Source: Planctomycetota bacterium (lineage in GTDB: Bacteria > Planctomycetota > UBA1135 > GCA-002686595). From it: a DNA stretch of 64,000 nucleotides. Made by a program: the position numbers and the translations under genes. The notes below the pieces were generated by a model, which had not been told where the DNA came from, made no database searches, and saw only the letters and a list, made by a program, of their open reading frames with translations. The stretch spans positions 17,093 to 81,092 of the forward strand of contig JACKHV010000009.1 in assembly GCA_020638835.1 (NCBI GenBank), written 5' to 3'. This document shows, one piece after another, positions 1-64,000 of this stretch. Numbering within the stretch: position 1 is the first letter of the stretch; each line of letters opens with the position of its first letter.

Positions 1-1
1 G

Positions 2-895
<894 letters not shown>

Positions 896-959
896 ATCGC
901 ACCCGACCGCTCCCCGGATCGCCCGTCGTCACGGCGCATTCGGGGTCCCGCCGTCTCTC

Positions 960-1268
960 ATGACCGACCTCCAATCCACCGCCGAGCTCGCCTCGGAATC
1001 CGGCCGCAAAGGTCCGCTCGGACGCCTGCTGGCCGGCGTGGTGTACTGGATGCCGGTCTGGGTGCCGCTCGGCGTGCTCGCGCAACTCGGCGTGCTCGGC
1101 CTGAAGCCCGCGCTGCGGGAGGACCGTCGGCTCGCGCAGGCGGAGATCCGCCTCGAAGAGCGCCTGCACGGCCTGCGGGAGGAGCGCGACGAGCTCCGGC
1201 AGCAGCTCGACTCCTTTTCGGACCCGATCTTCCGCGAGCGGCTGCGTCGCATCCGCGACGCGGAGTAG
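960..1268 (+). CDS. ftsB: Septum formation initiator FtsB/DivIC-like small membrane coiled-coil protein
   Basis: ATG 960 inside ORF 804-1268; ~102 aa. One TM helix (LLAGVVYWMPVWVPLGVLAQLGVLGL) followed by a coiled coil (RLAQAEIRLEERLHGLREERDELRQQL). The position directly downstream of eno matches the common eno-ftsB synteny. Call is from architecture and synteny, not alignment. Confidence 0.6.
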   Translation: MTDLQSTAELASESGRKGPLGRLLAGVVYWMPVWVPLGVLAQLGVLGLKPALREDRRLAQAEIRLEERLHGLREERDELRQQLDSFSDPIFRERLRRIRDAE

Positions 1269-1377
1269 GTCCGTGCCGGGGTGTCCCCCGCGAGCGGGGC
1301 GCCGGAGTGCGCCGCGGGGCCCTTTTCGGCGATTTCGAGCCCATTTCGGGCCGTTCCTGAGCCATTCTGGGCCCGGA

Positions 1378-3417
1378 ATGCGCCTCTTCCGCTCGCTCCT
1401 GATCTGTGCCGCCGCCGCGTGGTTCGCCGCCCCCGGGCTCGCCCAGGCGTCGAACGACACCTACCTGCCGCGCTCGCGCGAGGCCGAGGCGGCGCTGGTG
1501 CGCGGCGACCAGGCCTGGCTGCGCCGCGGCACGGACGAAGCGGCACTGCGCGCCGCGCTCGAGGCCTGGTACCAGGCGCTCGCCGAAACGGACTCCCCCG
1601 CCGAGGTGCGGCTCGACCTGACGCAGCTCGCCGACGACGAGACGCGGAATCCGTGGCGCGACCCGCACTTCGAGGCGGGAAGGCGCAGCGAGTCGGTCGA
1701 GCTCGCGGTGATCCGCCGCCTGACGCAGGCCGGCCCGGAAGTGCGCGACCGTTGGCGCGCGCGCTTCGGCGAGTTGGCGGAAGCCGCGGCGTCGAGCGAT
1801 TCGTCGGAAGACTGGGCGCGCGCCGAAGCCGACCACCCGGGGACGCGCGGCGCCTTCCGCGCGGCGCTGCGACTCGCCGAGCGCAGCCTCGAAGAAGGCC
1901 GACGAGTCGGTGCGCGTTGTTGGCTCGCGCGCGCGGCAGTGCACCTCGATCTCGGCGCGGGTTCGCAAGCCGACCGCGACGCGCTGCAGCGTCGCCGTGA
2001 ACGGCTCGACCTCGCCTTCGGTCCGCGACCGGCGGGGACCGCGACCGCCGACGCGCTGCGCAACGCGCGCGGACTCGAGCTGCGCCACGTCATGCAGCTG
2101 CAGTTCGTCGACGGCGGACGACCGGGGATCACGCGCTTGTCGCACGGTCAGGTTCTGATCCAGGGCCGCGGCTTCGACCGCGGACTCGACATCGTCTGGG
2201 AAGTCGGCGAGAGCGGCATCGGTCGCCCCTTCGAGCCGTGGAAGCTGCTCGACGAACAAGCTCTGCTGTACGGCGAGAACCGCCGCGGTCCGGGCGAGGA
2301 CTGGAACTTCCAACCGCTCGCCGACGGCGCGTCCGCGATCATGGTGCTCGGTCGCGCGGAGGACCTGCGCGGCTTCGAAGAGCGCTCGAACACCGTCGCG
2401 CGCATGCTCCCGCCCTCGGGGCCGAAGCCGGGCGTGCTCGAGTGGGCGCTCGGTCCGTCGGGGCTGTGGACCGCCGATGATGGGATCGTCGCGAGCCTCG
2501 AGGAGCTGCTCGGCGCCGGTCTGTGGGAGTTCCAGCCCGAACCGCTGCTCTCCGAGGACTGCTTGATCCTGCAGGCGCGCCAGTGGAAGCAGGAGCGCGA
2601 CGAAGCCGGTCGCTTGCGCATCTCCGCGCAAGGCGAAGCGCGCGCGTGGGCGCTCGCGCTCGACCGCCGCAGCGGCCGCGTGATCTGGAAGCACGAGCTG
2701 GGCCGCGGATCGGAACCGCGCGCCGACGCCGGCATCCCGATCACCGCGATGCGGCGCGTGCGCACGCCCGCCTCGCCGCCGGTCGCCGTCGAGGGCGGAC
2801 GCGTGTTCTGCGGCACGCAGCTCGGCGTCGGCGCCTTGCTCGACCTCGAGGACGGACGCCTGCTCTGGTCGTACCTCAACCCGCGGCGCGACGCGGACGC
2901 GACGGGCTGGAGCGCGCTGCCGTCGCCGCGCGCCGTCGCGAGCACCGAAGCCGCGCCGCCGACGATCGTCTGGGCTCCGGCCGACGGCGACCGCCTGCTC
3001 TGGCTGCGCGGCGCGCCCGATCCCGCGGGCGAAGGGCTGCAAGTCTTCCCCTCGCTCGCGCGCGAGGACGCGGAAGCGCTGCTCGGCGCCGACGCGCGCG
3101 AAGCTCTGATCCTGACGCGCTACGGCCCGCACTTCACCCTCGCCGCCTACCGCCCCGCGACCGGCGAACGCCTCGACGCGATCGACCTCGGCCGCGACGA
3201 AGAACCGCTCACCGACCTCTTGTGGTCGGACGACCGAGCGCTCTTCGCCTCCGACCGCGCGCTCTACCTCTTCGACCGCCGCCGCGAGCTCTACTTGCTC
3301 GAAGCCTTCCCGCTGCCGCAGACCGCGCCGCCGAACACGGGCCGCTTGCTGACGCGCGGCGGGAACGTGCAGCTGTTGACGCCGGAGGGGCTGTGGACGT
3401 TCGCCGTGGTGCGGTGA
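1378..3417 (+). CDS. Exported PQQ-like (BamB-like) beta-propeller repeat protein; shorter paralog of the 12769-17322 protein
   Basis: ATG 1378 gives the signal peptide MRLFRSLLICAAAAWFAAPGLAQA. Propeller-type turns are present (SGRVIWKHE, DGRLLWSYL). Segment SPPVAVEGGRVFCGTQLGVGALLDLEDGRLLWSYL aligns with APPVRVEGDRVICLTQLGTLASLDLFTGALQWETL of the 1517-aa protein. Confidence 0.6.
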   Translation: MRLFRSLLICAAAAWFAAPGLAQASNDTYLPRSREAEAALVRGDQAWLRRGTDEAALRAALEAWYQALAETDSPAEVRLDLTQLADDETRNPWRDPHFEAGRRSESVELAVIRRLTQAGPEVRDRWRARFGELAEAAASSDSSEDWARAEADHPGTRGAFRAALRLAERSLEEGRRVGARCWLARAAVHLDLGAGSQADRDALQRRRERLDLAFGPRPAGTATADALRNARGLELRHVMQLQFVDGGRPGITRLSHGQVLIQGRGFDRGLDIVWEVGESGIGRPFEPWKLLDEQALLYGENRRGPGEDWNFQPLADGASAIMVLGRAEDLRGFEERSNTVARMLPPSGPKPGVLEWALGPSGLWTADDGIVASLEELLGAGLWEFQPEPLLSEDCLILQARQWKQERDEAGRLRISAQGEARAWALALDRRSGRVIWKHELGRGSEPRADAGIPITAMRRVRTPASPPVAVEGGRVFCGTQLGVGALLDLEDGRLLWSYLNPRRDADATGWSALPSPRAVASTEAAPPTIVWAPADGDRLLWLRGAPDPAGEGLQVFPSLAREDAEALLGADAREALILTRYGPHFTLAAYRPATGERLDAIDLGRDEEPLTDLLWSDDRALFASDRALYLFDRRRELYLLEAFPLPQTAPPNTGRLLTRGGNVQLLTPEGLWTFAVVR

Positions 3418-3785
3418 TGCGGCTCCGCTGGGCCGCCTTCGCGATGCTGGCGCTCGCCGCGTGTCGCTCCACGAGCGTCGAGCACCGAACCCAAGGTCTG
3501 CGCGAACTCTACCCGGCGGACACGACGACTCGAGCAGACGTGCGGACGAGCTTGGGAGGAGGGCCGATCCTCTCGGTCACGCGCCCCGAAGCCGGCTGGG
3601 AGTCGTGTTCCGACGTCGATGTCGCGAACCGCGCTGACGACGTCGCCATGGAGACGGGACGACAGGTCGAACTCGTCGAGCGCTACATTCTCCCGGACGG
3701 GCTCTTCGGCCTGTGCTACTGCTGGTTCTTCTACGACGAGGACGATCGCGTCGTGGACGTCGCCTGGCAGTACTGCAGTGACTGA
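3417..3785 (+). CDS. Small putative lipoprotein, unknown function
   Basis: ATG 3417 overlaps the upstream TGA (TGATG), indicating translational coupling. MRLRWAAFAMLALAACRS has a lipobox-like LAAC. 122 aa with no domain I recognise. Confidence 0.5.
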   Translation: MRLRWAAFAMLALAACRSTSVEHRTQGLRELYPADTTTRADVRTSLGGGPILSVTRPEAGWESCSDVDVANRADDVAMETGRQVELVERYILPDGLFGLCYCWFFYDEDDRVVDVAWQYCSD

Positions 3786-3798
3786 GTACCGCAGTTGA

Positions 3799-4167
3799 TC
3801 ACGCGCGCTCGAGGTCTTCCGGCTCGATCGTGCGCGCGTCGTCGACGTCCCCCGTCGAGCGCGTCGTGACCGGCTCGAACAGGACGACGCTCGCGACGCC
3901 CCGCGCCGACGGCTTGTGCTCCACGCCGCGCGGCACGATCACGAACTCGCCCGCGTCGAGGCCGATCGTGCGGTCGCGCAGGTGGATGTCGACGTGGCCC
4001 TCGACCACGAGGAACAGCTCGTCCTCCGCGGCGTGCGCGTGCCAGACGTAGTCGCCCTCGAACTTGGCGAGCTTGACATACTGGCCGTTCAGCTCGCCCG
4101 CGATCTTGGGAGTCCAGGGCGCGGTGACGGAGGCGAACGCATCGCGCAGGTTCACTCTCTGGATCAT
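3799..4167 (-). CDS. Cupin domain protein
   Basis: ATG at 4167 (MIQRVNLRDAF...). Two-motif cupin core: YVWHAHAAEDELFLVVEGHVDIHL ... GEFVIVPRGVEHKP. 122 aa. Confidence 0.8.
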   Translation of the reverse strand: MIQRVNLRDAFASVTAPWTPKIAGELNGQYVKLAKFEGDYVWHAHAAEDELFLVVEGHVDIHLRDRTIGLDAGEFVIVPRGVEHKPSARGVASVVLFEPVTTRSTGDVDDARTIEPEDLERA

Positions 4168-4279
4168 CCGCACAGTGCTGCACAACCGGCTGGCGCCTCG
4201 CAACGATCTTGTGCCGAACGGCCGTCGGCGCTCGAACCGCAGCGCCTCGAGCGACCTGATGCTGCGACGCACTAGCACG

Positions 4280-4999
4280 CTACAGCGCCGGCACTTCGCC
4301 CAAACCGATCGCCGGGTAGTACTGCTTCCAGCCCGACCGGATCTTCCAACCCGCCTCGGCCACGATCGCTCCCTCCGCACCCGCATCCAGGTCCGCCCCA
4401 CGCCCCACCCAGCCGTCGAAGTAGCGCCCCGACGAGAACCAGTCGGGGTCTAACGAAGCGCCGCCCGGCGACGCGAGTTCCATGTGCTTCAAGTGATTGT
4501 TCAGCACGTAGCGCAGCACGTTGCGCACCTGACGCAGCGAACGCAATGCGCGGTCGTGGAAGCGCTCTACGAACACGCGCCCGCGTCGACGCCACAGCTT
4601 GTTCAAGGTGCGAGCGATGCGACACGTGAGTCCCTTCATGCCGCCCGCCAACGCCGCGCGGTCGTCAGCTTCGACGATCAGGTGCATGTGATTCGACTGG
4701 ATCGAGTAGTGGACGATCCGAAAGCTCCGGCGTTGCGCTGCACCGATGCAGTCCGTGACCGCGTTCCCGAACCGCTTCGTGCGCAGCCGCGGCAAGCCTC
4801 GCGCGAGCTTCAGCGTCACGAGTCTCGGGTCGTGCTTCGACACCGGCTCGCGCGGTGCATGCGCAACTCCGTCCCGGCGCTTGCGTCGCCCCGCGTTCTT
4901 GCGTCGCCCCGCGTTCTTGCGTCGCCCCGCGTTCTTGCGACGTCCACCCCACCGCGGTTGCTCGGAAAACTCCAGCTCGTTCTGCGTCGCTCGGTGCAC
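4280..4999 (-). CDS. Y1/HUH tyrosine transposase-like protein (IS200/Transposase_17 fold, REP-associated RAYT type), copy 1
   Basis: HUH motif HYSIQSNHMHLIVEA, catalytic-Tyr helix VRNVLRYVLNNHLKH, basic N-terminus WGGRRKNAGRRK. Start placed at GTG 4997-4999 (VHRATQNELEF...) because the paralog at 46097-46834 has a GTG at the same aligned position. The open frame continues to ATG 5227, so the start is uncertain. Confidence 0.8.
   Translation of the reverse strand: MHRATQNELEFSEQPRWGGRRKNAGRRKNAGRRKNAGRRKRRDGVAHAPREPVSKHDPRLVTLKLARGLPRLRTKRFGNAVTDCIGAAQRRSFRIVHYSIQSNHMHLIVEADDRAALAGGMKGLTCRIARTLNKLWRRRGRVFVERFHDRALRSLRQVRNVLRYVLNNHLKHMELASPGGASLDPDWFSSGRYFDGWVGRGADLDAGAEGAIVAEAGWKIRSGWKQYYPAIGLGEVPAL
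4881..4934. repeat. Perfect 18-bp x3 tandem repeat (TTGCGTCGCCCCGCGTTC) inside the RAYT-like gene
   Basis: Read directly at 4881-4898, 4899-4916 and 4917-4934, followed by a partial fourth unit. In frame, encoding GRRKNA x3. The paralog at 46097 lacks the repetition. Confidence 0.95.
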
Positions 5000-5028
5000 G
5001 TTGTATAGAACGACCTGGGAGGCGAGAG

Positions 5029-5075
5029 GTTCGCGATAAGTGCCGCATTCTTGCTCTATTCCCGCAATGGATGCA
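5029..5075 (-). repeat. Conserved 47-nt leader upstream of RAYT-like copy 1 (matches 46864-46910)
   Basis: GTTCGCGATAAGTGCCGCATTCTTGCTCTATTCCCGCAATGGATGCA versus GTTCGCGATAAGTGCCGGATTCTTGCGCTATTCGCCGAATGGACGCA: 41/47 identical by hand alignment, with the same orientation and distance from the GTG start. Confidence 0.8.
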
Positions 5076-5164
5076 GACGTGGTGATGCGTGCCCATTCTT
5101 GAAAGCGGCGCTCTTCTTGGTCAACGGGATCGGCGCGCCCTTCCGCGCTACTGTTCCGCACCGG

Positions 5165-5187
5165 AAGGGCTCCGGTCCGCGCAGCTC
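5165..5187. repeat. REP-like 23-nt motif AAGGGCTCCGGTCCGCGCAGCTC, related to the arm of the 233-bp elements at 46994/47506
   Basis: 21/23 identical to AAGGGCTCCGCTCCGCGCGGCTC at 47031-47053. Both lie on the same side and in the same orientation, 166 and 197 nt upstream of the respective RAYT-like GTG. Confidence 0.6.
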
Positions 5188-5453
5188 CCACGAAGAACGG
5201 CTCGGCACGGTCGAGCGTTCGAACCACCCTGAGTCTGGTGTCTACTAGATCGGGGGAAGCTCAAACCACGCCGCGATGTCATTGTCTGGCTGCCGCCGCA
5301 CGACACCTGCGCTTCCACCCGACCGTGCCGTTCACCTCGTCGTCCCCTCTCTTCCGTTCGAAGCCCTCCGGGAAGCCGCCGACCGCGCCGCGCCTCTTCA
5401 GCGGAACGGGAAGCTGAGTTCGCCGGCCCGTTTCTCTCGGTCGAGGCTCGAGA

Positions 5454-5882
5454 TCACACGGGCGCGTTCGACTCGCGTCGAACGGCCTCTGGTGCGAGCA
5501 GGATCGCGACGAAGGCGCAGATGCCGACCGCGACCAAGAAGTGATCCAGGTGCAGGAGGTCATCGTCCGCACCGAAGCCCAGGACTGCGAACGCGAGCAC
5601 GAGGCTGCTCGCCAGACGCGCGCTTCGCAGGACGGTGAGGCTCAGACCTCTGCGGTCCTTGATCGCAAGGCCGAGGAACAGGAGAGAGAAGAGGATCGGC
5701 CCGTACACGTCCTCGCACTGGATCCAAACCGACAGTTCGCTCCCACGTTGGGGGTGGCCACCCAACTTGAGAAGGGACCGGTGGATGAAAGCGAAGGAGA
5801 GCGAGAGCAGGCCCGCGAGCGAAGCAGAGAAGGCGATCTTCGCGGCGAGCTTCAGGACGCGGTTCTGGATGCGGTCGATCAT
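5454..5882 (-). CDS. Small integral membrane protein, unknown function
   Basis: ATG at 5882 (MIDRIQNRVLKLAAKIAFSASLAGLLSLSFAFI...). About four hydrophobic helices. Hand-counted GC is about 60-63% over 5641-5880, lower than its neighbours. Confidence 0.5.
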   Translation of the reverse strand: MIDRIQNRVLKLAAKIAFSASLAGLLSLSFAFIHRSLLKLGGHPQRGSELSVWIQCEDVYGPILFSLLFLGLAIKDRRGLSLTVLRSARLASSLVLAFAVLGFGADDDLLHLDHFLVAVGICAFVAILLAPEAVRRESNAPV

Positions 5883-6219
5883 GATTCGGGGCAGCCTAGC
5901 ACCGCTGGCCGCACGCAGGTCGGAGCCGTGGCCCCCCCGAGCGCGCCGATGTGTGACCCCGACCCCGCCACACACCCCCATTTAACGGGGCGCCCCCTCG
6001 CACCCCGGCCCGGGATCCGTAGGCTGGCGGACCCCGCCGGGAGGACCGTGGCCGGAACCCCGGACGGGTCTAGCAGGGAAGGATCGCCCGTCTTATCGGT
6101 CCTTTCCGGCGGATGCTCCCGACGGAGCTGGATCCCGGGGCCCTCGTCAGCCGAAGAGGGACCGGGGTCCTCGTCGATCTCTCCCCCGATTCGCCCACCC
6201 AGCTCGAAGGCAGAAGCAC

Positions 6220-7245
<1,026 letters not shown>

Positions 7246-7263
7246 GTCCGCGGAAGGCTGATC

Positions 7264-8175
7264 TTGGCGGAAGGACGCTTTTCGACCTTCGACCCGGCGG
7301 TGCTCGACCGCCTGGCCGGTCTCAGCCTCGTGGCGCGCACGGTGGTCGAGGGCTTCATGTCCGGACACCACCGCTCGCCCCACGCGGGCAGCTCCGTGGA
7401 GTTCTCGCAGTACCGCGAGTACGTGCCCGGCGACGAGCTGAAGCGCATCGACTGGAAAGTCTTCGCGCGCTCGGACCGGCTCGTCGTCAAGGAGTTCATC
7501 GAGGAGACGAACCTCGCGCTGCACCTGCTCGTCGACGCGTCGGAGTCGATGGCCTACGGCTCGCTCGACTGGACGAAGTTCGACTACGCGCGCTGGTGCG
7601 CCGCGGCGCTCGGTCAGCTCACGCTGATGCAACGCGACACCGTCGGCCTCGTGCTCTTCGACGACCAGCACAAGAAGCGCGTCTCCCCCGGCAACGGCGC
7701 GCCGCAACAGAAGGCGATCATCGACCTGCTCGAGGGCGCGACCGCGGACGGTCCGACCGGCATCGGCAAGGTGCTGAACTGGCTCGGCACGCGACTCTCG
7801 CGCCGCGGCATCGTCGCGGTCTTCTCCGACTTCTTCGACGACCCCGAACAGATCGTCGGCGGACTGCGCCGCCTGAAGTTCGCCGGCCACGAACCGATCC
7901 TGTTCCAGATCCTCGATCCGCAGGAACTGCGCTTCGACTTCGGCAACCAGATCAAGCTCGAAGGGCTCGAGGCCGCCGGCGCGCTGCGCGTCGACGCGAA
8001 GGCGATCCGCGCGGAGTACCTCGCCGAGATCGAGCGGCACAACGACGCCCTCGCGCGCGAGGCGTCCTCGCTGAACATCGACATCGTGCGCATCGACACT
8101 TCGCAGCCGCTGGACGCGGTGCTGTCGACCTACCTCGCGCACCGTAGCTCGCGCGTCCGCGGAGGTCGTCGCTGA
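7264..8175 (+). CDS. DUF58 family protein (vWA-like), MoxR partner
   Basis: TTG start 7264. HHRSPHAGSSVEFSQYREYVPGDELKRIDWKVFARSDRLVVKEFIEE is the DUF58 signature. The position after MoxR is typical. Confidence 0.88.
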   Translation: MAEGRFSTFDPAVLDRLAGLSLVARTVVEGFMSGHHRSPHAGSSVEFSQYREYVPGDELKRIDWKVFARSDRLVVKEFIEETNLALHLLVDASESMAYGSLDWTKFDYARWCAAALGQLTLMQRDTVGLVLFDDQHKKRVSPGNGAPQQKAIIDLLEGATADGPTGIGKVLNWLGTRLSRRGIVAVFSDFFDDPEQIVGGLRRLKFAGHEPILFQILDPQELRFDFGNQIKLEGLEAAGALRVDAKAIRAEYLAEIERHNDALAREASSLNIDIVRIDTSQPLDAVLSTYLAHRSSRVRGGRR

Positions 8176-10397
8176 TGTTCGACGGCTTCACGAACCCCGG
8201 GCTGCTCGCGGGCCTCGCGCTGGCGAGCGTCCCGCTGCTGATCCACCTGTTCAATCGCCAGCGACACAAGCCGATGCGCTGGGCGGCGATGCGCTTCGTC
8301 ATCGCGGCGCAGAAACGCACGCGCCGCCGCGTGCAGCTCGAGAACTGGCTGCTGCTGCTGCTGCGCGTCGCGGGAGTGTTCCTGCTGGCGCTCGCCATCT
8401 CGCGTCCGTTCGTCGGCGCGGACGGCGCACTCTCCGCGCTGACCGAGACGCGCCGCGACGTCGTGCTCGTGCTCGACGCCTCCGCCTCGACGGGCTACCG
8501 CGAGGACGTCGAGACCGTCTTCGACCGCATCCGCGAGCGCGCGTCCGAACTGCTGCGCGAGTTCGACGGCGCGCGCGGCGATCGCGTGCGACTCGTCGTC
8601 GCCGCCGACACGCCGCGCCTGCTCTCGTGGACCGATCCGCGCAAGGCCGCGATGATCGTCGAAAGCCTCGAGCGCCCCGAGGATGAAAGCCTCGACCTCG
8701 AGGCCGCGCTCGCCGAAGTGCTGCGCTACGCCGAAGAGGACGCCGCGGGTTCCGGACAGTCCGCGCTCGAAGTCCGGCTGCTGACCGACTTCCAGGCGCG
8801 CAGCTTCCTGGGCGACGACGGGCACCCCGTCGAGATCGACGAGACGCTGGACGCGCTCGACGGGCTCGGCGTGCGCGTGCTCGTCGAAGACCTCGGCCCC
8901 GTGCTGCCCACGCCGCCGAACCTCTCGATCGACGCGATCGACATCCTCGGCCCCGTCGTCGGCGCCGGCTCCCCCGTCGAAGTGCGCGTGCGCGTCGCGA
9001 ACCACTCGGAGGACGACAAGCGCGGCGTGCGCGTCGCGCTCGAGCTGGACGGCGAACGACGCCCGACCCAGATCGTCGACCTCCCCGCGCGCGGCGCGGG
9101 TGAAGCGGTGTTCCCGGTGATCTTCCGCACGGCGGGCGACCACGCGCTGCGCGCGAGCCTGGAAGGTGACCGCTTGGCCGCCGACGACGTCCGATCGCAC
9201 GTCGCGCGCGTCCCCGAGGCGACGAGTGTGCTCGTCGTGAACGGCTCCCCCGCCGGCGACATCGACCGCGACGCGGTCGGTTACCTGATGGCCGTGCTCG
9301 AGCCCGCGACCAGCGACGACCTCGGCATCGGCGGCGCCTCCGCGCCCTTCCTGCCGCGCGAAGTCACGACCTCCGCGCTCGAGAACGGCGAGGTCGACCT
9401 CGCCGCCTACTCGGTGATCTGGCTGGCCGACGTCTCGTCGCTCTCCGACAACGTCGTCGCGCAGCTCGAGGAACACGTCGCGGCGGGCCACGCGCTGATC
9501 GTCAGCCTCGGGCCGCGCCCGCAGATCGAAGCCTACGAACGCAACCTGCACCGCGCCGACGGCACGGGCCTGCTCCCGGTCACGCTCGGCCCGATCGTCT
9601 CCGTCGCTTCGCGCCGCGAGAACTACTACCGCGCCGCCGAGTTCGACGCGCTGCACCCCGCGCTGCGCTTCTTCGACGACGAGCGCTGGCGCCCGCTGTT
9701 CTCGGAGATGCCCGTCTACGAGTTCGTCTCCACCACGGCCGACCCGACGGCTCGCGTGCTCGCGCGCCTCGACGACGTCGACCGCAGCCCGCTGCTCGTC
9801 GAGCGCCCGTACGACCGCGGCCGCGTGTTCGTCTGGACGACGACCATCTCGCCGCAGTGGACGCTGCTGCCCGCCTCGCCGCGCAGCCTCGTGCCGTTCG
9901 TGCACGAACTCGTGCGCGCGGCGGCGCGGACCACGGAGGAACCGCTGAACCTCGCCCCGCGCGAGAGCTTCGCGGCGGTCGTCGACGGTTTCCCGCGCCG
10001 CGTCGAGCTGATCGGCCCCGACGGCGAAGGACGCAAGACGATCGAGGGCGAGGCGCAGGAGCTGCCCGGCGGCCGCTGGCGGTTGCCGGTGGTCGAAGCC
10101 GACCTGCTCGCGCGAGCGGGTGCCTATCGCCTCGAGTGCGAAGGCACGGACGACGTGCTCGTCGCCGTGCGCCTCGACGCCGCCGAAGGTGACCTCGAAC
10201 GACTCACGCCCGAGGCGCTCGACGCGCTGCATCGCGCACTGTCGCCCTACGATCCCTCCGCCGCGGCGAGCCGCGACGCGGGCGGCATCGGCCAGAAGGG
10301 CGAACTGTGGCGCGGACTCGCGCTCGCGGCCCTCATCGCCCTGATCGCCGAGTCGCTCTGGGGCGCTTGGATCGGCTACCGACGGAGGATCGCCTGA
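8175..10397 (+). CDS. BatA N-terminal double-TM domain + vWA (MIDAS) membrane protein
   Basis: Start overlaps the upstream stop (TGATG). NPGLLAGLALASVPLLIHLFNRQRHKPMRWAAMRFV is the aerotolerance-regulator N-terminal (BatA_N, two-anchor) pattern. VVLVLDASASTGY is a DxSxS MIDAS motif. A C-terminal TM helix is present. Confidence 0.8.
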   Translation: MFDGFTNPGLLAGLALASVPLLIHLFNRQRHKPMRWAAMRFVIAAQKRTRRRVQLENWLLLLLRVAGVFLLALAISRPFVGADGALSALTETRRDVVLVLDASASTGYREDVETVFDRIRERASELLREFDGARGDRVRLVVAADTPRLLSWTDPRKAAMIVESLERPEDESLDLEAALAEVLRYAEEDAAGSGQSALEVRLLTDFQARSFLGDDGHPVEIDETLDALDGLGVRVLVEDLGPVLPTPPNLSIDAIDILGPVVGAGSPVEVRVRVANHSEDDKRGVRVALELDGERRPTQIVDLPARGAGEAVFPVIFRTAGDHALRASLEGDRLAADDVRSHVARVPEATSVLVVNGSPAGDIDRDAVGYLMAVLEPATSDDLGIGGASAPFLPREVTTSALENGEVDLAAYSVIWLADVSSLSDNVVAQLEEHVAAGHALIVSLGPRPQIEAYERNLHRADGTGLLPVTLGPIVSVASRRENYYRAAEFDALHPALRFFDDERWRPLFSEMPVYEFVSTTADPTARVLARLDDVDRSPLLVERPYDRGRVFVWTTTISPQWTLLPASPRSLVPFVHELVRAAARTTEEPLNLAPRESFAAVVDGFPRRVELIGPDGEGRKTIEGEAQELPGGRWRLPVVEADLLARAGAYRLECEGTDDVLVAVRLDAAEGDLERLTPEALDALHRALSPYDPSAAASRDAGGIGQKGELWRGLALAALIALIAESLWGAWIGYRRRIA

Positions 10398-12772
10398 TGC
10401 ACCTCGCGCTCCTCCAGGACGCCGCCGAGACCGGCATGCGCACCAGCGTGCGCCTGCTCGACCTTCCCGCGCTGTGGGTCGTCGTGCTCGTGCTGCTCCC
10501 CCTGCTCGTCGGGGTCGCGTGGATCGGCTACGCGCGCGAGCGCATCGGCTTCTCGCCGCGCTTGATGCTCTCCGGGCTGCGCGCCCTCGCGCTGCTGTTG
10601 TTGCTCGTCGTGCTGTTCCGACCGGTGATCGTACAGCGCAACGACGAGGTCAAGCCCGCTGAGGTGCTGGTGCTCGTCGACGACTCCGCGTCGATGCGCC
10701 GCGAGGACTCGTACGCGTCGAACGCCGGCCTGCGCGCCGCGCTGAAGCGCTTCAGCGAAGTTCCCGTCGAGCGCACCGCGCGCATGGAACTCGCGCGCAA
10801 GGCCGTCGAGACGGAACTGATGCCGCTGCTCGCGCGCGGCGAGTACCGCGTCCACGGCTACCGCTTCTCGCGCGACCTGACGCCCGCCACCGAGCCGCTC
10901 GAGCTGACGGGGCGCGGTCACGCGACGCACGTCGGTGAAGCGATCGAACGCGCGCTCGCGCTGCACCGCGGCGAACACGTCACCGACATCGTGCTGGTCA
11001 CGGACGGCCGCTCCAACGGCGGCCCGCCGGCGCTCGACGCGGCGCGCGCCGCCGGGTCGACCGGCGTCCCCGTGCACACGCTCGTCGTCGGCGACACGAA
11101 CCCCGAGCGCAACCTGTGGATCGAGCTCGTCGAGGCGCCCACGGACGTACTCGAGGGCGACGAGATCGCGCTGACGGCCCGCGTCTTCGCGCGCGGTTTC
11201 GCCACGGAGGACGAAGCCGCCTCGCGCGTCCTGCTCGAAGAGCTGTCGCCCCGCGGCGACCGCCTGCTCTCCGAGGAACCGGTCGTCCCGGTCGCCGAAG
11301 GCAGCCGCGTCGTGCTCGTCGCGCCGCCCGGCAACGAGACCGGCGGCGGCGACCGTCGCTTCCGCCTGTCCGTCACGCCCGTGCCCGGCGAGAGCTTGCT
11401 CGACGACAACATGATCGAGTTCCGGGTGCACCTCACGCCGGAGAAAGTGCGCGTGCTCTACGTCGACGCCTACCCGCGCTGGGAGTACCGCTTCCTGAAG
11501 GAACTGCTGAAGCGCTCCGACCAGAACATCGAGGCCAGCATCTTCCTGCTCTCGGCGGAGTCGAGCTTCGTGCAGGAGAGCTCGCGCGGCGTCGAACCGC
11601 TGACCGAGGTCCCGACGGATCGCAAGCAGCTGCTCGAGAACTACGACGTGATCATCCTGGGCGACGTCAACCCCTACGCGATCTCGCCCGACCCGGCGCG
11701 TTGCGAGGAGTTCCTCACGTCGCTGCGCGAGTTCGTCGAGCGCGGCGGCGGCCTGTTCCTGCAAGCCGGCCAGTACGACAACCCGCGCTCGTACGTCGAC
11801 ACGGAGCTCGAGGAACTGCTGCCCGTGCTGCTCGACAAGACCGGCGCGCTCGCCTTCACCGGCGACACGACGGTGGAGAAGCATCCGCTGCTCGAGTCGC
11901 CGAACGCGCCGCACCAGATCGTGCGCCTGCACCCCGACGCGGAGATCAACCGCCGACTGTGGGAAGAGGACGGCGGCCTGACCGGCTTCTACTGGTACGC
12001 GCCGGTCCCGCGCGAGAAGCCGGGCGCGCAGGTCCTCCTGCGCCACCCCTTCGAGGAGTCGGCGTACGGTCGTCATCCGTTGCTCGTCGCGGGCTACTTC
12101 CCCGCGGGCCGCACGCTGTTCTTCGCGCTCGACTCGACGTGGCGCTGGCGCTACCGCTTCGGCGACTACTACCACGAACGCTTCTGGCGCGACGCGATCC
12201 GCTGGCTCGCGCTCGGTCGCCTGAAGAGCGGTGACCGCCGCTCGCGGCTCGACTCGCTGCGTTCCTCGTACAGCCTGGAGGAGCGCGTCGTGCTCGAAGC
12301 GCGCGTGCTCGACGAGGACTTCCGCCCGTCCGAACGGCCGGTGCAGAGCGCGCGCCTCGAAGACCCCGACGGTGAGCTCAGCGAGCTGTCGCTGGTACTC
12401 GTTCCCGACCGTTCCGGACTCTACCGCGCCGCGCTCGAGGTCGGTCGGCCCGGCGTGTACCGCGCGTGGCTCGAAGAAGACGGGCAACGCACGGCCAGCA
12501 CCGAGTTCGAGGTCACGCTGCCTTCGCGCGAGAACGCCGACCCGACGCCCGACCCCGAGCTGCTCGCGTCGATCTCCAGCCTGACGGGCGGCCGCGCGCT
12601 GCACCTCGCGGAGATCGCACAGCTCGACTCCGAGTTCCCCGGCGGCGAAGAACGCCGTGAACCGATCTCGTCGCAGCTCGACGACGTGTGGGACAACTGG
12701 TGGACGCTGCTGCTCGCCCTCGCGTTCCTGTCGGCCGAGTGGATCGGTCGCAAGAAGTGGGAGATGGTGTGA
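10397..12772 (+). CDS. Membrane vWA protein with GATase1-like (ThuA-like) domain
   Basis: ATG 10397 overlaps the upstream TGA. N-terminal TM helices; VLVLVDDSASMRRED MIDAS motif. Later VRVLYVDAYPRWEYRFLKELL...YDVIILGDVNPY...FVERGGGLFLQAG resembles the class-I amidotransferase-like fold common in Bat-type clusters. C-terminal TM helix. Confidence 0.7.
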   Translation: MHLALLQDAAETGMRTSVRLLDLPALWVVVLVLLPLLVGVAWIGYARERIGFSPRLMLSGLRALALLLLLVVLFRPVIVQRNDEVKPAEVLVLVDDSASMRREDSYASNAGLRAALKRFSEVPVERTARMELARKAVETELMPLLARGEYRVHGYRFSRDLTPATEPLELTGRGHATHVGEAIERALALHRGEHVTDIVLVTDGRSNGGPPALDAARAAGSTGVPVHTLVVGDTNPERNLWIELVEAPTDVLEGDEIALTARVFARGFATEDEAASRVLLEELSPRGDRLLSEEPVVPVAEGSRVVLVAPPGNETGGGDRRFRLSVTPVPGESLLDDNMIEFRVHLTPEKVRVLYVDAYPRWEYRFLKELLKRSDQNIEASIFLLSAESSFVQESSRGVEPLTEVPTDRKQLLENYDVIILGDVNPYAISPDPARCEEFLTSLREFVERGGGLFLQAGQYDNPRSYVDTELEELLPVLLDKTGALAFTGDTTVEKHPLLESPNAPHQIVRLHPDAEINRRLWEEDGGLTGFYWYAPVPREKPGAQVLLRHPFEESAYGRHPLLVAGYFPAGRTLFFALDSTWRWRYRFGDYYHERFWRDAIRWLALGRLKSGDRRSRLDSLRSSYSLEERVVLEARVLDEDFRPSERPVQSARLEDPDGELSELSLVLVPDRSGLYRAALEVGRPGVYRAWLEEDGQRTASTEFEVTLPSRENADPTPDPELLASISSLTGGRALHLAEIAQLDSEFPGGEERREPISSQLDDVWDNWWTLLLALAFLSAEWIGRKKWEMV

Positions 12773-15700
12773 GAGCGGCGCTCTGCACGCTCTTCCTGCT
12801 GCTCGGCGCAACGTCCTTCGCGCAGGACGAAGTGCATCCGTTCTCGATCCCGAACACGCGCGGCGCGAGCGACCTGTCCGTCCTCGCGCAAGAACACCTC
12901 ACCGCGCAGCGCTGGGACGAAGCGATCTCCGTGCTGCAGCGCATCATCGACCAACACGGCGGAGCGCTTCTCGGTCCGTCGCGCCCCACGGCGACGCTGG
13001 CGACGGGCACCGAACACAGCCTGCCCAGCCAGCAGGACGTCTACCCCGGCGCCACGGAGTGGGCGCGCCTGCAGCTCGCCGCGCTGCCTCCCGAAGCGCT
13101 CGAGCTGTACGAGAGCCGCTACGTCGGGCGTGCGACCAGCACGCTCGAACAGGCGCGCGAGGACTTCGACCAAGCCGCGCTCGCCGAGCTCGCCGAGCGT
13201 TGGCCGCAGACGGGCGCCGCGCCCCTCGCCTGGTGGAGCCTCGGCGACCTCGAGTTCGAAGCGGGACACATCGACGCCGCGCGCTTCGCTTGGGCGCGCG
13301 CCTTGCGCCGCGAACTGCAAGCGCCCGATCTGCACCTCGCGTCGTCGGAAGACTGGTTCGATGCGCTCGCACAGCGGAACGCAGCACTCGGCGAAGCGGC
13401 GCCCGGGGTCACGCGACGCGTCGAGATCGCCGCCGCGACCTACGACCCGCTGTCGCCGTGGGCCTTCGCCTCCGGCGGTCGCGACGCACGCACGAGCGAG
13501 CTGCGCATCTCCGGTCCCGGCGAAGGCGCGCCCCTGCTCCCCGGCGCGGACGCCTCGAGCTGGCCGCGTTCGTTCCCGATGCCGCCGCAGCCCTTCCAGT
13601 TCCAGGCCGACATGCTGTGGCATGCGGTCAGCGCGGACGACCTGGTGCTGTTCAGCACGTCGAGGAGGCTCGTCGCCGTGAACATGTGGTCGGGCCGCGA
13701 ACAGTGGTCCAGCACGGAAGCCGCGGGCTGGGAACGCATGGGCGAGCGGGACCGCAAGGAGTACGAGCTCGGACTCGACAAGCGCGACGCACTCTTCGCG
13801 CCGGCCGTGGCCGACGGCATCGTCGTCGCGCCGCTGCAGGTTCCCTACTCGGAGTACCGCAACGAGGACTACGACAACATCCCCATCCTGCGCATCATCC
13901 CTGAGCGACGCCTGTTCGCCTGGGACGTGCAGACCGGCGAGGAACTCTGGAACCACGACATCCCCGACTTCTGGGACGGTGAGTCGGGCAGCTTCGCGCA
14001 ACGCATGCGCGTCGCGGGTCCGCCGGTGATCGCGGCGTCGCGCGTGCTCGTGCCGGTCTACCGCCTCGAGGGACGCATCGGCTTCCACGTCGCGTGCTAC
14101 GACCTGACTTCGGGTCGCCTCCTCTGGTCGCAACAGGTCATCAGCGGCCAGCGCGAGCTGAACATGTTCTCGCGTCCCGGCTGGGCGTTCTCCGCGCCGC
14201 CCGTGCGCGTCGAGGGCGACCGCGTGATATGCCTCACGCAGCTCGGGACGCTCGCCAGCCTCGACCTGTTCACCGGCGCGCTGCAGTGGGAAACGCTCTA
14301 CGAGCAGCTCCCCCTCCCCCGCCGCCGTTCCTTCGACGCGGACCGCCGCCCGGCGACGTGGCGCAACACGCCTCCGGTCGTCGCGGACGGCGTCGTGCTC
14401 GCCACGCCGGTCGACAGCGACGACTTGATCGCCGTCGACGTCGAGACGGGTTCGATGCTGTGGAGCCTGCGCCAGAGCAAGATCTCACGCGACGCCGAGG
14501 GCTTCCCGCCGGACGTCGACCTGCTGCTCGGCGCGGACGACGAGACGGTGTACCTCGGCGGCCGACGCCTGATCGCGCTCGAGCGCGCCGGCGGCCTGCG
14601 CCTCGGCGTGCCGCGCCGGCGCTGGTCCTTCGGCGAGGCGAAGATCCGCGACGAGGACTCGCGCGCCTGGCCCGTGCTCGCCGCGGACCGCATCGTCGTC
14701 CCGACGACCACGGCGCGCCTCGAGATCGAGCGCAAGCAAGGGCGCCTGCTCTCCGACACGCCGTGGACCGCCGGTCAGGGCGGCAACCTGCTCGCCGTCG
14801 ACGGCGCGCTGTTCACGCTGAACAGCCGGCACCTGTCGGGCTACTTCGAGTGGGACGTGCTGCTCGAACGCGCGCGCCGCGACCACCGCGGGGCGCCGCA
14901 GGCGCGCGACACGGTCCGCAACCTGGCCGCCCTGCTCGCGGAACGCGGGCGCAACGACCAACGCGCCGGCTACACCGAGAGCGCGCGCAGCTGGCTCGCC
15001 GAGTCCGTAGACCTGCTGACGGAGTTCCGCGCGAACCAGACCGCCGAGGCGGACGCCGAGCTGCTCGCGGAGCTGCACAACGCGCTGCGTTCCTACGCCG
15101 AGGTGCAGAGCGACCTCGCGGACACGCGCGGCGCGCTGCGCTCGCTCGAAACCGCCCGCGTGATCTCGCCCGACCGCCGCGCGCTGCGCGACACGCTGCT
15201 CCAAGAGGTCTCCTTGCTGCGCAAGCGCGACGACGTCGCGTGGCTCGAAGCGCTCGGGCGCCTCGAACAGCAGTGCGGAGACTTCCAGCTGCGTTGCGCG
15301 GTCCAGACCTCCGGCGCGGAGGAGTTCCCCGTCCGACTCGTGCCCCTCGACCCGCGCGAACAGGCCTTCGAGCGCGACGAGCGCACGGTGCCGGTCGGGC
15401 TGTGGGCGTCGCTCGAGCGCGCGGACTACTTCGCCACGACCTTCGACGTGCAATCGGAGCTCGAGGAACTGCATCACCAGCTCTACATGTGGCCCGACGA
15501 GGAGACGCCTTGGGGCACGGTGCGCGAGATGGCCGAGGCGTTGATCGCCGAGCGGCTGTCGGTACACGGTCGCGGCGTGTACGCGCCCTACGACGAGGCC
15601 GCGCGCCAGCGCTACGACGAAGCGCTCGCCGCCGGCGACCGCGCCGCGCTCGAGGCCGTCCCGCTGCTCTACCCCTTCGCCGCCGCGTCCGAAGAAGCGA

Positions 15701-17322
15701 ACGACGCGCTGCTGAAGCTGGCGCTGGAAGAAGGCGACCCGACGGCGGTCGCGCGCACGGTGCTCAGCGAGCTGCCGGAGGAGTGGAACCCGGCACGCGC
15801 GACGGCACGCGAAGCGATCCTGGCGCTGCACCTCGGCGTCGCACTGGCGCGCGAAGGGAACGAGTCGTACCTGCGCGGACTGCTGGGACGCCTCGCGTCA
15901 TCCGTGCCGCGCGCCGTCTCGCCCTTCCCCGAACACGAGGGCCGCACGATCTCCGAGGTCTACGCGAGCCTCGGTCCGGAACCGCGCCCCACGCCCGCCC
16001 CCGAGCCGACCTTCGGCTCCGACCTCCGCGCGAAGGCGCGCGTGCAGGGCGACCACGAGTACCTCGGCGAGCTGCTCCCCTCGCCCGGCACGCCTCCGAC
16101 GAAGCGGCTCTTGTTCTCGCGCTACCACGACGGCCGCTCGTCCTTGCTCGCGCTCGACGCGCAGCAACCCGAGAAGCCGCTCTGGGAGAAGCTCGAAGAG
16201 CAGAGCCGCGGGAACCGAGTCAGCCTGGTGGCATTCGTCCCCGGCCGCGCCCTGATCGCAACGCGTGAGACGCTGCGCGCGTTCGACGCCGACAACGGCG
16301 ACGTGCAGTGGACCTGGCGGCCGAACGCCGGTGACATCCGCAGCGTGCGCGCGGCACGCGGCCTCGCGATCGTCGTCGCTTCGCTACCGGCCGGCGCGCG
16401 TCAGCTGTTCGCCGTCGACGTGACCACCGGCCGCACCGTCTGGAAGCGCGCGCTCGCGACCGGCCTCTACCACGCGGAGCCGCTCGTCGGAGAGGATGAA
16501 CTCGTCTTCCTCCCGAACGTCGCGCGACGCCGCGGGTTGGTCGTCGACCTCTACACCGGCGCGAAGCGGATGGACCTCCAGTTCCCGATCGTGCTGCAGA
16601 ACGACGCCTTCCGCGCGGCGTGGATCGAGGACGGTCTGCTGATCGTCCCGTGGTTCCACGAGTCGCGCGACCCGGACCGCAACCAGGTCGTCGCCGTCGA
16701 CCTCGACAGCGGGCGCCAGGCGTGGCGTGTCGCGCTCGAAGACGTCGCCGGCGGCGGACGCGAGCTGAACCGCGTGCTGCGCTGGGCTGGCCGCACCTTC
16801 CTCAGCCTGCTCGACACGCACGCCCCTCCGGAAGGCCGCGCGCCCGGCATCCTCGTCGAGCTGCACACGAACCTCGGCGCCACGGCCGAGCTCTCCGGCT
16901 ATCGCTTCGACGAACGCTTCTGGGAACTCGGCGGCAGCGACCCGCGCCTCGAGCTCGAGAGCCCCTACTGGTTCCAGCTCTCCCCCGCGCCGGGCGACCT
17001 GTTCTTACACGCCGTTCACCTGCCCTTCGGGCACGAACGGTGGGCCTCTCGCTTGCAGCTTTCCGACGAGGGGCTGTACAACGGAATGGTGCCCGTGCCG
17101 GTGCTCTCGAAGGACACCGTCGCGGCGATCGTCGTGGTCCGGAAAGACGGAAGGGGTGCCGACTGGCAGTCGATGCTCTATCTGTTCGGACGCGACGACG
17201 GCACGCCGCGCGGCAATCAGATCCTGGGACCGTTCGATCGCGCGGGTGGCGCGCTGGGGCTCTACGGGCTCGGCGATGCGCTGGTCGTGATCGGCGACGG
17301 CGGATTGAAGGTGATGCGATGA
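12769..17322 (+). CDS. Very large (1517 aa) exported PQQ-like beta-propeller / helical repeat protein
   Basis: GTG 12769 overlaps the upstream stop (GTGTGA). Signal peptide VRAALCTLFLLLGATSFAQD. There are many G-x-x-x-W propeller turns (TGEELWNHD, SGRLLWSQQ, TGALQWETL, TGSMLWSLR, NGDVQWTWR, TGRTVWKRA, SGRQAWRVA), separated by a long Ala/Leu/Glu-rich helical middle region. Confidence 0.7.
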   Translation: MRAALCTLFLLLGATSFAQDEVHPFSIPNTRGASDLSVLAQEHLTAQRWDEAISVLQRIIDQHGGALLGPSRPTATLATGTEHSLPSQQDVYPGATEWARLQLAALPPEALELYESRYVGRATSTLEQAREDFDQAALAELAERWPQTGAAPLAWWSLGDLEFEAGHIDAARFAWARALRRELQAPDLHLASSEDWFDALAQRNAALGEAAPGVTRRVEIAAATYDPLSPWAFASGGRDARTSELRISGPGEGAPLLPGADASSWPRSFPMPPQPFQFQADMLWHAVSADDLVLFSTSRRLVAVNMWSGREQWSSTEAAGWERMGERDRKEYELGLDKRDALFAPAVADGIVVAPLQVPYSEYRNEDYDNIPILRIIPERRLFAWDVQTGEELWNHDIPDFWDGESGSFAQRMRVAGPPVIAASRVLVPVYRLEGRIGFHVACYDLTSGRLLWSQQVISGQRELNMFSRPGWAFSAPPVRVEGDRVICLTQLGTLASLDLFTGALQWETLYEQLPLPRRRSFDADRRPATWRNTPPVVADGVVLATPVDSDDLIAVDVETGSMLWSLRQSKISRDAEGFPPDVDLLLGADDETVYLGGRRLIALERAGGLRLGVPRRRWSFGEAKIRDEDSRAWPVLAADRIVVPTTTARLEIERKQGRLLSDTPWTAGQGGNLLAVDGALFTLNSRHLSGYFEWDVLLERARRDHRGAPQARDTVRNLAALLAERGRNDQRAGYTESARSWLAESVDLLTEFRANQTAEADAELLAELHNALRSYAEVQSDLADTRGALRSLETARVISPDRRALRDTLLQEVSLLRKRDDVAWLEALGRLEQQCGDFQLRCAVQTSGAEEFPVRLVPLDPREQAFERDERTVPVGLWASLERADYFATTFDVQSELEELHHQLYMWPDEETPWGTVREMAEALIAERLSVHGRGVYAPYDEAARQRYDEALAAGDRAALEAVPLLYPFAAASEEANDALLKLALEEGDPTAVARTVLSELPEEWNPARATAREAILALHLGVALAREGNESYLRGLLGRLASSVPRAVSPFPEHEGRTISEVYASLGPEPRPTPAPEPTFGSDLRAKARVQGDHEYLGELLPSPGTPPTKRLLFSRYHDGRSSLLALDAQQPEKPLWEKLEEQSRGNRVSLVAFVPGRALIATRETLRAFDADNGDVQWTWRPNAGDIRSVRAARGLAIVVASLPAGARQLFAVDVTTGRTVWKRALATGLYHAEPLVGEDELVFLPNVARRRGLVVDLYTGAKRMDLQFPIVLQNDAFRAAWIEDGLLIVPWFHESRDPDRNQVVAVDLDSGRQAWRVALEDVAGGGRELNRVLRWAGRTFLSLLDTHAPPEGRAPGILVELHTNLGATAELSGYRFDERFWELGGSDPRLELESPYWFQLSPAPGDLFLHAVHLPFGHERWASRLQLSDEGLYNGMVPVPVLSKDTVAAIVVVRKDGRGADWQSMLYLFGRDDGTPRGNQILGPFDRAGGALGLYGLGDALVVIGDGGLKVMR

Positions 17323-18539
17323 AAACGACGCTGCTCTTGTTGGTTCTCGCCTTCGGCTCGGCCCACGCCGCGCCGAGGAGCCTGTCCCAGACCCCGTCGC
17401 CGGAGTCGACGCCGATCGTCACCCCGGAGGACGCCGGTCCCGTGGCTCCGCCGCCGCTCGCGGACGGCAGCCAGGCGCTCGCGCCGCTGATCGTCACGCC
17501 GGAACAGGCCGCCGCCGTCGCGAAGGGCCTCGCCTGGCTCGCTGCGAACCAGGGCGAGGACGGCAGTTGGACGTCCAAGATCGGCTACAAGCTGAACGAG
17601 GACTACAAGTACACCGCCGCGAACCGCGGACACGTCGGCGTCACGGCGCTCGCCGGCATGGCGTTCCTCGCCGGCGGACACCTGCCCGGGCGTGGCGAGT
17701 ACGGGACGAACGTCGAACGCTGCCTCGACTTCGTGCTCGGCTGCGTCGACGACGACGGCTACATCAGCCAGAGCGGCACGCGCATGTACAGCCACGCGTT
17801 CGCCACGCTGTTCCTCGCCGAGATCTACGGCATGACGCACCGCGAAGACGTGCGCGGCAAGCTGCAGAAGGCGATCGACTTCATCGTGAAGTCGCAGAAC
17901 GCGGAAGGCGGCTGGCGCTACGAGCCCTACGCGGTCGAGTCCGACATGTCGATCGTGGTTTGCCAGGTGCTGGCGCTGCGCGCGGCGCGCAACATCGGCA
18001 TCCGCGTCCCGAAGTCGACGGTGGACCGCGCCGCGCGCTACGTCGTCGACAGCGCCGTCACCGCGCAGAACGCGTCGCGCAGCGCATACCCGGGCCGCTA
18101 CAGCCGCGGATCCGAGATCGGGTCCTTCCACTATCAGGTCGGCGTGCACGCGCGCTCGTCCTTCCCGCTGACCGCAGCCGGCGTGACCGCGCTGCACGGA
18201 CTCGGCATCTACTCGGACGAAGCGATCCAGCGCGGCATCGACTACCTGAACCGCAGCCTCGACGAGTTCAACGCGCAGTACGGCAACGCGCCGCAGATCA
18301 CGCGCCGCGGCCACTACTTCTTCTGGTACGGCCACTACTACGGCGTGCAGGCGATGTACACGATCGGCAGCCCCTACTGGGAACCGTACTTCGAAGAGGT
18401 GCGCGACGTGCTGCTCGAGATCCAGAACAAGAACGGCTCGTTCCCCAACAGCGTGGGCCCCGGCGACGCTTTCGGGACGGCGATGGGCGTCCTGATCCTC
18501 GAGATTCCGTACCGCTTCCTCCCCATCTTCCAGCGTTGA
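17319..18539 (+). CDS. Exported prenyltransferase / squalene-cyclase-like alpha/alpha-toroid repeat protein (1 of 2)
   Basis: ATG 17319 overlaps the upstream TGA (ATGA). Signal peptide MKTTLLLLVLAFGSAHA. Repeats of the toroid type: GEDGSWTS, DDDGYISQ, AEGGWRYEP, NKNGSFPN. Confidence 0.7.
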   Translation: MKTTLLLLVLAFGSAHAAPRSLSQTPSPESTPIVTPEDAGPVAPPPLADGSQALAPLIVTPEQAAAVAKGLAWLAANQGEDGSWTSKIGYKLNEDYKYTAANRGHVGVTALAGMAFLAGGHLPGRGEYGTNVERCLDFVLGCVDDDGYISQSGTRMYSHAFATLFLAEIYGMTHREDVRGKLQKAIDFIVKSQNAEGGWRYEPYAVESDMSIVVCQVLALRAARNIGIRVPKSTVDRAARYVVDSAVTAQNASRSAYPGRYSRGSEIGSFHYQVGVHARSSFPLTAAGVTALHGLGIYSDEAIQRGIDYLNRSLDEFNAQYGNAPQITRRGHYFFWYGHYYGVQAMYTIGSPYWEPYFEEVRDVLLEIQNKNGSFPNSVGPGDAFGTAMGVLILEIPYRFLPIFQR

Positions 18540-18543
18540 GACC

Positions 18544-20829
18544 TTGAACGAACGCCCCACTCTGCCGGCCACGCCGGTCCTCGACGAACGCATCCAGCGC
18601 CTGCGCGCGCGGATCGCGGCGCAGGTCTGGTTGTACGGCCTGGGGTACACGCTGCTGGCGGTCGGCGGCTGGCTGCTCTTCATGTTCCTCGCCGACTGGA
18701 CGCTGCACGTCCCGGCCGGCGTGCGCGTGTTCCACGTGCTGCTGCTCGTCGCGCTGCCGGCGTACGTCGTGCGGCGCTTCCTGCTGCAACCGCTCGCGCG
18801 CATCCCCGACCGCGCGGGGCTCGCCGTGCTGCTCGAGCGCGCGCAGGACCGGCACGAAGAATTGCTGGTGTCCGCGGTTCAGCTGCGCGAGTCACCTCCG
18901 GCCGAGGCGGACCCCGTGCAGCTCGCCGCCGTGCTGGTACGCGCGGAAGAACGCGCGCGCGAAGCGGATCCGGCGCGCGTGCTCGACGCCAGCCGCCCGC
19001 GCAAGGCGCTCTTCGGCGGTCTCGCCCTCGCGCTCGTCACGACCACGGCGCTCTCGGCGCGTCCGGAAGTGACCGGCACCTTCTTCGCACGGATCCTCGG
19101 CGGCTCGACGCCGTGGCCGCAGCGCACGCACCTCTCCGTCGAGATCCCGGCCGCCGCGGGACGAGAAGTCGCCCGTCAGCAGGACCGCGTTCTTGTCCGC
19201 GTCGCGCGCGGCAGCGACGTCCCGGTGCTCGTGCGCGCGAAGGGCGTCGTGCCCGACGAAGTGATCCTGTCCTTCGACGGCGGGCAGGAACGCGCCCTTG
19301 CCCCGACGGGCCGCGGGCTCTTCCGAACGCTCTTGCCGTCGCTCCAGGAAGACCTCGCCTTCCGCGTACGCGGCGGCGACGACCAGGACGGCCAGCCGGA
19401 GATCGTGATCCACGTGCTGCAGGCGCCGGACGTGTCCGCGCTCGCCATCGCGGTCGAACCGCCCGCCTACACCGGGCTCGACACGCAGCTCTACTACGAC
19501 CAGGACGTCGAAGTGCTCGCGGGATCGCGCGTCTCCGTCAGCATGCTGCCGACACCCGCCGACGCGACCGGCGGGGTGCGTCTCTTCCCCTCCGACCGCG
19601 AGCTCCGGCTGGAACCCCGCGCCTTCCCCGCCCGCGCGCAGCGCGGCGAGTCCGAACTCGGCCTCGGGTTCGAACTGACGGCCGAGGAAGACCTGCGCTA
19701 CCGCTTCGAGCTGGTCGACACCGACGGCCTCGCGAATCCCGATCCCGGTCTGTTCGCGGTGCACGTCACGCCCGATCGCACTCCCACCGTCGAGTGGATC
19801 TCGCCCGGCCGCGGCGAGGTCGAGACCGTGCCCGGCGGTTCGCTCCCGGTCCGCATTCGAGCTCAGGACGACTTCGGCCTCGACTCGATCGCGCTGCTGA
19901 TCGGCGACCTCGCGGAGGGCGCCAAGTCGATCGCGCTCGAAGGACGCGCGATGGAAGCGGACAAGCGCGCGCGTGACGCACGCTTCGCGGCGCTGCGGCT
20001 CGAAGACGTCGACCTCTCCCCCAGCGGTGAAGAAGTCGTCGCAGGGCAGACCTTCCAGCTCACGGTGACGGCCACCGACAAGCGCGGAGGAGAAGTCGGC
20101 ACGGGCCGCTCCAGCCCGGTCCGCATCCGCGTCGTCTCCGCCGACGAGTATCTGCGACGCGTGCAGGACCGCCTCGCGCGGGTGCGCGCGCAGACCGAAG
20201 CCGCTGCCGAGATGCTGCGCGAGAAGCGCGAGCGCACGCTCGAGCTGATCGCGAGCATCGAGTCCGACCAACCCGGCGACGGCGCGGGCCCGAGCGACTA
20301 CAGCGCGGCGCTCGCGGGCAGCCGACGCGTGCAGGGCGACTCCGAAGCGCTGTCGCGCGAGCTGTCCTCCGTCGCGGAAGGGCTGCTCTACGCGCGGCTC
20401 GACGAACGCGCCGGCCCGCTGCTCGAGCTGCTCGACCGCGCTGAAGCGGAACGCACCGACCGTCGCTTCCACGCCGAGGTCTGGACGGAACTCGCGAGCC
20501 GCCAGCGCGCCGAACAAGTCGGCGGCAACGGACTCGCCGGGCGCCTCGTCGAGATCGTCGGGCTGTCGCTCGAGATCTCGAACCAGGAGCTCGCCACCGC
20601 GACCGAGGCGCTGCGTCGCGCGCAGGAGTCGCAGGACCTGGTCGCCACGCACGACGCCCTGCTCGACGCGGCCGACCGCCAAGCCGCGGCGCTGACGCTC
20701 TTCGACGCCTTGCTCGAGGACCTCGCCGAGTGGGACAGCTTCCAGTCTGTGCTCACGCTGACGCGCGACCTCCTGAACCGTCAGAAGATCCTGCTCAAGC
20801 GCACCGAACACTTCGCCAAGGAGAACTGA
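18544..20829 (+). CDS. Membrane protein with two N-terminal TM helices and a large exported domain (DUF4175-like?)
   Basis: TTG start 4 nt after the upstream stop. WLYGLGYTLLAVGGWLLFMFLADW and VFHVLLLVALPAYVV form a TM pair. The family name is a recollection of Bat-type cluster content, not an alignment. Confidence 0.55.
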   Translation: MNERPTLPATPVLDERIQRLRARIAAQVWLYGLGYTLLAVGGWLLFMFLADWTLHVPAGVRVFHVLLLVALPAYVVRRFLLQPLARIPDRAGLAVLLERAQDRHEELLVSAVQLRESPPAEADPVQLAAVLVRAEERAREADPARVLDASRPRKALFGGLALALVTTTALSARPEVTGTFFARILGGSTPWPQRTHLSVEIPAAAGREVARQQDRVLVRVARGSDVPVLVRAKGVVPDEVILSFDGGQERALAPTGRGLFRTLLPSLQEDLAFRVRGGDDQDGQPEIVIHVLQAPDVSALAIAVEPPAYTGLDTQLYYDQDVEVLAGSRVSVSMLPTPADATGGVRLFPSDRELRLEPRAFPARAQRGESELGLGFELTAEEDLRYRFELVDTDGLANPDPGLFAVHVTPDRTPTVEWISPGRGEVETVPGGSLPVRIRAQDDFGLDSIALLIGDLAEGAKSIALEGRAMEADKRARDARFAALRLEDVDLSPSGEEVVAGQTFQLTVTATDKRGGEVGTGRSSPVRIRVVSADEYLRRVQDRLARVRAQTEAAAEMLREKRERTLELIASIESDQPGDGAGPSDYSAALAGSRRVQGDSEALSRELSSVAEGLLYARLDERAGPLLELLDRAEAERTDRRFHAEVWTELASRQRAEQVGGNGLAGRLVEIVGLSLEISNQELATATEALRRAQESQDLVATHDALLDAADRQAAALTLFDALLEDLAEWDSFQSVLTLTRDLLNRQKILLKRTEHFAKEN

Positions 20830-20830
20830 G

Positions 20831-23545
20831 ATGCGGAAAGCCACCTTCTTCACGCTGGTTCTCCTGTCGCTCGCCGGCACCGCGGTGCACGGCGCAGCGC
20901 AGGACGGCGGCGTCAGCCGCGAGCAGCAGGCGCTCTCCGACGAACAAGCGCTGATCGTGCGCAAGCTCGCGCGACTGCGCGCCTCGATGGAACGCCTCGC
21001 GGAGCGCTACGAAGCGGAAGGACGCGCGCACGCCGCGGGCTTGCTGCGCGACGCGCTCACGCACCTCGACGAGCGCCAGAAGCAGCGCTCCAGCAAGACG
21101 CTCGACGAACTCATGACCGGGGCCGAGAGCGGGCTCACCGCCGGTCAGGTCGTGCAGGCGATCGAGGACCAGAAGGCGATCGTGGCGGACCTCGAGCGCT
21201 TGCTGTCGATCCTGATGGATCGCCCGGACCTCGACCAGCTGCAGAACCAGCTCGAGCAGCTCAAGGCCTTCACCAAGGCGCTGCGCGGACTCTCGCAGGA
21301 AGAACAGCAGCTGCGCGACGACATCGACAGGCTGCGCCAAGACTCGAAGAACGCAGCGCAGAAGAACCTCGAACAGAGCCTCGCGCTGCTCTCGCAGCAA
21401 CAGGCGGAACTGCTGCGCGAGAACGAGCGTGAGGCGCGCGACTCGGGCTCGCTGCAGCTCGAGGCGCTCGAAGCGCGGCTCGAGCTGCTGCTGCGGGACC
21501 AGCAGACGGACCTCGCTGTGGCGCGGTCGTGGCGCCCGGAGACGCACCGCGAGCTGTCCGAGCTGCTCGCTCCCCTCGAGGCGTCGCGCACCGAGTCCGC
21601 GCGGGCCGAGCGCCTGCAAGCGGCCGCCGAACGGGTCGAGGCGCTGTCGCGCGCCGCGCAGCCGGACGGTGACGCGGAAGCCTTGCAGCGCGCGCTCGCC
21701 GAAGTCGACGCCGCGGCGGAACGCGAGGATCGCCACGCGCGCACCGGGAACGACCCGGCCGCGGAGCAGGCCGCCGAAGCGCTGCGCAACGCGGCGGAAG
21801 CCGCCCGCGCGGGGAACACCGACGAACTCGCGCGCGCCGCTGCCGAGCTCGAGCGCGCGGCCGAAGAACGCCGCTCCGCCGCCGCCGAGTCGCGTGCGGA
21901 AGCAGCCGCGGCCGCGGAGTCTCTCGAGCACGCTTCGCCCGAGCTGCAAGCACAGCTCGCGAAGGCCGCCGAGAAGGGAGACGCCGCCTCGACGGCGGAA
22001 GCGCTCGCCGCGCTGCGTCGCGATCTGAACGATCAACGCTTCCTCGGCCAAGCGCTCTCCGCCTCGCAGAACAAGAACGCCGAAAGCGCCGAACGACTCG
22101 CCGAGAGCTTGCAGCGCGCGTCGCAGCAGGAAGGCGACACGGAAGCCGCTGCCGAGGCGCTCGCCGAAGCGAAGCAAGCGATGGAACGCGCCTCGCAAGC
22201 CGCCTCGGAGAACGCGGCGACGGAGACGGCCGAAGCCGCCGAGCAAGGACGGCGCGCGCTCGAGTCCGCGCTGCAGGCGCTGGCCGCGGGCCGCCAGTCC
22301 CGCGCACAGCAGTCCGCCGGCGACCTGGCAGAACGTCAGCAACGGCTCTCCGAGCAAGCGGCCGGCCTCGAACAGACCGCATCGGAAGCGTCGCTCTCCT
22401 CCGAGGCGCAAGAAGCGGTGCGGCAGCAGCTCGAGGAAGCCTCCGAGGCGATGCAGAAGGCCGCGGAGGCGCTCCAGGAAGGACAGCGTTCGGAAGCCGC
22501 CGCGCAGCAACGCAAGGCGATGGAAGCGCTGAACGAAGCGGCACGCGAGAGCGACTCCGGGACGCAGCCGCAGAACGAAGAAGCACGCGAGCGCGCCGAA
22601 CAACTCGCCGAGAAGCAGAAAGAGGTGGAGCGCCGGCTCTACGAGTTCCGCCGCGCCTACGAGGAGTCGCGCCAGGACCAACCCCTCCCCTCGCTCGAGT
22701 CGGCTCAACAGAGCGCGCGCCAGTCAGGTGAGCAGCTGGAGCAGGGAAACCTCGACGAAGCCGAGCAGAAGGCCGAGGAGGCGCAGCGCCGGATCGAGGA
22801 AGCGCTCGACCAGCTCGACGAGGAAGAACAGCAGTACCAACGGCTGCGCGACGAGGAGCTGCTGTTCCAGATCGCGGAGGAAGTCGTCGGCATGATCGAG
22901 ACGCACGGCCGGCTCTCGGCGGAGACGCTCGAGGTCGACGAGAGCCGTGTGCCCGGCGAGCGCGCGACGCGCGCGCAGAAGCTGCGCCTGCGCAAGATCT
23001 CGCGCGAGGTACAGGCGCTCGCCGACCGCTCGGCGGAACTCCGCGCTGCGATCGCGAAGGAAGGCAGCACGGTGTTCGCCGAGCTCTTCCAGCGCATCGA
23101 GGACGACCTCGTGCGCATCTCGCGCGCCTCGGGTGAGATCGGCGGCTACCAGAGCGGCGCGACCGTCCAGGCGCGCTTCGACGACGTCGGACGCGACCTG
23201 CGCTGGCTGCTCGAGTCGTTGGAGGAAGAGAAGAGCAGGCGCGAGCAGGAAGAGTCGCAGCAAGGCGGGCAACAGGGCGGCGAGCCGGGCGAGCCCGAGA
23301 ACCGCTTGGTGCCCGACGCGGCCGAGCTGAAGCTGCTGCAGCGCATGGAGGGCGAAGTGCTCGACAGCCTCGACGAGTTGCTCGTGCTCTACCCCGAGCT
23401 CGCCGAGGGCGGCCAGATCGATCCGCTGCTGCGCGAAGAGATCTCGCGCCTGGCGCAACGCCACCGGCGCACCAGTGAGTTGTTCAGCAGCTTCCGAGAA
23501 CGCCTCGGACTCCCCGACCCCGAAGCCGGCTCCAGAGCCCAGTGA
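20831..23545 (+). CDS. Exported 904-aa Ala/Glu/Gln/Arg-rich coiled-coil protein
   Basis: ATG 1 nt after the upstream stop. Signal peptide MRKATFFTLVLLSLAGTAVHGAAQ. Hundreds of residues of AAEALxxAxE-type heptad-like low complexity follow. Confidence 0.65.
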   Translation: MRKATFFTLVLLSLAGTAVHGAAQDGGVSREQQALSDEQALIVRKLARLRASMERLAERYEAEGRAHAAGLLRDALTHLDERQKQRSSKTLDELMTGAESGLTAGQVVQAIEDQKAIVADLERLLSILMDRPDLDQLQNQLEQLKAFTKALRGLSQEEQQLRDDIDRLRQDSKNAAQKNLEQSLALLSQQQAELLRENEREARDSGSLQLEALEARLELLLRDQQTDLAVARSWRPETHRELSELLAPLEASRTESARAERLQAAAERVEALSRAAQPDGDAEALQRALAEVDAAAEREDRHARTGNDPAAEQAAEALRNAAEAARAGNTDELARAAAELERAAEERRSAAAESRAEAAAAAESLEHASPELQAQLAKAAEKGDAASTAEALAALRRDLNDQRFLGQALSASQNKNAESAERLAESLQRASQQEGDTEAAAEALAEAKQAMERASQAASENAATETAEAAEQGRRALESALQALAAGRQSRAQQSAGDLAERQQRLSEQAAGLEQTASEASLSSEAQEAVRQQLEEASEAMQKAAEALQEGQRSEAAAQQRKAMEALNEAARESDSGTQPQNEEARERAEQLAEKQKEVERRLYEFRRAYEESRQDQPLPSLESAQQSARQSGEQLEQGNLDEAEQKAEEAQRRIEEALDQLDEEEQQYQRLRDEELLFQIAEEVVGMIETHGRLSAETLEVDESRVPGERATRAQKLRLRKISREVQALADRSAELRAAIAKEGSTVFAELFQRIEDDLVRISRASGEIGGYQSGATVQARFDDVGRDLRWLLESLEEEKSRREQEESQQGGQQGGEPGEPENRLVPDAAELKLLQRMEGEVLDSLDELLVLYPELAEGGQIDPLLREEISRLAQRHRRTSELFSSFRERLGLPDPEAGSRAQ

Positions 23546-24432
23546 TGAAGGACATCCTCATGCGACGCCACGGACGACGACTGCTGTTCTGCAGCCTCTG
23601 CGCCTTCTTGCTCGTGTGGTCCGCCACGGCACAAGTGCCCGAGGTCGGGCCGGATCCTGTGGACGAGGGCCAACCCGTCGAAGAAGAGGCGCCCGCGCCC
23701 TTCTCGCCGCGCGAAGACGCCGGCGACCTCGAGGCCGAGATGCGCAAGATCTTCCAGCGCGTCGAGACGAAGTTGCGCGACATCGACGTGCTGCTGACCG
23801 ACGCGAGCGCCGGTGACACGCGCCGCCTCGCCGAGGCGGGCGAAGCCGGCATCGACGAACTCCTGCGGCGTTCCGTCGAGGACGGACGCGCGGTGCAGCG
23901 CGAGATCGACGAGCTCCTGCAGCTCGCGCAGCAGGTGGGGTCGAGCTGCTCGTCCAGTTCCTCGAGCTCGTCGCAGAACGGGCAAGGGCAACAAGGCCAG
24001 TCCAGCGGACAGCCGAGCCCCCTCGACCAAGGCCCGGGAAGCCAGCGCAGCCAGGAGGCGACGCCCACCCTGCCGGAGCAGTCGCAGCCAGGCGGCGAGC
24101 CGGAAGGCGAGCAGCACGGCGATCAGCCCGGCGGCGAGCAGGAGGGCGAACAGCCCGCGGACGGCAAGCAACAGCCCGGCGAGGGCGAGCAGCCCGAGGA
24201 CGGACCGGAGCGCCCGGACGACGATCCCCGCAACATCGCGGGCGACGACCCGAAGGCCGGCGAGACGTCGGCTCCCTCGCGCGCCGATCTCTCGGAGCGT
24301 TGGGGTGAGTTGCCCGTGCACGTGCGCGACGTGTTCCGCACGGAAGGCGGCGAGGACATGCCTGCCGAGTACCGCGACTGGATCGACGCGTACTACCGCA
24401 AGCTGAACGAGCGCGCCGCACAAGGTCGCTGA
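23542..24432 (+). CDS. Exported protein with Ser/Gln/Glu/Gly-rich linker and conserved C-terminal segment
   Basis: GTG 23542 or ATG 23545 overlaps the upstream TGA. Hydrophobic signal LLFCSLCAFLLVWSATAQ. C-terminus RWGELPVHVRDVFRTEGGEDMPAEYRDWIDAYYRKLNE. No named domain recognised. Confidence 0.55.
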   Translation: MMKDILMRRHGRRLLFCSLCAFLLVWSATAQVPEVGPDPVDEGQPVEEEAPAPFSPREDAGDLEAEMRKIFQRVETKLRDIDVLLTDASAGDTRRLAEAGEAGIDELLRRSVEDGRAVQREIDELLQLAQQVGSSCSSSSSSSSQNGQGQQGQSSGQPSPLDQGPGSQRSQEATPTLPEQSQPGGEPEGEQHGDQPGGEQEGEQPADGKQQPGEGEQPEDGPERPDDDPRNIAGDDPKAGETSAPSRADLSERWGELPVHVRDVFRTEGGEDMPAEYRDWIDAYYRKLNERAAQGR

Positions 24433-24446
24433 GCGAGGGAGGCGGA

Positions 24447-25592
24447 GTGAGTCGACGCGGCGCGCTGACGGCCTGCACGGCTCTGGGACTCTGCCTGCTG
24501 TGCAGCGGCGAGGAGCCACCCGAGCGCGCGCAAGAACGCGTGCCTTCGAGCCCCGAGCTGACGCCCGGACTCGAGGTGCGGGACTCGCCGCAGGACCGCG
24601 CGGCCCGCACGGCGGTCGACCTCGCGCTCGCGCGCCTCGCGGCGTGGCAGCACGAGGAGACGGACGGCTCGATGCCGCCCGCCGGCGCTCGCGAGTTCGC
24701 TCCAGTCGCGACGACCGCGCTCGCAGCGCTCGCTTGGATGGCGACGGGGAGCACGCCGGGTCGCGGACCGTACGGCGCGGAGCTGTCGCGCGCGCTCGAC
24801 TACCTGATCGACCACACCGAGCTCGACGAGAAGTCCGAGACCTACGGCTACGTGTCCGATCAACGCGACGCGCTCTCGCGCACGCACGGCCACGGCTTCG
24901 CGACGCTCGCGATGGCGCAGGCCTTCGCGCTGTCACCGGAGAGCGCGCGCGGCCGCCGCTTGCAGACGGCGCTGCACGCGGCCGTCGCGTGCATCGAGAA
25001 CAGCCAGGGTTCCGAAGGCGGATGGGAGTACGCGCCGAAGAAGCTCGTGAACCATGAGGGCTCGGTGACGATCTGCCTCGTGCAGGCGCTGCGCGGCGCG
25101 AAGGATGCCGGCCTCGCCGTCGACCGCAAGGTCATCGAGCGCGCGCTCGGGTACGTGCGGAGGTCGCAGAAGGACGACGGTTCGTTCCGCTACGCGATCG
25201 GCAACGACCGCAGCTCCGTCGCACTGACAGCGGCCGCGCTCGCGACGCTGAACGCCGGCGGCGAGTACTCGGGCAGCGTCGTCCTGTCGGGCTTCGACTG
25301 GCTGGTTCGCGAACTCGCCAACCGCGCCGAGGACCGCGCCTGGGCGAGCGGCGAGCGCCCCGCCTCGCACTTCCCGCACTACGAACGCTTCTATCTGGCC
25401 CAGGCGTTCTGGCAGCACTCCGAGCGCCGCGTCTTCGACGAGTGGTTCGCCGAGGAGCAGCGCCGGCTCCTGCTGGACCAGCAGGAAGAGGGAGCCTGGC
25501 TCGACGACAGCTACGGCGCCGTCTATGCGACTTCGATGAGCGTGCTGGTCCTGGCCCTCCCGGACGGCCTGCTGCCGGTCTACCTGCGCTAG
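24447..25592 (+). CDS. Exported prenyltransferase / squalene-cyclase-like alpha/alpha-toroid repeat protein (2 of 2)
   Basis: GTG start preceded by a GGGAGG RBS. Signal or lipobox-like ALGLCLLCSG. Toroid-type repeats: ETDGSMPP, SEGGWEYAP, KDDGSFRYA, QEEGAWLDD. It shares the C-x-V-x-ALR segment with the 17319 protein (VVCQVLALRAARNIGI vs TICLVQALRGAKDAGL). Confidence 0.7.
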   Translation: MSRRGALTACTALGLCLLCSGEEPPERAQERVPSSPELTPGLEVRDSPQDRAARTAVDLALARLAAWQHEETDGSMPPAGAREFAPVATTALAALAWMATGSTPGRGPYGAELSRALDYLIDHTELDEKSETYGYVSDQRDALSRTHGHGFATLAMAQAFALSPESARGRRLQTALHAAVACIENSQGSEGGWEYAPKKLVNHEGSVTICLVQALRGAKDAGLAVDRKVIERALGYVRRSQKDDGSFRYAIGNDRSSVALTAAALATLNAGGEYSGSVVLSGFDWLVRELANRAEDRAWASGERPASHFPHYERFYLAQAFWQHSERRVFDEWFAEEQRRLLLDQQEEGAWLDDSYGAVYATSMSVLVLALPDGLLPVYLR

Positions 25593-25835
25593 GGACCCCT
25601 GCGGGCCGGCCCGCCTCGAAAAAATCGGCGACGGCACCCGGGGAAGGGGGCTGGAAAAAGCTGCAGGGTCGCCCCAAATCGCTGATAATCAGGAACTTGC
25701 GAAGGCCGGAAAGCGTCACGAGGGCGTTCGGTCCAAGTCGCCCGATCGGGGGGATTCCCCCGGTCCCCAGGCCGCGTACCTGCGGATAGAATTCGGTTCA
25801 CGGGCCCAGGAACCGCCCCCGCGCCTCCTCCGACG

Positions 25836-27248
25836 ATGTTGATCACCCTCCTGCTCTCCGCCGCGGCCGCCGCCCCGGCCGCGCTCCAGACCACGCAGAC
25901 GGCGCCCCTGCAGTCCACGAACACCGTGGTGCAGCCCCCGGCCATGAGCCCCCAGGGACAGCCGCTGCCCAGCGGTGGAACCGTGGCCAGCGCCGTCGGC
26001 GGCCAACAGATCGCCATCGGGGTCGACCCGCTGCGCCTCCTGGGCTCGCCGCAGCCCGGCGTCTACGAGCTCGTGCTGAACGACACCGGCACGACCTGGC
26101 AGGAGCCCTTCCTGATCGGCATCCCGCCGGTCCCTGCGGGCCCGAACGCGCCGCTGCTCGTCGTCTTCCACGGCTGGGGCAACACGCACCGCTCGATCCT
26201 CGACCAGACCTCCTACTTCCACGAGGCGCGGCAGCGCGGCTGGTACGTCGTCGCTCCCCTCGGCGCCCACAAGTACAACTACTCGATCCCCTACGCGCAG
26301 CAGAACGTGCAGACTGTGCTGGACTGGGTGACCCAGGCCCTGCCCGTCGACGACACGCGCATCTACGGCGTCGGCTTCTCGATGGGCGGCGGCAACGTGA
26401 CGAACTACGCGGCGCGCCACCTCGACCCCGCGCACGCGCGCTTCGCCGCGATCGTGAACCACACGGGCACCGTGTCGGTCCGCGACGTCTTCTACAACTC
26501 GGTGGACACCACGCTGCTCGAGCACGTCGACATGTTCGGCGGCACGCCCGTGCAGAAGGCCTTCGAGTACGCGCGCAGCTCGGTGATCGACATCGAGCCG
26601 GGCTTCCCCGCCCCCGACACCGGAGCGGACCTCGCGCGCAACTTGGTCGGCCTGCCGATGTTCAACTTCGCGGTCGACAACGACCCGCTGGCGCACCTGG
26701 TGCGCGAGACGCGCATCTTCACGCGCTGGCTCTGGCGCCTCGAAGGCACGCCGCGCATGAAGGAAGGCCAAGGCGCGCTGCACACCTGGGACTCGCTCGA
26801 CGAGTGGGCTGCTTGCCAGTTCCTGTCGATGCACACCCTCGACGCCTCGCCGCAGGGCACGCACTCGCTGCTCGCCGACCGCGACGCGACCTACTACTGC
26901 TTCGACGTCGAACAGGACGCCCTGAACGCCTTCACGCCCTTCCGCTGGAACCTCGACCAGGCGCTGAACCGCCTGATCCTCGACCAGACCGAGAACCTCG
27001 CCCGCATCACCGTCGACACCGACGAAGCGGGCCTGGACACCTCGAACATCGTCAAGGTGATCCTCGGCACGCAGGACGGACTGCCCGAGGAAGTCGTGCT
27101 CGACGGCTACAGCGTCGCGCCGACGAACGTGCTGCGCAACGGCGTGCCGATGGCTCCCGGAGCATGGAGCTTCGACGCCCAGAGCGGTACGGTGACGATC
27201 ATCGAGACCAACGCCGCCGCGTATCCGCAGTGGCGCATCGAACCCTGA
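25836..27248 (+). CDS. Exported alpha/beta-hydrolase esterase (PHB-depolymerase / carboxylesterase-like)
   Basis: Signal MLITLLLSAAAAAPAAL. LLVVFHGWGNTH and the nucleophile elbow YGVGFSMGGG (GxSxG) are present. Confidence 0.7.
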   Translation: MLITLLLSAAAAAPAALQTTQTAPLQSTNTVVQPPAMSPQGQPLPSGGTVASAVGGQQIAIGVDPLRLLGSPQPGVYELVLNDTGTTWQEPFLIGIPPVPAGPNAPLLVVFHGWGNTHRSILDQTSYFHEARQRGWYVVAPLGAHKYNYSIPYAQQNVQTVLDWVTQALPVDDTRIYGVGFSMGGGNVTNYAARHLDPAHARFAAIVNHTGTVSVRDVFYNSVDTTLLEHVDMFGGTPVQKAFEYARSSVIDIEPGFPAPDTGADLARNLVGLPMFNFAVDNDPLAHLVRETRIFTRWLWRLEGTPRMKEGQGALHTWDSLDEWAACQFLSMHTLDASPQGTHSLLADRDATYYCFDVEQDALNAFTPFRWNLDQALNRLILDQTENLARITVDTDEAGLDTSNIVKVILGTQDGLPEEVVLDGYSVAPTNVLRNGVPMAPGAWSFDAQSGTVTIIETNAAAYPQWRIEP

Positions 27249-27343
27249 TCCACCGTAGCGCCGACGACTTGGCCGGCCGACGCTCCTCGTGACCCGAGGT
27301 GCATCGCGCGTTGCGGCAGGATCTCTTCCCCACGAGAAGGTCC

Positions 27344-29122
27344 ATGTCGGCATCCGCTCTCCAGCGCTCGCGGCCCGCACCGCGATTCGCGTTCGTCGCG
27401 TTCTCCCTCCTGGCCGCGCTCGCCCCGAGCTGCGGCGGTGAGGACCCCACAGATTCCAGCGCTCCGGCGGCAAGCTCCGTACCGCAGTCGATCGAGATCG
27501 TCGATCCGGAGCCGCGCATCACCGACCTCGAGACGGTCGAAGACCTCTCGGAAGAAGTCGCCGATTGGCTGCTCGACTTCAGCGACGAGCTGCAGCGGCG
27601 CGAGTTCGGCGACGCCCGCGCCTGGTTCGCCGACGACTTCGCCGGGCATACCTTCGCGCCGCTGCCGGAACTCGGAACGGATGCCCTGACCAAGGACGCG
27701 CAGCGAGTCCGCTTCGACACGAGCAAGGCGGCGATCCTCGGACCGGACGACTTCATGGGCGCGGTCGGGTCGCGCATCGCCGACTGGAGCCGCGTCGAGC
27801 TCGTGCTGTGGAAGGTCAAGGGCGCCGAGTTCCTCGCAGGTTCGGGAACGCGCGTCGGGAAGATCAAGCTCTACCTCTCGCACATCGGCACGCTGGTCAG
27901 CGGCGGGCGCGCGGAGTTGAGTGGATGGGCGTACTGCACCGTCGAGAAGCGCCGCGGCTCGTGGTTCATCACGCGCCTGCGCCTCGACTCGCTGCAGCTC
28001 GAGACGACCGAGCGCGCGTGGTTCACCGACGTCTCGACGTCCACTGGCGTTGCGCATCGAGGCACGCGCTTCGGCAAGCCCGGCAACAGGAGCTTCGCGT
28101 GGAACGGCGCGGCGGGCGGTGACGTCAACGGCGACGGCTACTGGGACGTCTTCGTCCCGAGCGACGGACGCAACTACCTCTACCTCGGCGGGCCGGACGG
28201 TGTGTTCGAGGAAGTGGCCGAGGCGCGCGGTGTCGCGTTGCCCGCAGCCGGGACCGGTGCTCTCTTCTTCGACCGTGACGGAGACGGCGATCAGGACCTG
28301 ATCGTCGGACACGACGCCTGGGTCTCGAAGCAGGGTGAGGTCGAGGGGCGAGCCCCGGCCTTCTACGAGAACGACGGTCACGGGAGCTTCGTCGAGCGCG
28401 GCGCGGCGCTCGGGCTCGGTTGCTACCTCGGGCCGTGGTACTCGCTGTGCGCGCTCGACTTCGACTCGGACGGCGACCTGGACGTGTTCGTCTGCGGCTA
28501 TGGAACGGTCGCGAAGGAGCACAACAACAGCTGGATCGAGGCGACAAACGGTGCGCCGAACTTGTTGCTCGAGAACCGCGGCTCCGAGGGCTTCGTGGAC
28601 GTGGCCGGCGAACTCGGTATCGCAGGTCGCTCCTGGTCCTACGCAGCCGCCGCCGCGGACTACGACCAGGACGGTGACACCGACCTGTACGTCGCGAACG
28701 ACTACGGCACGAACCGCCTGTGGCGCAACGACGGCACGGGAAGGTTCGTCGACGTGGCCGGAGAGCTCGGCATCAAGGACGAGGGCAACGGCATGGGCGT
28801 CACCTTCGGCGACCTGAACCAGGACGGCGTTCTCGACCTCTACGTCTCGAACATGTCGTCGACCGCCGGCAACCGCATCCTGGGACGATTGCAGGACGAC
28901 CTCGATCCCGAGCTGCACGCGACGCTCAAGAAGCTCGCAGCCGGCAACACGATCTTCCTCTCGGGCGCCGAGGCGCGCTTCGCACAGCTGCCGAGCGCGG
29001 CCGGCGGCGTGAACGCGAGTTGGGCCTGGAGCGCGGTACTGCGCGACTTCGACCTCGACGGGTGTCTCGACATCTACTGCGCCAACGGATACGTGACCGG
29101 CGACTTGGCGCACGACACATGA
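27344..29122 (+). CDS. CRTAC1/ASPIC-family FG-GAP/VCBS repeat lipoprotein, N-terminal segment ending at an in-frame TGA
   Basis: ATG 27344 after a GAGAAGG RBS (the ORF opens at GTG 27299). Lipobox-like LLAALAPSCGG. VCBS/FG-GAP loops: GDVNGDGYWDVFV, FDRDGDGDQDLIVG, LDFDSDGDLDVFV, ADYDQDGDTDLYVAND, GDLNQDGVLDLYVSN, FDLDGCLDIYCANG. Confidence 0.8.
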   Translation: MSASALQRSRPAPRFAFVAFSLLAALAPSCGGEDPTDSSAPAASSVPQSIEIVDPEPRITDLETVEDLSEEVADWLLDFSDELQRREFGDARAWFADDFAGHTFAPLPELGTDALTKDAQRVRFDTSKAAILGPDDFMGAVGSRIADWSRVELVLWKVKGAEFLAGSGTRVGKIKLYLSHIGTLVSGGRAELSGWAYCTVEKRRGSWFITRLRLDSLQLETTERAWFTDVSTSTGVAHRGTRFGKPGNRSFAWNGAAGGDVNGDGYWDVFVPSDGRNYLYLGGPDGVFEEVAEARGVALPAAGTGALFFDRDGDGDQDLIVGHDAWVSKQGEVEGRAPAFYENDGHGSFVERGAALGLGCYLGPWYSLCALDFDSDGDLDVFVCGYGTVAKEHNNSWIEATNGAPNLLLENRGSEGFVDVAGELGIAGRSWSYAAAAADYDQDGDTDLYVANDYGTNRLWRNDGTGRFVDVAGELGIKDEGNGMGVTFGDLNQDGVLDLYVSNMSSTAGNRILGRLQDDLDPELHATLKKLAAGNTIFLSGAEARFAQLPSAAGGVNASWAWSAVLRDFDLDGCLDIYCANGYVTGDLAHDT

Positions 29123-29151
29123 AGCACCTATTGGCGCCACGTGGTGGCGTC
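29120..29151 (+). other. In-frame UGA plus downstream hairpin: candidate Sec codon / bacterial SECIS-like element (alternatively a nonsense mutation)
   Basis: TGA at 29120-22. Ten nt later comes the hairpin GGCGCCAC-GUG-GUGGCGUC (29133-29151): 8 bp including one G-U pair, with a G-first apical loop about 19 nt after the UGA. The flanking ORFs are in the same frame. Confidence 0.4.
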
Positions 29152-30232
29152 CTCGGTCGACAAGGAGAGCGCGTGCGAGTCGTTCACCGCACAAGAAGTC
29201 GGGAGCAGTAGCTACCTGAACCGGCACAACTCGCAGATGTTCAGCGAGGGGCGGTCGTTCAGCGGGAACGAGCGCAACAAGCTCTACCTGAATCGCGGAG
29301 ATGCGAGCTTCCTCGACGTCAGCGCGCTCTCGGCGACGGACACGCCGGCCGACGGTCGTGCGGTGCTCGCGGCAGACTTCGACGACGACGGCGACGTCGA
29401 CCTGTTCGTGCACAACCTGCAGCGTGAACGGCACAACTTGTTCCGCAACGACCTCGCCACCGGCGGCTTCCTGAAGCTGCGACTCGTGGGACGCACCGGG
29501 AACCCCGAAGCGGTCGGCGCAACGGTCGTCGTGCACGGGCCTCGTGGTCCCGTCGCGCAGGTGCTGTCGCGCGGCGACGGCTATTCGTCGTGCCAGGTGC
29601 CGGAGTTGATCTTCGGTCTCGGCGCCGCGAAGTCCGCAGAGGTCGTCGTGCACTGGCCCGGCGGCGCGACGGAGTCCTTCGGTGCGCTCGCTTCCGGCGC
29701 ACGCTGCGTGCTCGTCGAGGGCAGCGGCGAGGCCCGCTCGTTCGAAGCCCGGTCCGCGCGTCTCCCCGACCCCTTGCCGCTCGGACTCCAGCTGGGCGTC
29801 GGCCAGCGCGTTCCCGACTTCCGTGCACTCGACCGAGACGGGAATGAGGTCGTCGTGTCCCCGCGGCGCCTGGCGGGCGGCAAGCGCCTCCTCTTGAACT
29901 TCTGGGCGAGCTACTGCGGACCGTGCGTCGCGGAGCTGCCCGTGCTTCAGCAACTCGACGAGGCTGAGGATCAGGTCGTCGTCGCGATCAGCGCCGACGC
30001 GCCCGCGGACCGCGAGCACGCGCGGGACATCTTCGAGCAGCGCGGCGCGAAGTTCGTCTCCTACTACCTGGGCGCCGACGAGGCCGCGGACGCGGAGCTC
30101 GGCACGGTCGCAGACGTCGTCGACCTCCTGCGCCTACCGATTCCGACGACGCTGGTGCTGTCGGCCGAAGGAGAGGTGCTGGAGATCATCCGCGGTCCGA
30201 TCCCCGCCGTACCGAGCGAATCCTCGCGATAG
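29141..30232 (+). CDS. Continuation of the CRTAC1/ASPIC protein: UnbV_ASPIC-like domain + TlpA-like thioredoxin domain
   Basis: Same frame as 27299-29122. NERNKLYLNRGDASFLDVS, DFDDDGDVDLFVHN and GDGYSSCQVPELIFGLG...VVVHWPGG are ASPIC/UnbV-type. LLLNFWASYCGPCVAELPVL is a CxxC thioredoxin fold. GTG 29141 is only the first possible restart. Confidence 0.8.
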   Translation: MVASSVDKESACESFTAQEVGSSSYLNRHNSQMFSEGRSFSGNERNKLYLNRGDASFLDVSALSATDTPADGRAVLAADFDDDGDVDLFVHNLQRERHNLFRNDLATGGFLKLRLVGRTGNPEAVGATVVVHGPRGPVAQVLSRGDGYSSCQVPELIFGLGAAKSAEVVVHWPGGATESFGALASGARCVLVEGSGEARSFEARSARLPDPLPLGLQLGVGQRVPDFRALDRDGNEVVVSPRRLAGGKRLLLNFWASYCGPCVAELPVLQQLDEAEDQVVVAISADAPADREHARDIFEQRGAKFVSYYLGADEAADAELGTVADVVDLLRLPIPTTLVLSAEGEVLEIIRGPIPAVPSESSR

Positions 30233-30253
30233 GCGACGGATCTCGCGCCACAT

Positions 30254-30289
30254 GGCAGCAGCCCCCGGTCCTCGCCGGGGGCTGCTGTC
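30254..30289. terminator. 15-bp GC-rich hairpin between convergent genes (I-shaped terminator candidate, no U-tract)
   Basis: GGCAGCAGCCCCCGG-TCCTCG-CCGGGGGCTGCTGTC pairs by hand with one G-U. It lies between the stop at 30232 (+) and the stop at 30349 (-). Confidence 0.45.
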
Positions 30290-30348
30290 GTCTGGCACGA
30301 ACTTGTCGCTGGGCCGCAACAACTCGTGCGGCACCGTACGGACGGAAC

Positions 30349-31905
30349 CTACATCCAGTCGACGGTCAGACCGTTGGTGAAGTTGGAGCCGGTGCCGCAG
30401 GGGCTGACGCCGCCGGGGTCGCGGAACCACTGCTGGTAGTAGCGCGTGTCGCCGGGAGAGACGTTGCCTTCCGTGACGATCGAGACCGTCGTGCTACCGG
30501 CGCCGGCCGCGTCGGTGAAGACGACCTCGACGCGCTCCGTCGGGTTGCCCATGCAGAACAGGCCGTCCTTGAACGGGATCGCCTGCAGCGTCGCACCCTG
30601 GACCAGCAGGCTCGGCTGGTTCTGGCGCGCTTGCGAGATGTGGAAGACGAGGTCGTCGTTGCCGACGAAGCGGCTTCCGGAAGTCGTCAGGATCGCGCCG
30701 ACGCCGACGCTGCTCTTGCAGCCCTCACCCGAGTCCAGGACCGACTCGTTCAGGCAGGGGCACGCACCCGAGCTGCCGTCACCGAAGCAGAAGGCCGTGG
30801 CGGCCTCCGGGATCGACTCCAAGGCGAGGCCGCGCGGACCACCGATGTCGGGGACGCCGGCAGCCGTGTCGTTGTAGAGCTCGAAGGTCTCCGTGAGCGG
30901 GTCGATGACGCCGTCGGTGTTCGTGTCCGTCATGAACAGCAGGCGGTCCGGATCCTGGGACTCCGACGCGTAGAGGTTCCCATTCGCGTCGACGATGACT
31001 TCCCACAGCAGGCTGGCTCCGGCGGAGTCCCAGTAGAGCGTGTCCTCGGTTCCGACGTCGATCACGCCGTTCATGTTCGAGTCCTTGGCGCGCCAGACCA
31101 GGTCGTTGCCCGTGTCAGCGATGTACCAGTTCCCGGCGGAGTCTTGCGCGAACGCCCACCAGAACGGGGTTTCCGCTTGAGGAGCGGGGAGGAAGTACGG
31201 CGTCGCCTCGCCGGGCTGGTCGATCATGCCGCTCGAGTCGAGGTCCTCGAGCACGTAGATCCCCTTCGCCAACGGGCTCGAACTCGCGCCGGATTCGAGG
31301 TAGTACATGCGCCCGTCGACACCTTGGATCACGTCAAAGGGAGCCGAGATCGAAGGGGTGGGGATGTTGTAGTACATGACCGCTTCCCCGGCGTCATCCG
31401 CGTCACCGTCCGCGTTCAGGTCCTGCAGGTAGAAGATCGTGTCGTCCGGTGTGGATCCGGCGCCCGCGTTGGCGACCCAGAGCTTCCCCGTGTCGTCGAA
31501 GTTGATTCCGTTCGGCGAGTTCCCCGCGATGCCGCTCACGTTCGTCAGCGGATCGCCGTTGAAGAAGAGCTTCGCCTCGCCCGCGTCGTGCGCGTCTCCG
31601 TCGCCGTTCAGGTCCTCGAACACGAAGATCGAGTCGCTGCCCGTGTCGGACATGTAGACCTTGCCGTCCGCGGCCACCGCGATGCTCACGTTGAGCTGAA
31701 TGTCGAGCACGCCGCCGATGATCTCGTCGTAGAACTCGGTGATCTCACCGGCGTCGTTGTAGTTGCCGTTCCCGTTGAGATCCTCGCAACGCCAGATCTT
31801 GTCGTTGTTCGTGTCCGTGACGTAGATCGGCGCGATGGTCTGCGCCGAGGCTTGCGATGCGGTGGCGGCGGCAAGGAGCGCCGCGATGCGGTAGTGAGCC
31901 TTCAT
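30349..31905 (-). CDS. Exported repeat protein (DLNGDGD-type loops) with Cys-rich C-terminal module, paralog A
   Basis: Signal [21 protein letters not shown]. Repeats [57 protein letters not shown]-terminal [16 protein letters not shown]...GCKSS...FKDGLFCMG...[31 protein letters not shown]. Confidence 0.65.
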
Positions 31906-32042
31906 GGGAGTTCTCTCGTCTGGAGTTGATGCGGGCCGCGCTCAAGGGGAGGGCGAGGTCCGATTCGAGGATAGCGATCCTTCGAAAGGGCGGGAGAGCG
32001 AGCTTTTCGGCCGATCGAGCCGCAATGTTACTGCGACTCAAT

Positions 32043-32073
32043 CTCACTACAAGAGAAGAACCAAGCCTTCTTC
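32043..32073 (-). terminator. AT-rich hairpin after paralog B (weak intrinsic terminator candidate)
   Basis: On the minus strand: GAAGAA-GGCTTGG-TTCTTC followed by TCTTGT. It sits 13 nt downstream of the stop at 32086 and is unusually AT-rich for this DNA. Confidence 0.35.
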
Positions 32074-32085
32074 ACGCCGGCGCTC

Positions 32086-33651
32086 TCACTCCCAGTCGAC
32101 CGCCCAGCCGTTCGAGAAGTTGCTCCCCGTCCCGCACGCCCCGCCCGGGTCTCGGTACCAGAACTGGTAGTAGCGCAGGTCCCCGGGCTGCACGGCACCG
32201 GCAGCGGCGATCGCGACGGTGCTCCGAGCCGTTCCGCCCGCGTCGGCCGCGACGGTCTCGAGACGCACCGTCGGCGAGGCGACGCACAGCAGACCGTCCC
32301 GGAACGGGAAGCCCGCGAGGCCCGCACCCTGCAGGAACACGCCGGCCTCCAGCGCCGGCAGGAAGCGCACGAGCAACAGGTAGTTGTCGGAGGCGACCTG
32401 CGTCTCTCCGAAGCCGGCGAGCTCCGCGCCCTCCCCCGTCGAATTTGCGCAGCCCGTACCCGCCTGCCCGAAGTTCGCGCACGGACACGCCGCACCCGGC
32501 CCCCCGTCGCAGACGACGCTGCCCGGCATCCAGAGGTCCCCGACGACGATCGCGCGCGGCGCGGCGATGTTCGCGGACGCCGCCACGTCGGAGTACAGCT
32601 CGAGCGCTTCGCCCGCGCCGATCACGCCGTTCCAGTCGGCGTCCTCGAGGCGCAGGATGCGGTCGGGGTTCGCCGACTCGGCCAAGTAGATGCCGCGCTC
32701 GTCGTCGAGGTCGATCCCCCACACCTGGCTCTGCGCGGGAGACCAGAACGGATCGGCCTCCCACTCGTGCACGATCACGCCGTCCCCGTTGCCGTCCTTC
32801 AATCGCCACAGGATGCGGTTGAGCAGGTCGGGGAACAGCCAGTTGCCCTGTTCGTCCTGCGCGAGCACGTAGTACGCGCCGGCGGACGGGTGGTCCGGCG
32901 GCAAGTAGAAGGGCGAGACCTCCAGCAAGGGATCGATGAAACCGTCCCCGTTCGCGTCGTCGAGCGCGTAGATGCCCGCCGGCTGGTAGCCGGAGTAGCC
33001 GTTCTCCACGTAGTAGAGCCGTCCGTCTTGCCCCCAGCGCAGCGCGCTGGGCGCGGAGTCGCCGAGCGCGCCGCTCGTCGGCGTGTAGTAGTAGATCGCC
33101 GACTCGCCCGCGTCCTGCGCGTCACCGTCGGCGTTCAGGTCCTCGATCCAGAAGATGCAGTCCGGCGAGCTGCCGGCCCCGCCGTCGGAGTTCGTCAACC
33201 AGAGCCGCCCTGCGGCATCGAGGTCCATCGCGAAGCTCGAGGTCAGCAACAGGCCCGCGGCGTTGGTGCCGCTCGACCCGTCGAAGAAGATCGTGTGCTC
33301 TCCGGGATCGTTCGCGTCGCCGTCGCCGTTCAGGTCCTCGAGGCGGATGACCTGGTCCTGCGTGCTGTCGTTCACGTACAGCACGCCGCCCGGCGTCAGA
33401 GCGAGCGCGCAGGGGTTGCCGAGCAACAAGCTGCCCGCCACGTCGTCGTAGTAGATCGTCGCCTCGCCGTCCGAGGACATGAGCCCGTCGCCGTCGAAGT
33501 CCACCAGCCGCCAGATCGCGTCGGTCGAGCTGTCGCAGACGTAGACCACGGGGCGCCTGACGAAGTCCCCTCCCGTGGCAGCGGGCGCGGACGGCGCAGC
33601 GAGCGCGGAGATCGCCGCGAACGGCACGAACAGCTTGAGCGGTGCGAGCAT
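32086..33651 (-). CDS. Exported repeat protein with the same Cys-rich C-terminal module, paralog B
   Basis: ATG 33651 gives the signal MLAPLKLFVPFAAISALAAPSAPA. Repeats [62 protein letters not shown]-terminal CDGGPGAACPCANFGQAGTGCANS...FRDGLLCVA...RYYQFWYRDPGGACGTGSNFSNGWAVDWE. Confidence 0.65.
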   Translation of the reverse strand: MLAPLKLFVPFAAISALAAPSAPAATGGDFVRRPVVYVCDSSTDAIWRLVDFDGDGLMSSDGEATIYYDDVAGSLLLGNPCALALTPGGVLYVNDSTQDQVIRLEDLNGDGDANDPGEHTIFFDGSSGTNAAGLLLTSSFAMDLDAAGRLWLTNSDGGAGSSPDCIFWIEDLNADGDAQDAGESAIYYYTPTSGALGDSAPSALRWGQDGRLYYVENGYSGYQPAGIYALDDANGDGFIDPLLEVSPFYLPPDHPSAGAYYVLAQDEQGNWLFPDLLNRILWRLKDGNGDGVIVHEWEADPFWSPAQSQVWGIDLDDERGIYLAESANPDRILRLEDADWNGVIGAGEALELYSDVAASANIAAPRAIVVGDLWMPGSVVCDGGPGAACPCANFGQAGTGCANSTGEGAELAGFGETQVASDNYLLLVRFLPALEAGVFLQGAGLAGFPFRDGLLCVASPTVRLETVAADAGGTARSTVAIAAAGAVQPGDLRYYQFWYRDPGGACGTGSNFSNGWAVDWE

Positions 33652-33758
33652 TTCGATCGCGCGGAGGCAACTCCCGCGCTTCCTTCCTACGATATCCGAC
33701 GACGCTCGACACCCCCAGGTTCGCTCCGTCCCCGGCCGCTGTCCCAACTCGGAACGCC

Positions 33759-34745
33759 ATGCTCCTGACGCACGCTCTCTTCGCGCTCACCGCCCTCTTC
33801 GCCGCCGGCGACCCGCCCACGGACGCTTCCGCGACCGCCGAGACCCCGCCCGTGACAGCGTCGACGCTGCTCGCGCACGTCGTCGTGGTCGGCGCGAGCG
33901 CCAGCGAGGGCTTCGGTCTGCAGTCCGAGCTGGAGGTCCCCGCGACCCTCTCGATGTTCCTGGACGCCGCCTGGGCGGAGGAGACCCCCGCGACGAAGAA
34001 CCTCTCCACGGCGCGCTTCTTCCTCGATCCGCTGAAGATCGGCGCGAGCCAGCGCGACGAAGCCAAGCAGTCGGACGTCAGCCTGCTCGTCGCGGTCGAC
34101 TACTTGTTCTGGTTCGGTTACGGCACGTCGCAGAGCGAGGACGCCCGCCTCGAGCGGCTCGAGCTCGGCCTCGCGATGCTGGACGAGATCGGCGGTCCGA
34201 TGCTCGTCGGCGACTTCCCCGACATGCGGCCCGCGCTGCAGGGCGAAGGCATGTTCGGCGGCCCGGTGATCATGGCGAGCCAGATCCCGCAGCCGGAGAC
34301 GATCGCGCGCCTCAACGCGCGCCTCGACGAGTGGTCGAAGGAGCGCCCGAACGTGATGCGCGTGCCGCTCGCCGAGTTCGTCACGAAGCTGCAGAAGAAA
34401 CAAGCGCTCGAGCTGCGCGGCGTGAAGTGGTCCGAGGAGGACTGCGGGCGCCTGCTGCAGAAGGACCTCTTGCACCCGACCGCCGAGGGAACCGCTGCGC
34501 TCGCGCTGCTGTGCCTGGACGCGCTCGAGCGTGCGCAGGACGCGATCCCCGCGGAACGCGTGAGTTGGAACGTCCAGAAGGTGCTCGACGGCGTGCGCGC
34601 CGCGACGGCCGAGGCGCGCGAAGCCGCGGCAGCGAAGCGCGCCGCGCGCGAGGAACGCCTGCGCGAGCTGGAGGAGAAGAAGCGCCGGAAGCAGGAAGAG
34701 AGCGAGCAGGAGCAGGACTCGGGCGCGGAGCGCGAAGCGGCGTGA
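33759..34745 (+). CDS. Exported SGNH/GDSL-like hydrolase (tentative)
   Basis: ATG 33759 with signal MLLTHALFALTALFAAG. Block-I-like VVVGASASEGFG and block-V-like DLLHPTAEG. C-terminal Lys/Glu/Arg-rich tail. Confidence 0.5.
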   Translation: MLLTHALFALTALFAAGDPPTDASATAETPPVTASTLLAHVVVVGASASEGFGLQSELEVPATLSMFLDAAWAEETPATKNLSTARFFLDPLKIGASQRDEAKQSDVSLLVAVDYLFWFGYGTSQSEDARLERLELGLAMLDEIGGPMLVGDFPDMRPALQGEGMFGGPVIMASQIPQPETIARLNARLDEWSKERPNVMRVPLAEFVTKLQKKQALELRGVKWSEEDCGRLLQKDLLHPTAEGTAALALLCLDALERAQDAIPAERVSWNVQKVLDGVRAATAEAREAAAAKRAAREERLRELEEKKRRKQEESEQEQDSGAEREAA

Positions 34746-35533
34746 GCGGCAGCTACGAGACGCTCGACTGGTACGACGTCCCGCGCTACTACGACCTCGT
34801 CTTCGACGAGGACACCGAGCGCGAGGCCGACTTCCTCGAGGCGATGGCCGAGCGCTTCGGACGGCCGCGAGGACGCCGCGCGCTCGAGCCGGCGTGCGGG
34901 TCCGGTCGCCTGGTCGGCGCGCTCGCGGCGCGCGACTGGAAGGTGCAGGGCTTCGACCTCTCGCGCCCGATGCTCGACCACGCTCGCGCGCGCCTCGCCC
35001 GCTCCGGACGCTCGGCGCGGCTCTTCGAAGCGCGCATGGAGGACTTCCGCGCGCGCGGAACGGTGGACCTCGCGCACTGCCTCGTCAGCACCTTCAAGTA
35101 CCTGCTCAGCGAAGCGCACGCGCGCGCGCACCTCGAGTGCGTCGCGCGGAGCCTCGCGCCGGGCGGCGTCTACGTGCTCGGCTTCCACCTGTCCGAGTAC
35201 GAAGTCGACAAGCGCACGCGCGAGCGCTGGGTCGTCCGCGACGGGAAGACGGAAGTCGTCTGCAACATCCAGAGCTGGCCGCCGGACGGCCGCACGCGCC
35301 TCGAACGCGTGCGCTCCCGCCTGCGCGTCACGGAAGGCGGCCGGGAACGCCGCACCGAAACCTACTGGAACTTCCGGACCTACGACGCGCGGCAGGTGCG
35401 CCGCCTGTTGCGCTCGGTGCCGGCCCTCGAGCACGTAGCGACCTACGACTTCACCTACGACCTCACCGCGCCGCGCGAGCTCGACGACGATCAGCTGGAC
35501 CTGGTGCTGGTTCTGCGCAAGCGCGGTAGTTGA
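34742..35533 (+). CDS. Class I SAM-dependent methyltransferase
   Basis: GTG 34742 overlaps the upstream TGA (GTGA). Motif I ALEPACGSGRLVGALA, followed by GFDLSRPMLDHAR and APGGVYVLGF. Confidence 0.75.
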   Translation: MSGSYETLDWYDVPRYYDLVFDEDTEREADFLEAMAERFGRPRGRRALEPACGSGRLVGALAARDWKVQGFDLSRPMLDHARARLARSGRSARLFEARMEDFRARGTVDLAHCLVSTFKYLLSEAHARAHLECVARSLAPGGVYVLGFHLSEYEVDKRTRERWVVRDGKTEVVCNIQSWPPDGRTRLERVRSRLRVTEGGRERRTETYWNFRTYDARQVRRLLRSVPALEHVATYDFTYDLTAPRELDDDQLDLVLVLRKRGS

Positions 35534-35594
35534 GCGGTCCCGTGCGGCCCGACGCCTTCCGCCCCTCCGCGCGGCGGACTATGCTCTCCTGCGA

Positions 35595-37490
35595 ATGAAC
35601 CGGGCCCGACGACACGGAGCCACGCTCCTCCTCCTCTGCGCGCTCGCCGCGAGCTCCTGCGACGACGCGCCGGACCTCGGGACGATGCGCGTCGAGACCG
35701 TGCACAAGTCGCTCGTCGCGGACGCCTCCGCTTGGCAGGTGCTCGAGGAGCGCCCCGACGCCCCGGTCGGCGTCGCCGTGCTGCAACCTTGGGAGCACCC
35801 CAAGCTCGACAGCATCGCCACGCCGAGCTTGGAACTCGTCCCGCCCGCGCGCGTGCGACTCGACGTCGGCCGCGTGCCGAAGGGCGGGCAGCTGCGCTTC
35901 CGCGTCGGCGTCCACCACACGGCCTACGAGACCGAGCAGACCGGCGCCGTACGCTTCAAGCTCACGGACGGCGAACAGCTGCTGTACGACTCGCTCGTTC
36001 CCATCGGCTCCGGCGTCGAGATGGCGGAACGCACCTGGCAGCGCGGCCAGGTCTCGCTCGACGGACACGTGCGGCTCGTGCTCGAGACGAGCTTCGAGGG
36101 CGAAGGCGACCCCGCGCCCTCGTCAGGCTTCGCGGCGCTCGAAGTCGTCAGCGAACGCCTCGAACCCCGCGGGCACGCGACGCGCGAACACCCCAGCGTC
36201 GTGCTGGTCGTGATGGACACGCTGCGCGCGGACCGCCTCTCGTGCTACGGCTACGCGCGAGAACTCACGCCGAACCTGGACGCGCTCGCCGCGGAAGGGA
36301 CCCTGTTCGAGGAGACGTACAGCGCGAGCTCGTGGACCTGGCCGTCCACGGCCTCGATCATGACCGCGTTGCCGCCGCCGGCGCACGGCCTGATCGACAC
36401 CAGCTCCTGCTTCCTCTCACACGAGCTGCTCACGGTCGCCGAGGCGTTCCAAGACGCCGGCTGGACCACCGCGGGCTTCTCGACGAATCCGCTCGTGCGC
36501 GAAGACATCGACTTCGACCAGGGCTTCGAGGAGTTCCACGTCTACGAACTCTCGCCGACGCGCGAGGTGTTCGAGGACGTCGAGCGCTGGATCGCGGCGC
36601 AGGGCGAGCGGCGCTTCTTCCTCTACCTGCAGTTCGTGGATCCGCACGAGTACCTGCCCAGCCCCGAGCTGCTCGAGCGCTGGGGAATCCCCGAGCCCGC
36701 GGACTTCGACGCCGCGCGCTGGCGCGGCTTCCAGTTCGCGCAGATGCGCGGCTTGGACTACGACGCCGAGAAGTTCGCGGAGTACACGCGCTACTACTCG
36801 TCGGTCTACGACGCGACGGTCGCGGAGGCGGACGAATTCGTCGGGGCGCTGCGCGCCTCGCTGGCCGCGCACGGGCACGCCGACCGCGCGGTGATCGCGT
36901 TCACGTCCGACCACGGCGAGGAGTTCCTCGAGCACGGTCAGATCATGCACACCGCGCAGCTGTACGACGAGTCGGTGCACGTCCCGCTGATCATCGCGGG
37001 TCCCGGTATTCCGCGCGGTGTGCACGTGCAGACGCGCGTCGAGAACCGCAACCTCGCGCCGACCTTGCTGGCGCGCGCCGGCGTCGAGGCGCGCGAGAAC
37101 CTCGTCGGACTCGACCTGCTCGACGAAGCCGACGTCCGCGAGTCCGCCGAGCTCCCCGTCTTCTCCTCGACCAACCACGGTCGCTGGTTCCGCGACGCGA
37201 AGGCACCGCCGCTCAAGCCCGTCGCCGTCCACGCAGTGCGGCACGCGGGGATGCTCTACCTCTGGATGCCCGATCCGCCGCACGGCGAGCAGGACGACCG
37301 CCTGTACGACCTTTCCGCAGACCCGGGCGCGCTGCACGACATCGCGGACGAACAACCCGAGACCTGCGAGCGCATGCGCGTCCTGATCGCCGACTGGCTC
37401 GAGCACGGCGAGAAACGGCGTCCCGGCAACATGAGCGGCGGCGCGTCCTCGCTCGACCTGCTGAAGAAGCTCGGCTACGTGGACGACTGA
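35595..37490 (+). CDS. Sulfatase-fold (alkaline phosphatase superfamily) lipoprotein with Thr at the nucleophile position
   Basis: Signal LLLLCALAASSCDD. VVLVVMDTLRADRLSCYGY is the metal-site start. SSWTWPSTASIMTA occupies the place of the C/S-x-P-x-R formylglycine motif. Later FTSDHGEEFLEHG. Confidence 0.7.
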   Translation: MNRARRHGATLLLLCALAASSCDDAPDLGTMRVETVHKSLVADASAWQVLEERPDAPVGVAVLQPWEHPKLDSIATPSLELVPPARVRLDVGRVPKGGQLRFRVGVHHTAYETEQTGAVRFKLTDGEQLLYDSLVPIGSGVEMAERTWQRGQVSLDGHVRLVLETSFEGEGDPAPSSGFAALEVVSERLEPRGHATREHPSVVLVVMDTLRADRLSCYGYARELTPNLDALAAEGTLFEETYSASSWTWPSTASIMTALPPPAHGLIDTSSCFLSHELLTVAEAFQDAGWTTAGFSTNPLVREDIDFDQGFEEFHVYELSPTREVFEDVERWIAAQGERRFFLYLQFVDPHEYLPSPELLERWGIPEPADFDAARWRGFQFAQMRGLDYDAEKFAEYTRYYSSVYDATVAEADEFVGALRASLAAHGHADRAVIAFTSDHGEEFLEHGQIMHTAQLYDESVHVPLIIAGPGIPRGVHVQTRVENRNLAPTLLARAGVEARENLVGLDLLDEADVRESAELPVFSSTNHGRWFRDAKAPPLKPVAVHAVRHAGMLYLWMPDPPHGEQDDRLYDLSADPGALHDIADEQPETCERMRVLIADWLEHGEKRRPGNMSGGASSLDLLKKLGYVDD

Positions 37491-37592
37491 GCCCTTCGCG
37501 GCCGAATCCGCGGATGGAGGATCGACGACCGGAGCGACCAGTGCCAAGATCCAGGTCCCCTCACCCGATGCCTCCGACGTCCCCGTACCCCC

Positions 37593-38960
37593 ATGGCCAA
37601 CTCGAACTTGAAGCAACTGCTCACCGGCGTCGTCCTGATCGGACTTGGTGCCGGCTCGACGTACTTCGCAATGCGCAACGAGGTGCGCATCCACCGCGGA
37701 GGCGGCGAGTCCGAACCCACGGACGCGCCGGACGACCAGGCCGCGGACGAGCGCGATCGCCCTGCCTTCAAGGAACTGCCGGGCCGCTGGCGACCGGCCG
37801 CGGAGCGCGGCGCCGCGGGTGAGGGCGAGGATCAACTGAACAGCCTGAACGACCTCGGCTACGCGGGCGGCTACGAGCCGAGCCCCGAGCAGTCGGGCGT
37901 CGTTTTCCACGCGCACGACCTCGCCGCCGAGGGCCTGAACCTCGCGCACGACGGCGCCGGTCCGCGGGCAACGTTGATGGACATGGACGGCAACGTGCTC
38001 CACGAGTGGAAGTACGAGCTGCGCCAGCTGTTCAGCGCGGAAGAGATCCGCGAGCTCGCGGAGATGATGGACTCCGTTCCCGACAAGTACGGCTACTTCC
38101 GGCGCGTGCACGCCTTTCCGAACGGCGACCTGCTGGCGATCTTCTCGGACGCCGCGCTGATCAAGCTCGACCGCGACTCCAACCTCTTGTGGGCCTGGCG
38201 GGGCGCACCCCACCACGACCTGTGGGTCGACCCCGACTCCGGGCGCATCTGGACGCTGACGCGCAAGGTCCGCAACATCCCGCGCTACTCGAAGGACCGC
38301 CTTTGTGCCGAGGACTTCGTCACCGTGCTCAGTCCCAACGGCGAGCTCGTCGAGGAATTCTCCATCCTGGAGGCATTCGAGAAGTCCGACTACAGCGCAC
38401 AGTCGATGATCGTTGCGCGAGGCGGCGACCTCCAACACACGAACTCCCTCGAGATCCTGGACGGCCGCCTCGCCGACCGCTCGCCCGCCTTCGCCGCCGG
38501 CAACGTGCTGGTCTCGTGCTGCAAGACGGACACCATCGCCGTCATCGACCCGAAGTCGCAGAAGGTCGTCTGGTCGCTCTCCGGCGCGTGGCACCGGCAA
38601 CACCAGCCCACCGTGCTCGACAACGGCCACATGCTGATCCTCGACAACCGGGGCTTCGGCGGGAACAGCAAGGTGCTCGAGTTCGACCCCTTCACCCAGG
38701 AAGTCTTCTGGGCCTACCGCCACTCCGAGAAGACGCCCTTCTCGACGCTGACGTGCGGGTCCAACCAGCGCCTCGAGAACGGCAACACTCTGATCACCGA
38801 GACGGACAGCGGCCGCGCGTTCGAGGTGAATCGCGACGGCCAGATCGTCTGGGAGTACCTGACGCCCAACCGCGCCGGCGCCGACGAACAACTGATCGCG
38901 ACGCTCTTCGAGGTGATCCGGCTGCCCTCGGACTACTTCGGCAGCTGGCTCGCGGAGTGA
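37593..38960 (+). CDS. Arylsulfotransferase (ASST)-like beta-propeller protein, N-terminal TM anchor
   Basis: TM LLTGVVLIGLGAGSTYFAM. HHDLWVDPDSGRIWTL, HTNSLEILDG, AVIDPKSQKVVWSL, HRQHQPTVLDNGHMLILDNRG and RLENGNTLITETDSGRAFEVNRDGQIVWEY resemble the ASST family. Confidence 0.6.
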   Translation: MANSNLKQLLTGVVLIGLGAGSTYFAMRNEVRIHRGGGESEPTDAPDDQAADERDRPAFKELPGRWRPAAERGAAGEGEDQLNSLNDLGYAGGYEPSPEQSGVVFHAHDLAAEGLNLAHDGAGPRATLMDMDGNVLHEWKYELRQLFSAEEIRELAEMMDSVPDKYGYFRRVHAFPNGDLLAIFSDAALIKLDRDSNLLWAWRGAPHHDLWVDPDSGRIWTLTRKVRNIPRYSKDRLCAEDFVTVLSPNGELVEEFSILEAFEKSDYSAQSMIVARGGDLQHTNSLEILDGRLADRSPAFAAGNVLVSCCKTDTIAVIDPKSQKVVWSLSGAWHRQHQPTVLDNGHMLILDNRGFGGNSKVLEFDPFTQEVFWAYRHSEKTPFSTLTCGSNQRLENGNTLITETDSGRAFEVNRDGQIVWEYLTPNRAGADEQLIATLFEVIRLPSDYFGSWLAE

Positions 38961-38967
38961 TCCGGGC

Positions 38968-40287
38968 TCACAACCCGAGGATCACGACCCGACCCGCGCA
39001 GTTGTCCGCCCTGGGATCGCCCAGCATCAGCTCTTCGTGCGCGTCGGACGGATCGACGTCCCCGCGGTCGACGCCGAAGGCCCAGTAGGCCGCGCCCGGC
39101 GGCATCGGCACGATCACAGGCGGCTGCGAGAGGTCCGCGGACTCCCACACGTGCACGTCGCGGTCGTCGATGGAGATCACGGCGAGGTCGGGCGTGGAGT
39201 CGCCGAGCAGGTCGACGAGGCTGACGTCGAAGCCGAAGAGGCCCAGGTGCGATGGACTCGCGTCGGAGACCTGCTGCACGTTCGAGAGGCCCGCGCCCGA
39301 GAACAGGAACGCGGCGCCGGAGTCTTCTTGTTGACCGCCGGGGCAGGTCCAGCCGAGCGGTTCCTTGCGCTGCGCGCTCACCGCGACCATGCCGTCGCGC
39401 GCGTCGAAGCCCTTGCCGTAGCGCGGACCGAAGTCGCACGGCACGACGTTCGGATCGTCGAGCCGCAGCGGCGCGGGGACGGCGACGCCCGCGGGGGCGA
39501 TCACCGGCGAAGGATGCACGTACACGGCGCCGGCGAAAGGGGCGCCGACCTGCGCGTTGCCTTGCGCCGAGACGATCAAGTCGAGCCAGCCGTCGCCGTC
39601 GACGTCGTCGACCTTCAGCTTCTGGCCGTACTGTCCGCGATAGCCGAGCCCTTGCGCGAAGCCGGGGTTGACGATGATGCGCTCGGTCGTGAGCAAGCTG
39701 CTGAAGACATGGACCGTGCCGACGCTGACGACGCCGCCGACGTCGGAGCGTCCCGCCCCCACCGCGAGGTCCGGCGAGCCGTCGCGGTCCAGGTCGCCGA
39801 CCGCGACTCCGGTGCCGAAGGCCGTCACGCCGGGTCGCCAGCTCGAGAGCCGGCGCAGAAGACGAGTCTTCGAGTAGATGTGAATCTCGCCGCGACCGCC
39901 GCGCGCCCTGGTCGCCCCGATCACGATTTCGTCGCCGGGAACGCCGTCGAGCTCGCCGGCGGCCAGCGACGCGCCGAAGAAGTCACCGGGGCCGTGCGGG
40001 CAGCCGGTGAAGAAGCCCTCGGGTTCGAAGCTGACGACCGTCGGGTTCGCGAAGTCGGGCCCGAGGAAGACGTGCACCGCGTCCTGCCCCGGCTCGGCGA
40101 CGGCGACGTCCTGCGCACCGTCTCCGTCGAAATCGAGTACCAGCACGCGGTGACCGAACTGACCGCCGCCCTCCGGGCAGCTGTCCGAGACGAGCGGACA
40201 GGGCGGCGTCAGGATCGTGTAGTCCTGTGCCGAAGCGAGCGCGGTGAGCGCGCAGCAAGAGATGGCGGTGTGCGGCGGAGTCGACAT
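38968..40287 (-). CDS. Exported FG-GAP (integrin-alpha-like) repeat protein
   Basis: Signal MSTPPHTAISCCALTALASAQD. FGHRVLVLDFDGDGAQDVAVAEPG, FGASLAAGELDGVPGDEIVIGA, FGTGVAVGDLDRDGSPDLAVGA, YGQKLKVDDVDGDGWLDLIVSA and FGFDVSLVDLLGDSTPDLAV are FG-GAP repeats. Confidence 0.8.
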   Translation of the reverse strand: MSTPPHTAISCCALTALASAQDYTILTPPCPLVSDSCPEGGGQFGHRVLVLDFDGDGAQDVAVAEPGQDAVHVFLGPDFANPTVVSFEPEGFFTGCPHGPGDFFGASLAAGELDGVPGDEIVIGATRARGGRGEIHIYSKTRLLRRLSSWRPGVTAFGTGVAVGDLDRDGSPDLAVGAGRSDVGGVVSVGTVHVFSSLLTTERIIVNPGFAQGLGYRGQYGQKLKVDDVDGDGWLDLIVSAQGNAQVGAPFAGAVYVHPSPVIAPAGVAVPAPLRLDDPNVVPCDFGPRYGKGFDARDGMVAVSAQRKEPLGWTCPGGQQEDSGAAFLFSGAGLSNVQQVSDASPSHLGLFGFDVSLVDLLGDSTPDLAVISIDDRDVHVWESADLSQPPVIVPMPPGAAYWAFGVDRGDVDPSDAHEELMLGDPRADNCAGRVVILGL

Positions 40288-40315
40288 GCGGGAGATCCCG
40301 ATCGATCCGCCGAGT

Positions 40316-41467
40316 CTAGCTCTTCTCCGCCGCGCTCGCCTGCAGCTCGCCGACGAGCAGCTCGCAGTCGATCGCGCCGTTCTTGAGCGCGACCGTCTCG
40401 AGGCCGTCGAGCTTCAGCGAGCGCGCGAGCTTCGTGTTGCCCGAGAGCAGCGCGATGTGGTAACCGGTGCACTGGTCGCGCAGCTTCTCGCCGAGCTGTC
40501 GGTACAGCGGCCAGAGCCGGTCGACCTCGCCTACGCGCTCGCCGTACGGCGGGTTCGTCACGATCCACGCGTTCCAGCCGGACTTCGCGGGGAACCGCAG
40601 CGCGTCCTTCTGCTCGAGCGTGACGAGGTCGGCGGCGCCGGCCGACGCGAGGTTCTCTCGCGCGCCCTCGAGCGTCTCGGCGCTCTGATCCAAGCCGATC
40701 AGAGTCAGCTTGGACGGGAACTTCACGCGCGCGCGAGCTTCTTCTCGCATGCGTTCCCACGCGTCTTTTCGGAAGCCGGGGAGGCGCTCGAAGGCGAAGG
40801 ACTTGCGGAAGCTGCCCGGCGCGACGCCACCCGCGATCAACGCGGCTTCGATCAAGATCGTGCCGGAACCGCAGAAGGGGTCGATCAGCGGCGCGCGGCC
40901 GTTCCAGCCCGAGCGCAACACCATCGCGGCCGCCAGCGTCTCGGACAGCGGCGCGCGTCCTTGGAACTTGCGCCAGCCGCGCTTGTGCAGCGAGACGCCG
41001 GAAGTGTCGATCAGCAGCGAGCAGCGGTTCTTCGTGAGGTGCGCGACGATGCGCAGGTCCGGGTCTTCCTTGTCGACGCTCGGCCGCCGGCCATCGTTGG
41101 CGCGGAACTGGTCGCAGATCGCGTCCTTCACGCGTTGCGCGACGAACAGCGAGTGATCGATCTCCGAGTCCTTCGCGTGCCCGTCGACGACGAGCGTCCC
41201 GGCGGCGCTCATGTACTTGGACCAGTCGACCGAGCTCGCTCCGCGGTGCAGCGCGTCCGCGTCGCGCGCAGTGAAGCGGACGACGCGCATCAGGACTCGC
41301 ACGGCGGTACGCAGCTCGAGGTTCGCGCGCCACGCGTCTTCGATGCGGCCTTGGAAGGCGACGCCGCCGACCTGACGCTCGACCTTGCCGAGCCGCAGGC
41401 GGTTGCACTCCTCGTGCAGGATCGGTTCCAGACCGGGCGCGCAGGTGATGAAGAAGTGGGAGTTCAT
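40316..41467 (-). CDS. THUMP-domain class I SAM-dependent RNA methyltransferase (RlmL/Trm14-like)
   Basis: ATG 41467 (MNSHFFITCAPGLEPILHEE...). THUMP-like N-terminus, PLIDPFCGSGTILIEAAL motif I and IVTNPPYGERVG motif IV. Confidence 0.8.
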   Translation of the reverse strand: MNSHFFITCAPGLEPILHEECNRLRLGKVERQVGGVAFQGRIEDAWRANLELRTAVRVLMRVVRFTARDADALHRGASSVDWSKYMSAAGTLVVDGHAKDSEIDHSLFVAQRVKDAICDQFRANDGRRPSVDKEDPDLRIVAHLTKNRCSLLIDTSGVSLHKRGWRKFQGRAPLSETLAAAMVLRSGWNGRAPLIDPFCGSGTILIEAALIAGGVAPGSFRKSFAFERLPGFRKDAWERMREEARARVKFPSKLTLIGLDQSAETLEGARENLASAGAADLVTLEQKDALRFPAKSGWNAWIVTNPPYGERVGEVDRLWPLYRQLGEKLRDQCTGYHIALLSGNTKLARSLKLDGLETVALKNGAIDCELLVGELQASAAEKS

Positions 41468-41481
41468 GTTCGTCGTGCGAC

Positions 41482-42303
41482 TCAGTGCGCGAGGCCCAGA
41501 GCGCGTTCGGTCGGCGACCAGTAGCGCGCGTACTCGACGCGCTCGAAGCCGCAGGCCTGGAGGCACCGCGTCAGCTCGGCTTCGAGTTCCGCGAGCCGCG
41601 CGTGTTCGTCGGCGCCCAGCTCGACGCGCGCCAGATCGCCGTGGTGCCGGACGCGCAGCACGGCGAGGCCGAGCTCACGCAGCGCATCTTCGGCGGCTTC
41701 GACGCGCGCGAGGCGTTCCCGCGTGACCTCGGTGTTCAGCGGGATGCGCGAGGCGAGGCAGGCCGAAGCGGGTTTCTCGGCGAGCTCGAGCTCGGCTTCG
41801 CGTGCGTAGCGCCGCACGTCTTCCTTGGTGAAGCCGGCGTCGGCGAGGGGCGCGACCACGCCGAACTCCCCCGCCGCGCGGGCGCCCGGTCGGTCGTCGA
41901 AGCGGTCGTCGGTGATCTCGCCGAAGGCCAGGGCGTCGAACCCGCGCTCGCGCGCCCAGGGTTCCATGCGTGCGAAGAGAGCCGACTTGCAGTGGTAGCA
42001 GCGGTCGCCGGCGTTCGCGCGGTAGGCAGGGTCGTCGAGCTCGTCGGTGCGCGCGACTTCCAGGCGTGCGCCGATGCGTTCGGCGAAGGCTTGCGCTTCA
42101 GCGAGCTCGCGGCGCGGCAGCGACGCGGAGTCCGCGATCACGGCCGACGCGCGGTCGCCGAGCACGCAGCGCGCCGCGTGCAGCAGCACGCCGGAGTCGA
42201 CGCCGCCCGAGAAGGCGACGGCGACGCTGCGCAGTTCGCCGAGCGACGCGAGCAGCGCGCGCTTCTTCGAGTCGTAGTCAGCGCGAGCTTCCACCGTCTC
42301 CAC
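41482..42303 (-). CDS. larE: PP-loop ATP pyrophosphatase, LarE-like sulfur transferase family (TIGR00268-like)
   Basis: VAVAFSGGVDSGVLLHAA is a PP-loop (SGGxDS). DRCYHCKSALF and FGEITDD are family-typical. GTG start, overlapping the end of the downstream gene by 26 nt, so the true start may be slightly internal. The symbol is tentative. Confidence 0.65.
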   Translation of the reverse strand: METVEARADYDSKKRALLASLGELRSVAVAFSGGVDSGVLLHAARCVLGDRASAVIADSASLPRRELAEAQAFAERIGARLEVARTDELDDPAYRANAGDRCYHCKSALFARMEPWARERGFDALAFGEITDDRFDDRPGARAAGEFGVVAPLADAGFTKEDVRRYAREAELELAEKPASACLASRIPLNTEVTRERLARVEAAEDALRELGLAVLRVRHHGDLARVELGADEHARLAELEAELTRCLQACGFERVEYARYWSPTERALGLAH

Positions 42304-42811
42304 CGGGTTCCAGATACAGCCGGATCTTGTTCACGTAGCCTTCCGCGCTGCGGCGGATCGACTCGACCTCTTCGTCGGTGACCTGGCGCATCACCTTCGC
42401 CGGCACGCCGGCGACCAGGCTGCGCGGCGGGACCTCGAAGTTCTCGCGCACGACGGCTCCCGCGGCGACGATCGACTCTTCGCCGATCACCGAACCGGAG
42501 AGCAGCACCGACCCCATGCCGATGAGGCAGCGATCGCCGACGCGCGATCCGTGCAGCACGACGCGGTGGCCGATGGTGACCTCTTCACCGATCACGTTCG
42601 GCACGCCGGTGTCGGCGTGGATCATCGTCAGGTCCTGCACGTTCGTGCGACGGCCGATCGAGAGCGGCGCGTCGTCTCCGCGCACCACGCAGCCGAACCA
42701 CACGCCGACGTCCTCGCCGAGCGTGACGTCGCCGGTCAGCGTCGCGTTCGTCGCGGCGAAGGCGCCGTCCGCGACCGGACGGAAGAGTCCAACACTAGGG
42801 TACTGGGTCAT
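42278..42811 (-). CDS. Gamma-class carbonic anhydrase-like / hexapeptide-repeat (LbH) protein
   Basis: ATG 42811. GDVTLGEDVGVWFGCVVRGD...IGRRTNVQDLTMIHAD...IGHRVVLHG...IGMGSVLLSGSVIG is the left-handed beta-helix pattern. 177 aa. Confidence 0.85.
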   Translation of the reverse strand: MTQYPSVGLFRPVADGAFAATNATLTGDVTLGEDVGVWFGCVVRGDDAPLSIGRRTNVQDLTMIHADTGVPNVIGEEVTIGHRVVLHGSRVGDRCLIGMGSVLLSGSVIGEESIVAAGAVVRENFEVPPRSLVAGVPAKVMRQVTDEEVESIRRSAEGYVNKIRLYLEPGGDGGSSR

Positions 42812-43695
42812 GACGTGAGTCCGAGGATGCCGAGCAGCCCGCCCGGAGGCCCGACCAGGTCGGGACGATGGAGGAACACAGCAATCATCGCACCGTTGTG
42901 CACGGCGTGCACGGCCCACGAAGCCCACAAGCGACGCGTGCGCAGCGCGACGCCGCCCAACAGCAAGCTGAGCACGAAGATCGGACCGAAGGCCGCGCCC
43001 CCGTGCAGCGCCGCGAAGATCAACGAGGTGAGGATCACCCCCCCGCGGTCGTGGAAGTTCTGCACCAGGAACGGCTGCAGGAAGCCGCGGAAGAGCAGTT
43101 CCTCGAAGAAGGGCACGACCAGCGTGGCGAGCAGGCAGGCGACCGCGAGCCGTCCGCCGGCGAGGTCCGCGAAGCCGAGCAACACTTGCTGCGCCTCGGG
43201 AACGCCGCCCAGGCGCTCGTAGAGCCACGGCCAGAACAGCCCGGCACCGAACAGCGCCGGCAGGAACAGGACGTACAGGCCGAGGGCGTAGAGCACCGCG
43301 GCGACGCTCTTCTCGCGCTGCAGCCCGAGGCTGACGACCCAGTTCGGTTCCGTGCGCTTCGCGCTGAACCACACGACGGCCGCGGGCGGGAGCATGCTGA
43401 GCGCGAGCATCGACAGGATGCCCACGAGGTCCGGCTCCGCGCCGACGAGCATCGGCGTGAGGCGATGCGCGACCATGCCGGAGAGCAGCAACGCGACGAC
43501 GGCGAGCACGAGGTGACGCCCGCCCCAGCGCGCGAAGAACACGCGACGCTCGGGGACGACGAGGTCGCCGATGTGCTTCGCGAGCGGCAGCAGCGCGAAG
43601 CCCGTCGTCGCCAGGACGGCGCCGACGGCCGCGACGGTCACGGCGCTGGGAGCGGTTTGGAGCACGGCGATCGGAGCGGCGAGCGAATCACTCAC
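42808..43695 (-). CDS. CPBP-family intramembrane glutamic protease (CAAX protease/Abi)
   Basis: Multi-TM protein. Motif 1 [11 protein letters not shown], motif 2 FAALHG, motif 3 WAVHAVHNG. Its stop overlaps the downstream start (ATGA). Confidence 0.85.
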
Positions 43696-44515
43696 CCGCG
43701 ATGCCGGCCGGCTCGGGCGCGGCGCCGGCGATGCGTCCCTGCATCGGCGAGGACGCGTTCGCGTAGAGGCGGCGCGGGATGCGACCCGCGAGGTACGCGT
43801 GGCGACCCGCTTCGCAAGCGAGCCGCATGGCGTGAGCCATGCGCAGGGGTTCGTGCGCCAGCGCGATGCCGGAGTTCAGCAGCACGCCTTCCGCGCCGAG
43901 TTCCATCGCGATCGAGACGTCCGACGCCGTCCCGACGCCCGCGTCGACGATCACCGGACAACCCTCGACGAGCTCGAGGATGATGCGCAGCGCGTTCGTG
44001 TTCAGGATGCCCTGGCCGGAACCGATCGGCGAACCCGCAGGCATCACCGACCGCACGCCCAGCTCGGCGAGCCGCACGCACATGCGCGGGTCGTCGGAGG
44101 TGTAGACGAGCACGTCGAAACCCTGCGCGACGAGTTCCTTCGTCGCTTCCAGCGTGCCGACGGGATCGGGCAGCAGCGTCTTCTCGTCGCCGAGCACCTC
44201 GAGCTTCACGAGCGTCGTTCCGAGCAGGTCGCGCGCGAGTTCCGCCGTGCGGATCGCCGAGGCCGCGTCGAAGCAGCCGGCAGTGTTCGGCAGGATGTGG
44301 TAGCGGTCGCGGTCGATGACGTCGAACAGCGACGGTCCCTTCGAAGCGTCGAGGTTCACGCGGCGGATCGCGACGGTGACCATCTCGGTCCCGCTGATCT
44401 CGAGCGCGCGTGCCGTCTCGTCCAGGTCCTTGTACTTGCCGGTCCCGACGAGCAGCCGGGAGCCGAGCTCGATCTCGCCGAGGCGCAGGGGTTCGTCCGC
44501 GAGGGGATTGTGCAT
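43688..44515 (-). CDS. thiG: Thiazole synthase ThiG
   Basis: ATG 44515. [21 protein letters not shown]...HILPNTAGC...[17 protein letters not shown]...[14 protein letters not shown]...[13 protein letters not shown]...GVLLNSGIA is a full-length ThiG signature. 275 aa. Confidence 0.95.
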
Positions 44516-44544
44516 CTTGGTCACCAGGGATCTCTCGGGTTCGA

Positions 44545-44745
44545 TCAGCCGCCGCCCACCAGCGTAACGAGTTCGACCCGGTCGAGGGGGGCGAGCGCGT
44601 GCTGCGCGCGACGGTCGCGAGCGACGAGGCGTTCGTTGACTTCCACGGCCACTTGTTCGGCGGCGAGGCCGCGCGCGGCGACGAGGTCGGCGACGGTCGC
44701 GCCGTCCTCGATCTCGATGGGGTTCCCGTTCAGTCGGATCTGCAT
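44545..44745 (-). CDS. thiS: Sulfur carrier protein ThiS
   Basis: 66 aa, [22 protein letters not shown]...[10 protein letters not shown]. Ubiquitin-like with a C-terminal GG, directly upstream of thiG. Confidence 0.9.
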
Positions 44746-44781
44746 CGCCGGCCTGTTCCGTGCGTCGCGGAGGAGCGTGGC

Positions 44782-45960
44782 CTACTCGACGCGCAGGAAC
44801 GCGCACTTCAGGTAGTTCGTCTCGGGCAGGGCCAAGAGGTACGGATGGTCGGGAGACGCGCCGCGCAGTTCGTGCAGGTAGACCTCGCGCCCGGCGGCGC
44901 GCGCCGCCTTCGAGAGGAACTGCAGGAAGAGCTCCGGGCGCACGTTGTAGCTGCACGACGCGCTGACGAGCATCCCGCCGGGTTCGACGAGGTCCATCGC
45001 GCGACGGTTCAGTTCGACGTACCCGCGCTCCGAGCCGGCGAGCTCGCGCTTGTTGCGCGCGAAGGCCGGCGGGTCGACGATCACGACACCGTACGACTCG
45101 CCCTTCTCGGCGCGGTCGCGCAGGTCCTGCATGCAGTTGCCCTTCTCGAAGCGCACGCGGTCGGCGACGCCGTTGCGCTCGGCGTTGCGCAGCACGCGTT
45201 CGCCGGCGGGCGCGGACTGGTCCACGCAGACGACCTCGGAAGCGCCGGCGAGCGCCGCGCGGATGCCGAACAAGCCGTCGTAGCAGAAGGCGTCGAGCAC
45301 CTTCTTGTCCTTCGCGAAGTCCGCCGCGCGTCGGCGGTTGACGCGCTGGTCGAGGTAGTGCCCGGTCTTGTGGCCCTCGAAGACGTCGACCTCGTACTTC
45401 AGCCCGTCCTCGTCGACGATCAGCGGCGACTCGAACTCGCCCTGCAGCAGCTCGACGCGCGTGTCGAGTTCTTCCAGGCGCCGGATCGAAGCGTCGGAGC
45501 GCTCGACGATCGCGTCGAGCTCGAAGGGCAGCTCTTCGACGAGCAGCTCGAGCAGGAAGTCGCGCATACGGTCCGACGCCTGCGCCGAGCTCGCCGCGAC
45601 CGCGACGCGCCCATACAGGTCGACGATCCAGCCGGGCAGGCCGTCGGCGTCGCCGGAGATCAACCGACAGGCGCCGTTCGGGTCCAGCAGCCCCATGCGC
45701 CCGCGCGCCGCGATCGCGCGCCGCACGCGCTCCGCCCAGAAGTCGCGCTTCGGCTGTTCCGTCTCGCTGCTGATCATCCGCACGGCGATCTTCGAGGCGG
45801 AGCTGTAGAGCCCCCACCCCAGCGGATTCCCGTTCGGGTCCTGCACGGGCAGCAGCTCGCCGGGCGCACCCTCGCCCCCCGCGATGTCGTCGCGGTAGAC
45901 CCAGCGGTGTCCCTTGAGGAGCCAGCGGCGCCCCTTCCCAGTCAGTTGCACACTTCCCAT
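44782..45960 (-). CDS. rlmI: PUA-domain class I SAM-dependent rRNA (cytosine-C5) methyltransferase, RlmI-like
   Basis: 392 aa. N-terminal [19 protein letters not shown] (PUA-like), [22 protein letters not shown] and [12 protein letters not shown]. Confidence 0.8.
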
Positions 45961-46096
45961 ATGTCTTGCCTCGCGCGTCCCGTCGACCGTCCGGAGCGCT
46001 TCCGGCGCGACGTTCTGAGCCGCGCATGCTACGGCTTCGAGGCCTTCCGTGGGCGCGGGAGCGCGGGAAAAGCGGGCCGTGGCGGGCTCCCGCCCC

Positions 46097-46834
46097 TCAG
46101 CAAGAGCCCGATTGCGCCCCCGAGTGCACTATGACTCGTCCCACAGCCGCCGACCGCGGCGCGGCCTCCACGGGAATGGCGCGATGGTGGCGCTTCCAAC
46201 CGTGCGAGAGCTTCCACCCGCCCCGCACCACCACCTCGCCCTCGCCGCCCGCCTCCCGCTCCGGCGGCCTCCCCGCCCAACCGTCGAAGTAGCACCCCGA
46301 CGAGTACACGTCCGGCTCGCCCACCACGCCGCACGGGTCGTGCAGCGTGCCGTGCTTCAGGTGGTTGTTCAGCACGTACACCAGCGCGTTGCGCACCTCG
46401 CGCAACGACTTCAACACCCGATCATGGAAGCGCTCGCGCAACACCCTTCCTGTGCGACGCCAGATCCCGTTCAGCGCCCGCGCGATCCGCGAGTTCAGCC
46501 CCTTCATCCCGTTCGACAGCGCCGACTTGCTGTCCGCTTCGATGATGAAGTGCACGTGATCGCGCTGGATCGAGTAGTGCACGATGCGGAAGTCCGCCCG
46601 CTGCGCGTCCCGGATGCAGCACGTCACCGCCCGCGCCTCGAGCCACTCGCGCAACCACGGCAAGCCCTGCGCCAACTTGATCGTCACGATGCGCGGGTCG
46701 TGCCGCGACACCCGCTCGCGCGCCGCGTGCGCCACACCGCTCTTGCGCTTCGGCCGCCCGGCCCCCTTGCGGCGACCTCCGTGCGTGCGCGGTTCGGGGA
46801 ACTCGAAGTCGGTCTGTTGCTGTATGCGGCGCAC
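46097..46834 (-). CDS. Y1/HUH tyrosine transposase-like protein (RAYT type), copy 2
   Basis: HYSIQRDHVHFIIEA (HUH), VRNALVYVLNNHLKH (Tyr helix), GGRRKGAGRPKRK basic N-terminus. GTG 46832-46834 (VRRIQQQTDFEF...) aligns with the copy 1 start. The open frame runs on to 47254 through the repeat, which I regard as non-coding. Roughly 55-65% aa identity to copy 1 by eye. Confidence 0.8.
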   Translation of the reverse strand: MRRIQQQTDFEFPEPRTHGGRRKGAGRPKRKSGVAHAARERVSRHDPRIVTIKLAQGLPWLREWLEARAVTCCIRDAQRADFRIVHYSIQRDHVHFIIEADSKSALSNGMKGLNSRIARALNGIWRRTGRVLRERFHDRVLKSLREVRNALVYVLNNHLKHGTLHDPCGVVGEPDVYSSGCYFDGWAGRPPEREAGGEGEVVVRGGWKLSHGWKRHHRAIPVEAAPRSAAVGRVIVHSGAQSGSC

Positions 46835-46863
46835 ACTACTTAGAACGATGCGCGCGGCGTGAA

Positions 46864-46910
46864 GTTCGCGATAAGTGCCGGATTCTTGCGCTATTCGCCG
46901 AATGGACGCA
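46864..46910 (-). repeat. Conserved 47-nt leader upstream of RAYT-like copy 2 (matches 5029-5075)
   Basis: 41/47 identical to the copy 1 leader, with the same spacing from the GTG start. Confidence 0.8.
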
Positions 46911-46993
46911 CAACCGAGAATCCGTGTCCGGGAGGTTTCGGTCGTTGGAATCGGCGTTCGTCGTTCCGCGTTGGTTCTCGGACTTTGGTCGTC

Positions 46994-47226
46994 GGTCACG
47001 GCTGACGCCGCGCTTCGCTCGAGCTCCGCCAAGGGCTCCGCTCCGCGCGGCTCGCTGGGCGCTTGGCGTGACGCGGCATCGGTCGCTTGCCGGCCGCCGA
47101 TGCCATCGCACGACAACACCGCCGTTATCAAGTTCGAGACGCGCCGCACCCGACCCCGCTGACGTGAAAGCGAGCCCCGCGAGCGGAGCCCTTGGCGGAG
47201 CTCGAGCGAGCGGGGCGGCACCGCGA
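46994..47226. repeat. 233-bp giant-hairpin element, copy A (REPIN/BIME-like or MITE-like)
   Basis: 47015-47043 (TCGCTCGAGCTCCGCCAAGGGCTCCGCTC) is the exact reverse complement of 47181-47209. Imperfect pairing extends the stem to about 45 bp. About 96% identical to copy B. Confidence 0.85.
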
Positions 47227-47505
47227 CGACCAACGACCAATGACCAATGGCCAACGACCGACCGCCGACGACTGACGATCAACGGACGACGACCAACTCC
47301 CGAGGTCGTCTGCCGGCCAGTGCGTCGACTTCAGGTTGCGGCGATCACCGGCGCTGACTTGTCGCTTTCTGACCGCGATCATCACCGCCACTGCGTGGTC
47401 GCCTTCAGCTCGCAACCCTCGCCGTCACTTAGTGCTCGTCTTCAGATCGCGGCATTCGCTGTCGCTCACTCGGCACTCGTCGTTGGCCGGTGATCGTTGA
47501 TCCTT

Positions 47506-47738
47506 GGTCACGGCTGACGCCGCGCTTCGCTCGAGCTCCGCCAAGGGCTCCGCTCCGCGCGGCTCGCTGGGCGCTGGGCGTGTCGCGGCATTCGTGGCTT
47601 GCCGGTCGCCGATGCGCTCGCACGACAACACCGCCGTTATCAAGTTCGAGACGCGCCGCACCCGACCCCGCTGACGTGAAAGCGAGCCCCGCGAGCGGAG
47701 CCCTTGGCGGAGCTCGAGCGAGCGGGGCGGCACTGCGA
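47506..47738. repeat. 233-bp giant-hairpin element, copy B
   Basis: Direct repeat of 46994-47226, 512 bp away. I count 9 mismatches, 8 of them within the central 49 nt (47576-47624). Confidence 0.85.
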
Positions 47739-47867
47739 TGACCAGCGAGCAACTACAAATCCGCAGCGACCGACTCGCAACACAACCGGAAGCGCGCAGC
47801 CGGCGCGGGGTCCGCCTCACCCCACGACATCACGCTCGTCACGGCCTGCGGATCCGTGGGTGTCGGC

Positions 47868-50294
47868 CTACCTCCGCCGCAACTCGCCCGGCTCCGCCGC
47901 GACGAGAGCCTGGAAGCGCGGGAGTTCGCGCAGGGAAGCGAGGTCGGGGTCGGAGAGGGCCCAGGCTTGTTGGCGTTCGAGGCTGCCGGGGGTCGGGTGG
48001 TTCTCGGTGAAGTCGCGTTCGAGGTAGTCGAGGGCGCGGTCGGCGTCGCCGAGGAGGGCGTGGGTGCAGGCGAGGTTGTAGTAGTTCGAGGGCGCTTCGA
48101 GGGCCTCGGCCAGGATGGCTCGGGCTTCGGCCGCTTGGCCCATGCGGGCGCGGTAGCAGGCAAGGAGGACGTCACCGGCTTCGCTGGGCGCGAGGGCGTG
48201 GGCGCGCTCGAAGTACTCGAGGGCCCGCTCTTGTTCGCCGAGCTTGACGTTCGCGTTGACGGCGAGGGAGACGAGCGCGCCGGCGCGGCGGATGCGCACG
48301 CGCTGGACGGAGGCTTCGTCGGAGCCGCGCTCGACCAGCAGGTTCTCGAGGCCCTCGAGCCGCTCGATCGCTCGCAACAGCTGTTTCTCGGCGCGCTCCC
48401 CTTCCCCCTCGTCCGTCAGGCTGCCTCCGATCACGAGCTGCGCTTCGATCGCGAGGTTCAAGCCCATGCCGGTCTTGGCGTCGAGCTCGCGCGAGACGAG
48501 CGCGTCGAGCAGCGCGGTCCCGAGCATGCGCGCGTCGGCGCTGCGCCCGTCGTCGCGCAGGTCCTCCGCGAGCCACAGCGCCATGCTGGACGGCGCGCGC
48601 AGATCCTCCATCGGCGGGTCCTTCTCGTTGCGACTCAGCTGCCAGCGCAAGATCGCGAGTTCCGTCTCTTCGTCCGGCGTCATGCGTTCGCCAGCGCGCG
48701 CGAGCTCGATCGCGCGCAGCTCGAGGCGCATCGCGCGTTCTTGCAGCAAGCGGCGGCGGCTCTCGGGGATCTCCTTCAACCAGAGCGAGCGCTGCGGATC
48801 CTGCTCGGGGTCGGCGAGCGCCGGAGCGAGGCCGTCGACCGGTTCGAATCCGGGGAACTCGAAGGAAGCCACGGAAGCGAGGCAACGCCCCAATTCCGCG
48901 CGCATCCGGAAGGACCGGTCGACGGGCCAAGCGGCGTGCGGAGGTCGCGCGAACAAGAGGCGCGTCGGCGCGGCGTCCGACGACATCAGGTCGTCGAAGC
49001 TGCCGAGTTCCGGGCTGTCGGCGGAAGTCGCGGAGACTTGTGCTTCGAGCGACAAGGAGTGCGCGCGCCGACAGAGTTCGAGCAGGCGCAGGTCGGACGC
49101 TGTGCCTCCTTCCGCCAGTGCGACGAGACAGCGCGCGAGTTCGACCGCGGCGCGGTCCATCAGGCGCGACGCGTGGCGCGCGCTGGTCCCGGGGCGCGGC
49201 AAGTCGTTCGAGTCGAGCGCGAGATCGACGCGGGACGCGAGCGCTTCGTCATGCAGCGCAGCGGCGCGATCGAGCGACTTCGTCGCGGCGCGCGCGTCAC
49301 CGGACGCCAGTTCCGCCATGCCGCGGTAGTACGCGGCGCGCGCCTTCCACTCGTCTCCGACGTCGAAGAGCGGGGACTCCGCGATGCGCTGCGCGGCGGC
49401 GATCGCCACGGCGGGGTCCATACCGCGCGTCAACGCGTGTTCCGCGCGCAGCGCTTCGAACAGGCGCGGATCGCGCTGTCCGCTCGCGAGTTCGGCGAGC
49501 AGGCGGTCGGCGCGCTCGGGCGTCTCGAGCCGGCGGCAAGCGCGCAGAAACTCATCGATGGCGACCATCGCGGCGCGGCGCACTTGCAGCGCGGGGTGGC
49601 GCAGCCCGAGCTCGATCGGCGCGCGGCGGCGCGCGAGGTCGACGCCGGAGCGGTCCTCGCCGAATCGGCGCCCGTAGGCCGCGAGCAGCGCGGCGAGCAC
49701 GTCGGTGTCGAGACGCGCCTCCGGTTCGGCCTCGAAGGCGCGCGTGAGCCGGTCTTCGATCATCGGACCTCCCGCGCGCAGTTCGCCGAGCGCCCGCGCC
49801 GCGGCCTGGCGCTCGGGCGCGGCCCAGGCGTCGATCCACTCGTCCAGCAGACCCGCGCCGAGCTCGCCGCCGAGCGCCGTCGCCGCCGCGATCAGTTCGC
49901 CTGACGGTCCGACCGCCGGTCCGCTCTCCCCTAGCGTGCGGAAGGCGTCCGCGACCTCCGCGCGCCGTTCCGGCCCCGAGGCGTGCGCGGCGAGACCGCG
50001 CAGCAAGTCGCGGCGCGTGCGGCGGTCGGACTCGCCCGCGAGCGCGGACAGCGCGCCGGGGAAAGCCGCGTCCGAGCCGTAGCGGTCGAACCAGCGCGCC
50101 CGCGCGCGGCGCACGGAGAGCGCGGCGTCCGCTTGCCCCGCGAACAGCTCCGCGCCGCGCTCAGTGGCGAACAGCTCTTCGGCGAGCGCCTCGTCGTAGC
50201 CTCCCGGACCCGACGCCAGCCGGTCGGCCACCGACACGACGGCAGCGTCCTGGGGCGCGAATAGAGAGAGGAAGAGCGCGAGGGCGAGGATCAA
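47868..50294 (-). CDS. Exported HEAT-like / TPR repeat protein (808 aa)
   Basis: Signal MILALALFLSLFAPQDA. Ala/Leu/Arg-rich helical repeats throughout. Clear TPR units near the C-terminus (YYNLACTHALLGDADRALDYLERD; AYYRGMAELASGDARAATKSLDRA). Confidence 0.65.
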   Translation of the reverse strand: MILALALFLSLFAPQDAAVVSVADRLASGPGGYDEALAEELFATERGAELFAGQADAALSVRRARARWFDRYGSDAAFPGALSALAGESDRRTRRDLLRGLAAHASGPERRAEVADAFRTLGESGPAVGPSGELIAAATALGGELGAGLLDEWIDAWAAPERQAAARALGELRAGGPMIEDRLTRAFEAEPEARLDTDVLAALLAAYGRRFGEDRSGVDLARRRAPIELGLRHPALQVRRAAMVAIDEFLRACRRLETPERADRLLAELASGQRDPRLFEALRAEHALTRGMDPAVAIAAAQRIAESPLFDVGDEWKARAAYYRGMAELASGDARAATKSLDRAAALHDEALASRVDLALDSNDLPRPGTSARHASRLMDRAAVELARCLVALAEGGTASDLRLLELCRRAHSLSLEAQVSATSADSPELGSFDDLMSSDAAPTRLLFARPPHAAWPVDRSFRMRAELGRCLASVASFEFPGFEPVDGLAPALADPEQDPQRSLWLKEIPESRRRLLQERAMRLELRAIELARAGERMTPDEETELAILRWQLSRNEKDPPMEDLRAPSSMALWLAEDLRDDGRSADARMLGTALLDALVSRELDAKTGMGLNLAIEAQLVIGGSLTDEGEGERAEKQLLRAIERLEGLENLLVERGSDEASVQRVRIRRAGALVSLAVNANVKLGEQERALEYFERAHALAPSEAGDVLLACYRARMGQAAEARAILAEALEAPSNYYNLACTHALLGDADRALDYLERDFTENHPTPGSLERQQAWALSDPDLASLRELPRFQALVAAEPGELRRR

Positions 50295-50306
50295 GGCACC
50301 GGACCT

Positions 50307-51308
50307 CTAGTCCGCGGGATGCCGCCGGCGTTCGAGCACGCGACGGCCGATCCCCAGTCTACGCGCTGCCGCAGATCGATTCCCGCGTTCCAGGCGCAGC
50401 GCCGCCTCGATCAGCGCGCCTTCGAGCGTCGCGAGGTCGAGGCCCAGCGCGAGCGCGCGCTCGGCGAGTTCCCGTTCGACGCCGACCAGGTCCTCGTCCA
50501 GGAAGGCGAGCTCGCCGAGCTCGACGGAACCGCCTTGCGCACCGCCGAGCACGTGCAGACGCTCGAGGCAGTTCTCGAGCTCGCGCAGGTTCCCCGGCCA
50601 GGGGTGCTTCGCAAGGCGTTCCAGGACGGCGGCATCCAGTGGTCGCGCCGGAACGCCGAGTCGCCGCGCGACGCGCTCCGTCAGCAGGCGCGCGATGCCG
50701 ATGAACTCCCCCCGGCGCTCGCGCAGCGGCGGAAGGGCGAGCTCGATCACGGCGAGGCGGTAGTAGAGGTCCTCGCGGAAGCCGCCGCGGCGCACGCGCT
50801 CGCGCAGGTCCGCGGACGCGGTCGCGACGACGCGCACGTCGAGCGGGACGGGTTCTTCCGAGCCGAGCGGTTCGACCTCGCGCTCCTGGAGCACGCGCAG
50901 AAGCTTGACCTGGGTCTCGAGCCGCAGGCACTCGATGCCGGCCAGCACGATCGTCCCGGCCTGGGCCCGCTCGAAGCGGCCGCGACGCCGCCCCGCCGCG
51001 CCGGTGAAGGCGCCGGCCTCGTGCCCGAAGAGCTCCGCCTCGATCAGGCTCGGCGACAGGGCCGCCAATGCGACCTCGATCAGGGGTCCCGCCGCCCGCG
51101 GACCCGCGGCGTGCAGCTCGCGCGCTGCCGACCCCTTGCCGCTGCCGCTCTCCCCGGTGAGGAGCACGGTCGCGTCGCTCTCCGCCGCGCGCGCGAGGCG
51201 TTCGCGGACGCTCGACGGCAACCAGTGCGCGCGGGGCGCTTCGAGCGGATCATGATTCACGAGCGACGGCCCCCGGGAGGGCCCCCAGGTTGACTCAGGA
51301 GGGCCCAT
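50307..51308 (-). CDS. Sigma-54-dependent transcriptional activator (bEBP) lacking a receiver or sensor domain
   Basis: ATG 51308. Walker A VLLTGESGSGKG, sigma-54 contact loop GAFTGA (ELFGHEAGAFTGAAGRRRGRFE), REDLYYRL, WPGNLRELEN and a C-terminal Fis-type HTH NRSAAARRLGIGRRVLERR. Only about 35 aa precede the AAA+ core. Confidence 0.85.
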   Translation of the reverse strand: MGPPESTWGPSRGPSLVNHDPLEAPRAHWLPSSVRERLARAAESDATVLLTGESGSGKGSAARELHAAGPRAAGPLIEVALAALSPSLIEAELFGHEAGAFTGAAGRRRGRFERAQAGTIVLAGIECLRLETQVKLLRVLQEREVEPLGSEEPVPLDVRVVATASADLRERVRRGGFREDLYYRLAVIELALPPLRERRGEFIGIARLLTERVARRLGVPARPLDAAVLERLAKHPWPGNLRELENCLERLHVLGGAQGGSVELGELAFLDEDLVGVERELAERALALGLDLATLEGALIEAALRLERGNRSAAARRLGIGRRVLERRRHPAD

Positions 51309-51486
51309 ATACCACACTGTCGAGTCACCCGAGTCTCTCCGAAGGGGCACGAAGCGCACTGAGCGAGCAGGGCAGTGCGTGGGCCGACCGAGGAAGTGGG
51401 CCCCCCCACTTCTTCTTCTACATTTAAGGAGCACGTTCGAAGTCGCGCACACCACGCGCGGCGCCGAGCGAGCAGCCGCACCGAGC

Positions 51487-52557
51487 ATGAATCACGAAGA
51501 TCTGATCCGCTACGTCGAGGTCATCCACCGCGACAAGGACATCCCGAAGGAGATCCTCTTCCGGGTGCTCGAAGACACGTTGGCGCAAGGCGTCCGCAAA
51601 CGCCTCGGCGTGGGCGAGGATCTCGTCGTGAAGATCAACCGCGAGTCGGGTGAGATCACGATGGAGGACGACGAGGAAGAGTACGAGTTCGACCTCTCCG
51701 TCCTCGGTCGCATCGTGGCGCAGGCGGTCAAGCAGGGCTTCACGCAGCGCGTGCGCGAGGCGGAACGCGACGTGCTCTACGACGAGTACGAGGCGCGCGT
51801 CGGCTCGCTGCTGAACGGCGTGGTGCAACGCTTCGAAGGCGACTTCGTGGTGGTCAACTTGGGTCGCGTGGAGGCGCTGATCGGCAAGGAGGACCGCGTC
51901 CGCGGCGAGACCTACAACCCGGGCGACCGCATCCGCGGCCTGCTCGTCGAAGTGCGCAAGGAAGGCTCGCGCGTCAAGCTGTTCATGAGCCGCACGCACC
52001 CCGACCTGGTGCGTCGACTGTTCGCTCTCGAAGTCCCCGAGATCGCCGACAACATCATCGAGATCAAGCGCGTTGTGCGCGAACCCGGCTATCGCACCAA
52101 GATGGCCGTGATCTCGCAGGACCCGAAGATCGACTGCATCGGCGCCTGCGTCGGCGTGCGCGGATCGCGGATCAAGGCCGTCATCGACGAGCTGCGCGGC
52201 GAGCGCATCGACATCATCCGCTGGTCCGACTCGCTCGAGACGCTGATCATGAACGGCCTGAAGCCCGCCGTGATCCACCTCGACAACATCTTCCCCGACG
52301 TCGACGCGCACCGCGCGATCGTCATCGTGGACGAGGACCAACAGTCCCTCGCGATCGGCAAGAAAGGCCAGAACGTGCGTCTGGCCAGCAAGCTGTGCGG
52401 CTGGGACATCGACATCAAGACGCGGGCCGAGTTCGAGGGCGGCGGTGACGAATCCGCCGACTACGACGCGCTCGACACGGACGATGAGTCCGACGGCGAG
52501 GCGCCCAGCGCGGCCGAGACACAAGCTCCCGCGGAAGGCGCGAGCGCCGAGAACTGA
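51487..52557 (+). CDS. nusA: Transcription termination/antitermination factor NusA
   Basis: ATG 51487. MNHEDLIRYVEVIHRDKDIPKEILFRVLEDTL (NusA N-terminus). S1-like GVVQRFEGDFVVVNLGRVEALI. KH domains (PEIADNIIEIKRVVREPGYRTKMAV...DPIGACVGVRGSRIKAVIDEL; LAIGKKGQNVRLASKLCGWDIDI). Confidence 0.95.
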   Translation: MNHEDLIRYVEVIHRDKDIPKEILFRVLEDTLAQGVRKRLGVGEDLVVKINRESGEITMEDDEEEYEFDLSVLGRIVAQAVKQGFTQRVREAERDVLYDEYEARVGSLLNGVVQRFEGDFVVVNLGRVEALIGKEDRVRGETYNPGDRIRGLLVEVRKEGSRVKLFMSRTHPDLVRRLFALEVPEIADNIIEIKRVVREPGYRTKMAVISQDPKIDCIGACVGVRGSRIKAVIDELRGERIDIIRWSDSLETLIMNGLKPAVIHLDNIFPDVDAHRAIVIVDEDQQSLAIGKKGQNVRLASKLCGWDIDIKTRAEFEGGGDESADYDALDTDDESDGEAPSAAETQAPAEGASAEN

Positions 52558-52623
52558 TCCGACCATCCCCCTCGATCAGTCACTCCGAGAACGAATCCAC
52601 CACCCGACCGGACGGGAATCCAT

Positions 52624-55401
52624 TTGAGCAAGAAGCGCATTCACGAGCTGGCCAAGGAGTACGGACTGAGCGGCAAGGACCTCGCCGCCAAGCTCCGTAG
52701 CTTGGGCTACAGCAACGCCAAGAGTCACATGACAGCCCTCGACGAGTTCGAGGTCCTGCAGGCTCAGGCCTTGCTCGAGGCTCACGGCATCATCCAAGAG
52801 TCGGGCGGCGAGAGCGTCGAGGATCTCGGTGGCGGGCTGATCCTTCGCAAGAAGAAGAAGAAGAAGGTCGAGACCCCCGAGCCGGAGCCGGAACTCTCCG
52901 CCGAGGAATCGGCGGAAGAAGAAGCGCCCGAGCCGGAGCCCGAAGCGGCCCCCGAGCCGGTCGCCGAGGCCCCCGCCCCCAGCGAGCCGACGCCCGCCGC
53001 GCCGGCCCCGGAACCCGCAGCTCCCGTCGCCGCGGAGGCCGCGCCCGCTCCCGCCGAGGTCGAAGAACCGGCGCCGGCCCCCGAGCCCCGCGTCGATGAG
53101 ACCGTCGAAGCCGCCGAGCCCGCCGAGGCCGCCGCGAGCGCGACCGAGGAGGCGGAAGCCAAGGCCGAGCCGGCCCCGGCCGAAGCCAAGGCGGACGCCG
53201 GCACCGAGACGACCACCGCGGCTCCGGAAGCCAAGGAGGCCAAGCCGGCCGCCGCGAAGGCGAAGACCGCGAAGGTCGTCGTCAAGCCGAAGCGCCAGGG
53301 CAAGGTCGTCGGCTTCATCGACCTGTCGAAGATCCAGACCGGCGAGCCGAAGAAGAGCCAGTCGCGCCGACTGCGCTCGCGCGACGACGTCGTGCCGGAC
53401 GTGCAGCCGACGATGCGCCACGATCCGCGCAAGGCGATGATGCGCGGCGACCGCGGTGCGCGCGACGTGCTCAGCGCCTCGCAGCTGCGTGAGCGCGAAG
53501 CGGGACGCTTCCTGCGTCGAGGCCGTCAACAGCAGACCGGTGGCGGTCGCGGCCGCAGCGGCGGACGCGGTCGTTCGCGCGACATGTCGTCGCCCGGATC
53601 GCCCTACGCCGGCAGCGAGGTCAAGATCGAGGAACCGATCACCGTCAAGAAGCTGGCGGAGACGCTGTCCGTGAAGGGCAACGAGATGCTCAAGACAGCT
53701 TGGGGCATGCTCGGGTTCGGCAAGGTGAACATCAACTCGCACCTCGACGAGGACACCGCGACGCTGCTCGCGAACGAGTTCGAGGTCGAGCTGCACATCA
53801 TCAAGATCGTCGAGGCCGAAGAGGCGCTGATCGAGGATCTCAAGGCGACGCGCTCCGCGATCGAAGAAGAGCACCTCGAGGTGCGCTCCCCCACCGTGGC
53901 CTTCCTCGGTCACGTCGACCACGGCAAGACGACGCTGATCGACAAGATTCGCGCCTCGGCCGTCGCCGAGGGTGAGGACGGCGGCATCACGCAACACATC
54001 GGCGCCTACCGCGTCACGACGGACAAGGGTCACGACCTGACGATCGTCGACACGCCGGGTCACGCCGCCTTCACGAACATGCGCGCCCGCGGCGCGAAGG
54101 CCGTGGACGTGGTCGTGCTCGTCGTCGCCGCCGACGCGGGCGTGCAGCCGCAGACGGAAGAAGCGCTCAACCACGCGCGCGTTGCCAAGTCGCCGATCGT
54201 CGTCGCGCTGACGAAGATCGACCGACCCGAAGCGAACCCGCAGAAGGCGCAGGAACAGCTCGCCGGCCTGAACCTGATCCCCGAGGCCTGGGGCGGCGAG
54301 ACCGCCATGATCCCGGTCAGCGGCATCACCGGCGAAGGCATCCAGGACCTCCTGGAGCGCGTGTTCCTCGAGTCCGAGATCCTCGAGCTCAGCTGCCACG
54401 CCGACGGCCCCGCCTCCGGCGTGGTGCTCGAGGCCGAGGTCGAGCAGGGCAAGGGCATCGTCGCGCACGTGCTCGTCCAGGACGGCACGCTGAAGCGCGG
54501 CGACGTGATCCTCGCCGGCGAGGGCTACGGCAAGGTGCGTTCGCTGACGAACGACCGCGGCAAGGTCGTCGAGACGGCCGGACCGTCAGTGCCCGTCGAA
54601 GTCTCCGGTCTGTCGGCGCTGCCCGGCATCGGTGAAGCCTTCCACGTGGTCAAGAACCTCGCGAGCGCCAAGGAAGTCGCCGAGGAACGCTCGCGCAAGA
54701 CGCGCGCGCAGATGCTCGCCGAGTCGAGCCAGCAGAAGGGCGCGGCCTTCCTCGAGACCGTCACCGGTCCGAAGGTCGAAGAGGTCAACGTCATCCTCCG
54801 CACGGACGTGCAGGGTTCCGCCGAAGTGCTCAAGCAGTCGGTGATGGACCTGGCGCACACCGAAGTGCGCCCGAAGGTCATCCAGGCCGGCGTCGGCGCG
54901 GTGACGGAGAATGACGTGCTGCTCGCCTCGACGTCCGACGCGTTGGTCATCGCCTTCCGTGTCGGCGTGAACGCGAAGGCGCGTCAGGCCGCGGAGCGCG
55001 ACGGCGTGGAGATCCGCTCGTACAACGTGCTCTACAGCGTGCTCGACGACCTGCGCGACGTGATGGAGGGCCGCCTGGCTCCCGAGGTCCGCGAGGAGAT
55101 CGCCGGCCACGCCGAGATCAAGCGCGTGTTCAAGTCGTCGAAGTTCGGCTCGATCGCCGGTTGCGCGGTGCTCGACGGCACGATCGCGCGCGACCACCGC
55201 GTCCGCCTGATGCGCGACGACACCGTCGTCTGGACGGGCGGCCTGGCCTCGATCCGTCGCGAGAAGGACGAGACCAAGGAAGTCCGCGAAGGCTTCGAGT
55301 GCGGCATCCTCCTCAAGGGCTACAACGACATCCGCGAAGGCGACGTCATCGAGAGCTTCAAGGTCACCGAGATCAAGCGGACCCTCGAAGACGCCTCCTG
55401 A
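52624..55401 (+). CDS. infB: Translation initiation factor IF-2
   Basis: TTG start. N-terminal MSKKRIHELAKEYGLSGKDL. Pro/Ala/Glu-rich linker. GTPase VAFLGHVDHGKTTLIDKIR...VDTPGHAAF...TKIDR. Conserved C-terminal domains. 925 aa. Confidence 0.97.
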   Translation: MSKKRIHELAKEYGLSGKDLAAKLRSLGYSNAKSHMTALDEFEVLQAQALLEAHGIIQESGGESVEDLGGGLILRKKKKKKVETPEPEPELSAEESAEEEAPEPEPEAAPEPVAEAPAPSEPTPAAPAPEPAAPVAAEAAPAPAEVEEPAPAPEPRVDETVEAAEPAEAAASATEEAEAKAEPAPAEAKADAGTETTTAAPEAKEAKPAAAKAKTAKVVVKPKRQGKVVGFIDLSKIQTGEPKKSQSRRLRSRDDVVPDVQPTMRHDPRKAMMRGDRGARDVLSASQLREREAGRFLRRGRQQQTGGGRGRSGGRGRSRDMSSPGSPYAGSEVKIEEPITVKKLAETLSVKGNEMLKTAWGMLGFGKVNINSHLDEDTATLLANEFEVELHIIKIVEAEEALIEDLKATRSAIEEEHLEVRSPTVAFLGHVDHGKTTLIDKIRASAVAEGEDGGITQHIGAYRVTTDKGHDLTIVDTPGHAAFTNMRARGAKAVDVVVLVVAADAGVQPQTEEALNHARVAKSPIVVALTKIDRPEANPQKAQEQLAGLNLIPEAWGGETAMIPVSGITGEGIQDLLERVFLESEILELSCHADGPASGVVLEAEVEQGKGIVAHVLVQDGTLKRGDVILAGEGYGKVRSLTNDRGKVVETAGPSVPVEVSGLSALPGIGEAFHVVKNLASAKEVAEERSRKTRAQMLAESSQQKGAAFLETVTGPKVEEVNVILRTDVQGSAEVLKQSVMDLAHTEVRPKVIQAGVGAVTENDVLLASTSDALVIAFRVGVNAKARQAAERDGVEIRSYNVLYSVLDDLRDVMEGRLAPEVREEIAGHAEIKRVFKSSKFGSIAGCAVLDGTIARDHRVRLMRDDTVVWTGGLASIRREKDETKEVREGFECGILLKGYNDIREGDVIESFKVTEIKRTLEDAS

Positions 55402-55428
55402 GCGGCGGATCGCAGTCACCACCAGGAC

Positions 55429-55800
55429 ATGGCGAATCCTCGCACGATCGCTCGCATGGAAGCGCGCATCAAGGAGCGCGCGGCCTACTGCTTGCAGTTC
55501 GAGCTGAACGATCCGCGCGCGGGCCTCGTCACCATCACCAAGGTCGAGCTCGCGCAGGATCTACAGTCCGGCAAGATCTTCTACTCGACGCTCGGCGACG
55601 AGTCCGACCGCAACAAGTGCATGGCGATGCTCGCCTCGGCGGCCGGCTACGTGCAGCGGCAAGTCGCGCGCGTGCTCGAGACGCGCACCGTCCCCCACCT
55701 CAGCTTCCACTTCGACGAGAGCCTCGAGCGAGCGGCCAACATGGACCGCTTGATCAACGAGGCGCTCAAGAAGGACGGCGAGGTGCGCGGCGACGAATAG
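55429..55800 (+). CDS. rbfA: Ribosome-binding factor A
   Basis: 123 aa. RIKERAAYCLQFELNDPRAGLVTITKVELAQDLQSGKIFYS...PHLSFHFDESLERA. Canonical position after infB. Confidence 0.9.
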   Translation: MANPRTIARMEARIKERAAYCLQFELNDPRAGLVTITKVELAQDLQSGKIFYSTLGDESDRNKCMAMLASAAGYVQRQVARVLETRTVPHLSFHFDESLERAANMDRLINEALKKDGEVRGDE

Positions 55801-55815
55801 CGCGCTTCTCCGCGC

Positions 55816-57240
55816 CTACTTGCGGCGCCAGGTGGTCCCCGCCGCGCCGTCCTCGACGAGGATGCCCCGCGCGTCGAGCTCGTCGCGGATGCGGTCGCTC
55901 TCGGCCCAGTTCTTGTCGGCGCGCGCCTGCTTGCGGGCCGCGATCAGGGCGTCGATCTCCGCGTCGTCCTCGCCGGCTTCGCGCTCGGTGCGGATCACGC
56001 CGAGCACGTCGTTGACCTCGTCGAGGAAATGCAAGGCGTCCGCGGCAGCGTCCCGCCCCAGCCGGTCCTCGTTCACTTCGCCGCGCAGGCCGAAGATCGC
56101 GGCGAGCCCGCGCGGGACGTTCAGGTCGTCGTTCATGCCGGCCTCGAACTCCTCGCGCGCCTTGGCGACCAGCTCGGCGCCGGCACCGGCCTCCGTCGCG
56201 CCACCTTCGCCCGCGGCGACGGCGGTGAGCTTCTCGTAGAGGCGGTCGAGCCCGTCGAGCGCCTTCTTCGAGTCCTCCATGATGCCCCAGGTGAAGTTCA
56301 GCGGCTGGCGGTAGTGACCGCGCAACAGCGTGAACCGCAGCGCGCGCGGCTCGTAGCCGTGGTCGACGACGTCCTGGACCGTGTAGACGTTGCCCAGGCT
56401 CTTGGACATCTTGCCGCCGTCCACCTGCAGGAACTTCGCGTGCATCCAGTAGTTGGCGAACGGACCGCCCGAGAAGCTCTCGCTCTGCGCGATCTCGCAC
56501 TCGTGGTGCGGGAAGACGTTGTCCTCGCCGCCCGTGTGGATGTCGATGTGATCGCCGAGGTGCTTGCGCGCCATCGCGGAGCACTCGATGTGCCAGCCGG
56601 GGAAGCCGTCGGGCCCGAAGCGCGTGTCCCACTTCATCAAGTGCGCCGCGTCGTGCTTCCAGAGCGCGAAGTCGGCGGGGTGCCGCTTCTCCTCGTTGAC
56701 CTCGATGCGCGCGCCCGCATCCAGGTCCTCGACCCGGTTCCCGGACAGCTTGCCGTAGCGCTCGAAGCGCGAGACGTCGAAGTAGACGTTGCCGTCGACC
56801 TCGTACGCGTAGCCCTTCTCGATCAGCGCCGCGATCATCTCGAGCATCTCCTCGATGTGGTCGGTCGCGCGCGGATAGACGGACGCCTTGCGCACGCCGA
56901 GCGCGGCGAGGTCCTCGTGGAACTGCGCTTCGTGCGCGCGGGCGATCTTCCAGGGATCGGTGCCGCTGCGCTTCGCCTGCGCCTCGATCTTGTCCTCGCC
57001 CTCCTCCTCGTCCGCGACGAGGTGGCCGACGTCGGTGATGTTCATCACCTGCTTCACGTCGTACCCGAGGTGCTCGAGCCAGCGCCGCAGGAGGTCCGCG
57101 AACAGGAAGGAGCGCAGGTTCCCGATGTGCGCCCGGCCGTAGACCGTCGGGCCGCAGTTGTACATCCGGACCTTGCCGGCTTCGATCGGGCGGAAGGCTT
57201 CCTTCTGCTTGCCGAGCGAGTTGTAGATCTCGAAGCCCAT
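55816..57240 (-). CDS. cysS: Cysteine--tRNA ligase
   Basis: [45 protein letters not shown] (HIGN/HIGH motif), [20 protein letters not shown] 57240 or 57243, directly after GGGAGGA. It is the last 475 codons of a 1678-aa shadow ORF. Confidence 0.95.
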
Positions 57241-57387
57241 CATTCCTCCCGAGGACCGTCGTGCGTCGCAGCGGCACCGCGTCCGGAGGCTGCAGGGGTG
57301 AGAGAGTAGCCGACGCCCCGCGGGCGGCCAAGCGCTCGTGAAGCCGGAGCGAGAGCGGCGCGATGCCGCGCGGGAACGGCGTTCTCC

Positions 57388-60300
57388 GTGGCGTTCGCGA
57401 CCGCGGATTGTCATTCTCGCGCCCCCACCAAGACGCCCGCCTTGAACGACCTGCAGCCGCCTTTCGAACGCCTCCGACCGCTCGGAGAAGGAGCCACCGG
57501 AGAAGTCTGTCTGGCGCGGGCGACCGCGTCGATCGGCTCGCTCGCGGCGGGTCGCGAGTTCGCGCTCAAGGAGCTCCACGAGCGGCTCGTCGGTGACCCG
57601 GGAGCGCGCGCCGCCTTCGCCCGTGAGGCGCAGGCGGGCAGCTCGGTCGACGACGAAGGTCTGGTGCGCGTCTACGCCACCGGCGAGTCGGACGGCCGCC
57701 CGTGGATCGCGCTGCAGTTCGTTCCCGGCATCGACCTGCGCCGCGTGCTCGACGAACGCGGTGCGCTCCCCGAGCCGCACTTGCGTCGCGCGGCGCAACG
57801 CCTCGCCTCCGCGCTCGCCGCACTGCACGCCGCCGGCTGGGTGCACGGCGACCTCAAGCCCGAGAACCTGCGCATGGACGACGAGGGCCGCGTGGTCCTG
57901 ATCGACCTCGGCTTCGCGCGGCGCCCCGGGGACAAGGAGACGAAGCACCTCCGCGCGGGCAGCCCGGCCTACCTCTCGCCGGAACAGGACGCCGGCGACG
58001 AGGGCGACCAGCGCAGCGAGGTCCACACGCTCGGCCAGGTGCTCTACGAGCTCGCCGTCGGGCGTCATCCTTTCGCGGACGAGCACGGGAAGGTCGACGC
58101 CGAGCTGGCGCGGCGACGCAAGCGCGGCGACCAGGCCTTGGCCTCGCACCACTACCCGGGACTCTCGCCCTTCCTCGACCTCTTGCTCGCGGAGATGCTC
58201 GACGTCGACCCGGCGCACCGGCCGTCGGCGGCACAGGTCGCCGAGCGCTTCGCGGACCGCGAGACGAGCTCTTGGTGGCGATCCCAGCTGGCGGGCCGTC
58301 GGCGCACGCGACTCGGCGGCGGTCGGCGCCACTTGATCCCGCTGGTCGGACGGCGCCAGGAACTCGAGGCGCTGACGGAGACCTGGGCGCGCGTCGCGGA
58401 GAGCGGTCGCGCCGAAGTCGTGCACCTGATCGGACCGAGCGGCAGCGGCAAGAGCCGCCTCGTCAGCGAGCTGGCCGAGGTCGCGCGTCGCTCCGAGCGC
58501 CCCCCGATGGTGTTGTACGGACGCGCGCACGAGGAAGAAGAGCGCCGTCCGTGCGAACCGATCCTCGGCTGGTTGCGGCGCGCGCTGTTGCTGCCCACTG
58601 GCGCTCCGCCCGGCCCGCGGGAAGAAATGGAGCTGCGCATGCTCGTCCCGCCCGCGGAGACGATCGCGCTGCTCGAGGCGCTCGACCCGACGAGCGAGTC
58701 GCGCACGCCCGCCGCAGTCCCCGTGGCGCTCGCCGCGTGGCTCGGCGCGCTGTCGCGCGAGCGTCCGTTGCTGCTCTTCTTCGACGACCTCGGCTGGGCC
58801 GACGAGGGCAGCCTGGAAGTGCTGGCGCGCGCCGCGCAGGCGCTGGAAGGCAGTCCGTCGCTGCTGCTGCTCGGGGAGCGCAGCGGACAACGCTCGCGAC
58901 GACCGGCGGCGCGCGCGCGCTTGAACGAGGCGCTCTCCAGCCTGCGCATGCGACGCCTCGAGCTCGCGCCGCTCGACGAGCGCGCGGTCGAGGAGCTCGT
59001 CGTCGAGATGTTCCACCACTCCACGCCGCGGCTGCGCCTCGCTCAGGTCCTGTGGGAGCGCTCGCGCGGCAACCCGGGCCTGCTCAACGAGATCCTGCGC
59101 GGCCTCGTGCGCCTCGGCGAAGCGCGACAGCACCCGGACGAGTCCGGCCTGGTGCTGACGATCGCGCCCGACAGCCTGCCACTGCCCAAGTCGGTCGGCA
59201 CGGCGATCCAGGAAGCCTTCCGCCAACTCGCGCCCGCCGACCAGCGCTGGCTCGCGCGCATGGCGGTCGCCGGCGGTCGCATCCGCGCCGACTTCTTGCT
59301 GCAAGCGTGGCCGCACAAGGACCCCCGTCGACTCGACGAGAGCCTCGCGCGCCTCTCCTACAGCGGCTGGCTGACGCCGGCGGGCGACCGCTTCCGCTTC
59401 GCGCGCCCCGCGCAGCGCGAAGCCGTGCTCGGCGGCATCCCCGAAGAACGGCGGCGTGCGCTGCACGCGGACGTCGCACGCGCGCTCGCGCCAGGCGACG
59501 ACGGACGCCTCTCGCTCGACGACGCGTTCCAGCGTGCATACCACCTGCGCGCCGCGAAGCGCCCGGCCGAGCTGCTCGAACTGTTGCGGCCGCTCCTGAT
59601 GCGCGCGCTCGAGCGCGGTCAGCCGCAGCGCGTGCACAGCTTGACCAAGTGGGGACTCGAGGCGATCGACTCGCTCCCCCACGACGCCGAACACCAGCGG
59701 CAGCTGATCGGCCTGCTCGAGGCCGCGACCGACGCGGCCGACCGCTTGGGCCGCCGGCAGGAACAGCGCGAGTTCCTCGACCGCCTGACGGACCTCGACT
59801 TCGACCCGCTCAACGATCCGCAGTCGGCGGCGCGCGTCTACCACCTGCACGCGCGCTACGCGCTGTCGATCGGTCAGTACGGCGCTGCGCGCGGCATGCT
59901 GCGCAACGCGGCGGAGCTCTTCGAGCGCGCCGAGGAACCCGAGCTGCTGGGTCGCGTGCTGCGGCGCCTCGCGGCGATCCAGGCGCACGTCGGTCAGCTC
60001 GACGAAGCGCGCAAGCTGGTGCGCAAGGCGCGCGAGCTCGCGCAGTCGCCGCTCGACCTCGCGATGGCGGAACTCACGCTCGGCGTCGTGGAGCTGCTCG
60101 GAGACGAGCTCGAGAACGCGTTGCGCCGCGGCGACCGCGCGCTGCGCTTGTTGCGCACCGTCGACGACTTCGCGGCGCAGGCCGCGCGCGCTCAGGCGCA
60201 CGTGCTGCGCGCGCGCGTGTACCGCTGCGTCGGCCGGCCACGCCGCGGACTGGCTTCGGCGCAGCGTGCACTGCGCGCGGCGCGCACCGCGGGCGAACGA

Positions 60301-60894
60301 CGCTTGGAGGCCGAAGCCGGCGCGCGCCTCGGCGGTCAGCTGCTCGAAGTGGACCGCTCGGCCGAAGCGGAAGAACGACTGCGCGAGTCGCTGCGCCTCG
60401 CCACCGAGATCGAGGACCAGCGCGGACAAGCGGTCGCGTCGCTGTTCCTCGGCATCCTGCTCGCCGAAGACGGCGACAGCGAAGCGGCGGCGATGCTGCA
60501 ACGCGCCTGCGACCGCGCGCTCGCGCTCGGGCTGAACCGGCTCGAGGCGGTCGGCCTGTCCATCGAGGCGCGCATGTTGATGGCGCGCGGCGAACTCGAG
60601 CGCGGCATCGCGTGCTCGGAACGCGCGATGGACCTCTTGGAGCGTCACGGTGCGGAGTGGATGGACCGCACGGTGATCGTCGGAACACGCGCGGTCCTGC
60701 TCGAAGCGTCGGGTGACGAAGACGAAGCCGAGGAGCTCGTCCTGCGTCTCGAGCGACGACTGCGCAAGCTGAACGACGGGCTCACGTCCCCCCTGCTGCG
60801 CCGGCGGCAGCGCCTGCTGTCGCGCCGGCTGCTCGAGGCGGTGCTCTCGCACGAGGGCCCCGTCTACCCGCGCGTCGAGTTGATCGGCGACTGA
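57388..60894 (+). CDS. Ser/Thr protein kinase fused to AAA (STAND-type) NTPase and TPR-like repeats
   Basis: Kinase: LGEGATGEV, FALKEL, HGDLKPENL, DLGFA, SPAYLSPEQ. NTPase: LVGRRQELEALTETW...VVHLIGPSGSGKSRL...LLLFFDDLGWAD. C-terminal helical or TPR repeats. The GTG start is uncertain. Confidence 0.85.
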   Translation: MAFATADCHSRAPTKTPALNDLQPPFERLRPLGEGATGEVCLARATASIGSLAAGREFALKELHERLVGDPGARAAFAREAQAGSSVDDEGLVRVYATGESDGRPWIALQFVPGIDLRRVLDERGALPEPHLRRAAQRLASALAALHAAGWVHGDLKPENLRMDDEGRVVLIDLGFARRPGDKETKHLRAGSPAYLSPEQDAGDEGDQRSEVHTLGQVLYELAVGRHPFADEHGKVDAELARRRKRGDQALASHHYPGLSPFLDLLLAEMLDVDPAHRPSAAQVAERFADRETSSWWRSQLAGRRRTRLGGGRRHLIPLVGRRQELEALTETWARVAESGRAEVVHLIGPSGSGKSRLVSELAEVARRSERPPMVLYGRAHEEEERRPCEPILGWLRRALLLPTGAPPGPREEMELRMLVPPAETIALLEALDPTSESRTPAAVPVALAAWLGALSRERPLLLFFDDLGWADEGSLEVLARAAQALEGSPSLLLLGERSGQRSRRPAARARLNEALSSLRMRRLELAPLDERAVEELVVEMFHHSTPRLRLAQVLWERSRGNPGLLNEILRGLVRLGEARQHPDESGLVLTIAPDSLPLPKSVGTAIQEAFRQLAPADQRWLARMAVAGGRIRADFLLQAWPHKDPRRLDESLARLSYSGWLTPAGDRFRFARPAQREAVLGGIPEERRRALHADVARALAPGDDGRLSLDDAFQRAYHLRAAKRPAELLELLRPLLMRALERGQPQRVHSLTKWGLEAIDSLPHDAEHQRQLIGLLEAATDAADRLGRRQEQREFLDRLTDLDFDPLNDPQSAARVYHLHARYALSIGQYGAARGMLRNAAELFERAEEPELLGRVLRRLAAIQAHVGQLDEARKLVRKARELAQSPLDLAMAELTLGVVELLGDELENALRRGDRALRLLRTVDDFAAQAARAQAHVLRARVYRCVGRPRRGLASAQRALRAARTAGERRLEAEAGARLGGQLLEVDRSAEAEERLRESLRLATEIEDQRGQAVASLFLGILLAEDGDSEAAAMLQRACDRALALGLNRLEAVGLSIEARMLMARGELERGIACSERAMDLLERHGAEWMDRTVIVGTRAVLLEASGDEDEAEELVLRLERRLRKLNDGLTSPLLRRRQRLLSRRLLEAVLSHEGPVYPRVELIGD

Positions 60895-60940
60895 GCCGCG
60901 TCCTCGCGGAGGCTCCCAGGCGGCCGTCCGACCCAGGAAG

Positions 60941-60997
60941 TTGAGATCGAATCTCGATCAGCCCTTGCGATTGAGATCCGTTCTCAATATCATCTCA
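60941..60997 (+). promoter_or_regulatory. AT-rich promoter/operator region upstream of apbE: sigma-70-like -35/-10 with palindromic operator and TGAGAT hexamer array
   Basis: -35 TTGCGA (60965-70), 17-nt spacer, -10 TATCAT (60988-93). The 7-5-7 palindrome ATTGAGA-TCCGT-TCTCAAT (60970-88) fills the spacer. A second palindrome GAGAT-CGA-ATCTC lies at 60943-55. TGAGAT/ATCTCA-type hexamers occur 5 times. TTGAGATC is repeated 30 bp apart. Confidence 0.45.
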
Positions 60998-61027
60998 GCC
61001 CGCCGGACACGCCTTCCCGGCCCCGAG

Positions 61028-62191
61028 ATGCCCTCCGACCCTCGCACATCCCTGCTCCGCGCGACGCACCGCCTCGCCCTGCTGCTGCCCTTCCTCGCCC
61101 TCTCGGCCTTCACTCTGTGGACGGCGCTGGGGTCCACGCGCGAGGGTCCGCGCGGCGCGCGGGCGGCGGAACCCGGCGGCTGGGAGCGCGTCGAGCGGCA
61201 CGTCGCCGTGATGGGCACCTGGCTGCGCATCTCGCTGGAGGCGCCGACGCGCGCCGAGGGGCTCGCTGCCTGCGAGCGCGCTCTGCGCGCGATCGAGGAG
61301 GCGGAGTCGCGGCTCTCGACGTGGCGCGACGACAGCGAACTCGCGCGACTGAACGCCGCGCCGGTCGACGAGCCGGTCGAGCTCTCTCCCCTCCTCCGCA
61401 CGGAGCTCGAGCGGGCGCGCGCGTGGAGTCGCGAGACCTCCGGCGCCTTCGAGCCCGCGCTCGCACCCTTGGTCGCGGCCTGGTCGCTGCGCACGGGCGG
61501 CGACCAGCCATCGGCCACCGAGTTCGAGTCCGCGCGCGACGCGTGCGGGTTGCGATGCTGGGCGTTCGAGCCTTCCGTCGTGCGTCGTCTGCACGAGCGC
61601 GCCGGCTTCGAGGAGGGCGCCTTCGGCAAGGGCGCGAGCCTCGACGCGGCGCTCGCCGCACTCGACGAACTGAGCTGGCGCGCGCTCTCGATCGACCTCG
61701 GCGGCCAGCTGCTCGAAGCGCGACACGCGGGCCCGGTGCGGCGCCTCGTCGCGCACCCCGACGACCGCGCGATGCCGGTGCTCGCGCTCCGCGTCCCGGA
61801 CGGCTCGCTCGCGACGAGCGGCGACAGCGAGCGCGGCGTGTTCGTCGACGGCGAAGCCCGCTCACACGTGCTCGACCCGCGCACGGCCTCGCCGGCGCCG
61901 CGGCGCGGCAGCGTCACCGTCTGGGCTCGCACGGCCCTCGCCGCCGACTGCCTCTCCACAGCTTGCTACGTGCTGGGGCCGGACGCCGCGCTGGCGTTCG
62001 CCGAAGCGCACGCGGGCGTCGAGCTGGTCTGGCTGCAGGACGGACCGCGCGGGCTCGTCGCGCGCTGTTCCTCCGGCTTGGCCGAACACTGCGAAGCGCT
62101 GCCCTCGAGCGCCGCACCCGAGATCCACGTCTCGACGCATCGAGACACTTCCCCCCTCCCCCCGAAGTCGGAGCCGATCGCTCCGCGCTAG
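61028..62191 (+). CDS. apbE: FAD:protein FMN transferase (ApbE family), membrane-anchored
   Basis: ATG 61028. TM LALLLPFLALSAFTLWTAL. VMGTWLRISL...AIEEAESRLSTWRDDSELARLN...SGAFEPALAPLVAAW...ATSGDSERG are ApbE family motifs. Confidence 0.85.
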   Translation: MPSDPRTSLLRATHRLALLLPFLALSAFTLWTALGSTREGPRGARAAEPGGWERVERHVAVMGTWLRISLEAPTRAEGLAACERALRAIEEAESRLSTWRDDSELARLNAAPVDEPVELSPLLRTELERARAWSRETSGAFEPALAPLVAAWSLRTGGDQPSATEFESARDACGLRCWAFEPSVVRRLHERAGFEEGAFGKGASLDAALAALDELSWRALSIDLGGQLLEARHAGPVRRLVAHPDDRAMPVLALRVPDGSLATSGDSERGVFVDGEARSHVLDPRTASPAPRRGSVTVWARTALAADCLSTACYVLGPDAALAFAEAHAGVELVWLQDGPRGLVARCSSGLAEHCEALPSSAAPEIHVSTHRDTSPLPPKSEPIAPR

Positions 62192-62193
62192 AC

Positions 62194-63462
62194 ATGCACC
62201 GATCCCACGAACCGCTCCTCGCGGCGCTCGCGCTGCTCGCGAGCACCGGTCCCGCCGTCGCGCAAGGCAGCGACGCTCCTACCATCGAAGACCGCCTCGA
62301 CCGCCTCGAGCAGGAGAACGCGCAGCTGCGCGAGCGCCTCGACATCGTCTCCGGCGAGGTCGAGCGCACGGAGCTCCGTGATCTATTCCCCGAGATCGGC
62401 GATGCCCGGAACGGTCTGGGGCCGGCGGCCTCCAAGGTCTACGGACAGGATCGCGGCCTCTCGATCGGCGGCTACGGCGAAGGCACGTTCACGAGCGAGA
62501 GCGGCGCGAAGGATTCGACCGCCGATCTCCTGCGCGGCATCATCTACACGGGGTACAAGTTCGACGATCGTTGGCTGTTCAACTCCGAGCTCGAGGTCGA
62601 ACACGCTTCGACGGAGGACGCGGGCGCCGTGAGCCTCGAGTTCGCCTACCTCGACTACATGTCGCGCGAGAGCTTGAACGCGCGCTTCGGCCTGGTGCTC
62701 GTGCCGATGGGATTCATCAACGAGATGCACGAGCCGACGACCTTCTTGTCGGTGAATCGCCCGGAGACCGAGCGACGCATCATTCCCTCCACCTGGCGCG
62801 AGAATGGCGTCGGCGTCTACGGCGACGCGGGCGGCTTCAGCTACCGCGGCTACGTGATCAACGGATTCGACGCCGACGGCTTCTCGGCGGAAGGCCTGCG
62901 CGACGGTCGACAGGACGGCAGCAAGGCGAAGGCCAACGACCTGGCCGTCACGGCTCGGCTCGACTGGACCGACACGCCCGGCGTGTTGGCGGGTGCTTCG
63001 GTGTACTTCGGAAACTCGGGCCAGGAGACCGCGGGCTTCGGCTCGGTCGGGACGAGCCTCGTCGACGTGCACTTCCAGTACGAGCACCGCGGCTGGTGGT
63101 TCCGCGCGCTCGCGGCCGCGGCAAAGTTGGACGACACCGCGCAGCTGAACGCCGCGAAGGGCCTCACGGGTACGTCGGTGATCGGCGACGAGATGCTCGG
63201 CTACTACGGCGAGCTGGGTTACGACCTGATGGCGGCCTTCAGCCCCGAGAGCGGCCGCGCACTCACGCCCTACGTGCGCTACGAGCGCGTCAACACGCAG
63301 GAGTCGGTCGCCGTCGGCATGGCCGACCCGACGAACGACGAGACGATCGTGTCCTTCGGCGTCGCCTTCCAGCCGATCGACGAGATCGTCTTCAAGACGT
63401 CCTTCGAGGACTTCGACAACGCGCCCGACCGATTCTCCCTCTCGCTGGGCTATGTCTTCTAG
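62194..63462 (+). CDS. Outer-membrane beta-barrel porin-like protein with N-terminal coiled coil
   Basis: Signal LLAALALLASTGPAVAQG. Coiled coil IEDRLDRLEQENAQLRERLD. Alternating beta-strand pattern ending in the aromatic terminus ...RFSLSLGYVF. Confidence 0.7.
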   Translation: MHRSHEPLLAALALLASTGPAVAQGSDAPTIEDRLDRLEQENAQLRERLDIVSGEVERTELRDLFPEIGDARNGLGPAASKVYGQDRGLSIGGYGEGTFTSESGAKDSTADLLRGIIYTGYKFDDRWLFNSELEVEHASTEDAGAVSLEFAYLDYMSRESLNARFGLVLVPMGFINEMHEPTTFLSVNRPETERRIIPSTWRENGVGVYGDAGGFSYRGYVINGFDADGFSAEGLRDGRQDGSKAKANDLAVTARLDWTDTPGVLAGASVYFGNSGQETAGFGSVGTSLVDVHFQYEHRGWWFRALAAAAKLDDTAQLNAAKGLTGTSVIGDEMLGYYGELGYDLMAAFSPESGRALTPYVRYERVNTQESVAVGMADPTNDETIVSFGVAFQPIDEIVFKTSFEDFDNAPDRFSLSLGYVF

Positions 63463-64000
63463 CTCGCGGCTACGGTGCACTCCGCTGATCGTCGCGCTCT
63501 GCGCGCTCGCCGCCCCCGGCGGTGTCGCGCGGAGCGCGTCGGTCCTCCCCGCGGCGACGATCACGACGGCGGTCGACGGGAAGGTCTTCCTGACCGTCGA
63601 GGAGGCCTTGGCCCTCGTCTTCGAGGGCTGCGAGGTCACGCGCAGTACGGAGTACTTCAACGACGAGCGCAAGCAGCGCGTCACCGACCTCGCCAAGCAC
63701 GAGTTCGAGCGCGGGATGCTGTACCCCTACCGCGCGACGAAGGACGGCGAGCTGGTCGGGACGGCATACGTCGACAAGCACCGGGTGCGCACGCTCGCCG
63801 AGAGCGTGATGTTCGTCGTCGGTCCGAACGGCCGCATCTCGCGCATCGAGCTGCTCTCCTTCGGCGAGCCGCCCGAGTACGTCCCGAACGAGCGCTGGTA
63901 CGCGCAGCTCGTCGGCAAGCCGCTCGACGACGCGTTCTTCCTCAAGAAGGACATCCGCAACGTGACGGGCGCGACCTTGACGGCCCGCGCGACGGTGGAG
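63452..64000 (+). CDS. Exported FMN-binding domain protein (ApbE substrate candidate); 3' end outside window
   Basis: My own translation from ATG 63452 (overlaps the porin stop by 11 nt): MSSSSRLRCTPLIVALCALAAPGGVA...HRVRTLAESVMFVVGPNGRISRIELLSFGEPPEYVPNERWYAQLVGKPLDD...DIRNVTGATLTARATVE. VTGATLT matches the (S/T)GAT(L/I/V)(S/T) flavinylation motif. The frame is open to the window end. Confidence 0.7.
   Translation, partial: MSSSSRLRCTPLIVALCALAAPGGVARSASVLPAATITTAVDGKVFLTVEEALALVFEGCEVTRSTEYFNDERKQRVTDLAKHEFERGMLYPYRATKDGELVGTAYVDKHRVRTLAESVMFVVGPNGRISRIELLSFGEPPEYVPNERWYAQLVGKPLDDAFFLKKDIRNVTGATLTARATVE

Follow-up and report, generated by a model that had tools for sequence, protein, structure and literature searches.

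Positions 27344..30232 (+ strand) of the 64-kb stretch of DNA analysed here (the window) most likely carry one complete selenoprotein gene, in which UGA 29120-29122 would be read as selenocysteine (Sec) under the direction of a bacterial SECIS hairpin within the coding sequence (29133-29151). We place the probability of this reading at roughly 0.88. With ATG 27344 taken as the start, the product has 962 residues with Sec at residue 593 and ends at the TAG stop in 30230-30232. Comparison with homologous sequences indicates that the in-frame TGA is almost certainly the selenocysteine codon of one 962-residue exported protein. The prokaryotic selenoproteome would thereby gain a well-supported and widespread family with an unusual scaffold, which combines a beta-propeller, a non-thioredoxin Sec context and probable export.

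Reading frame and conservation of the in-frame UGA

The frame from 27299 to 30232 (+) contains a single internal stop, TGA 29120-29122, in the context GDLAHDT-stop-STYWRHVVASS. This agrees with the sequence-only reading, which had described the ORFs at 27299-29122 and 29141-30232 as sharing one frame with no further stop. GC3 was 0.87-0.88 both upstream and downstream of the TGA, and the start at ATG 27344 agrees with the N-termini of homologues (e.g., MSASAPHRPRRAPRL in P0001). Gene prediction puts a GTG start within the hairpin, at 29141, and the public annotation of this gene's relatives shows two proteins everywhere. Such two-gene mis-annotation is typical of unrecognised selenoproteins. 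Hundreds of public records split the gene into a 'VCBS repeat-containing protein' and a 'redoxin family protein', entries whose names and lengths would both be wrong.

Of the related species genomes, 79 span the site, and 76 of them have TGA at this column (HDT-U-STYWRHVVASS in the window). These 76 loci come from Planctomycetota, Verrucomicrobiota, Acidobacteriota and Eiseniibacteriota, and the relatives are all MAGs. Downstream of the TGA, the in-frame sequence S-x-[YFH]-W-R-[HQ]-V-V is followed by an open, conserved frame of ~360 aa or more. Among the best 120 protein homologues (47-87% identity), 119 terminate exactly at the Sec column (...DT), and the best 120 matches to the C-terminal half are all stand-alone genes of ~357 aa, annotated as redoxin or as thiol-disulfide isomerase. 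From the TGA up to the earliest codon at which translation could restart, codons change synonymously (AGC/AGT, ACC/ACG/ACT, TAC/TAT) and the encoded residues stay the same, which indicates that this short stretch just 3' of the TGA is translated.

TGA also serves as an ordinary stop, as the sequence-only reading had stated. Of the 18 other genes placed with confidence in the window, 14 end in TGA, eno, nusA and infB among them, and it is the final stop of this same gene in many relatives. Global reassignment of UGA was considered and ruled out, since TGA is the predominant stop in the window. No tRNA-Sec was detected by ARAGORN, either across the 64 kb of the window or in the flanks of 60 related loci. 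A Pfam search of essentially all large ORFs of the window found no selA, selB or selD; it identified enolase, MoxR/DUF58/BatA, sulfatase, RlmL, NusA, IF-2, RbfA, CysRS and Ser/Thr kinase proteins.

The candidate SECIS hairpin

The hairpin at 29133..29151 (+), GGCGCCAC-GUG-GUGGCGUC, has an 8-bp stem that begins 10 nt after the TGA, a G-first apical loop (GUG, 29141-29143, +) located 18 nt from the UGA, and an MFE of -12.0 kcal/mol. Published bSECIS criteria specify a loop of 3-9 nt, a stem of 4-16 bp, a G in the first two loop positions, a UGA-to-loop distance of 16-37 nt and an MFE no higher than -7.5 (PMC13188914, Fig. 2A). The window hairpin falls within all four. The bSECIS-like position and shape ascribed to this structure from sequence inspection were thus borne out and, together with the frame and the use of TGA as an ordinary stop, all the checkable elements of that reading held.

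The geometry is maintained across the family. Loops of 3-5 nt begin with G followed by U or G, the distance from UGA to loop is 17-18 nt, and the stem-loop starts 10-11 nt after the UGA. The MFE of -12.0 holds for both the window and the subfamily-1 hairpin, and the subfamily 2 loop is GGUCG, in which the GGUC presumably matches the SECIS mini-helix of E. coli fdhF. Hairpins are 17-19 nt long; the 17-nt core (29134-29150 in the window, +) keeps its 6-bp stem in all relatives, with the six core pairs present in 75/75 sequences. The pair at columns 18-28 varies in composition (CG 59, GU 10, AU 4, UG 1 and GC 1 among the 75 sequences) and is broken in none. P0402, a homologue with Cys at the Sec column, has it as U-A. 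This covariation links the third base of an Arg codon with the first base of an Ala, Ser, Pro or Thr codon.

Codon choice within the hairpin is nearly fixed (CGC in 58/59, CAC in 59/59, GTG in 53/53 and GCG in 59/59). Of the six hairpin codons, five have a third-position entropy of 0-0.12 and the loop codon reaches 0.64; values of 1.4-1.7 are seen for invariant Gly, Thr and Ser codons at four-fold sites in the flanks. The hairpin is thus a clean natural example of an RNA structure constraining a peptide, a near-palindrome that encodes WRHVVAS. Its state also follows the residue at the Sec column: Cys forms retain it whole, a Val form shows partial decay, and in Arg and Glu forms, most of which also have no intact thioredoxin CxxC, it is lost or its register has shifted. 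A covariance model of the UGA plus hairpin had one match in the window, at 62 bits, which speaks against a chance occurrence. An Rfam scan of the whole window at the gathering threshold gave no match; to our knowledge, Rfam has no bacterial SECIS family.

Domain architecture and alternative readings of the UGA

The predicted protein starts with a motif-based signal peptide (27344..27433, +) whose last residue is a lipobox-like Cys (LLAALAPSC). Among 119 homologue N-terminal halves, 74 have the canonical lipobox, L-[AS]-[GA]-C, ~20 residues in, and the window protein's own APSC is a looser match. Judging from these signal-peptide and lipobox motifs, export as a lipoprotein is most likely. Next comes an N-terminal domain that Pfam does not recognise, followed by the FG-GAP/VCBS beta-propeller blades upstream of the Sec codon (28061..29119, +), which Pfam detects above cut-off as FG-GAP_3 (PF13517; five stretches, 149.8 bits) and FG-GAP (PF01839; 65.7 bits). 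The blades include the sequence NMSSTAGNRIL, which is invariant in alignment A1 and specific to forms carrying the thioredoxin domain. A further FG-GAP blade (ending in DFDDDGDVDLFVHN), read from the sequence, lies downstream of the Sec codon (29276..29416, +), so the propeller is split by the UGA. Many C-terminal halves that are annotated as proteins of their own also carry a PF13517 record. The UnbV_ASPIC domain (PF07593; 29510..29698, +; residues 723-785) scores 40.4 bits against a cut-off of 23.4. The C-terminal TlpA/ResA-like thioredoxin (Redoxin) domain (29798..30205, +; residues 819-954) scores 49.5 bits for Redoxin and 38.7 bits for AhpC-TSA, and contains the CxxC motif CGPC within FWASYCGPC (29915-29926, +). 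In 69 of the 70 complete Sec-form loci, the W..xCxxC sequence lies about 260 aa after Sec.

The AF2 model of the Cys homologue P0005 (pLDDT 92, pTM 0.90) places the Sec column at the first residue of a helix (580-591). A propeller blade, with a blade-like strand pattern at 630-685, and the ASPIC domain come after this column. The fold, as modelled, needs both halves of the frame.

Alignment A4, which combines P0005, the N- and C-terminal halves and full-length homologues, was checked column by column. Three full-length homologues have Cys in place of Sec: P0005 (QDS-C-STYWRHVV) and P0402 (DT-C-SHFWRQVV), both encoded by TGC in the DNA, and P0326 (DL-C-SFFWRQVV), assigned at the protein level. 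TGC is the sole sense codon that replaces TGA among close relatives, and the nearest relatives of P0005 are all forms ending at the Sec column. Distant non-Sec cluster representatives are variable at this position (E in 9, S in 8, A in 5, N and D in 4 each, and others), and the column thus holds no catalytic residue common to the whole CRTAC1/ASPIC superfamily. The sequence-only reading had proposed that homologues should have Cys or UGA at this column, with a non-conserved, non-Cys residue counting against Sec; the expectation was borne out in near relatives but not in distant ones. Their variability leaves Sec standing and shows Sec or Cys to be the hallmark of a subfamily linked to an unbroken thioredoxin CxxC. 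That motif is preserved in 69/70 complete Sec forms, 3/3 Cys forms and some 6 of the 40 forms carrying a different residue; the remainder of these 40 have no thioredoxin domain or a degenerate motif. The six that retain the CxxC without Sec or Cys (P0255, P0272, P0322, P0364, P0382 and P0410) indicate that the coupling is strong but not absolute.

A single in-frame stop can resemble a fresh nonsense mutation, and we considered a recent pseudogene or a sequencing or assembly error, confined to this genome, by which a TGC or TGG sense codon became TGA. One related locus (L061) does have, at another point in the gene, a TGA that seems to have arisen by accident where a Trp codon is otherwise conserved. 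However, the TGA at the Sec column recurs in 76/79 independently assembled species genomes and in 119/120 protein clusters, and the downstream frame is open and conserved over ~360 aa in all those relatives. The 40-87% protein identity among them excludes a single contaminating sequence. These comparative data already refute the very recent pseudogene that the sequence-only reading had kept as its alternative, and we give this explanation practically no weight. The selenoprotein candidate of the same reading is supported by three independent lines, namely a frame conserved on both sides of the UGA, Cys homologues and a SECIS-type hairpin.

The public annotation is consistent with a split gene, in which a first chain stops at the TGA and the ASPIC and thioredoxin part is re-initiated at GTG codons in the hairpin; the products would then associate, and the hairpin would couple their translation. 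Gene callers do start at GTG 29141 inside the hairpin, two proteins are annotated everywhere, and neither Sec machinery in the 64-kb window nor tRNA-Sec in 60 related loci was seen. Yet the six codons from TGA to GTG keep their amino acids with synonymous variation, which indicates translation in this frame, and the TGC homologues are continuous proteins of the same architecture. In the structural model, a split would cut the beta-propeller and leave one blade on the second chain. Furthermore, the spacing and G-first loop of the hairpin are those of a SECIS, and the hairpin decays where the column is Arg or Glu although the WRHVV peptide is still kept. We consider a split gene quite improbable. 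An even smaller chance falls to read-through without selenocysteine, by near-cognate insertion of Trp or Cys or by hairpin-stimulated suppression, which would yield a full-length protein with no selenium. The computational data demonstrate translation of the UGA, not the identity of the residue inserted, and the failure to see Sec machinery in the 64-kb window fits this possibility as well. Against it, only TGC (Cys) replaces TGA among close relatives, and Cys is the chemical analogue of Sec. The hairpin also fits a SelB-type model in spacing and loop, including the GGUCG loop of subfamily 2, and inefficient near-cognate decoding would be an odd feature to keep across several phyla.

Relation to known families and proposed redox chemistry

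The selenoprotein reading places this gene beside bacterial selenoproteins with a SECIS within the ORF, such as E. coli FdhF and thioredoxin-fold members (PMC13188914). Shared features are the in-frame UGA, Cys homologues at the column, a stem-loop near the UGA with a small G-first loop and an MFE of -7.5 or lower, and mis-annotation as two genes. Unlike in those proteins, Sec in the window protein lies outside a UxxC, CxxU or thioredoxin-fold motif, between propeller blades and about 265 residues upstream of an all-Cys CxxC. The selenoprotein families represented by NF041054 share a thioredoxin/Redoxin fold and an extracytoplasmic flavour, and this model matches the window's thioredoxin domain weakly (25.5 bits against a cut-off of 300). 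Their Sec is inside the CxxC-type motif, whereas the window motif, CGPC, has two Cys and Sec is elsewhere.

The FG-GAP beta-propeller followed by UnbV_ASPIC, both above Pfam cut-offs in the window protein, is the architecture of the CRTAC1/ASPIC-UnbV family. The best PDB match, obtained with the model of the Cys homologue P0005 rather than with the window protein, was the murine CRTAC1 crystal structure 9etn_A (E 1.5e-27, target TM 0.73, 623 columns), which also matched in sequence (E 1.6e-20). Bacterial 'CRTAC1 family' forms (~800 aa) have Arg or His at the Sec column, NMCAVEGDRIL in place of NMSSTAGNRIL, and no thioredoxin domain. The window protein adds to this family an N-terminal domain without a Pfam match, Sec and the TlpA-like domain.

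The last of these shares with TlpA, ResA, StoA and DsbE the Redoxin fold, the W-x-x-x-C-x-x-C sequence in a C-terminal domain and the attachment to an exported protein, as in these membrane-anchored reductants. Structural matches to TlpA, ResA and StoA had target TM values of 0.54-0.70. Scores against the NCBIfam equivalog models were well below cut-off (TlpA, 46.7 vs 230; ResA, 42.9 vs 170; DsbE, 35.5 vs 123), which indicates that only the fold and the CxxC are shared with TlpA/ResA. The domain is fused instead of stand-alone, and it presumably serves the Sec of its own polypeptide rather than ScoI, CoxB or an apocytochrome.

The May 2026 catalogue of prokaryotic selenoproteins holds 119 families (PMC13188914, Table 1), none of them an FG-GAP, VCBS, ASPIC or CRTAC1 entry. 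This is in line with the suspicion, raised from the sequence, that CRTAC1/ASPIC is not an established selenoprotein family. An NCBIfam scan found no model for the family and no catalogue-listed NF model above cut-off. Literature searches joining selenoprotein or selenocysteine with FG-GAP, ASPIC, VCBS, UnbV, CRTAC1 or Planctomycetota returned nothing relevant, and the selenoprotein reviews and database papers compared make no mention of a CRTAC1-like/thioredoxin family. The CRTAC1-like propeller/thioredoxin fusion therefore appears to be an uncatalogued selenoprotein family.

We know of no report of a biochemical role for bacterial CRTAC1/ASPIC proteins. The co-occurrence of Sec or Cys with an intact fused CxxC suggests that they may perform redox chemistry, and would be the first functional handle on them. 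From N- to C-terminus, the chain would comprise the N-terminal domain, the CRTAC1-like FG-GAP propeller, Sec at the N-terminal end of a helix, a further blade, UnbV_ASPIC and the TlpA-like thioredoxin domain with its CxxC. We infer a Sec/CxxC redox relay outside the cytoplasm. Sec would be the redox-active residue of an extracytoplasmic enzyme whose propeller holds the substrate; it would react with the substrate and then form a selenenylsulfide with the CxxC of the fused thioredoxin domain, which would reduce it. The most plausible guess for the substrate is a peroxide or a disulfide/sulfenate-type oxidant. More tentatively, and at somewhat less than even odds, the gene may represent a large unrecognised selenoprotein family, the first on a CRTAC1-type beta-propeller, made up of exported lipoproteins of marine Planctomycetota, Verrucomicrobiota and allies. 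The catalytic Sec would lie at a helix N-terminus outside the thioredoxin fold and be recycled by the fused TlpA-like CxxC; an ancestral selenoenzyme would have given rise to the many non-Sec relatives whose CxxC is degenerate or missing, and by extension to the CRTAC1 lineage, as redox-dead forms.

All-against-all BLAST of the flanking ORFs of 75 loci found no family common to more than eight loci; these flanks gave no sign of an operon, and neither CcdA nor DsbD was adjacent. With no conserved neighbour, the context gives no hint of a substrate or electron donor. In the window, a 13-bp GC-rich inverted repeat (CAGCAGCCCCCGG / CCGGGGGCTGCTG; 30256..30287), read directly from the sequence, separates the selenoprotein gene from a convergent gene ending at 30349 and may be a terminator-like hairpin.

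An in-frame UGA in a CRTAC1-like thioredoxin fusion gene

Translation of window positions 27299–30232 on the forward strand yielded a single internal stop between YCANGYVTGDLAHDT and STYWRHVVASS. This confirms the proposal of the sequence-only reading that two open reading frames (ORFs) sharing a frame (27299–29122, ending at the TGA at 29120–29122, and 29141–30232, both on the forward strand) are joined by one UGA into a product of 962 amino acids. The start codon is likely the ATG at 27344, as the N-terminus it predicts (MSASALQRSRPAPRF...) agrees with those of homologs such as P0001; counted from this ATG, the 962 residues have the internal stop at residue 593. GC3 is 0.88 upstream of the TGA and 0.87 downstream. 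Pfam matches include FG-GAP_3 and FG-GAP repeats, UnbV_ASPIC (residues 723–785) and a Redoxin/AhpC-TSA thioredoxin domain (residues 819–954) with the motif FWASYCGPC. Because most homologs start with a lipoprotein signal (a lipobox L-[AS]-[GA]-C near residue 20 in 74 of 119), the product is probably exported and lipid-anchored. The N-terminal domain (27521–28048; residues ~60–235) is without a Pfam or NCBIfam match and is conserved family-wide (EDLSEEVAD... motif); in the structural model of the homolog P0005 it forms one long helix on a curved antiparallel sheet, at roughly residues 49–208.

The best 120 protein matches to the fused sequence had identities of 43–87%, and 119 of them were about 590 amino acids long and ended at the identical residue (...DT). 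Conversely, the best 120 matches to the C-terminal half were all separate proteins of about 357 amino acids, named 'redoxin family protein', 'thiol-disulfide isomerase/thioredoxin' or 'ASPIC/UnbV domain-containing protein'. We also collected 80 related loci from one-genome-per-species contigs, mainly of Planctomycetota MAGs and also of Verrucomicrobiota, Acidobacteriota and Eiseniibacteriota, with protein identities to the window down to about 40% or less. Of the 79 loci covering the site, 76 have TGA there, with S-x-[YFH]-W-R-[HQ]-V-V continuing the frame. All complete, unmasked loci had an open frame of about 360 amino acids or more after the TGA and, with the sole exception of L063, the thioredoxin motif W..xCxxC some 260 residues past it.

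The retention of the TGA across these loci, its position at the end of nearly all the best protein matches and the open frame downstream led us to reject the earlier suggestion of a very recent pseudogene. TGA also terminates 14 of the 18 other window genes checked (eno, nusA and infB among them) and is thus the organism's main stop, consistent with its earlier description as an ordinary stop elsewhere in the window. The true stop of the selenoprotein gene in relatives is often TGA as well, which argues against codon reassignment. Across the window's subfamily (59 sequences), the first three codons past the TGA keep their amino acids and vary synonymously (Ser AGC/AGT/TCG, Thr ACC/ACG/ACT, Tyr TAC/TAT); judged by this pattern, the codons directly past the TGA are translated. 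Re-initiation at the GTG inside the downstream hairpin would leave these conserved, synonymously varying codons unexplained. The conserved UGA and flanking frame, together with the cysteine (Cys) homologs and SECIS hairpin described below, uphold the original selenoprotein interpretation, and we estimate a probability of about 0.88 that the UGA at 29120–29122 is decoded as selenocysteine (Sec).

The predicted SECIS hairpin

The hairpin GGCGCCAC-GUG-GUGGCGUC (29133–29151, forward strand) has an MFE of −12.0 kcal/mol. RNAalifold, applied to a 75-sequence alignment from the UGA to +42, predicted a 6-bp stem (columns 15–20 with 26–31) that is kept in all 75 sequences. Two extra pairs and a GUG loop are found in the window's subfamily; the loop is GGUCG in a second subfamily of 15 sequences, mostly from Verrucomicrobiota, with the peptide WRQVVSQ. 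Columns 18 and 28 pair as C-G in 59 sequences, G-U in 10, A-U in 4 and U-G and G-C in one each, with none broken, and as U-A in the Cys homolog P0402. In coding terms, the Arg wobble position covaries with position 1 of the Ala, Ser, Pro or Thr codon four codons downstream. Codons within the hairpin are nearly frozen (CGC in 58/59, CAC in 59/59, GTG in 53/53 and GCG in 59/59; third-position entropy 0–0.12) and only the loop codon varies (GTG 51, GTT 5, GTC 2; entropy 0.64). Immediately flanking invariant codons for Gly, Thr and Ser have entropies of 1.4–1.7.

The minimal SECIS of E. coli fdhF resembles this element, being likewise a 17-nt upper stem-loop located 11 nt past the UGA, and its loop shares GGUC with that of the second subfamily. 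The published bSECIS model (PMC13188914) specifies a loop of 3–9 nt with G within its first two positions, a stem of 4–16 bp, a UGA-loop spacing of 16–37 nt and an MFE no higher than −7.5. The corresponding values for the window element are 3 nt, GU, 8 bp, 18 nt and −12.0, and a covariance model of the element had its sole window match at 29120–29161. By every computable criterion the predicted hairpin is a SECIS: the universally kept stem, covariation, frozen synonymous sites and agreement with the published model all substantiate the SECIS-like hairpin first noticed after the UGA.

Relatives with another residue at the UGA column retain the W-R-H/Q-V-V peptide while its codons drift. The hairpin is lost in the Arg form L084 (CGG CAC GTC GTC CAG; −3.3) and the Glu form L055 (−2.0), lies in a shifted register in the Glu form L045, has one broken pair in the Val form L083 and is intact in both Cys forms checked. 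Across these codon sequences, the predicted hairpin tracks the UGA rather than the peptide.

Cys homologs and coupling to the thioredoxin domain

The Cys homolog P0005 (937 amino acids) aligned over nearly the full query (98%) and ends in the same thioredoxin domain. It reads QDS-C-STYWRHVVASS where the window has HDT-UGA-STYWRHVVASS, with a TGC codon at the column and the hairpin retained. Its closest relatives are all forms terminating at ...DT, so P0005 looks like a recent Sec-to-Cys conversion. P0402 (961 amino acids, TGC) and P0326 also have Cys at the column and an intact CxxC.

An AlphaFold2 model built for P0005 on a checked alignment was confident (pLDDT 92, pTM 0.90). Its best PDB match is the crystal structure of murine CRTAC1 (9etn_A; E 1.5e-27, target TM 0.73), and its C-terminal domain matches TlpA-, ResA- and StoA-like thioredoxins. 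The model's helix 580–591 begins at the Sec column; redox-active Cys and Sec residues commonly occupy such positions. Past the column lie another FG-GAP blade (DFDDDGDVDLFV in the window; 29276–29416, forward strand) and the ASPIC domain, so termination at the UGA would cut the propeller.

The prospect of UGA or Cys at this column in homologs held for close relatives but largely not for the non-Sec relatives, whose 41 cluster representatives spanning the column have E (9), S (8), A (5), N (4), D (4), R (2), L (2), Q, I, G and C (one each) or a gap (3). Of the 70 complete Sec forms, 69 retain an intact CxxC, as do all three Cys forms. About 25 of the 41 representatives lack the thioredoxin domain, about 11 have it with a degenerate motif and 5 have it intact; adding P0410 (Val) brings intact CxxC without Sec or Cys to about 6 of 40. 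Both Glu-form loci end directly after the ASPIC domain, and the NMSSTAGNRIL stretch that is invariant in Sec and Cys forms becomes NMCAVEGDRIL in Arg forms without the thioredoxin domain. The degenerate CxxC (e.g., GWPAS, SSPTC, CAPS, CEES) in the thioredoxin-like domain of non-Sec relatives (P0314, P0332, P0334, P0339, P0350, P0353, P0354, P0358, P0373, P0384 and P0386) looks like decay of the redox module following loss of Sec or Cys. We infer, at roughly even odds, an intramolecular relay in which Sec would react with a propeller-held substrate and then be recycled via a selenenylsulfide with the fused CxxC. No conserved neighboring gene hinting at a substrate or electron donor was found.

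Relation to catalogued selenoproteins, and other observations

Decoding would follow the usual mechanism of bacterial selenoproteins. None of selA, selB, selC and selD was found within the 64-kb window, and a scan of the sequence around 60 related loci found no tRNA-Sec. A May 2026 catalogue of 119 prokaryotic selenoprotein families and subfamilies with domain identifiers has no FG-GAP, VCBS, ASPIC or CRTAC1 entry (PMC13188914). In NCBIfam release 20 the C-terminal domain had only sub-threshold matches to TlpA, ResA and DsbE, and literature full-text searches for selenoprotein or selenocysteine with FG-GAP, ASPIC, VCBS, UnbV, CRTAC1 or Planctomycetota found nothing relevant. The three sources agree with the earlier suspicion that this is not an established selenoprotein family; NCBI and JGI annotations split the gene into two. 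Catalogued TlpA- and Redoxin-fold selenoproteins have Sec within a CxxC-type motif, whereas the window protein has an all-Cys motif and Sec about 265 residues upstream. This widespread family appears uncatalogued and very probably adds a new family, built on an unusual scaffold and decoded in a known way, to the bacterial selenoproteins. Its value lies in the selenoproteome, annotation and function of bacterial CRTAC1-like proteins, and the understanding of Sec decoding itself is unchanged.

Two related loci, L069 (labelled Verrucomicrobiales) and L067 (Planctomycetota), have two paralogous same-strand gene copies each (sites L069:5873–5914 and 9885–9926; L067:3433–3474 and 11743–11784), every copy with its own in-frame TGA and SECIS hairpin (DLUSVYWRQVVS/DLUSFFWRQVVS). 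L061 (Sec at L061:1579) has a second in-frame TGA about 270 codons later, in place of the otherwise conserved Trp codon of the thioredoxin motif (...LIAL-TGA-STTCKSC versus FWSTTCVPC in relatives). Because the contig coverage is 8x, this is likely a TGG-to-TGA error or mutation and not a second Sec. L009, L015, L024, L043 and L064 have a Planctomycetota-type gene on contigs filed under MAGs of other taxa (Glaciecola, Paceibacteria, Paracoccaceae, Pseudohongiellaceae and Rickettsiales), which probably reflects binning contamination rather than the true distribution.

Within the window, the selenoprotein gene is separated from a convergent gene (30349–31905, reverse strand) by a GC-rich inverted repeat (30256–30287) of 13 perfectly matched bp around a 6-nt loop, which is terminator-like but without a clear T-run. 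The convergent gene codes for 518 amino acids without a Pfam match, in which D-x-N-x-D-G-like loops recur and the C-terminus is rich in Cys. Another FG-GAP repeat protein (38971–40413, reverse strand), unrelated to the selenoprotein, is without an in-frame stop. The gene row at 5986–17322 (MoxR (AAA_3), DUF58, BatA/VWA, GATase1-like and a large PQQ_2 beta-propeller) is a Bat/aerotolerance-type operon. An ORF at 46100–47278 (reverse strand), amid housekeeping genes, has a weak match to IS200-like Y1 transposases (PF01797, E 4e-7). Two long overlapping antisense ORFs have high GC3: the one at 55816–60957 (reverse strand) is real only in its 3' part (cysteinyl-tRNA synthetase, residues 1255–1655), and the one at 57310–60894 (forward strand) codes for a Ser/Thr kinase that also has AAA_16 and TPR domains. 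The pair illustrates how misleading long ORFs can be at 70% GC.

Follow-up and report, generated by a model that had tools for sequence, protein, structure and literature searches.

The transposase locus and its hairpins

The window analysed here, a 64,000-nt stretch of a Planctomycetota contig, carries on its reverse strand a transposase gene, with a conserved box upstream of its start and, farther out, two very large hairpin units (Table 1). Repeat and alignment searches confirmed that the two giant hairpins are real: a conserved DNA structure that precedes the transposase gene is present here as two copies in tandem.

Table 1. Features of the hairpin-transposase locus, in window coordinates
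Feature	Position	Strand	Remarks
RAYT-clade Y1 (HUH) transposase gene	46097-46834	-	GTG start; HuH motif DHVH; Tyr motif YVLNNH
Minimal repeated unit, 979 bp	46147-47125	-	97% identity with the paralogous copy L026, which has a different neighbourhood
Conserved box CCATTCGGCGAATAGCGCAAGAATCCGGCACTTATCGCGAAC	46864-46905	-	30-70 nt upstream of the GTG start; candidate promoter/operator
Hairpin unit 1, gene-proximal	46994-47231		Inverted termini, two REP-like arms, conserved core, variable segment
Proximal arm, unit 1	47004-47056		REP-like imperfect palindrome; nhmmer arm profile E = 2.8e-13
Variable segment, unit 1	47057-47125		Sole part differing among near-identical copies
Conserved core	47117-47140	-	Gene-strand reading GTCTCGAACTTGATA / ACGGCGGTG; recurrent breakpoint (slash) between 47126 and 47125
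Distal arm, unit 1	47168-47221		Inverted proximal-arm motif; compensated stem variant GCCCCGC/GCGGGGC
Spacer of the 512-bp repeat unit	47232-47505		Opens with a degenerate 7-nt repeat
Hairpin unit 2, tandem copy	47506-47743		Arms 47516-47568 and 47680-47734

The 245-aa protein matches the Pfam family Y1_Tnp (PF01797, E = 1.8e-7). Its best NCBIfam model is REP_Tyr_transpos at 49.6 bits, below the cut-off of 80, and the NCBIfam IS200 model reaches 24.1 bits, below the cut-off of 55. An AF2 model (pLDDT 83) has as its top Foldseek match 4ER8, the E. coli RAYT-REP hairpin complex (E = 1.1e-6), followed by the TnpA proteins of ISDra2 and IS608; phmmer against PDB sequences returned no match. As modelled, the transposase carries the Y1 HUH fold and belongs to the RAYT clade. 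Across 34 homologues its DHVH and YVLNNH motifs do not vary, and the gene is under purifying selection (dN/dS 0.11-0.4). The upstream box is kept at all loci, including the remnant at L009 and the variant at L021. Its interpretation as a conserved hairpin, or as one that occludes the ribosome-binding site, was rejected: changes in the box are one-sided and uncompensated, which makes it more likely that the box binds a protein or acts as a promoter.

A repeat search delimits the hairpin region as a 300-nt direct repeat (46958-47257 and 47470-47769) with a spacing of 512 and 88% identity. The preliminary description had aligned 46994-47226 with 47506-47738 by hand, and realignment reproduced its nine differing positions, eight of them central. 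Comparison with other copies identifies a short inverted GGTCAC...GACC as the unit termini, which extend each unit to about 238 nt. Between units 1 and 2 the variable segment differs at 8/69 positions, the proximal arm at 0/63 and the left interior at 0/43. The 29-nt arms described earlier were likewise recovered, 47015-47043 being the exact reverse complement of 47181-47209 (100%), as is 47527-47555 of 47693-47721 in unit 2 (29 nt, 100%); the arm 29-mer occurs four times in the 64-kb window, against zero expected from 100 shuffles. Folded as single-stranded DNA, a single unit reaches -95.5 kcal/mol, against -65.5 ± 3.6 for shuffled sequences (z = -8.4).

The CCAAYGA micro-repeats first noticed in the spacer correspond to a degenerate 7-nt tandem repeat, ACGACCA, with 10.3 copies and 70% matches (47226-47297), and the inter-unit spacer at a related locus, L011, matches that of the window at 88-97% identity. 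A clustering of short tandem repeats around the elements was considered and rejected; enrichment is not demonstrable because, with an equally lenient threshold, the background already amounts to about one array per kb.

Arms, core and variable segment

Every arm folds on itself. In the proximal arm of unit 1 a 7-bp stem, GCCGCGC/GCGCGGC, closes a loop of about 31 nt carrying GAGCTCCGCCAAGGGCTCCGCTC, and across loci this stem occurs in four fully compensated variants. Symmetric indels are also found within an arm, and subfamily-specific variants (CCAAGGG vs CAAGG) are present in both arms. Neither the GTAG/CGTC tags nor the GGGGWSAS motif is conserved in the arms. The suggestion that selection maintains the arms while the centre drifts is supported by these compensated stems and by the six main-type units, which have 0/63 arm differences as against 3-11 differences per 69 nt of the variable segment in all pairs. 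Arm identity also extends to paralogous copies: the arms of L005 and L028 are identical at 48/48 positions, while dS between their genes is 0.41 (dN/dS 0.11). Judged by sequence comparison, both arms and core are under selection; gene conversion could instead account for part of the arm-to-arm identity. The "variable centre" diverges at about the neutral rate, unit 1 of the window and L026 differing at 4/69 positions (0.058) with a tnpA dS of 0.057. A hairpin with an 8-bp stem and a 14-nt loop within the variable segment was considered as an IS608-like left-end hairpin and rejected, being lost among the six main-type units.

The invariant core recognized in the preliminary description, CACGACAACACCGCCGTTATCAAGTTCGAGACGCG, is present at both 47109-47143 and 47621-47655, and the core is kept in L006, L009, L020, L024, L025 and L028. 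Within it, TTGAT is invariant in all lineages; at L021 a core-like TTGAT is turned the other way round with respect to the gene. Every full unit has TTGAT(A) ahead of ACGGCGG, with the flank at L026 reading ...GCCCC at this point instead, and two independent sequences, the L026 homology and the L005 contig, start at ACGGCGG, one base past TTGAT (TTGATA/ACGG). ISDra2 inserts, and is cleaved, 3' of TTGAT (PMC2806898). The left terminus of the element is nevertheless ambiguous, because L026 keeps an intact gene without the distal arm and the TTGATA flank: the candidates would be the outer edge of the distal arm, from L027 vs the window, or TTGATA/ACGG, from L026 and L005. Since L026 adjoins IS3-like remnants, its left break could be the insertion of another element.

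Copies at other loci

At eight other Planctomycetota loci (L005, L006, L009, L020, L021, L024, L025 and L028), related RAYT-clade Y1 genes (58-82% amino-acid identity) are preceded, at a distance of about 105-205 nt, by the arm-core-variable-arm structure; units homologous to unit 1 stand upstream of related genes in L006, L020, L024, L025, L027 and L028. The linkage between hairpin and RAYT-like gene that was first proposed from this one locus thus holds at eight more, each with different neighbouring genes. Within one species the hairpin stands beside three different left-hand genes, in the window, in L028 and in L027, the last a short metagenome contig with a mosaic protein that may be chimeric. 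The hairpin travels with the transposase gene, each gene subfamily having its own variant in both arms.

The gene itself is multi-copy. Clustered at 90%, the window protein belongs to a group of 32, among them paralogues on six other contigs assigned to the same MAG by their consecutive MCB99... accessions. In the source MAG the gene occupies at least seven loci from this cluster and at least three from an 82% subfamily, whose three further loci are found in both MAGs; in a second MAG the insertions of the 90% cluster recur, there as partial genes at the ends of contigs. Outside the 979-bp match between the window and L026 the DNA on both sides is unrelated. The right end of the repeat, ...GCGCCGCGGTCGGCGG at 46147, is a sharp boundary inside the 3' end of the open reading frame, the last 16 codons falling outside the repeated unit, and the C-terminal tails of the paralogues diverge right after ...AAPRS. 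Given the copy number and this sharp right boundary, hairpin and gene behave as an insertion sequence and not as a domesticated single-copy RAYT.

Unit number varies as well. Further copies, whose absence would have counted against the preliminary description, and copy-number variation are both found: related loci bear homologous units, with arrays of one in L028 and in the possibly chimeric L027, two in the window and at least three in L011.

A probable left end of a RAYT-type transposon

These observations are probably best explained if each 238-bp hairpin serves in cis as the left end of an IS-like element of about 1.2 kb, whose sole gene is the adjacent transposase. The structure is a REP doublet: two imperfect palindromes of about 50 nt in inverted orientation surround a conserved core (GTCTCGAACTTGATA / ACGGCG, about 30 nt) together with a spacer free of constraint, and because the palindromes lie inverted, each DNA strand presents one arm hairpin. 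By analogy with the TnpA proteins of IS608 and ISDra2 and with E. coli TnpA-REP, the transposase is proposed to bind the arm hairpins on single-stranded DNA and would then cut at or beside TTGAT(A) of the core on the left and after ...GGTCGGCGG on the right. The second hairpin in the window would stem from a tandem duplication in which hairpin and spacer were copied together as a 512-bp block, the number of which varies between strains.

So interpreted, the element is not a new kind of system but a modified form of the REP/RAYT and IS200 elements already known. It resembles IS200/IS605 elements in its small size (about 1-1.2 kb), in its single Y1 HUH transposase gene with HuH motif and catalytic Tyr, in its left-end hairpins upstream of tnpA, and in its many near-identical copies with defined ends and no target-site duplication seen. 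TTGAT at the putative left junction recalls ISDra2 in particular, with the L026 copy lacking the TTGATA flank. It differs from IS200 in the low model score given above and in a class-2-like Tyr motif, YVLNNH and not Y---Q. A 238-bp REP doublet also takes the place of the small subterminal left-end hairpin of IS200/IS605 elements, and whereas those have hairpins at both ends on one strand, here the left end is hairpin-rich and the right end, situated within the coding sequence, yielded neither an arm-like motif nor a hairpin that was convincing or conserved.

The likeness to REPIN-RAYT systems, or REPtrons, lies in a transposase on the RAYT side of the Y1 family (REP_Tyr_transpos, 4ER8) and, for REPINs, in two inverted REP-type imperfect palindromes that form one hairpin. 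REPINs, in contrast, occur as tens to hundreds of dispersed extragenic copies, with none dispersed found here in about 135 kb; the present doublet is two to three times longer, its 137-190-nt interior includes a conserved core, and it has no 5' GTAG tag. A typical RAYT gene is present as a single copy, and a REPtron does not move as a unit (PMC5581495, PMC6006769), whereas the gene in the window is multi-copy, occupying 10 or more loci of a single MAG, and has near-identical paralogues with sharp boundaries. REPs flank a REPtron on both sides, whereas here the arms lie only upstream.

Other relatives share single traits. TIRtrons with their TIRYT proteins (Di Nocera et al. 2013; Quentin et al. 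2018, subclass 2.1) also combine a RAYT-like protein of about 230-240 aa with long inverted repeats in place of canonical GTAG REPs, but have one repeat on either side of the gene, many with GGGGWSAS, whereas here both are upstream and the motif is not conserved. MITEs and PATEs are similar in their short unit, inverted termini, strong hairpin potential and variable unit number, but the present units are not dispersed, show no target duplication and always stand, singly or as an array, beside a transposase gene.

Among the observations that count against the left-end reading, the arms are confined to one side of the gene, unlike in IS200/IS605 elements and REPtrons, and L026 has an intact gene without the distal arm and TTGATA flank.

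Alternative explanations

It is rather unlikely, though compatible with a left-end function, that the hairpin is a transcriptional insulator or regulator which blocks read-through or damps transposase expression as in IS200. REP hairpins may down-regulate RAYT expression in this way (Di Nocera et al., PMC3733652), and the position of the hairpin, always upstream of the gene and its conserved box, would suit such a role, as would a co-oriented upstream gene at 6/8 loci and a convergent downstream gene at 8/9. A scan of 45900-47900, however, found neither a sigma-70-like promoter nor an intrinsic terminator, and there is no terminator-like T tract; a simple terminator would need neither a pair of 50-nt REP-like arms whose stems are internally compensated nor a conserved, unpaired 30-nt core, and arm-like units occur singly within unrelated IS21-like elements. 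The preliminary description had favoured oversized REPINs or MITEs, which would be non-autonomous units multiplying genome-wide and mobilized in trans by a RAYT. The two inverted REP-like arms with their short inverted termini, the strain-variable unit number (one in L027 and L028, two in the window, at least three in L011) and single arm-like units in three other Planctomycetota genomes agree with this idea, but it now appears improbable. No solitary hairpin or arm away from a RAYT-like gene was found in about 135 kb (the window and related loci), the extra units stand in tandem, their spacer duplicated along with them, and are not dispersed insertions, and the unit ends show no target-site duplication. 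Exact probes matched few places: the window-specific arm 21-mer gave four single matches in 185,579 species genomes and the core 19-mer two real loci in a metagenome collection, while the open reading frame read across hairpin 2, used as a protein probe for further copies, had no match at E <= 1, and a viral collection had none to the arm 21-mer or the protein family. A dispersed population of REPIN/BIME or MITE units served by a single-copy RAYT likewise finds no support, the gene being present at 10 or more loci in the MAG, unlike REPIN-associated RAYTs (PMC5581495).

Less probable again is an invertible DNA switch, in which recombination between the perfect inverted arms would flip core and spacer and alter expression or activity of the element. 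L029 opens with 122 nucleotides (1-122) that exactly match the reverse complement of 5659-5780 in L028, followed by the proximal flank of the same locus, and the oppositely oriented TTGAT at L021 would also fit a switch; but L029 is a single instance on a short, 1.2-kb low-coverage MEGAHIT contig, possibly a chimeric path through a 48-bp inverted repeat. Ten other units (window, L006, L011, L020, L024, L025, L027 and L028) share one orientation, no promoter was found in the interior, and no Tyr/Ser invertase is encoded nearby. A duplicated, structured non-coding RNA transcribed from the hairpin is scarcely credible in spite of the very stable fold, the conserved unpaired core and the compensated stems, for the mismatches in the arm-arm helix are of C-C and G-G types and not G-U, conservation of the arms is the same in either orientation, with an interior possibly inverted at one locus, and the element is found only beside a DNA transposase gene. 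In keeping with the preliminary description, the unit matches no Rfam family: there is no relevant match even at E <= 10 (45000-49000), and none at the gathering score in the 64-kb window.

Significance

RAYTs are regarded as domesticated, single-copy genes that no longer copy themselves, and it is an open question how their association with REP doublets arose. Bertels and Rainey postulated that REPINs originated from REPs flanking an IS200-like ancestor (PMC3337134). More tentatively than the left-end function itself, the element might be seen as a living intermediate between autonomous IS200-type elements and domesticated REPIN-RAYT systems, still transposing and multi-copy but already with its own, locally amplifying REP doublet, which may flip or be cut at TTGATA/ACGG independently of the gene. 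If so, it would represent the very step that those authors postulated. The element also accounts for contig breaks and mosaic contigs in these Planctomycetota MAG assemblies. A multi-copy RAYT-clade gene, under purifying selection and coupled to a REP doublet, is a natural test system for the recognition and cutting specificity of RAYT-type enzymes, for the idea that REP doublets were the original ends of autonomous elements, and for how the ends of an element start to multiply by themselves.

The hairpin unit and its neighbouring gene

The best reading of the hairpins is that they form the cis-acting left end, a REP doublet, of a RAYT-type transposon. The preliminary description of their structure held on alignment and repeat search: the two direct repeats differ at 9 of 233 nt, with 8 of the differences in the central segment, the 29-nt arms are exact reverse complements, and the CCAAYGA micro-repeats between the copies form a degenerate 7-nt tandem repeat (47226-47297). 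The window contains exactly four occurrences of the 29-nt arm (chance expectation 0), and the single-stranded DNA fold of one unit reaches -95.5 kcal/mol (z = -8.4 against shuffles). A direct repeat spaced by 512 bp (46958-47257 and 47470-47769, 88% identity) spans both copies; the second hairpin arose by tandem duplication of a 512-bp block. Unit number varies from one in L027 and L028, through two in the window, to at least three in L011, a related contig that keeps the 512-bp period and in which units two and three have one arm in common. Sub-repeats of ~37 nt (GTCGCCTTCA..GCG..ATCACCGGCGCTGACT) build the inter-unit spacer in the window (47300-47470) and in L011 (75-204, 3.5 copies); the cleanest tandem repeat of the window is a perfect 18-nt one, CTTGCGTCGCCCCGCGTT, at 4880-4939 (3.3 copies, 100% matches).

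The adjoining ORF (46097-46834, minus strand) encodes a Y1_Tnp protein, as had been proposed. Among NCBIfam models, REP_Tyr_transpos scores highest (49.6 bits), ahead of IS200 (24.1 bits); neither reaches its curated cut-off. An AlphaFold model built with 34 homologues (mean pLDDT 83) best matches 4ER8, the E. coli RAYT-REP hairpin complex (E = 1.1e-6, target TM 0.62), followed by ISDra2 TnpA and IS608 TnpA, and all homologues aligned keep DHVH as HuH motif and YVLNNH as Tyr motif. Ranking, model and motifs together place the protein on the RAYT side of the Y1 HUH family. YVLNNH fits exactly neither of the published class signatures, Y---NP for class 2 and Y----Q for class 3, which is the one described from Planctomycetes (PMC6006769).

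At every locus fetched for related proteins, the gene has a unit of like architecture upstream of it (see table). On the gene strand it runs from the distal arm through ~40 nt to the core GTCTCGAACTTGATAACGGCGnTGGTG, then through a spacer that varies between loci in its sequence and its length (70-150 nt) to the proximal arm, and finally through ~105-205 nt containing a conserved 40-nt box to a GTG start. Gene neighbourhoods differ at each locus (among them T2SS protein with Topo VI; YfhO with Wzy; MraZ; GlnRS with ClpS; TPR and PDZ proteins), and the hairpin is a conserved companion of the RAYT-like gene. The box is probably a promoter or operator; it is an imperfect palindrome with no compensatory changes.

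Positions of the conserved features and state of the unit at related loci
Feature or locus	Position	Protein identity to window	Description
29-nt arms	window 47015-47043, 47181-47209, 47527-47555, 47693-47721		mutually perfect reverse complements (repeat search)
Box CCATTCGGCGAATAGCGCAAGAATCCGGCACTTATCGCGAAC (gene strand)	window 46864-46905		30-70 nt upstream of GTG start; found in all lineages
L006		65-67%	complete unit
L020		71%	complete unit
L024		69%	complete unit
L025		66%	complete unit
L028		83%	complete unit
L005		82%	contig begins within unit
L009	3740-4110		decayed remnant that keeps core, spacer, proximal arm and box; distal arm absent; gene of ~25 codons only; 6-nt insertions flank the proximal-arm loop on both sides
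L021-23		58%	variant unit, tandem half-units
L021/L022	3577-3956		half unit (one arm, inverted core-like TTGAT, degenerate box copy) present as a 198-nt tandem duplication, upstream of the gene that is the most distant relative

Probable mobility of hairpin and gene

Within one species, full hairpins stand beside three different left-hand genes (in L027 a CorA-like gene; in the window and in L028 two distinct TPR genes, that of the window coding for 808 aa); all left flanks share the outer terminus GGTCRT...GCRGYG/CCGCCCCGC, and the arm variant is subfamily-specific in both arms of a hairpin, the main type having CCAAGGG and the 82% type of the same genome CAAGG. On these three counts the hairpin seems to be part of the mobile unit.

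Clustering at 90% puts the window protein (MCB9905855.1, "MAG: Planctomycetes bacterium", 110-kb contig) at the head of 32 sequences, some of them paralogues encoded on six other contigs of its MAG. These insertions recur in a sister MAG, there as partial genes where contigs end, and the 82% subfamily occupies three further loci, in both MAGs. Together these give at least 10 loci per genome. Paralogues are alike over the first ~215 residues and diverge after ...AAPRS. The ENA contig L026, bearing one of them, matches window 47125-46147 at 97% identity and shows no match outside. The right boundary (...GCGCCGCGGTCGGCGG/) falls 50 nt ahead of the window's stop codon, and the paralogues therefore differ in their C-terminal tails; the window ORF runs 16 codons beyond the repeated unit into flanking DNA (46097-46146), and paralogue lengths range over 229-245 aa. 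With dN/dS of 0.4 between the window and L026 genes (dS 0.057) and 0.11 between those of L005 and L028 (dS 0.41), the paralogous genes have been kept functional. Multiple copies with such boundaries are insertion-sequence behaviour, unlike that of typical RAYTs.

The L026 copy is without the distal arm and begins exactly at TTGATA/ACGGCGG, the nucleotide at which the L005 contig also begins, so that the breakpoint is a recurrent one. The enzyme may make its left cut at this site, or another element could have inserted there. Upstream of the truncated L026 copy lies an IS3-like remnant, downstream a LOG-family gene; the copy adjoins two successive HTH_Tnp_1 (IS3-like orfA) frames, one a remnant, and L026 1-667 resembles a cluster of insertion sequences nested in one another. 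In L029 (the L028 locus in another assembly), the hairpin interior is reversed (L029 1-122 against L028 5659-5780), which may reflect a genuine flip between the 48-bp inverted arms, or else an assembly artefact or chimeric contig. The paralogous proteins P0134 (on L027) and P0138 are mosaics of others, which suggests that copies have recombined or that contigs are chimeric.

Selection on arms and core

A REP is defined by selected folding of a single imperfect palindrome. Each arm here is such a palindrome, a 7-bp stem with a ~31-nt loop carrying GAGCTCCGC(C)AAGG(G)CTCCGCTC. The stem exists in four versions, all perfectly compensated (GCCGCGC with GCGCGGC, GCCCCGC with GCGGGGC, GCGCCGC with GCGGCGC, GCCGCCC with GGGCGGC), and indels within an arm are symmetric (T with C; GCC-AAG-GGC against GC-AAG-GC). 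Because these changes fall in stem halves ~31 nt apart in the same arm, where gene conversion between arms could not produce them, folding of the single arm is selected. Both arms also change jointly across lineages, as in L024 (TTGAG to CCCCG in each).

Selection on conserved arms and core around a variable centre, proposed from the window, is borne out among six main-type units: the proximal arm differs at 0/63 positions and the left interior with the core at 0/43 (one outlier unit), against 3-11/69 in the spacer. Spacer divergence between window and L026 (0.058) equals the tnpA dS, which argues that the variable centre is neutral and the remainder constrained. The L005 and L028 arms are identical at 48/48 positions despite the divergence of their genes.

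Dispersal and interpretation

A dispersed REPIN or MITE population, also suggested earlier, was not recovered from the window, the related loci or the exact-word scans of collections. An nhmmer arm profile placed arms only upstream of RAYT-like genes (window, 64 kb; L006, 19.8 kb; six loci of ~8-9 kb each), and the collection scans, confined to exact words of the core and of the window-type arm (less common than the CAAGG type), yielded four single matches to the window-type arm 21-mer in 185,579 species genomes (3/4 Planctomycetota) and, for the core 19-mer in a metagenome collection, L011 and L009 only. A known RNA family was set aside when the Rfam scan called for earlier gave no match.

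Two of the three Planctomycetota matches sit in a 77-nt module (L001 1790-1870 and L004 2937-3014, 86% identical) made of a small hairpin, GGGGC-TWY-GCCCC, and an arm-like REP unit. It lies ~130-150 nt after the istB stop of two IS21-like elements in different Planctomycetota MAGs; as their IstB proteins share only 29% identity, the arm motif moves, or is recruited, independently of the RAYT-like gene. In an Isosphaeraceae MAG (L002 2190-2720), two arm-like motifs differing solely in the apical loop (CCTT or CGAA) flank four ~60-nt tandem repeats, and a tRNA-like sequence adjoins.

By analogy with the 4ER8, IS608 and ISDra2 complexes, the Y1 enzyme would bind the arms as hairpins of single-stranded DNA, and the core with its invariant TTGAT(A) would serve as the cut or junction site, TTGAT being the target of ISDra2 (PMC2806898). 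The hairpin may also act as an insulator or regulator, like IS200 left-end hairpins; this is compatible with a transposon end, but a sequence scan found no terminator or promoter consensus. Hairpin and gene, read as a transposon with a REP-doublet end, are known kinds in altered form and make no new kind of system. Their main interest is that the element fits a proposed step in the origin of REPINs, in which REPs flanked an IS200-like ancestor (PMC3337134).
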